Source: Methanobacterium sp. MBAC-LM
GTDB taxonomy: Archaea; Methanobacteriota; Methanobacteria; Methanobacteriales; Methanobacteriaceae
Assembly: GCF_049677355.1 (NCBI RefSeq)
Contig: NZ_CP187261.1
Coordinates: forward strand, 1,815,876-1,839,875
DNA: 24,000 nucleotides
Reading direction: 5' to 3'
Position 1 is the first letter of the stretch, and every line of letters starts with the position of its first letter. A program made the translations under genes and the position numbers. Under the pieces are notes generated by a model that was given only the letters and a program-made list of their open reading frames with translations, made no database searches and had not been told where the DNA came from. Below are positions 1 to 24,000 of this stretch, piece after piece.

Positions 1-508
1 ATTCTGCTAATTTTTCAAGATATTTGATCCATTCTTCGTCTTTCATATTAGGGAACGATGCGTCTGCATTGGAGTGGAAAAATTTACAGAGCGTAAGTGT
101 CTTAAGGTGGGGTGCAAAGTGCTTCAGGGTTGAAAGTCCCTGAGAACCAATATAATAAATTACACCTATAAACAAGACCAAATCATGCTGTCCTTCTCCA
201 TTTATCCCTTCCCAATCTGGATCTTTAAGAAGATTTACAATTTCAACTACTCCATAAGGCTTGCTCTTAATATCTGCCTCATTTAGTGTTTTAAATGTAT
301 CTCCTGTACTTACAATAGGAATATTCCACTTTTCTGCAATTAGTACGGCAAGTGACAGTACAGGACTCTCTTTTACAAGAGGCCCCATTACCATTAAAGG
401 TCTTTTTGCTTTTTTAAGCATCATTTCTGCCGTTTCTGGAGTTACAAGCAGGGCCTGTTTTGGGCCGGCTATAACTGTCGGTTGCCATGGGATTACTCTT
501 TCATTCAT
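1..508 (-). CDS. cdhB: CODH/ACS (acetyl-CoA decarbonylase/synthase) epsilon subunit CdhB; 3' end cut by the window edge
   Basis: Absent from the ORF track because it runs off the window. Hand translation of the minus strand from ATG 508-506 gives [72 protein letters not shown]..., open for 169 codons to position 2. A GGTGAT SD lies at 512-517, 3 nt from the ATG. The gene starts 19 nt downstream of cdhA, the usual cdhA-cdhB order. The listed + ORF 261..512 is its antisense shadow. Confidence 0.8.
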
Positions 509-527
509 TTAATCACCTTTTATGCAA

Positions 528-2894
528 TCATTTACCCCTTGCTTTTTCCCTAAAGGCCATTGTGGATGGTTCCTGCGGAAGTGCACGTGGTTCCCAACCT
601 GCCTCTTCCAGCATATTCATAACGTCTTTCTTGTAGGTTATAGGGATGTCTTTCTCATTTCTTATAAATTTAGAGATGTCATCAGGTATAGTACCAAAAT
701 ACTTCTTGTGAAGGTCTATATAATGATTTAATTTTATCTGTCTTCCCTTTGGAGTGTCATTAGGCCTTATACATAATTTCGCAATCATCACGGTTGCTTC
801 CCCGCGGTTTTCAGCCGCGTACATCAAGTGTTCAGGTGCTGGTTCTCCTTCAATTACTTCACCAGACCTTAAATCATTGAGGTTCCATTTTTCTTTCTTA
901 TCAGTTCTTCCAAGGTAAAGTCTACGATATTTAGAGCCGTGAGGTCCTACAACAACTGGTATTCCCCATCTGTTAACTCCAGTTGCTATTGCGGCAGCTT
1001 TCTGGGAATAAGCACCCCATGCAACACCGCATGCACCCACTCTATTTAATATGTAATCTGCTATTTCTTCGAAGTTTCCTTCAAGGGGTTTTTGAGCAAA
1101 AATATTGGCTATCTTTATACATGCACCTGAAACATGGGCATTTGAAACGCATGACCCCATGTTTACAAGACCTTTAGCATCGAATTCTCCACCGTATTTT
1201 TCATAGAGTGTTTTTCCTTCCTCATCTCTGTATTCCCCTATAGACATTGCACCACAACCGGTGGTTACGACGATGTAATTTCGCTCAAGGAATTCTTCTG
1301 CCATTTTTGCAACTTCTAAACCGCCTTCAGGATAATTTGAACAGCCTACAAATGCTATAACTCCTGGAATATCTCCAAGAACAATTGGGGCACCTACTCT
1401 TCTTATTTCAACATCCTGAACTGGTCCCCTACCTGCCCTCATATTGTACTTCTGGTCTTTTATGTAATGTTCTCCCACCTTGGTAATCATTGACATGAGT
1501 GGAAGTTCCCTTTCACACTCCTGTTCACACCGGCCACAGGAATAACATGTGTCGTATTCGTACAGCTCAACAAATTTGGAAAAATCGCCTTTACCAGCTG
1601 CAACAACTGCATCCATCATAGGTTTACCATTTGGACATACACGTACACACCATCCACATTCAGTACATTCTTTAGCCATTTCCTGAATTTCATCAAGATC
1701 TGGAAGTATTTTGAGGTTTTCACGTTCATCTGCAATTTTCATTGCTACCCTTGTGGCAACTTCACCAACTTTTTCAGGATCAAGTATTAAAGCCCCTTCA
1801 ATTTCTCTGCAAACAAGTTTTGAAACTATTTCATCCGCATCTTCATCTGTAAGGTCAGGAAGTCCAAGGCACATTTTATCTGTGGTTGCAATAACTGCTG
1901 CTTTATTTTTTACGGCTTCTTCAAGCACATCGGTTCGTATACACTGCTCATCAACAACTATTACATCTGCAACGCCACTTCTAATGAATTTAAGCTGCTT
2001 TGAAAGCGGCCCTACCACTTTAGCTGCTTTGTTATATCTTGAAATATCGATGGCAGCACAGCATATTCCACACACTTCAACTTCTTCTTCAAGACCTTGA
2101 TCTTCCATATAATCCATTATTCCAGCGCCAGGGACTACATTGTGTCCAATACACAGAACTACAGGTTTTTTACTGTCAATTGTTCCAAGCCCCATCTCTA
2201 TCAAAGGAGCATCTTCATCACCTTTAGGCATTCCAAGGGCTACGATCTGTGCAAGATCCCCTGCCTCTCTTGCAAGGTCATCCATAAGTCCTGCATGCAT
2301 TGCTTTTGATTCAAAATCAAGATGATTGCCTTCCTGTCCAGTATGGCAGGCTGAAAGAAGGTGTGATAATTGTTCTTCAGTATAACTAAGTACTTCTTTT
2401 AAATCGCCCAGCTTTTTAGGCTTTTTACCTATAAGTGTCCTTATCAAGGGAGCTTCTATGTCCATATTCATTCCAAGATCAATTGCAAAATCAGCCCCAT
2501 ATTTTTCTATTAAATGGTCAACAAGGTGACGTGCATGTCCAGCATGGGCAGCTGTCCCAATACAACAGGCTAAAAGCACTATTCTTGCTTGCTGAGCCTG
2601 TATATCAATTCCACATGCCCCTTTTTTACCAGTTAAATCACACTTTCCAAATGTACATAAACAGCACATATCACAGAAAGGTGCATAGAATGGTTCATAT
2701 CTTTCCAGTAATTTCATGTCCCAAGATCTTAAATCAGTTACATTAGGTTTAGGGGTCGGCCCCATTGATTCAGGAGCTGTTTCCACTTCCTTTTTTTCAA
2801 CTATTTCACCAATTGAGACTTTGAAATTTTTTGACTTCCAAAAATCATTTTTGAATTCTTTAGGTTTGTTTTTCGGTGTCACAGTAATCACCAA
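528..2894 (-). CDS. cdhA: CODH/ACS alpha subunit CdhA (Ni-Fe-S carbon monoxide dehydrogenase catalytic subunit)
   Basis: 788-aa ORF with N-terminal Cys clusters ([21 protein letters not shown]), two ferredoxin-type 4Fe-4S motifs ([23 protein letters not shown]) and further conserved Cys ([23 protein letters not shown]). It is followed by cdhB. The start is ambiguous between TTG 2894, GTG 2891 and GTG 2882. The GGTGAT at 2892-2887 followed by a 4-nt spacer matches the SD spacing of other genes here and favours GTG 2882. Confidence 0.9.
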
Positions 2895-2899
2895 ATTAG

Positions 2900-3012
2900 T
2901 AATGATTTATAATGATAGTTTAGATAGGGTTCCACCATTATATAAAGTTTGCTTTAATTATTAATGATTTATAATGATATTTTAAAGTAGAGCGTCACCT
3001 TATATAAATTTT
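2900..3012 (-). promoter_or_regulatory. Tandemly duplicated (62-bp period) promoter module upstream of cdhA: an exact 18-bp repeat plus a BRE/TATA box in each copy
   Basis: TAATGATTTATAATGATA occurs exactly at 2900-2917 and 2962-2979. Each copy is followed about 20 bp later by CACC(A/T)TTATATAAA (2934-2946 and 2996-3008). On the minus strand these read AAACTTTATATAATGG and AAAATTTATATAAGG, both canonical archaeal BRE/TATA. The proximal TATA centre is about 25 nt upstream of the 18-mer, which would therefore be the initially transcribed or operator region. Confidence 0.55.
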
Positions 3013-3513
3013 ATCCTTATTTTTCAAAAAATGAGTTATTTTGTAATACCAGATTTACACTAATATAACCTAATTTATTGATTTTTAATTTTCATATCCT
3101 TATATTGATCATTATTTTAACTTAAAACCAATTCAGTATCCTTTTTCCAAAATCCAATATTTTTTTATTATTTATTATCATTTACTTATTATCTTATGAA
3201 GTTCACTTAATTTGAAAACACTCCCAAAAAAAGTTATATTAAATAATTCCCTATTTTTCTAACTATATACTACATAAAAGAATAAAAATTAAATTTGAAG
3301 TTTTAAAACAATATATTAAAAAATTAAAAGTGAAATAAACAATATATAATCTGTTTTGATTATCTCCTACATTTTAGTTATTACAATATATAATTATCAT
3401 TCATATAGAATAATTGTTAACCGTTAAAAAAAGCTTTAATCATTTTTAACAGTATTAAAAACCATTTTATACGTTTCAACAATTATAATACACGAATTTT
3501 ATAAAATACCACT

Positions 3514-5076
3514 TTAGTTAAACTTATCTCGTTTAAAATAGCCTACTGCAATCAACACTATAAGAGCCAATATTCCTAGACTAGCATAAGGATTACTTTT
3601 TATCGCATTTATAGTGTTTTTAATTGATACTTCCACACCATTTTTTCCACCACTTGATCCTCCACTTAACCCATTAGATTCAAGATTTCCAAATAATCCA
3701 ATTCCCGATCCGGTCCCATTACCGTTAGCAGTTCCGCTACCACTGCCAAGAAAAGAACCGTTATTATTACCTCCAATAGTACCATTACCATTACCAATAG
3801 ACGAGCCATTACCCGAATTTGTTTTTCCACCTGTCTGATTATTTTTATTGGTATCTTCATCGATGAAATCCAACGAGCCTACTTGATCTGAAAATAACAT
3901 ACCGCACATCCCCACCATAGGACATACATGAGTCTGACTAGGGTCATTGGTGCCGTACCAGTTAGCTCCTACTATAAAATCATGAGATAATGCTGGAGAA
4001 CCTCTAATAGAAAACTGTTCATTATTTGTTATACTATTATCCTCAATTTTAATCAATGAATTAGATTCCTGATAATAGGTGCCTGCAATAATTCCATTTC
4101 CTGTTTCAGATGCATCTAAACCAGCAAAAATAGATTTATGGCTGTCTGTAAAATAATTATTACATACTGTATCATTGACACTGTAAGAATTTATATATAA
4201 TCCATTTAAATTCCCAGTGACATTATTTTTAGAAATATAAGTGTTTTTTGTCGTATCCTCTAAAGTTATACCATTTAACCGATTGTTACTGATCTTATTG
4301 TAAGAAACATTAACTTTATCAGTACCCGATAAATAAACCCCATACCCGTTTTTATTGATGTTATTGTCTTTAACAGAAACATTTTTAGAAGAATAAATCG
4401 ATATTCCGCTTAAAGTATTATTTGAGACATTATTTTTTTTTACATTAATACTCTCGGAATTATAAACATGTATTCCAGAGTAAGTATTGTTTGATATCTG
4501 ATTTTCATTTACAGTTATTTTTTTAGAATTTTCAATGTTTATACCATTTCCTTTAGAATTAAACAGACCATTTTTACTGACAGTAACATTGGAAACATTA
4601 TTTAACTTAATTGAACCTTTGTATCCTCCAGAAATATTATTAGAACTAATAGTTATGTTTTTAGCATTCTGGGCAATTATACCATAGTCAGAATTGGTCA
4701 GGATATTGAAGCCTGAAATTACACTTCCAGAACTATTTTTAGCAAAATAGAAAGCAAATGTTTCGGTTATCCCCATATTCGATCCATTGATACCAGTAGA
4801 ACTACTACTGCAGATAATCGTGTTTATATGGCTAATGATGTTCAATTTTTTGTTTATTATTAAAGAGATATTGCTGTAACTGTTTCCCATGAAATTAATG
4901 GTATCCCCTGACTGTGCCCCATCGATTAATGATTGAATGTCATAATTCTGTAGTCCAGAGCTCACATTAATAGTAGCTGCCGAAACTGGATTCAAGCTTA
5001 TTCCAAGAAAAATGACGATAGATAACAGTAAAAATATCGAACAGAAATTTATATTTTTAAAAGAATCTAAACTCAT
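3514..5076 (-). CDS. Secreted, C-terminally membrane-anchored right-handed parallel beta-helix repeat protein (adhesin-like surface protein)
   Basis: Sec-type signal peptide (hydrophobic core, then VSA/A). Many repeats of about 22 aa of the N-I/V-S-x-N...GI type typical of PbH1 beta-helix proteins. About 20 N-x-S/T sequons by hand count. A Gly/Asn/Ser low-complexity linker, then a C-terminal TM helix with a basic tail (LGILALIVLIAVGYFKRDKFN). SD GTGAT lies 3 nt before the ATG. Confidence 0.8.
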   Translation of the reverse strand: MSLDSFKNINFCSIFLLLSIVIFLGISLNPVSAATINVSSGLQNYDIQSLIDGAQSGDTINFMGNSYSNISLIINKKLNIISHINTIICSSSSTGINGSNMGITETFAFYFAKNSSGSVISGFNILTNSDYGIIAQNAKNITISSNNISGGYKGSIKLNNVSNVTVSKNGLFNSKGNGINIENSKKITVNENQISNNTYSGIHVYNSESINVKKNNVSNNTLSGISIYSSKNVSVKDNNINKNGYGVYLSGTDKVNVSYNKISNNRLNGITLEDTTKNTYISKNNVTGNLNGLYINSYSVNDTVCNNYFTDSHKSIFAGLDASETGNGIIAGTYYQESNSLIKIEDNSITNNEQFSIRGSPALSHDFIVGANWYGTNDPSQTHVCPMVGMCGMLFSDQVGSLDFIDEDTNKNNQTGGKTNSGNGSSIGNGNGTIGGNNNGSFLGSGSGTANGNGTGSGIGLFGNLESNGLSGGSSGGKNGVEVSIKNTINAIKSNPYASLGILALIVLIAVGYFKRDKFN

Positions 5077-5417
5077 TTTATCACATTTTCTAAATACTGA
5101 TTATTTTTAAGACGGTAATACACTTTTTTAAATCTTAATTATTCATTTTCTTAATTATTTGCCCTTTAATCAGGATTAAGTTTAGCTGATTTATATATTT
5201 ATACTTGACGATTGGTAGATTTATTCTTTATATAATAAACTAGATTTAACTTATTTGAGATCAAAAATAAGCAATTTTAAGCCTTTTAAATTATTAAATA
5301 TATACCAATAAATATTATATTAAGATATGGGCCTCATTAAATCCACCTATCGATATGTATAAATATGATGCTCCATAATTATTCTTTTTAAATTATATAA
5401 GACGGGAGAGGATAAAA

Positions 5418-7100
5418 TTGAATAAAAGTATGAAGTCTTTAATAGTCTTCCTTGTTTTCCTATCGATTATCGGTTCTGGAATTTCCAGTGCTTCTGCAGC
5501 TACAGTTACTGTGAAAGATGGAGCAACTAATACAGAAATCCAGTCCATTATTGATGGAGCACAATCAGGAGACACAATAAAATTTCTAGGAAGTGAATAT
5601 GATAACATATCTCTAGTGATAAATAAAACACTGAATTTAGTAGGTGCAGCAGGTGGAACAGCAATAAAAGCCATCAGCAACTGGAGTTATATTCCTTCAA
5701 CTGTACAGAATAATGGTATAAACAATACAGCAGCTTTTTATTTCTTAAATACAGCAGAATGTTCCATATCCGGATTTAATATAACAAGCATGGCCAATTC
5801 AGCCAGCAGCATAGGTTACAACAATACATTGATCTATGCACAAAATGCAAGTAAACTTAATATATACAACAACAACCTGAATTTCTCTTCATGGGGAATA
5901 TATTCCAATGTATGTCCAAACGTAATCATCAATAACAATACTGTCAGCAACATGACCACTACAGGTATTATCAGTTTTGGTTCAGCATACGCATTAATAA
6001 CAAATAATACGGTCTTAAATTGTGCTAATCATGGTATTGATGTAAGGCACGGGCTTGGTCCTAATGCCACAGTTTGTGGAAACTTGATTAATGGTGCCAG
6101 TGAAGGTATCTATTTAATGCACTCTGCAGGACATGATGTCTACAACAATACCATCTTAAATTGCGCATTAAGTTCAATAACAGCATATGGTGCAGGAAAT
6201 ATCAATATAACAAATAATACCATGACTAAATCTCTTGTAGGAGTAATGCTTTCATCTGGTTTCTACAATGTAAGCATACAAAATAACAACTACAGTTTGA
6301 CCACAACTGCGTTCCCTTATACATTCCCTTACTATGTAATGGTAGCTGACAGCAGTACCGGCAGTAAAACTACCGCTAATGGAACATTTACCGACTCTGC
6401 ACGTGAAGTTTCAGATATTTCAATGAGTTCATCTTACTCAAATTCCAGCATAACCAACGGTAAAAGCACCACTTACACTGTAAAAGTTTCAAACAATGGA
6501 AACGGAGCAGCAAGTAATGTCAACATAAGTAAAATTTTACCTTCCTCAAATTACACAAGCTATAAATTGGTAGCTGTTTCTAAAGGTAGTTTTAACTCAG
6601 CCACCGGGACATGGAATGTTGGTAACTTAAGTTCAGGCAATGAAGCCATGATTGTGTTCACTGTAACAGCTAAAAAAGCAGGAAACATATCAACCAGTGC
6701 TTCTGCAAATTACACAGACTATGCCGGTGATAAATCATTAAATACGCTAAAATCAACTTTAACAATAAATAAAGACATTAGATTATCTTATAATAACACA
6801 GTCAGCAGTACCAAAGTTAAAAAAGGCAAATATGTCTACATAGCAAGTGCTGTTAGCAACACAGGAATAGACAAATCAGGTACTGTTAAAATCAAAATAA
6901 CATTACCAGCTGGAATGAAATTAATTGCCGTTAACTATCCATCAGTGTACAATTCAGCCACTAAAACATGGACTTTCACTGTACCTGCATCAAAAGCATA
7001 TGCATTCAAAGTCAAAGCACAGGTCACATCAACAGGAAACAAAAAAATAACATTCAATGACAACGGTAAAATCCAATATAAATATATCACTGGATATTAA
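5418..7100 (+). CDS. Secreted beta-helix repeat protein with two C-terminal DUF11-like repeat domains (adhesin-like protein)
   Basis: Signal peptide ending SASA/A. The N-terminal roughly 50 mature residues are clearly paralogous to the divergent neighbour (IQSIIDGAQSGDTIKFLGSEYDNISLVINKTLNL versus IQSLIDGAQSGDTINFMGNSYSNISLIINKKLNI). Beta-helix N-rich repeats are present. The C-terminus holds two modules resembling the DUF11 conserved repeat domain (TYTVKVSNNGNGAASNVNISKILP...WNVGNL...). There is no C-terminal TM. The TTG start at 5418 is supported by GAGGAT plus a 4-nt spacer. An alternative ATG lies at 5430. Confidence 0.8.
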   Translation: MNKSMKSLIVFLVFLSIIGSGISSASAATVTVKDGATNTEIQSIIDGAQSGDTIKFLGSEYDNISLVINKTLNLVGAAGGTAIKAISNWSYIPSTVQNNGINNTAAFYFLNTAECSISGFNITSMANSASSIGYNNTLIYAQNASKLNIYNNNLNFSSWGIYSNVCPNVIINNNTVSNMTTTGIISFGSAYALITNNTVLNCANHGIDVRHGLGPNATVCGNLINGASEGIYLMHSAGHDVYNNTILNCALSSITAYGAGNINITNNTMTKSLVGVMLSSGFYNVSIQNNNYSLTTTAFPYTFPYYVMVADSSTGSKTTANGTFTDSAREVSDISMSSSYSNSSITNGKSTTYTVKVSNNGNGAASNVNISKILPSSNYTSYKLVAVSKGSFNSATGTWNVGNLSSGNEAMIVFTVTAKKAGNISTSASANYTDYAGDKSLNTLKSTLTINKDIRLSYNNTVSSTKVKKGKYVYIASAVSNTGIDKSGTVKIKITLPAGMKLIAVNYPSVYNSATKTWTFTVPASKAYAFKVKAQVTSTGNKKITFNDNGKIQYKYITGY

Positions 7101-7137
7101 ACTGTAAATTAACAGTTTAAATTTCTTTATTTTTTTT
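7097..7137 (+). terminator. Hairpin plus T8 tract downstream of the adhesin-like gene
   Basis: TTAAACTGT-aaatta-ACAGTTTAA forms a 9-bp stem at 7097-7120 that overlaps the TAA stop. A run of eight T follows at 7130-7137. Oligo-T is the usual archaeal termination signal. Confidence 0.5.
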
Positions 7138-7182
7138 GAATTATTCAGTTTTACAAAATTAAATTTTAAAACGGTGGATAAC

Positions 7183-7890
7183 ATGTTAAATTTAATATGG
7201 CAGTTGGGGATACTATCGGTAGTTCTATTGTTCGGCGTTAAAATCGGCCTTGCTATGGGGTTTTCGGGCCTTTCAAAAAAAGTTGCAGTTTCCATAGCAG
7301 CAGGTTACGGTTTGGGAATATATATTCTGTCTTTTATAATCTCAAGATATACCAGTACGTTTTATAACTTCATATCTGATTATAATTCTGCCATTTTTCT
7401 AATAATGGCATTAATTATCATATATACCGGTTTTTATACAATTAAAGAATGGAAAATACACCAAAAAAATCATGCTAAGGCCACATGTGCGGCCATGATA
7501 GCTCCAAGTCCATGTTGTTTTGGAATGATTGGGGCAGCAATAATAATGATATCTCCAATAATAGGAGCTTCTAGCGTAGTTATTGGACAATATGCAGGGG
7601 TTTTTTTAAGTTTAACCATATTAATAGTTTATTTTGCTTCAGAGGCTATAACCCGGATCACAAAAAAACCATATCCCATTCTACTGGGTAATTTTATGCT
7701 TTTTGCAGGATTCTATTTCATAGCATCAGTAATTGTGATTCCCAATATAAATAAAGTTCTTGAGTCTCCAATGAGCCCCATGAACATACCATCTAGCGAA
7801 ACATTAACTTACGTATCAATATTTGCCATCATATTGATATTCAGCGGGTTTTATGTAACAAAAAAACGAAGTAGTCTAGTACAGAAATAA
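7183..7890 (+). CDS. Polytopic membrane protein, DUF2162-like predicted transporter with an intramembrane Cys motif
   Basis: Highly hydrophobic product with multiple predicted TM helices. An APSPCCFG motif, preceded by HQKNHAKATC, lies in or next to a hydrophobic segment. ATG 7183 is preferred over the track start GTG 7174 because GGTGGA sits 4 nt upstream of the ATG. It is first in an operon with the ExbB-like and ExbD-like genes. The family name is recalled from the conserved methanogen gene trio, not searched. Confidence 0.6.
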   Translation: MLNLIWQLGILSVVLLFGVKIGLAMGFSGLSKKVAVSIAAGYGLGIYILSFIISRYTSTFYNFISDYNSAIFLIMALIIIYTGFYTIKEWKIHQKNHAKATCAAMIAPSPCCFGMIGAAIIMISPIIGASSVVIGQYAGVFLSLTILIVYFASEAITRITKKPYPILLGNFMLFAGFYFIASVIVIPNINKVLESPMSPMNIPSSETLTYVSIFAIILIFSGFYVTKKRSSLVQK

Positions 7891-7903
7891 AAGAGGTGAT
7901 TTA

Positions 7904-8578
7904 ATGACAGCAATTCTTGGAAGCGAAGCATTAAGCAGTTTAATGTATGTAATAGCACAGAGTTTAATTATACCTGTTATTGCAGCGCTGTTAATATTCA
8001 TGGTGTATACGATTATACAGGTTGGAGGAATATTATCTGAGTATTCCAACAGAATCAAAACCGATGTAAACGAAATTGAAGAACTTTTAAACAGTATTTC
8101 CACTCAGGAAACTCCTGATGGAATTAAGGAAGTTGCAGAAAGAAGCAATCTCCCAAAAAGCCACAGGGAAATACTGAGCAAAATAGCAGTAAATAGCAAT
8201 CTAGGCGAAAAATCAAGGGAAGCATTTGCCAGAAAGTTAATTGAAGCAGAACAAATTAATGCAGCCAAACGCATCGAAAAAACTGATGTTATCGCGAAAA
8301 TTGGCCCCGCTATAGGACTAATGGGAACATTGATACCCCTTGGACCCGGGCTGTCTGCCTTAGGGTCTGGAGATATAGCCTCCCTGTCACAAAATCTAGT
8401 GGCTGCATTTGATGCAGCAATTGTCGGTCTAGGAGCAGCTGCAGTTGCATTCACAATATCTAGAATAAGAAGAAGATGGTACGAAGATCAACTTTCAACT
8501 CTTGACACTTTAGCAGAATCTACATTGGAGGCATTACAAAATGCTAAGAAGAAGACCAAAACTAATGGATACCAATGA
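7904..8578 (+). CDS. MotA/TolQ/ExbB proton-channel family protein
   Basis: 224 aa with an N-terminal TM, a soluble insert, then two C-terminal TMs carrying the family signature (IGPAIGLMGTLIPLGPGLSALG). A strong SD GAGGTGAT lies 3 nt before the ATG, and the gene starts 13 nt after the upstream stop. Confidence 0.8.
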   Translation: MTAILGSEALSSLMYVIAQSLIIPVIAALLIFMVYTIIQVGGILSEYSNRIKTDVNEIEELLNSISTQETPDGIKEVAERSNLPKSHREILSKIAVNSNLGEKSREAFARKLIEAEQINAAKRIEKTDVIAKIGPAIGLMGTLIPLGPGLSALGSGDIASLSQNLVAAFDAAIVGLGAAAVAFTISRIRRRWYEDQLSTLDTLAESTLEALQNAKKKTKTNGYQ

Positions 8579-8873
8579 AGAAATCGATCCAATGTCATAT
8601 GCAGTAAACATGGTTGACTGCATGTTAGTTTTAGCTGTAGGATTTTTGATATTTACAGTAATGTCCTTTGGGATGCAGAGCGTTGTATTCAGTAATGCAA
8701 CACCACAGGAAAAACAAGAAATCATGAAAACTGTTCAGCAAACAGTTGAAATCCAAGAGGGAAAAGAAGTAAACACCACTTCTCAAACCAAATCAGGCGA
8801 AGGTAGTGGGTATGAACAAGTAGGAACCGTCTATAAAGATCCAAAAACTAATAAATTGATTATGGTTAACTAA
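8541..8873 (+). CDS. ExbD/TolR-like single-pass protein (DUF2149-like)
   Basis: Basic N-terminus (MLRRRPK), then one TM helix whose cytoplasmic edge reads MVDCMLVLAVGFLIF. This closely parallels the ExbD/TolR segment F-I-D-V-M-L-V-L-L that contains the essential proton-relay Asp. The extracytoplasmic tail is only about 70 aa. GGAGG lies 10 nt upstream of ATG 8541, and the ORF overlaps the ExbB-like ORF by 38 nt. An alternative ATG lies at 8565. Confidence 0.65.
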   Translation: MLRRRPKLMDTNEEIDPMSYAVNMVDCMLVLAVGFLIFTVMSFGMQSVVFSNATPQEKQEIMKTVQQTVEIQEGKEVNTTSQTKSGEGSGYEQVGTVYKDPKTNKLIMVN

Positions 8874-8918
8874 AAATTTTATAAAATGACATTTTTTACG
8901 TACAAAAAATTAATAAAA

Positions 8919-8943
8919 TGCAGATTAATTCTTTTAATCTGCA
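8919..8943. terminator. Perfect 10-bp-stem hairpin at the convergence point of the ExbD-like and FmdE-like genes
   Basis: TGCAGATTAA-ttctt-TTAATCTGCA at 8919-8943. The right arm includes the stop codon and last codons of the FmdE-like gene. On the minus strand it is followed by TTTTATTAATTTTTTG. On the plus strand a T6 run lies at 8892-8897. Confidence 0.45.
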
Positions 8944-9536
8944 CAAAACTGACAGACAGGTTTGCCATCCTCAATAATTTCTTTTTTATCCATTACATGT
9001 TCGCCACAGACTGAACATGTTACTATATGCTGTGGAATGCCAGGAATTCCAGTATCATCTATTTGCAATTCCACTAAAGAAAGCAGATCCTCATCTGGCA
9101 TTTCAGATAGTTTTTTAATTGCAGACTTCTTTTCTTCCATAACCTTAGGCATATTTTTTTCTTTAGCTAGTTCTGCTACATTTTTAAACCATGTCCAAAG
9201 GCCCGGAGTGGAATCCACCAGATCATCTTTTGCAGATACCCTTACTGCTTCTCCAGTAGTCATATCCACAAATGTAGCCACAAATTTACCATAATCTCTG
9301 CATTTTAGAGTTCTGCGGCCAACAGTACATCCTGTTATTGCCTGTATAGCATCAGGCATGCATCTATCTGTTTCTACAGTTACTATAAGGTTCTCATTTG
9401 GTTCTAGAGGATCCATATTAAGCTTTTTCATAGCTGCGATACTCATTCGGGTCCCCATAATTACGCCCGGACACACTTCACCGTGCAAATCTTTTGCTCT
9501 ATTAAGTAAAACTTCATAATCATTCATATTTTTCAC
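8934..9536 (-). CDS. FmdE-family protein with a C-terminal Zn-ribbon
   Basis: The N-terminal HGEVCPGVIMGTRMS and DRCMPDAIQAITGCTVG motifs are typical of the FmdE domain. The C-terminus has CSVCGEHV...KPVCQFC (CxxC...CxxC). SD GGTGA lies 5 nt before the ATG, and a TATA-like TTTAAATATATAAG (minus strand) lies about 30-40 nt upstream. Confidence 0.8.
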   Translation of the reverse strand: MKNMNDYEVLLNRAKDLHGEVCPGVIMGTRMSIAAMKKLNMDPLEPNENLIVTVETDRCMPDAIQAITGCTVGRRTLKCRDYGKFVATFVDMTTGEAVRVSAKDDLVDSTPGLWTWFKNVAELAKEKNMPKVMEEKKSAIKKLSEMPDEDLLSLVELQIDDTGIPGIPQHIVTCSVCGEHVMDKKEIIEDGKPVCQFCAD

Positions 9537-10012
9537 CTTTACTTATTTCAAAGTTGTATTTAACGTCTTATATATTTAAACATGACGAAAAAAGTAATTC
9601 AAACTTTTAAGATGAACTTTAATCAATTAAATATAAGTTATAATTTTCTCGTGATGTTTTCAAATGAAACTTGAAAAGTTCTTTCAAATTATCACCTGAT
9701 AAAATAGACATCAAAAAAACTGGTTTATGATATGGCTTTCAAAATTTAAAATATTTATAACACTCTACTCAATTAATTTATTAAGATCAAAAAGAAAATA
9801 ATTTATATAATGAATTCTATTTACAAAATTAGTTCATAGTTCAAGCTTTTGTTATCTAAAATTGATTATTACTATTTCTACCAAAAATCCCTTTTTAGTA
9901 GTACTTTTTTATTACATTTTTTACTAAAATCGACAAATAAGTAATACTTACGAAAATGTTTATATTATAAAAAATAGAACCTATTTTGTATAAATCAAGG
10001 AGATTTAATAAT

Positions 10013-10687
10013 ATGCATATACCTAACGGTTTTATTCCTTTGTGGCAGTGTGCCATTTATTTTGTTATACTTTTTATTGCATTGTATTTCTCCCAGAGAT
10101 GGGCTAGAAAGAATCTTGATGAACGGTCAGTTCCTTTAATGGCTGTTTTCGCCGCTGGTATATTTGCTATAATGTCCATGAATATTCCCGTAGCTTTTGG
10201 TACAAGCGGACATATGGTAGGTGGAGCTTTAATCGCGCTTGTGTTCTGTGCTCCAGAAGCGGCAGTTATAGTATTCACATTAGTACTCTTAGTTCAAGCT
10301 TTATTCTTCGGTGATGGAGGAATAACAGTTTTAGGTGCTAACGTACTTAATATGGGCATTATAGGAGGATTTGTAGGACTTTATGGATTCCGTGCCCTTA
10401 GAAAAATAGTAGGAAAAATACCTGCTATAGCCATAGCATCATGGTTATCAATATTTATAGCAGCAGAAGCAGTTGCAGTTGAAATGTGGCTGGCTGGAAC
10501 ATTCCCGCTCATAGCAGGACTTGAAATGATGGGAATATACCACGCACTAATAGGGATCATCGAGGCAATTCTAACGGTTGTTGTAATTATGGCATTAGAA
10601 AATGTGCGCCCAGACTTACTGGCATGGAACCGGAAGAAGAAAACAGATGATACAAAATCTGAAAAACTAGAGGTGGCATCAAAATGA
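10013..10687 (+). CDS. cbiM: ECF transporter substrate-capture (S) component, CbiM/NikM family (Ni or Co)
   Basis: Start placed at ATG 10013 so that the product begins MHIPNGF. The Met1-His2 N-terminus is the metal-ligating element of CbiM/NikM. A conserved GTSGHMVGG His motif and a multi-TM profile are present. AAGGAG lies about 10 nt upstream. The track start TTG 9986 would bury the N-terminus. Confidence 0.85.
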
Positions 10688-10989
10688 GCCCAAGAGATAA
10701 GAAATTTGTCCTGGCAGGTTTAGCAATCTGTATAATAATTGCAGTTCTAGCACCATTTATAGCTTCAAGCAATCCAGATGGGCTAGAAAAAACCGCAGAA
10801 GATATATCCACTACTCAAGAGTCAAACAGCTACAACGCACCAATGTCAGACTACATGATACCTCTTTTAGGGGAAGACAATCCTTACGGTGGAGTACTAG
10901 CGTTAATTATAGGCATTTTAATAACTTTAGCAATCGCATACATTGCAGCAGTTTTATTGCGAAGAAGAAAACCAGAATCATTGGAATAA
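10684..10989 (+). CDS. PDGLE-domain small membrane protein (NikN/CbiN-like auxiliary component)
   Basis: 101 aa with two TM helices flanking an extracytoplasmic loop that contains the literal motif PDGLE ([13 protein letters not shown]). Its start overlaps the cbiM stop as ATGA (10684-10687), which indicates translational coupling. Confidence 0.75.
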
Positions 10990-11010
10990 ATATTTTCAGG
11001 AGATAGATCA

Positions 11011-11808
11011 ATGAACACCAATTCAATTCTCAATTTAGAAAATGAAACTATGAAGGAAAGTTTTCTCCATCTGTTAGATGGACGAATCAAATTAGTGATA
11101 CTGGTGTTCATTACAATTTATGCGGTTTACACTACAGAACCGATGATTCTTGTTTTACTTGAAGTTTATCTTTTATTATTGATTTACTTGTCTCAAATCT
11201 CATTTAAAACTACTTTAAAGAGAGTATTATTACTTTTGCCATTTGGAGGTTTGATTATAGTATTTCAACCATTCATACATCCAGGTAATGTAATGTATGC
11301 TTTGCCGTTTGGTATCAACGTTACTTATGAAGGTTTAACATTTGGAATACTATTAATGTCGCGCCTTATTGTTTCTCTAACTGCAATCGTGCTTTTATCA
11401 TCCATAAGTCCTATGCAGGAGGTAGTGCAATCCTTCAGGAAGTTAGGTATGCCCAAAGAATTTGCAATGATATTCAGCCTCATGATCAGATTTTTGTTCA
11501 TGTTCTTCGATGAATTAGACGCAATAAGAAATGCACAGGCAACCCGAAACTTTGACATATTTAACAAAAAAACACCATACATGTGGAGAATGAAACAAAT
11601 TGGTTACACCATAATGATGATGTTTTTAAGGGCTTATGAACGTGGTGAAACTGTTTACCTTAGCATGGTAAGCCGGGGGTATTCAGATAAATCACAGCTT
11701 TATAATGATGAAAACAAGAAGATAGGTTCAAAAGAGTATGTTTTCACAGGGATAACTGTGGCACTGGTAGTATGCCTTGAAATTGCCCATTATTTTTTAA
11801 TTGTGTAA
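11011..11808 (+). CDS. cbiQ: ECF transporter transmembrane (T) component CbiQ/EcfT
   Basis: 265 aa, polytopic. The coupling-helix region has Arg-containing motifs (MIRFLFMFFDELDAIRNAQATRNF) typical of CbiQ/EcfT. GGAGAT lies 6 nt before the ATG. It directly follows the M and N components. Confidence 0.8.
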   Translation: MNTNSILNLENETMKESFLHLLDGRIKLVILVFITIYAVYTTEPMILVLLEVYLLLLIYLSQISFKTTLKRVLLLLPFGGLIIVFQPFIHPGNVMYALPFGINVTYEGLTFGILLMSRLIVSLTAIVLLSSISPMQEVVQSFRKLGMPKEFAMIFSLMIRFLFMFFDELDAIRNAQATRNFDIFNKKTPYMWRMKQIGYTIMMMFLRAYERGETVYLSMVSRGYSDKSQLYNDENKKIGSKEYVFTGITVALVVCLEIAHYFLIV

Positions 11809-11957
11809 AACCTTATTTTTACTATTTTTAATGAAATTAACAAGATATGGTTTAAAAACACATATTTCATTATAAAAATTGTTTAGCAATCTGATAACAT
11901 CAAACCAACAATTATTAAATACGTATTAGTTCAAAATAAAAAAAAATAGAAGTTAAT

Positions 11958-13031
11958 TTATATTTGCGGTTCCAGCCTTTTAATCATAAATGCTAAAAAT
12001 CCAACGATCAGTGGGAAAAGGAACAGGTATAAGATTAAAAGAACCACTGGAGGGAACATACTGCCGCCCATAACAGTTGATGCCGCAATCAGCATGATCA
12101 TGAGAATTACAGGCCCAAGTATAGCGACAAACATGTATATCATAGTGAATGAATTTAATTTTTGAGCGTAATCCTTCAGTTTCATTCTCATTTCATATGC
12201 TACATCTTCTGCTATAACATTGAGTGTCCTTGAAAGATCCCCACCACTTGCTAAAGTTCGGGTTATCTGATGAACTGCTCTTTTCATCCCATCAGAGTCT
12301 ATCCGTTCGCTCATATCCATTAATGCATTTTCTGTTGTTTCCCCATACTTAATTTCCTCTAATGTTCGTGCAAATTCTTCAGAAAGTGGACCGTATCCAG
12401 ATAAAGCTACAGATCTCATACTTTCATGAAGACCAAGTCCTGCACGAAGTTCAGTTGCCATCTGCCTTAAAGCGTATGGCAGTTCTCTTGATGCTTCATT
12501 TGACTTTTTCCCTTTCTGCATTTTAGGCAGGAAAATGATCATAACAGACATTAAAAATATTAACATTCCAAATACAAGACCTATCTCGATTCCAAAACCG
12601 AGAACGGTCATTATCACCAGGATTAAAACAAATGATACTGCACCCATTCCCATAATTAATTTAGGGTCTATGCCTTCTTTTTCTTCTTCTTTAAGAAGTT
12701 CTTCAAGTGATGCCTTCTGATATGCATCCCTTTGAGCCTTATCTTCTTTAGGTTTATCAGCTCGTTCATATTTTTTATCGATGAGTTCCTTAAACATCTG
12801 AATCTCATCTTTATCCATTTTCATCCGTTCTATAACACGAGGAGACTCCTTATTTAACGATCCCAGCCCCCTAGATCCAAGACTTCGAGATCCAAGACCT
12901 GATCGGGACTTTGCTCTCATATCGTTTAGCTTACTTACAGGTACCTGTACGCCCTCCCCTACCTTCTTACTTGAGTCAATCGTAGCTCCGCCGAGCATGT
13001 CGAAGATTTTTTTAAGGCCATCAAAAGCCAT
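11958..13031 (-). CDS. Type II secretion system F-family platform protein (TadB/TadC or FlaJ-like), single T2SS-F domain
   Basis: The C-terminal roughly 200 aa match the T2SS-F pattern: a cytoplasmic helical domain ([23 protein letters not shown]...[12 protein letters not shown]) flanked by TM helices. The N-terminal roughly 120 aa are a charged extension with an (S/G)LGSR x3 repeat. GGTGAT lies 3 nt before the ATG, and the gene starts 22 nt after the ATPase gene. Confidence 0.75.
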
Positions 13032-13053
13032 TCTATCACCACATCGCCATTAT

Positions 13054-14937
13054 CTATAATATCTTATCTAAAACTTCATCAGGGTCTCTATAATAGTCAC
13101 TGATCCATTCTCCAACTTCTGTAATGGACCTAATGTTGTTATCTCCCATGTACTCCAGTACTAACCTTCTCTTTTCAATTTCCTCTTCAATTTCAGTGAT
13201 GGTTATTCCACGAAGTTCAGCCATTTCCCGTAGTGTCTGGCTTGCAATACCAACATATTCTACCTTATCAACCATGTTGTTCCATTCAAATACTCTGTTC
13301 AGCTGCACATTACCTTCTTCCATACCTACAACTTCTGCAACTTCAGTTATTCTCCTTATAGACCCTCCTTCAGGTCGATACATCCTATTCTGCATTATTA
13401 TAAAGTCTAAAGCAGGTATCATAATATTTGGAACATTCATTGGAGGATTTATAAGCCTTGTTATTGTTTCACGCGCAGTATTAGCGTGAAGTGTACCAAA
13501 TCCAGAGTGTCCAGTATTTAAAGCTGTGAAAAGAGTTATTGCTTCACCACCCCTTACTTCCCCTACAATTACCCTGTCCGGCCTCTGCCTGAGGGAGTTT
13601 TTAACCAGGTGATCCATGTTCAGTTCTCCTTTTCCCTCAATGTTAGGTGGACGGGTTTCCATACGCAAAACGTGGGCGTGAGGTAGCTGCAGCTCTAATG
13701 TATCTTCTATAGTGATTATTCTCTCACGAGGAGGAGTAAATGAAGTTACCGTGTTCAATGTTGTAGTTTTACCAGAACCAGTACCTCCAGCTATAATTGC
13801 GTTACATGGCTTAACTCCAAGCCCATCAACACAAACCCATAAAAATCCTGCTAAATGAGATGACATGGTTTTAAAGTTAATTAAATCAATAACAGTTAAT
13901 GGATCTTTACGGAATTTTCGTATAGTTAAAGATGAACCATCTGCAGATACCGGAGGGATGGTTGCATTTACCCTTGAACCATCTTCCAACCTTGCATCCA
14001 GGATAGGTGTTTGCTGGTCTATTCTACGGTTTACCTGCCTTGCAATAACATCTATAATCGCTTTAATATCAGTATCATCATCAAAAACAACATTTGTCTG
14101 CATCATTCCCAGTTTTCGGTGGTAGACAAACACAGGGTTGCTTGTTCCAATTACCATTATTTCTTCCAGATCATCATCTTTAATCATAGGATCCAGTTCA
14201 CCATACCCCAGCATTTCCTGAGATATTTGTGCTGCAAGTTTATCAGTGTCCCTTACTCCCTTCATTTTCAGGAATTCTTTAACTTCACCTGCAAATGACT
14301 CTTCATTAACTTTGAAATTGTCACCTTGAGAAACAGCAACTTCAACCAGCTTTTCACGAATCTCATTAAGCAGCTGCCTTTCCCTTTCGGTAAATTTAGG
14401 GACAGACACGTTGTAAAGAGGAATTAATCCATCTTCAATTATTTCAGCTTTTATTCCGCTTGAGGTCTTTTTCATCTTTTTAGGACGTCTTTTTGGCTTT
14501 TCAGCGGTTTTTTCTGCAGGCTCTTTAAACATTCTACTTGAATCAGATTTGCTTATGGAGCCTCCCATTATGTTGTCCAGTTTGAACCCATCGTCATCAT
14601 CATCGAAAAAAGATCTTCTTTTATGTTCCGATTTATCTTCCAGATAATCAGATCGTCCGCCCAAATCTTGACTTTCAGATTTGTCCTCTGCATATTCTGA
14701 TCTTCCCATCAAATTCTGTTTTTGAGATCTATCCTCTGCATATTCTGACTTTTCCAACAAATCCTGCCTTTCTTTTCTGTGTTCAGTCTGCATTGGTTCG
14801 TATTCTTGCCTTTTAACTGGTTCTTCGGTTACTTCATTTTCCCGTTCATCATCGTCCTTGTTAAAATCATCACTGGAACCAAATTCCCCTAAAAGATCCC
14901 TGAGTATTTCTTTCCGCTTATTTTTCATATGCCTCAC
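13054..14937 (-). CDS. Type II/IV secretion system ATPase (FlaI/TadA/VirB11-like hexameric ATPase) with a long acidic repeat-containing N-terminal extension
   Basis: Walker [13 protein letters not shown], Asp box ITIEDTLEL, Walker [13 protein letters not shown] and His box [12 protein letters not shown]. The first roughly 190 aa are low-complexity and acidic. The likely start is ATG 14928 (GTGAGG 3 nt upstream) rather than the track start GTG 14937. Confidence 0.85.
14608..14751 (-). repeat. In-frame 48-bp (16-aa) tandem repeat, about 3 copies, in the 5' part of the secretion ATPase gene
   Basis: The exact 16-mer CCTCTGCATATTCTGA occurs at 14685-14700 and 14733-14748, a 48-nt period. The peptide units are [32 protein letters not shown] and [16 protein letters not shown]. 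Confidence 0.8.
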
Positions 14938-14985
14938 GATACCCTATAGCTACGTATTTATATAGCCTATCCAATATTTAAGTAT
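14938..14985. promoter_or_regulatory. Compact 48-bp divergent promoter region with two TATA-like boxes
   Basis: TTTATATA at 14957-14964 has its centre about 25 nt upstream of ATG 14986, which has no SD. On the minus strand, TTAAATAT (reverse complement of 14973-14980) lies about 45-50 nt upstream of ATG 14928. A TATAGC direct repeat occurs at 14945 and 14961. Confidence 0.45.
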
Positions 14986-15966
14986 ATGGAAACACAGTGT
15001 AGGTGTGGGGATGCATGCATACAACCCGCTTCAACGGTTTTAAAAGATATTGAATCATTTTACAGGGCATGTACCCTCTGTAAAACATGGAACTTAAAGA
15101 AATTTTCACCATTAGCCAGCCAAATCGATATAGGCAAAATTAATACAACTTTTGGACTTTGTGATTGCGGCAGGAGGCACCTCGATATTGTAATTGCACA
15201 TGTCCTGAGAATAATGATTGATGAGGGAATAAAAGATGAAAGATCAACATTAAGAGATACATGCGTTCCAATTATAACCCCTGCATATCCTCTGAATTCA
15301 GCCCCATATCTACCAGAAAATTCTCTGGTAATATTATCCAATGAAGTAAATGATAAATGCGCTCAAAGGATAGTAAACGAAGTTCGTGAAGTTAAAGGAG
15401 TTCTTAAAGGGAATATAAGGGAAACTGCAGGGATAAAAGACTCTGATCTCAGCCCCAATGTATATGAGCTTTTAGCAGGGTGTGATATGCGGTGTGATAT
15501 CGTTCAGACACCCTACGGAACATTATGCGTCCACAAAGATCAAGGAAAAATACACATAGAATTTCCACAGGTTAAATCTCCCAAAATTGAAATCCTGCAA
15601 AATATTTTAGAAAAATATGATGCGCCTTCGGTCCTGGATTGTACCTGCGGGCCAGGGACACTCGGCATTACTTGCCTTAAAGCCGGAGCCAGAGAAGTTG
15701 TCTTCAATGATATCTGGTCCCCCGCGGTGGTAATGACTGCAATTAATCTAGAAACAAATGGATTTCCAGTGGAAAAATGGAATCCTGATGAAGAGGTAAT
15801 TGCAGAGGGGGAAAAATTTAAGGTCCTTTCTTTAGATATAAGGCAGTTAGGGGACGTTCTAGATAAAAAGTTTGATATCTGCATCATTGACGCGTTTCCT
15901 GGTGTTGACACCACTGAATTTGTGGAGGCAGCAGGCAGATTAGGTAAAGAAGTAGTTGTGATTTAA
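14986..15966 (+). CDS. Putative class I SAM-dependent methyltransferase (Trm1-like motif arrangement) with an N-terminal Cys-rich domain
   Basis: The C-terminal roughly 120 aa carry motif I VLDCTCGPGTLG, an acidic loop EVVFNDI..AV....N...NGF and a motif-IV-like ICIIDAFPGVDTTEFVEAA. This resembles the TRM1 pattern (NDI...N, D-P-F-G...F...A). The N-terminal roughly 200 aa hold CxCxxxC, CxxC and CxC clusters. No SD precedes the only plausible start. Confidence 0.5.
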   Translation: METQCRCGDACIQPASTVLKDIESFYRACTLCKTWNLKKFSPLASQIDIGKINTTFGLCDCGRRHLDIVIAHVLRIMIDEGIKDERSTLRDTCVPIITPAYPLNSAPYLPENSLVILSNEVNDKCAQRIVNEVREVKGVLKGNIRETAGIKDSDLSPNVYELLAGCDMRCDIVQTPYGTLCVHKDQGKIHIEFPQVKSPKIEILQNILEKYDAPSVLDCTCGPGTLGITCLKAGAREVVFNDIWSPAVVMTAINLETNGFPVEKWNPDEEVIAEGEKFKVLSLDIRQLGDVLDKKFDICIIDAFPGVDTTEFVEAAGRLGKEVVVI

Positions 15967-15989
15967 GTTTTAATTAATGAGGGAATAAC

Positions 15990-16343
15990 ATGAGCATAGA
16001 AATAGGCAACAGAGTATTTGACGGCCCCCATCTCCTTAAAGATTGGGATCCATTGAACTTTCCTGCAATTTATGCTGTTTTAATGAAGCCAGACCCTAAA
16101 AATGAACCTGAAAGTTATCAGCTCCTGTATATCTGCGAGTCAAGTGAGTTTTCAGGGCTTGAATCTGGTCTTGATCATCCAAAATATGAATCCTGGTTTA
16201 AAGAAGCGGGTTTTAAAAGCAACATTTATATCGGTGCACATGTGATGCCTAATTCTACTTTTGAAGATAGAAAATTGTTAAAGAACGCGCTTATAAGTAT
16301 GTATGGGCCTGTTTGTAATTCTCAAAGTAATGCTGAAGAATAG
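15990..16343 (+). CDS. Small conserved hypothetical protein with a degenerate GIY-YIG-like signature
   Basis: 117 aa. GAGGGA lies 5 nt before the ATG, and the gene starts 23 nt after the methyltransferase stop. The pattern PAIYAVLMKPDPKNEPESYQLLYICES...HPKYESW...NIYIGAHVMP...R..L.NALISMYGPVCN resembles, from memory, a family of small GIY-YIG-like proteins. Confidence 0.4.
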   Translation: MSIEIGNRVFDGPHLLKDWDPLNFPAIYAVLMKPDPKNEPESYQLLYICESSEFSGLESGLDHPKYESWFKEAGFKSNIYIGAHVMPNSTFEDRKLLKNALISMYGPVCNSQSNAEE

Positions 16344-16502
16344 ATAATTTTGACTTATTTTTAACTTATTCTAATTTTGATAACTCACTAAGTACAAAAT
16401 AGGAAGAGTTAATAAGGGAATTTGAATATAAACTTTTAATTACAAATATCAAACTACTTTTCCTTAAAGATATTATTAAACGATTTTTAATGGGGGTATC
16501 AA

Positions 16503-17162
16503 GTGGGCTATTTAATCTGCAATAAATGCAAGAGCTATTATAAATTACAATATGGTGAGTCTGCAAAAGATTTTGCCCATAAATGCAATTGTAGTGGTAA
16601 ATTAAGATATGTTGAAAATTTAGATATCATAGATCCCAAATGGAAACAAGTTTCACTTAGAAAAAAACCTGCAAAAAAAGAAATTCTCAAAAAAAAGATA
16701 TTTTCATTTCCAGCGGATATAAAAAACCGATTACATCAATTTTATTATAAAAACATTGGAAGACATATCTACAATGCTCGAAATCAACGCAGAATGCATA
16801 GAAGTCCTCCGGGCATGCAGGCAGGTTTTATAAATTCCATATTAAATGAGCTCAATTTCCAAAATATCGGGTGGATTTTAGTAGTACCATCAACAATAGC
16901 AATAACTCTAATATTAACCTTTACAAGCGGTATATTTACACTTATACCATTTCTAATATTGGTGATTATTGGTTACTTATCTGAAAACATGATAATTGGA
17001 ACTAAAAATGCAGTAATCACCGGTGCGGTATCCTTCTTTTTAGGAAGTCTTTTTACAGGCTCGTTCCTCTATATAATACTATATTTGATATTGGGAATTA
17101 TTAATGGAGGGGTATGTGGACTTATAGGAGGATACATTAAAACAAGAAGATTAACTTACTAA
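16503..17162 (+). CDS. Zn-ribbon membrane protein (hypothetical)
   Basis: GTG start with GGGGGT 5 nt upstream. The N-terminus has CNKC...CNCSG (CxxC-N18-CxC). A basic linker follows, then a C-terminal hydrophobic region of about 90 aa with about three TM helices. Confidence 0.5.
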   Translation: MGYLICNKCKSYYKLQYGESAKDFAHKCNCSGKLRYVENLDIIDPKWKQVSLRKKPAKKEILKKKIFSFPADIKNRLHQFYYKNIGRHIYNARNQRRMHRSPPGMQAGFINSILNELNFQNIGWILVVPSTIAITLILTFTSGIFTLIPFLILVIIGYLSENMIIGTKNAVITGAVSFFLGSLFTGSFLYIILYLILGIINGGVCGLIGGYIKTRRLTY

Positions 17163-17355
17163 TCAATAATTAAATCTAATCTCTTTTTAAGACAATAAGT
17201 GGAGCTATTTTATTATTTAATATTCCTTCTTGATATTTTTTATTTGATATTTTTAATCCCCTTTTTACCATTACAAAATAAAAAAAAATAGTACTATTTT
17301 AAAGTATATGATATTTATTATATTTTCTAAACTCATTAAAAATTATATCAATGAT

Positions 17356-18606
17356 TTAAAACCCAATATTAAAATAAATAACAATCGCCGGCACAATCAG
17401 AACCCCCATCAAGTTCGATTTATTCACCCCCAGATAATGGGGAAGTAGTCCCAGTGCAATCGCTGTTATATACACAAGCAGCATGAAAAAGAGGTTTGCA
17501 TGGTACCAAAGAGCAAATCCAACTACAAGCATGCTCATAAAAGTTATCACCAAGCATGAAAGTTTCCTATAATTTATCTTTTCTATTAACTCGCTTACAA
17601 TATCTCCTAATTTCAAACATAAAAATACCGAAATTGAGACCGCTGTTAATGCAGTAAATACAAAAAATAGCAGGTGGTTAAAATCGAAATTCTGCAAGAT
17701 GTTTTTCACGTAAACCGCGATTCCACTTCTCGGATTCCCAATTAAAAATATCATTACAAGTGAAAATAACGTATCTGCCGTGTTAACACCGCTTAATGCT
17801 GTTATAAATCTTTCATTATTGTTTTTAAAATCCTCTCCCCCAATTAGTTCCTGTGCAATCAGGCTTCCCTGTGCAGGCCCAAATCCAGGTAAAAACCCAA
17901 GAATGCTTCCTGCAACTCCACCTGCAAAAATTCCCCTGAGTATATCACTGTTAATTTTAAAATGATGGAACCTGTTTTGTGTTGGGACAAATGAACGCTG
18001 TTGTAAACTATAAATTAATGTGCTTACACCGAAAAGTCCAGTGAAAACACAAAGTAGCGAGACATTAGAAGATACAGGTGAATTCAGCATGATATAACCC
18101 ATAATTCCAGAAAATAAAAACAAAACAACTGACCACATTAGCGACTTTAAGTTGTTGTTCAATCTTATAAACATGAACATAGTGATTATTACAAGTAAAA
18201 TCCAGATATAAGGCTTAATCTGCCCATAAACTGCAGGCAGGACCATTATGAAAATTGGTAAAAGAATAACTGTAATTAAAATTGCCCCAAAACCACCTGC
18301 TGCTGCTAACCTCACTGCATCCTTACCCCTACCTTCAAGCAGGAGCTGATGACCTGGTAAAACTGATAAAACTGTGCCTTCCTCTGGAACTCCAAGAAAC
18401 ATGGAAGGTATAAATTCTAAAAGGGCGTGGGAAATAGCCATGGAAATTAAAAATACACATAAAACTTCAGGGGAATAAGAGGCCAAAAGAAAGGGAGATG
18501 AAGCAAAAATAAACGCTCCAACCGTGTTAACATGAATTCCAGGAATTAAACCAGTTACAACACCACATAATACTCCTATTATACATGCAAGTATCAAATC
18601 AAACAT
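17356..18606 (-). CDS. TctA-family (DUF112) polytopic membrane permease
   Basis: 416 aa, very hydrophobic. Internally duplicated GL(I/L)PG(I/F)(H/G) motifs ([11 protein letters not shown] near the N-terminus, [12 protein letters not shown] mid-protein) are typical of TctA/DUF112 proteins. GGGGT lies 5 nt before the ATG. Confidence 0.6.
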
Positions 18607-19154
18607 TTTAAACCCCTGAGTTTCTCAATATACTTTAAACAGAAATGCACAAATAATGTAGAAAGTTAGTAATCTCTGTATTACATTAATAATAATATAT
18701 ATAAAATTATTTGTTTTATTTTCAGCAATTTGAAAATAGAAAAGATAACATGGGAAAATTGCAGCCAGATGAGAGTTGAAGTCCATTTACCTCTTAAAAA
18801 TCAAGAATATCTTCTAAAATATTTTTCACCAGTTATTTTAGTTTAAATACTACGACAAACTTTTTTAAACATTAAAATTCATAATACAAAGCGTTGAATT
18901 AATACTACAAAGTCAATTCAATCAACTGTAATTAAACGCGACCCGCTATTCCCAATTAAGGAAATGCTTAAATACTATTTTATTAACTTTGAATACTCTA
19001 AATCTCCCATAACTTTAACTTAATTGATTTTAATGAATTATACGCCCTAAAGAAGTTCAGGGAGTATAATTTAGATGCTTAATGCAAAAATTGGATAATT
19101 TTAGCATGATCAAATTACGGAATGTATTCTTTGTAATTAAACGGAGTAGTTTAA

Positions 19155-20531
19155 ATGGTTAAGGAGAAAAACGTCCAGTTTGTAATTATAGCAGCTGTAA
19201 TTACAGCTATTGGAGGAATGTTATTTGGATATGATACTGGAGTAATTTCCGGGGCAATATTATTTATCAGAGAATCTTTTTCACTTTCGAGTACAGCTCA
19301 AGAAATTGTTGTAAGTTCTGTACTCATTGGTGCCGTAATAGGTGCAAGTATAAGTGGACTCTTAGCTGATAAATACGGCCGGCGGATAATGGTTATAGTT
19401 GCAGCCACTATTTTTGGAATAGGTGCTATATTCACTGCATTAACTCCAGAAGTTTATGCTTTAATTGCAGGTAGAATTGTAGTAGGCATAGCTATTGGAA
19501 TAGCATCATTTATTGCTCCCCTCTATATTGCCGAGGTTGCACCAGTTAGCATAAGAGGTGCACTTGTATCATTAAACCAGCTCGCCATAACAATAGGTAT
19601 AGTTATTTCATACCTTGTGGATTTTGCTTTTGCCCCAAGTGGAGGTTGGCGCTGGATGCTGGGATTAGCTGTAGTCCCAAGTATCATACTGGGAATTGGT
19701 ATGTATTTAATGCCACCAAGTCCTCGCTGGCTTTACAGTAAAGGGAGAATTGACAAAGCACGCTCTGTCCTTGAACGTATAAGAATGACCAAAAATGTAA
19801 GTGAAGAAATGAAAGAAATTAGAGCGAGTCTAGTCTGTGAACAGGAATGTAAATGGTCAGAAATATTAGATCCGGTGGTTAGACCCGCATTAATAATAGG
19901 CATAGGGCTTGCGGCGTTTCAACAGTTGACCGGTATTAACACAGTTATTTATTATGCACCGACCATCCTTGAATTTGCAGGTTTTCAATCGGCCGCTGTT
20001 TCAATACTTGCAACTGCAGGAATTGGTATGATAAACGTAATCATGACAGTTGTAGCGATTTCATTAATAGACAGAGTTGGAAGGAGGCCATTACTCTTAA
20101 TTGGCCTTATTGGAATGATAATCAGCCTTGCAATATTAGGGATAGCTTTCGTTTTACCGGGATTATCAACTTCTTTAGGTTTACTCGCTGTTATAAGTTT
20201 AATGCTGTATGTCGGTTCATTTGCCATAGGTTTAGGGCCTGTTTTCTGGTTAATGATTTCAGAAATTTATCCGCTGCGGATAAGGGGCCGTGCAATGAGC
20301 ACTGCTACAATAGTTAACTGGGGCACTAACTTGGTGGTGGCAATAACGTTTTTATCACTTATTCAACTAATTGGAACCCCAGGCACGTTCTGGCTTTACG
20401 GTATAATTGGAATTATTACATGGGTTTTTGTTTATTTCCTTGTACCTGAAACCAAAGGAAAATCTCTTGAAGAAATTGAAATGGAGTTAAGGGCAGGAAA
20501 ACACATTCAAGAAATGAAAAATGCAAAATAA
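19155..20531 (+). CDS. MFS transporter, sugar porter family
   Basis: 12-TM profile with sugar-porter signatures: GYDTGVISGA, DKYGRR, PPSPRWL, GRRPLLL and the C-terminal PETKGKSLEEIE. GGAG lies 8 nt before the ATG. Confidence 0.85.
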   Translation: MVKEKNVQFVIIAAVITAIGGMLFGYDTGVISGAILFIRESFSLSSTAQEIVVSSVLIGAVIGASISGLLADKYGRRIMVIVAATIFGIGAIFTALTPEVYALIAGRIVVGIAIGIASFIAPLYIAEVAPVSIRGALVSLNQLAITIGIVISYLVDFAFAPSGGWRWMLGLAVVPSIILGIGMYLMPPSPRWLYSKGRIDKARSVLERIRMTKNVSEEMKEIRASLVCEQECKWSEILDPVVRPALIIGIGLAAFQQLTGINTVIYYAPTILEFAGFQSAAVSILATAGIGMINVIMTVVAISLIDRVGRRPLLLIGLIGMIISLAILGIAFVLPGLSTSLGLLAVISLMLYVGSFAIGLGPVFWLMISEIYPLRIRGRAMSTATIVNWGTNLVVAITFLSLIQLIGTPGTFWLYGIIGIITWVFVYFLVPETKGKSLEEIEMELRAGKHIQEMKNAK

Positions 20532-20546
20532 AGGTTGAATTCTACC

Positions 20547-22433
20547 ATGGAAAATAAATTCAAAGATATTGAAAATTACGGCATTATAGGGAACCTTGAA
20601 ACATGTGCCCTTATTGGTAGTGATGGATCTATAGATTGGATGTGTCTCCCATACCTGGAATCGCCTTCAATTTTTGCAGCAATTTTAGATAACAAACGAG
20701 GCGGACATTTTGCTATTCACCCTGTCTCAAAATTCAGCTCATTTCAGGCTTATATTAAAGAAACCAATATCCTTCAAACTACATTCAATACTCCCTTTGG
20801 AATGGTTACAATAACTGATTTTATGCCCGTCAATCTTTATGACGGGACTAAACACCATAGAACTCTTTATCGGAAAGTTAAGTGCATTGAAGGACATATT
20901 CGGCTTGAATTAAGTTTCAAACCACGTTTTAATTATGCCAAGGATGTTCCTGATTTCAAGTTAATAGATGGAGGAGCAATATGCAGTTTTGAAGATAATG
21001 AGCTATTTTTAAATACAGCTGTTCCACTCAAAATCGAAGAGGATGAAATAACAAGCCAGTTCAACATGAGAAAGGACATGGAAATATGGTTTGTTCTTCA
21101 ATATAACCAGCAGGATCATTATTCTCCAGAGTATCCTCCAGATTATGATAAGTTTAATAGAAAATTGGATACCCTGCAGGAATACTGGCAAAACTGGACT
21201 TACAAATGCCACAAAATCTGTATTCTTGAAGATATCTGGCATGATATCATTGCCCGCTCTGGTTTAGTACTTAAATTACTGGCAAATCCAGAAAGCGGGG
21301 CAATTGCAGCTGCTGCCACAACATCCCTCCCCGAATGTACAGGAGGAGTAAGAAATTGGGACTACCGCTATGCATGGATTAGAGATTCGGCATATACTAT
21401 ACAGGCGCTTTTCCACCTTGAACATGTACAAGAATCCCAGGATTACCTGAGATGGATTAACAGCATTATAAAACAGGACACTCATCCTTCAGATATCCGC
21501 ATAATGTACCCACTCCATAAAGACGAGGCCATTGAAGAACAGATGCTGGAATATCTTTCAGGCTACAAACAATCAAGCCCTGTCAGGATAGGAAATGCTG
21601 CCTTTAACCAAAAACAGCTCGATATTTATGGGGAACTAATAAATGCCATTTACGATACCACCCGTTATGGGAAGGATATTTCAGATAAAACATGGGAATT
21701 TATAAGAAAATTTGTAGATTATATCTGCGAAGTTTGGAACACTAAAGATCGTGGAATATGGGAAATAAGGGGTGAACCCCGCCATTATGTACATTCAAAA
21801 CTTATGTGCTGGGTAGCTGTTGATCGCGGGATCAAAATAGCAAAATTTAAGAAGACTGAGACTTCCTGCAACTGGGAAGAAACAAAAAACGAGATAGAAA
21901 CTGCAATACTGGAAAAAGGTTTTAATAAAGAATTAAACAGTTTTGTTCAGTCCTTTGATTCAGATGCCATCGATGCAACAACACTGCTCATTCCAAGAAT
22001 GGGTCTTCTGCCCTATGACGATCCGCGAGTTCAAGGCACCATTGAAGCTGTGATGAAAAATTTAATGACTGAAAAAGGCCTTGTCTACCGCTACAAAAAT
22101 GAAGACGGACTTCCCGGAGATGAAGGGTGTTTTTTACTTTGTTCTTTCTGGCTAGTTGATTCACTTGCTCTTTCTGGAAGGTTAGATGAAGCAATAAGTA
22201 TATTTGTTAATGTGCTCCAGTTAATGAGCCCTTTAGGTCTCCTGGCTGAAGAAATAGATCCCAAAACGGGTAAATTACTCGGAAATTTCCCTCAAGCGTT
22301 CAGCCACATAGGTCTAGTTAACAGCGCATTATATATAGGGATAGCCAGAGGTAGGAAACATAAAGGGCCTAAACCTCAAGGGTTCAAACACAGCGTGCCT
22401 TATAAAAAGGAAAAATTCAAAATAAAGAAATAG
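20547..22433 (+). CDS. Glycoside hydrolase family 15 protein (glucoamylase, glucodextranase or trehalase type), cytoplasmic
   Basis: The N-terminal YGIIGNLETCALIGSDGSIDWMCLPY, then WDYRYAWIRDSAYT, RGIWEIRGEP (general-acid Glu context) and LLAEEIDPKTGKLLGNFPQAFSHIGLV (general-base Glu context) are GH15 hallmarks. No signal peptide. The start is either ATG 20547 or TTG 20535, 4-16 nt after the transporter stop. Confidence 0.85.
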   Translation: MENKFKDIENYGIIGNLETCALIGSDGSIDWMCLPYLESPSIFAAILDNKRGGHFAIHPVSKFSSFQAYIKETNILQTTFNTPFGMVTITDFMPVNLYDGTKHHRTLYRKVKCIEGHIRLELSFKPRFNYAKDVPDFKLIDGGAICSFEDNELFLNTAVPLKIEEDEITSQFNMRKDMEIWFVLQYNQQDHYSPEYPPDYDKFNRKLDTLQEYWQNWTYKCHKICILEDIWHDIIARSGLVLKLLANPESGAIAAAATTSLPECTGGVRNWDYRYAWIRDSAYTIQALFHLEHVQESQDYLRWINSIIKQDTHPSDIRIMYPLHKDEAIEEQMLEYLSGYKQSSPVRIGNAAFNQKQLDIYGELINAIYDTTRYGKDISDKTWEFIRKFVDYICEVWNTKDRGIWEIRGEPRHYVHSKLMCWVAVDRGIKIAKFKKTETSCNWEETKNEIETAILEKGFNKELNSFVQSFDSDAIDATTLLIPRMGLLPYDDPRVQGTIEAVMKNLMTEKGLVYRYKNEDGLPGDEGCFLLCSFWLVDSLALSGRLDEAISIFVNVLQLMSPLGLLAEEIDPKTGKLLGNFPQAFSHIGLVNSALYIGIARGRKHKGPKPQGFKHSVPYKKEKFKIKK

Positions 22434-22510
22434 AATCAATGTTCAATAATGAATTAGAAATTAGAATTAAAATAAATTATAATCTAAATAAAAAAATAGA
22501 GAGATTAAAA

Positions 22511-22780
22511 TTACATTAATCTTCTAGTATCAGTAACTTCTATACTGTTAACTCCGCTTAGTTTAGCGAGGTTTTCTTCAACCTTTTCAGTTCCCCCTTC
22601 CTGGTCTTCTACAATGACCATAACGTTGAGGGCTACAAGACCAAAAGCAATTGGTTCTTCGTCTATTTTATGAAGTTCTGCGCCTTCAGGAATTGATGTT
22701 TGAATATCTGATTTCAGTTGTTCTAAATCAACTTCAGGACTTTCTGGCATTAATTTTATTGTTGCTACTACTTCTCCCAT
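22511..22780 (-). CDS. ef1b: Translation elongation factor aEF-1 beta
   Basis: 89 aa. MGEVVATIKLMPESPEVDL...EEPIAFGLVALNVMVIVED..GGTEKVEE.L is the characteristic aEF-1beta sequence and length. GGTGAT lies 4 nt before the ATG. Confidence 0.9.
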   Translation of the reverse strand: MGEVVATIKLMPESPEVDLEQLKSDIQTSIPEGAELHKIDEEPIAFGLVALNVMVIVEDQEGGTEKVEENLAKLSGVNSIEVTDTRRLM

Positions 22781-22871
22781 TTAAATCACCAATATAAAAT
22801 TTTGATTGGTTGCTATATTTCAATCAACCAATTAAAAATAGTTTAATTCATATATTATTTATTTAAAATAC

Positions 22872-23033
22872 TTAAGGACCTGTAAATCCGCATTTGCAGG
22901 TATAAAGGTGCCCAAATGTTCGGCACTTTTGACATCTGTAGAGTACTTCGTCACATTCTGGACATTTGAATTTTACACATGTTTCTACAGGGGATATTTC
23001 TTGTTTACATGATACACATTCTGCTTTTGCCAT
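22872..23033 (-). CDS. 53-aa Zn-ribbon protein (four Cys pairs), the small Zn-finger gene typically found beside ef1b in archaea
   Basis: Below the ORF-track size cutoff and found by hand translation: [53 protein letters not shown], stop TAA. Cys pairs are CxxC, CxxC, CxxC and CxC. GGAGGT lies 6 nt before the ATG. The gene sits between the kinase-fold gene and ef1b on the same strand. Confidence 0.75.
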
Positions 23034-23063
23034 ATAATTACCTCCGAAAATCTTAATTTTGGA

Positions 23064-23726
23064 TTAAAAAACCTCTGGTTTCTTTTCACCACGAATAAAC
23101 GTGCATTTAGAATTCTTACCTTCAATTAGAGAAATAGCTCTCTTGGGAAACTTTCCATTAACAACATAACAGTTTAAGTTATATTCAAGTAAAAGCTCAG
23201 GTAAGTTTACATCAACTGATGTTTCACTAAAATTCAGTAGTTTTTTTGCATTTATACTTTTTAAAAGTTTCGCACCATCTGTAGATGGGTCGACATCATA
23301 TATACCATCTACATTTGTTACTATTAATATTTTGCTTTTGAGGAGCCGTGCTATATAAACTGATATGGAATCCGATGTCACATCCCATGAGTGTTCAAGC
23401 GGATCAAGATACTCAAATAAACGTGAAGGCATCAATACAGGAAGCTTTCCATCAGCTATAATCTTCTTCACGTCTTCAATAGAATAAACTGCCTCTGCAC
23501 CATCTATTTTATCTGCAACAAGCATTCCAAGAATGTCCATGCATAAAATAGCAGTTTTATGGGCAGCTGTATCTGAGAATTTAATATCTGCATCATATTC
23601 CCTTAGTTTATTTGCAAGATCGCCTCCACCGCAGATAACTACGGCATTTTTGCCCACGAGTGCTTTGCAGAACTCTATGGCATCATTTGGAAATAAACTT
23701 CCACCAACTTTAACTACCCATTCCAT
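23064..23726 (-). CDS. Amino-acid-kinase-fold protein, possibly the methanofuran-biosynthesis kinase MfnE
   Basis: 220 aa. N-terminal VKVGGSL, then [12 protein letters not shown] and [10 protein letters not shown], and later TNVDGIYD. These are motifs of the Asp/Glu/uridylate kinase superfamily. Size and pattern fit my recollection of the MfnE family but were not searched. Confidence 0.55.
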
Positions 23727-23755
23727 GTAATCACGCTTTAAATGAATTAATTTAT

Positions 23756-24000
23756 CTACAGGAGTTTTAAATCATGAGTTATTTTATCTATCTTTTCATC
23801 GTCATCAGGCCCAATACCCAGACATGTCACTGTACCGCTTGGTAATTCTGTCCTCCCAGCATCCTGCACAAGATAATAAGGGACATCAGAGCGCTTTACT
23901 ATTTCATATATTTCATAAAGTTCCTTTAAGTCTTTAACTTTAACTACAACTTTCTTTTCGCCGCCTAATTCCCATTTCATAATCTTTCTTTTATCTGCCC
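23756..24000 (-). CDS. pth2: Archaeal-type peptidyl-tRNA hydrolase Pth2; 5' end beyond the window
   Basis: The C-terminal sequence [11 protein letters not shown]...EL.EIYE....[42 protein letters not shown] is the Pth2 signature. The frame stays open upstream of the track Met (23980) to the window end (..ADKRKIMKW..), so that Met is internal. Confidence 0.85.

Follow-up and report, generated by a model that had tools for sequence, protein, structure and literature searches.

What does a motor of the ExbB/TolQ type do in a cell that has only one membrane? The accepted role of ExbBD, TolQR and MotAB is to carry energy from the membrane across the periplasm, and an outer membrane is absent in Methanobacteriaceae. 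A phylogeny of bacterial stators, which covers bacteria only, labels the homologues from cells without an outer membrane as "unknown function" (PMC12505986). The stretch of DNA analysed here (the window, 24,000 nucleotides of Methanobacterium sp. MBAC-LM) carries three genes of interest at 7183-8873, which encode in this order a DUF2162 (PF09930), an ExbB/TolQ-type (PF01618) and a DUF2149 (PF09919) protein. This locus and its relatives make the role of such motors without an outer membrane testable: they offer a minimal B subunit that retains a conserved Asp, next to each motor a partner gene dedicated to it, and a shared tail as a possible coupling element. A literature search found no mention of DUF2162 and no link of MotA/TolQ/ExbB proteins to methanogens.

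The three genes are translationally coupled. The tight coupling described in a first-pass annotation of this DNA is present, as a 13-nt gap between genes 1 and 2 (7891-7903, with GAGGTGAT at 7893-7900) and then a 38-nt overlap between genes 2 and 3, with GGAGG located 9 nt 5' of the gene 3 ATG. Gene 1 starts at ATG 7183 and has GGTGGAT ahead of it; GTG 7174 falls within this Shine-Dalgarno sequence (SD). Upstream of gene 1, conservation among relatives is limited to the start codon and the SD. The inverted repeat at 7148-7172, earlier suggested as an operator, is present; when the 82-nt spacer is shuffled, 62% of the shuffled sequences contain an equal repeat, and the repeat is not shared by the nine related loci compared. 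Because it is at chance level and not conserved, we reject an operator role. The remaining intergenic regions have no palindromes in common. The closest contig to this locus is from Methanobacterium sp. UBA8.

Table 1. Features of the window around the motor genes (window positions)
Feature	Coordinates	Strand	Length	Remarks
NosD-like right-handed beta-helix protein, secreted	3514..5076	-	520 aa	N-terminal signal peptide and C-terminal tail
Tail of the 3514-5076 protein	3517..3657	-		GVEVS (3625-3639), linker, TM helix (3535-3591), GYFKR, basic residues
Second secreted beta-helix/NosD-like protein	5418..7100	+	560 aa	DUF11 repeats; adjoins the trio upstream
Spacer	7101..7182	+	82 nt	AT-rich (18% GC); T-run; SD GGTGGAT; holds inverted repeat 7148-7172
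DUF2162 polytopic membrane protein (gene 1)	7183..7890	+	235 aa	About 7-8 helices; accessory subunit, putative metal conduit
Cys motif of gene 1, C102-x6-S109-P-C111-C112	7486..7518	+		APSPCCFG is aa 107-114
ExbB/TolQ-type proton-channel subunit (gene 2)	7904..8578	+	224 aa	3 TM helices; 80-aa charged cytoplasmic loop
DUF2149, predicted minimal ExbD/TolR-like subunit (gene 3)	8541..8873	+	110 aa	
FmdE-domain protein with C4 zinc ribbon	8934..9536	-		Pfam; recurrent neighbour of the module
CbiM, CbiN (PDGLE), CbiQ, Co/Ni ECF-type uptake components	9986..11808	+		Pfam; context, outside the motor

Gene 2 was assigned at first reading to the MotA/TolQ/ExbB channel family, and profile and topology agree with this. 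Its product matches PF01618 (MotA_ExbB) at aa 103-200 with 37.5 bits (gathering cut-off 22.9; E 2.3e-9). Hydrophobic segments at aa 16-34, 129-147 and 165-183 give the ExbB/TolQ pattern of TM1, long cytoplasmic loop and TM2-TM3 hairpin; the loop contains 13 K/R and 15 D/E. GLMGTLIPLG sits in TM2, where the Thr aligns with TolQ T145 (GLMGT and GLFGT, respectively). The position of TolQ T178 in TM3 is Ala in the window protein and Ala or Thr in relatives, with an invariant Asp two residues before. Within the clade of gene 2, GLMGTLIPLGPG, AFD and RRRWYE are invariant. A PDB sequence search with gene 2 returned no match.

Gene 3 belongs to DUF2149: it matches PF09919 with 78.6 bits (cut-off 27.1) and covers 90 of 92 model positions. 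The first-pass annotation read it as an ExbD/TolR protein. This reading stands for the single TM helix, which has an Asp at residue 26 (codon 8616-8618, within MVDCMLVLAVGF). The Asp is kept in 120 of 122 diverse relatives (representatives of 50%-identity clusters), and hhalign puts it onto ExbD D25 and TolR D23. It does not stand for family membership or for the globular domain. The matches to PF02472 (ExbD; 15.5 bits, below the 25.4 cut-off) and to TIGR02801 tolR (E 0.004; 17.8 bits, cut-off 127.3) are weak, and the AF2 model contains no ExbD-type globular periplasmic domain. The N-terminus is basic; in the model the TM helix is followed by a short helix, a linker that is disordered, and a C-terminal beta-hairpin, which is conserved as G95-x-V-Y-x-D-P-x-T-G-K-L. 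A search of the PDB with the DUF2149 profile returned no ExbD, TolR or other related structure. DUF2149 is a putative minimal ExbD.

The ExbB-like/DUF2149 pair is the core of the module. Of 84 loci, 81 contain the pair and 66 the trio with DUF2162, which the first-pass annotation describes as recurring in methanogens; both counts are far above chance, and the loci are clustered phylogenetically (mostly Methanobacteriaceae), so that Fisher tests overstate independence. A search begun from DUF2162 gave the same co-occurrence result. The pair is also found in Clostridia and Coriobacteriia, the only bacterial matches of the profile search. DUF2162 is missing beside the pair in archaeal type-C loci, as it is in all Firmicutes/Coriobacteriia loci retrieved by contig look-up. 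DUF2162 is an accessory of the motor module, not part of its core, and its role as an obligatory target of the stator is not supported.

Genes related to metals recur around the module. The metal-gene context expected by the first-pass annotation is seen in the window as CbiMNQ and FmdE, and at other loci as CobN, CbiM, ModABC and fmd genes; Shr-like heme receptors are also among the neighbours. CobN is found in about 35 loci, paralogous or orthologous to this one, and in archaeal loci of type A the genes follow one another as CobN, membrane protein, ExbB-like, DUF2149. A Pfam scan of the ORFs found no CobN in the 24-kb window. FmdE clusters c18/c20 accompany the module in 17 of 67 loci, and type-D loci have secreted, tail-bearing FmdE-domain proteins. 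Several modules may occur in one genome, each with its own partner gene (OY969779.1 has three), and such paralogous modules have distinct sets of metal-related neighbours. No AAA+ or NosF-type ATPase genes are found among the recurrent neighbours.

DUF2162 could supply a route for metal through the membrane. Gene 1 matches PF09930 over model positions 1-223 of 223 (222.6 bits, cut-off 34.4; E 5e-66). Its AF2 model is all-helical (pLDDT 74) and has no match among PDB folds, including any solved transporter fold. The family consensus is C-x6-C-P-C-C-F-G, and PCPCCF[GT] is present in 107 of 120 homologues. The window protein has Ser at the second Cys. This variant is also found in P0121 and P0122; its presence in two independent homologues rules out a sequencing error. 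Bacterial copies have LPCPFC in this position, and Methanobrevibacter copies contain neither the motif nor any Cys. In view of the Ser109 variant and the Methanobrevibacter copies, an essential role of the Cys motif is not supported. Of the proposed likeness to the CPC/SPC site of P1B-ATPases the motif resemblance alone is left, as Pfam finds no P-type ATPase domain and no solved fold matches. The 234-aa protein downstream of the module in M. formicicum (c7) was considered as a diverged DUF2162 and rejected.

DUF2162 and FecCD/Peripla_BP_2 ABC importers are mutually exclusive: such an importer is found in 1 of 52 loci with DUF2162 and in 12 of 15 without. CbiM is present in 16 of the 52 DUF2162-containing loci and in none of the 15 others. 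The importer distribution is consistent with the first-pass proposal that DUF2162 is a permease. That proposal went further, and had the stator drive or open DUF2162 directly as a metal permease energised by the proton motive force, with no extracytoplasmic partner. The tight coupling of the two genes (13 nt apart here, and in 66 loci DUF2162 adjoins the ExbB-like gene on its 5' side), the Cys-rich intramembrane motif, the restriction of CbiM to DUF2162-containing loci and the exclusion of ABC importers all agree with direct drive. It is nevertheless unlikely. The pair occurs without DUF2162 in archaeal type-C and all retrieved Firmicutes/Coriobacteriia loci; the Cys residues are incomplete in the window and missing in Methanobrevibacter; the DUF2162 fold is like no known transporter; and direct drive leaves unexplained a tail that the neighbouring secreted proteins share.

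This C-terminal tail consists of Y-E-[VI] (in fuller form [KS]x-Y-E-[VI]), a linker, a TM helix and GYF[KR]. It is common to five unrelated ectodomain families: CobN, NosD-like, DUF11/PKD, FmdE-domain and Big_2 proteins. The pair is invariably embedded among genes for secreted proteins, and the tail is present on most of these proteins. A tail HMM matches 81 of the 320 ORFs located at positions -6 to +2 from the motor; among the 507 ORFs elsewhere it has 0 matches (Fisher P = 3e-37). This HMM was trained on tails from these same loci, and the tail may serve as a surface anchor in general. Tail-bearing proteins lie beside the motor in 60 of the 67 loci that have enough upstream sequence. The remaining seven are Methanobrevibacter-type loci; several of these have another tail, and in the others none was identified. 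All products of the genes just upstream of the motor have a signal peptide. Bacterial partners also have a C-terminal TM anchor, many with W-R-V-Y-E-M.

No partner for the stator had been seen in the window at first reading. As regards known partners this is borne out: the scanned window ORFs contain no TonB_C, TonB-dependent receptor, TolA or peptidoglycan-binding domain. A candidate is nonetheless encoded at 3514-5076, within a conserved cluster. This protein has hydrophobic segments at aa 9-27 and 496-514, matches Pfam Beta_helix and NosD (73.6 bits), and is recognised by the tail HMM with E 4e-12. Its tail is a variant, with V-E-V instead of Y-E-V, and its gene is transcribed divergently from the trio; loci L005 and L007-L013 retain the divergent c4(-)/c4(+) pair 5' of the trio. 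We regard it as the candidate output partner of the window's motor. The second beta-helix protein (5418-7100) has a signal peptide and no C-terminal anchor; it matches Pfam DUF11, Beta_helix, NosD and, weakly, DUF1775, and the position of its gene is conserved in type-B loci. NosD and Beta_helix matches are common among Methanobacteriaceae surface proteins.

A tail of this kind could also serve as a sorting signal, comparable to those of T9SS CTD/PorLM, LPXTG/sortase and PGF-CTERM/archaeosortase. The motor, perhaps with DUF2162 as a processing enzyme, would then move or cleave cargo for sorting, anchoring or release. One tail on unrelated ectodomains is typical of sorting signals, the tripartite build (motif, TM helix, basic end) fits, PorLM/GldLM provide the precedent of a same-superfamily motor for cargo with a C-terminal signal, and DUF2162 is polytopic with conserved Cys. 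However, each cargo has its own adjacent motor, where a sorting system would have one machine for scattered cargo, and curated sorting-signal models (LPXTG, PGF-CTERM and similar) do not match the tail. Many tail-containing modules are without DUF2162, the Cys residues are not universal, and the modules lie throughout in a setting of metal or tetrapyrrole uptake, as opposed to surface proteins in general; a sorting function is distinctly unlikely. Tol-like envelope maintenance (tethering or remodelling of pseudomurein or S-layer) or a generic ion channel for ion homeostasis, with the surface and metal neighbours coincidental, is highly improbable: TolQR homology and the frequent large wall-associated neighbours with SLH, PKD or DUF11 domains speak for it, but DUF2149 has a beta-hairpin only and no wall-binding domain, the several paralogous modules of a genome each have distinct metal-related neighbours, and the hmu homologues in Bacteroidota are iron- and heme-regulated (PMC10434189).

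Our preferred reading, to which we give a probability of roughly 0.45, is that the module is a Ton/Tol-type ion-driven motor suited to a cell without an outer membrane, which energises tail-anchored extracytoplasmic metalloproteins, with DUF2162 as a metal conduit. Protons passing the Asp would make the ExbB-like/DUF2149 complex rotate or cycle through conformations. The work would be passed through the tail helix to the anchored extracytoplasmic protein, with the beta-hairpin of DUF2149 as a possible pairing partner of the Y-E-V strand. The anchored protein would be the NosD-like 3514-5076 product here and a CobN-type chelatase or dechelatase in paralogous loci. Motor energy could thereby be used outside the cell, where ATP is not available, for loading, extraction or hand-over of a metal or metallo-tetrapyrrole. 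DUF2162 would move the ion across the membrane, standing in for the FecCD/Peripla_BP_2 importer of DUF2162-less modules. The recurrence of a motor beside tail-sharing secreted metal or tetrapyrrole proteins in archaea and Gram-positives points to a Ton-like supply of power for extracellular enzymes. If true, this reading would give purpose to the many unexplained CobN paralogues of methanogens and roles to two DUF families (DUF2149 and DUF2162). It would also explain acquisition of scarce Ni, Co, Fe, Mo/W or tetrapyrroles by methanogens and Gram-positive anaerobes.

A bolder form of this reading is tentative, and we consider it rather doubtful. It holds that archaea and monoderm bacteria share a TonB-independent, Ton-like system, in which the motor grips the tail and mechanically powers extracytoplasmic enzymes or receptors, replacing the AAA+ motor for secreted CobN-type proteins and the ABC motor for NosD-like proteins; DUF2162 would be a new family of motor-coupled metal channels.

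Several known systems resemble parts of the module. CobN/ChlH and NosD are large metal-handling proteins which depend on AAA+ CobST/ChlID and ABC-type NosFY, respectively. The module has neighbours homologous to CobN and NosD; unlike those of class I chelatases (CobNST, ChlHID) and NosDFY, these proteins are extracytoplasmic, with signal peptides, and their proposed energy source would be an ion gradient. GldLM/PorLM of type IX secretion is likewise a same-superfamily motor serving proteins with a C-terminal element. In T9SS one motor serves many scattered cargo proteins, the CTD is a cleaved beta-sandwich domain, and an outer membrane is required; in contrast, the module has a dedicated adjacent motor per partner, and its element is a TM tail.

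TolQ-TolR-TolA belongs to the same superfamily, as reflected in the weak TIGR02801 match and the alignment of the DUF2149 Asp with TolR D23. The module differs in the absence of TolA, TolB, Pal and a peptidoglycan-binding domain, and in having multiple paralogues per genome tied to metal genes. With ExbB-ExbD-TonB it shares a 3-TM PF01618 subunit beside a single-pass subunit whose TM Asp aligns to ExbD D25, coupled genes, a context of iron, heme, corrinoid and other-metal uptake, and presumed output through a single-pass membrane-anchored protein. The archaeal cell is without an outer membrane, and the window ORFs scanned encode neither a TonB-dependent receptor nor TonB (no TonB_C match). DUF2149 has no periplasmic domain and is under the PF02472 cut-off, and the ExbB-like clade has invariant motifs of its own (GTLIPLGPG, AFD, RRRWYE). 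The candidate outputs here have their anchor helix at the C-terminus instead of the N-terminus, and act as enzymes or binding proteins in their own right.

The closest known system is hmuSTUV, within the hmuYRSTUV heme operon of Bacteroidota. HmuU is a MotA/TolQ/ExbB protein and HmuV a DUF2149 protein (PMC11681262, PMC10434189), and HmuS is encoded together with both (PMC11681262). HmuT is described inconsistently across papers, as a permease or as ATPase-like; for HmuT, HmuU and HmuV the authors assume energising of HmuR or heme transport. tblastn of plasmids for Bacteroidota HmuT, HmuU and HmuV gave no match, and cluster look-ups gave Proteobacteria. The tail profile does not match the HmuS PDB chain, a construct from which the anchors are removed. 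HmuS of B. thetaiotaomicron, a CobN-like heme dechelatase, is anchored by membrane helices at its N- and C-termini; it does not need ATP, is most active in membranes, and performs only 1-2 turnovers when purified without its anchors (PMC12583661). Our preferred reading would, if true, explain how secreted CobN-like enzymes act without ATP, among them this gut Bacteroidota enzyme. The window differs from hmuSTUV in its NosD-like beta-helix proteins in place of CobN, its lack of HmuY and HmuR, and its archaeal host. It shares with hmuSTUV the adjacent ExbB-like and DUF2149 genes, and the hmuSTUV order of CobN, membrane protein, ExbB-like and DUF2149 is that of the archaeal type-A loci.

Three coupled, co-oriented genes occupy 7183-8873 of the window; this arrangement, described in the first-pass annotation, is confirmed by the ORF listing, the raw sequence and Pfam. 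Gene 1 matches DUF2162 over its full length (PF09930, E 5e-66), gene 2 matches MotA_ExbB (PF01618, 37.5 bits vs a cut-off of 22.9) and gene 3 matches DUF2149 (PF09919, 78.6 bits). The ExbD match of gene 3 (PF02472) is below threshold (15.5 bits vs 25.4), and NCBIfam gives a weak TolR match (E 0.004). The ATG of gene 1 is preceded by GGTGGAT, and this start with its Shine-Dalgarno sequence is the sole conserved stretch of the upstream region in nine related loci. The inverted repeat upstream had been proposed as an operator; it occurs at chance level and is unconserved in relatives. Genes 1 and 2 are separated by 13 nt holding GAGGTGAT, and genes 2 and 3 overlap by 38 nt (44 nt in the related locus L090 and 32 nt in L092). 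The nearest genome contig is from Methanobacterium sp. UBA8 (94% amino-acid identity for gene 3).

Features of the window, with the trio and its surroundings
Feature	Position	Strand	Description
CdhA-like gene	528-2894	-	788-aa Prismane/CO-dehydrogenase family protein with inserted 4Fe-4S dicluster domain; upstream of surface-protein genes
Tail-bearing gene	3514-5076	divergent	G-V-E-V-S, linker, YASLGILALIVLIAVGYFKR
Gene directly upstream of trio	5418-7100		secreted, unanchored beta-helix product; weak, sub-threshold DUF1775 match at C-terminal end (aa 461-552; 20.7 bits vs cut-off 25); DUF1775 is the YcnI-type copper-binding domain
Inverted repeat	7148-7172		
Gene 1, DUF2162	7183-7890	same as genes 2, 3	ORF listing and raw sequence
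Ser codon in gene 1	7507-7509		AGT, at second Cys position
GAGGTGAT	7893-7900		gap between genes 1 and 2
Gene 2, ExbB-like	7904-8578	same as genes 1, 3	ORF listing and raw sequence
Gene 3, DUF2149	8541-8873	same as genes 1, 2	ORF listing and raw sequence
CbiM, CbiN (PDGLE), CbiQ	9986-11808		no CbiO ATPase gene after
T2SSF-type gene	11958-13031	-	pilus or archaellum assembly; next after CbiQ
Sugar_tr/MFS transporter and GH15 genes	19155-22433		strong transporter match (E 2e-127) directly before glucoamylase/trehalase-like gene; pair unexpected for a hydrogenotrophic methanogen

Genes 2 and 3 encode homologues of known motor subunits. The gene 2 product has ExbB/TolQ-type topology: TM1, a charged 80-residue loop and a TM2-TM3 hairpin. 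Three motifs, GLMGTLIPLGPG, AFD and RRRWYE, are near-invariant when 81 archaeal and three bacterial copies are aligned with E. coli TolQ. The Thr of GLMGTLIPLGPG in gene 2 aligns with TolQ T145; the position of T178 is Ala, with an invariant Asp two residues before. Asp26 of DUF2149 lies in the motif P-x5-N-[LM]-x-D-x-M-L-V-[LF]-A-x-G, is retained by 120 of 122 sequences that represent clusters at 50% identity, and pairs with ExbD D25 and TolR D23 in a profile comparison that covers the TM helix only, at low probability. The AlphaFold model of gene 3 (mean pLDDT 62; TM helix 86-90) runs from the TM helix through a short helix and a disordered linker to a C-terminal beta-hairpin, which is built by a second conserved motif, G95-x-V-Y-x-D-P-x-T-G-K-L. 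The ExbD-type globular domain is absent from this model; gene 3 is a minimal ExbD. No sequence relatives of either protein are found among solved structures.

The coupling of these genes is conserved beyond this genome. Scanning a single genome for each species turned up 418 loci with a DUF2149 relative; the best 80 of the 418, the window and three loci fetched by contig look-up were compared after ORF calling and BLASTP clustering. In this set the ExbB-like gene adjoins DUF2149 in 81/84 loci, and DUF2162 lies directly upstream in 66/84. A search begun from DUF2162 homologues leads to the same trio. Several paralogous modules occur per genome (three in OY969779.1). Two loci carry doubtful labels: L073 (Bacteroidaceae) matches Methanobrevibacter intestini L075 in gene order and ORF lengths, and L074 (Bacillales) mirrors Methanosphaera loci L079 and L083; both are probably mis-binned archaeal contigs.

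Four architectures recur around the motor. Type A (about 35 loci, including those of Methanothermobacter) begins with CobN-type chelatase genes, single or paired (PF02514, 1100-2200 aa), followed by the trio; CobN is downstream in the Bacillota/Actinomycetota loci L070, L077 and L082. Type B, that of the window, has two divergent NosD-like beta-helix genes before the trio and is conserved in Methanobacterium and Methanobrevibacter. Type C has PKD/DUF11 surface proteins, then the ExbB-like and DUF2149 genes without DUF2162; its neighbours include FecCD, ABC ATPase, Peripla_BP_2, FmdE, ModABC-like and fmdBCA-like genes. Type D has a secreted FmdE-domain protein of roughly 1000 aa, CbiM and a small membrane protein before the trio.

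Individual loci show further variation. In Methanobacterium L092/L093, a CobN-DUF2162-ExbB-DUF2149 module is followed, several genes further downstream, by a gene for a PsbP-like and Sortase (PF04203) protein, 13723-14709 (-). In L005-L013, the closest type B relatives of the window, the gene after DUF2149 is of the DUF169 family (PF02596); the window and L004 lack it and have an opposite-strand FmdE zinc-ribbon gene instead. L008, L009 and L013 carry a hairpin with perfect arms of 10-11 nt (CCTAATTA...TAATTAGG) and a T-run, between the beta-helix gene and DUF2162 and about 60 nt upstream of the latter; it resembles a terminator or attenuator, and the window has the T-run only. In six type C loci (L023, L036, L038, L040, L041, L069) the module adjoins Molybdopterin, GXGXG and Amidohydro_3 genes, whose products are formylmethanofuran dehydrogenase B, C and A-like; ModABC-like genes occur in others (L001-L003, L020-L022, L025, L028, L065). 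These neighbours hint at a Mo/W link.

The pair is not confined to archaea. A profile of bacterial-type DUF2149 sequences matches 2533 proteins, the best from Clostridia, Peptococcaceae and Coriobacteriales. Among eight bacterial contexts, L084, L086 and L094 contain FecCD, ABC ATPase, Peripla_BP_2, a Big_2 protein, MotA_ExbB and DUF2149 in a single string; in L087 and L096-L099 the pair is surrounded by large SLH, Big_2, CHB_HEX_C or Shr-like heme-receptor proteins. The host bacteria are monoderms; the lack of an outer membrane is consequently the rule for the clade and not a methanogen peculiarity. In L099, a MotA_ExbB gene (5387-6991; 534 aa, about double the usual length) precedes DUF2149 and the gene for a tail-anchored protein of 1517 aa; its product may be an A subunit fused to another domain.

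The first-pass annotation stated that no TonB-, TolA- or peptidoglycan-binding-like partner is encoded here; a candidate partner of another kind is present. All families encoded immediately upstream of the module carry an N-terminal signal peptide, and these proteins have unrelated ectodomains and like C-termini. The shared tail consists of [KS]-x-Y-E-[VI], 12-20 Ser/Gly-rich residues and a TM helix that closes with G-Y-F-[KR] plus basic residues; the Glu and G-Y are invariant. A tail HMM was built from tails of these loci themselves, picked regardless of position. Among ORFs of at least 100 aa it matches 81/320 at gene positions -6 to +2 from the ExbB-like gene vs 0/507 at all other positions in these loci (Fisher P = 3e-37, the loci being related to each other). 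Of the 67 loci whose upstream sequence extends to 6 kb or more, 60 encode a tail-bearing protein; in the window it is the product of one of the divergent genes. The families are CobN (48), DUF11/PKD (14), NosD-like (8) and FmdE-domain (7) proteins. Bacterial CobN beside the module has K-A-Y-E-I-E or K-G-Y-E-I-E-V; Firmicutes/Coriobacteriia partners have at minimum a C-terminal TM anchor, many of them with W-R-[VM]-Y-[EQD]-[MI] and NPL ahead of the TM helix and Arg residues after it. The tail has no match among curated sorting-signal models. The motor is associated both with tail-anchored proteins that are secreted and with genes for metals or tetrapyrroles.

AlphaFold models DUF2162 as an all-helical protein with seven to eight bundled helices (pLDDT 74, pTM 0.64), with no significant match among solved structures. 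MTH672, next to MTH673, is the type member; the literature searched contains no paper mentioning the family. The APSPCCFG of the window, noticed earlier, belongs to a family motif, C-x6-C-P-C-C-F-G, and PCPCCF[GT] occurs in 107/120 close homologues. The Ser at the second Cys position is common to the two closest homologues and is therefore a lineage variant rather than a sequence error. Bacterial copies have LPCPFC, and Methanobrevibacter copies linked to NosD-like genes contain no Cys at all; the motif therefore marks a subfamily and not the whole family. DUF2162 and ABC importers are complementary: the FecCD/Peripla_BP_2 importer occurs in 1/52 loci with DUF2162 vs 12/15 without (Fisher P = 9e-10, not phylogenetically corrected), and CobN, NosD-like genes and CbiM are found only in the former. 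This fits a putative role for DUF2162 as membrane passage in modules for a bare metal ion; the importer would serve modules that handle a chelate.

An AAA+ motor normally powers class I chelatases, and NosD relies on one of the ABC type. Genes for such ATPases do not recur next to the module in the clustered loci; an ion-driven motor supplying work outside the cell is consequently a coherent, if unproven, model. We infer that the ExbB-like protein and DUF2149 would form a 5:2 assembly with proton-driven cycling. Work would pass through the tail, and DUF2162 would be the conduit for a metal whose identity is itself conjectural. The earlier interpretation is partly supported: motor homology, the conserved Asp, gene coupling and metal-gene context stand, while the missing partner and the operator do not.

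The closest known system is the iron- and heme-regulated hmuYRSTUV operon of Bacteroidota, whose last four genes encode a CobN-like protein (HmuS), a membrane protein (HmuT), MotA/TolQ/ExbB (HmuU) and DUF2149 (HmuV) (PMC11681262, PMC10434189, PMC13227078). HmuS is an ATP-independent heme dechelatase with N- and C-terminal helix anchors; its activity is highest in the membrane fraction, and the protein purified without anchors performs only 1-2 turnovers (PMC12583661). The authors of that study assume the TonB-dependent receptor HmuR to be powered by HmuU and HmuV. The hmuSTUV gene order is the same in archaea and monoderms without such a receptor, an argument for a motor that serves the CobN-type protein or, more generally, the tail-anchored one. 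Kaster et al. list the CobN-like MTH673 as a candidate nickel chelatase (PMC3087415). A recent stator phylogeny covers bacteria only (PMC12505986). The window-type module is not a Ton system, since it lacks TonB, the receptor and the ExbD domain. It fits best among the ion-driven motors of the Ton/Tol/Hmu kind, as a variant rather than as something categorically new.
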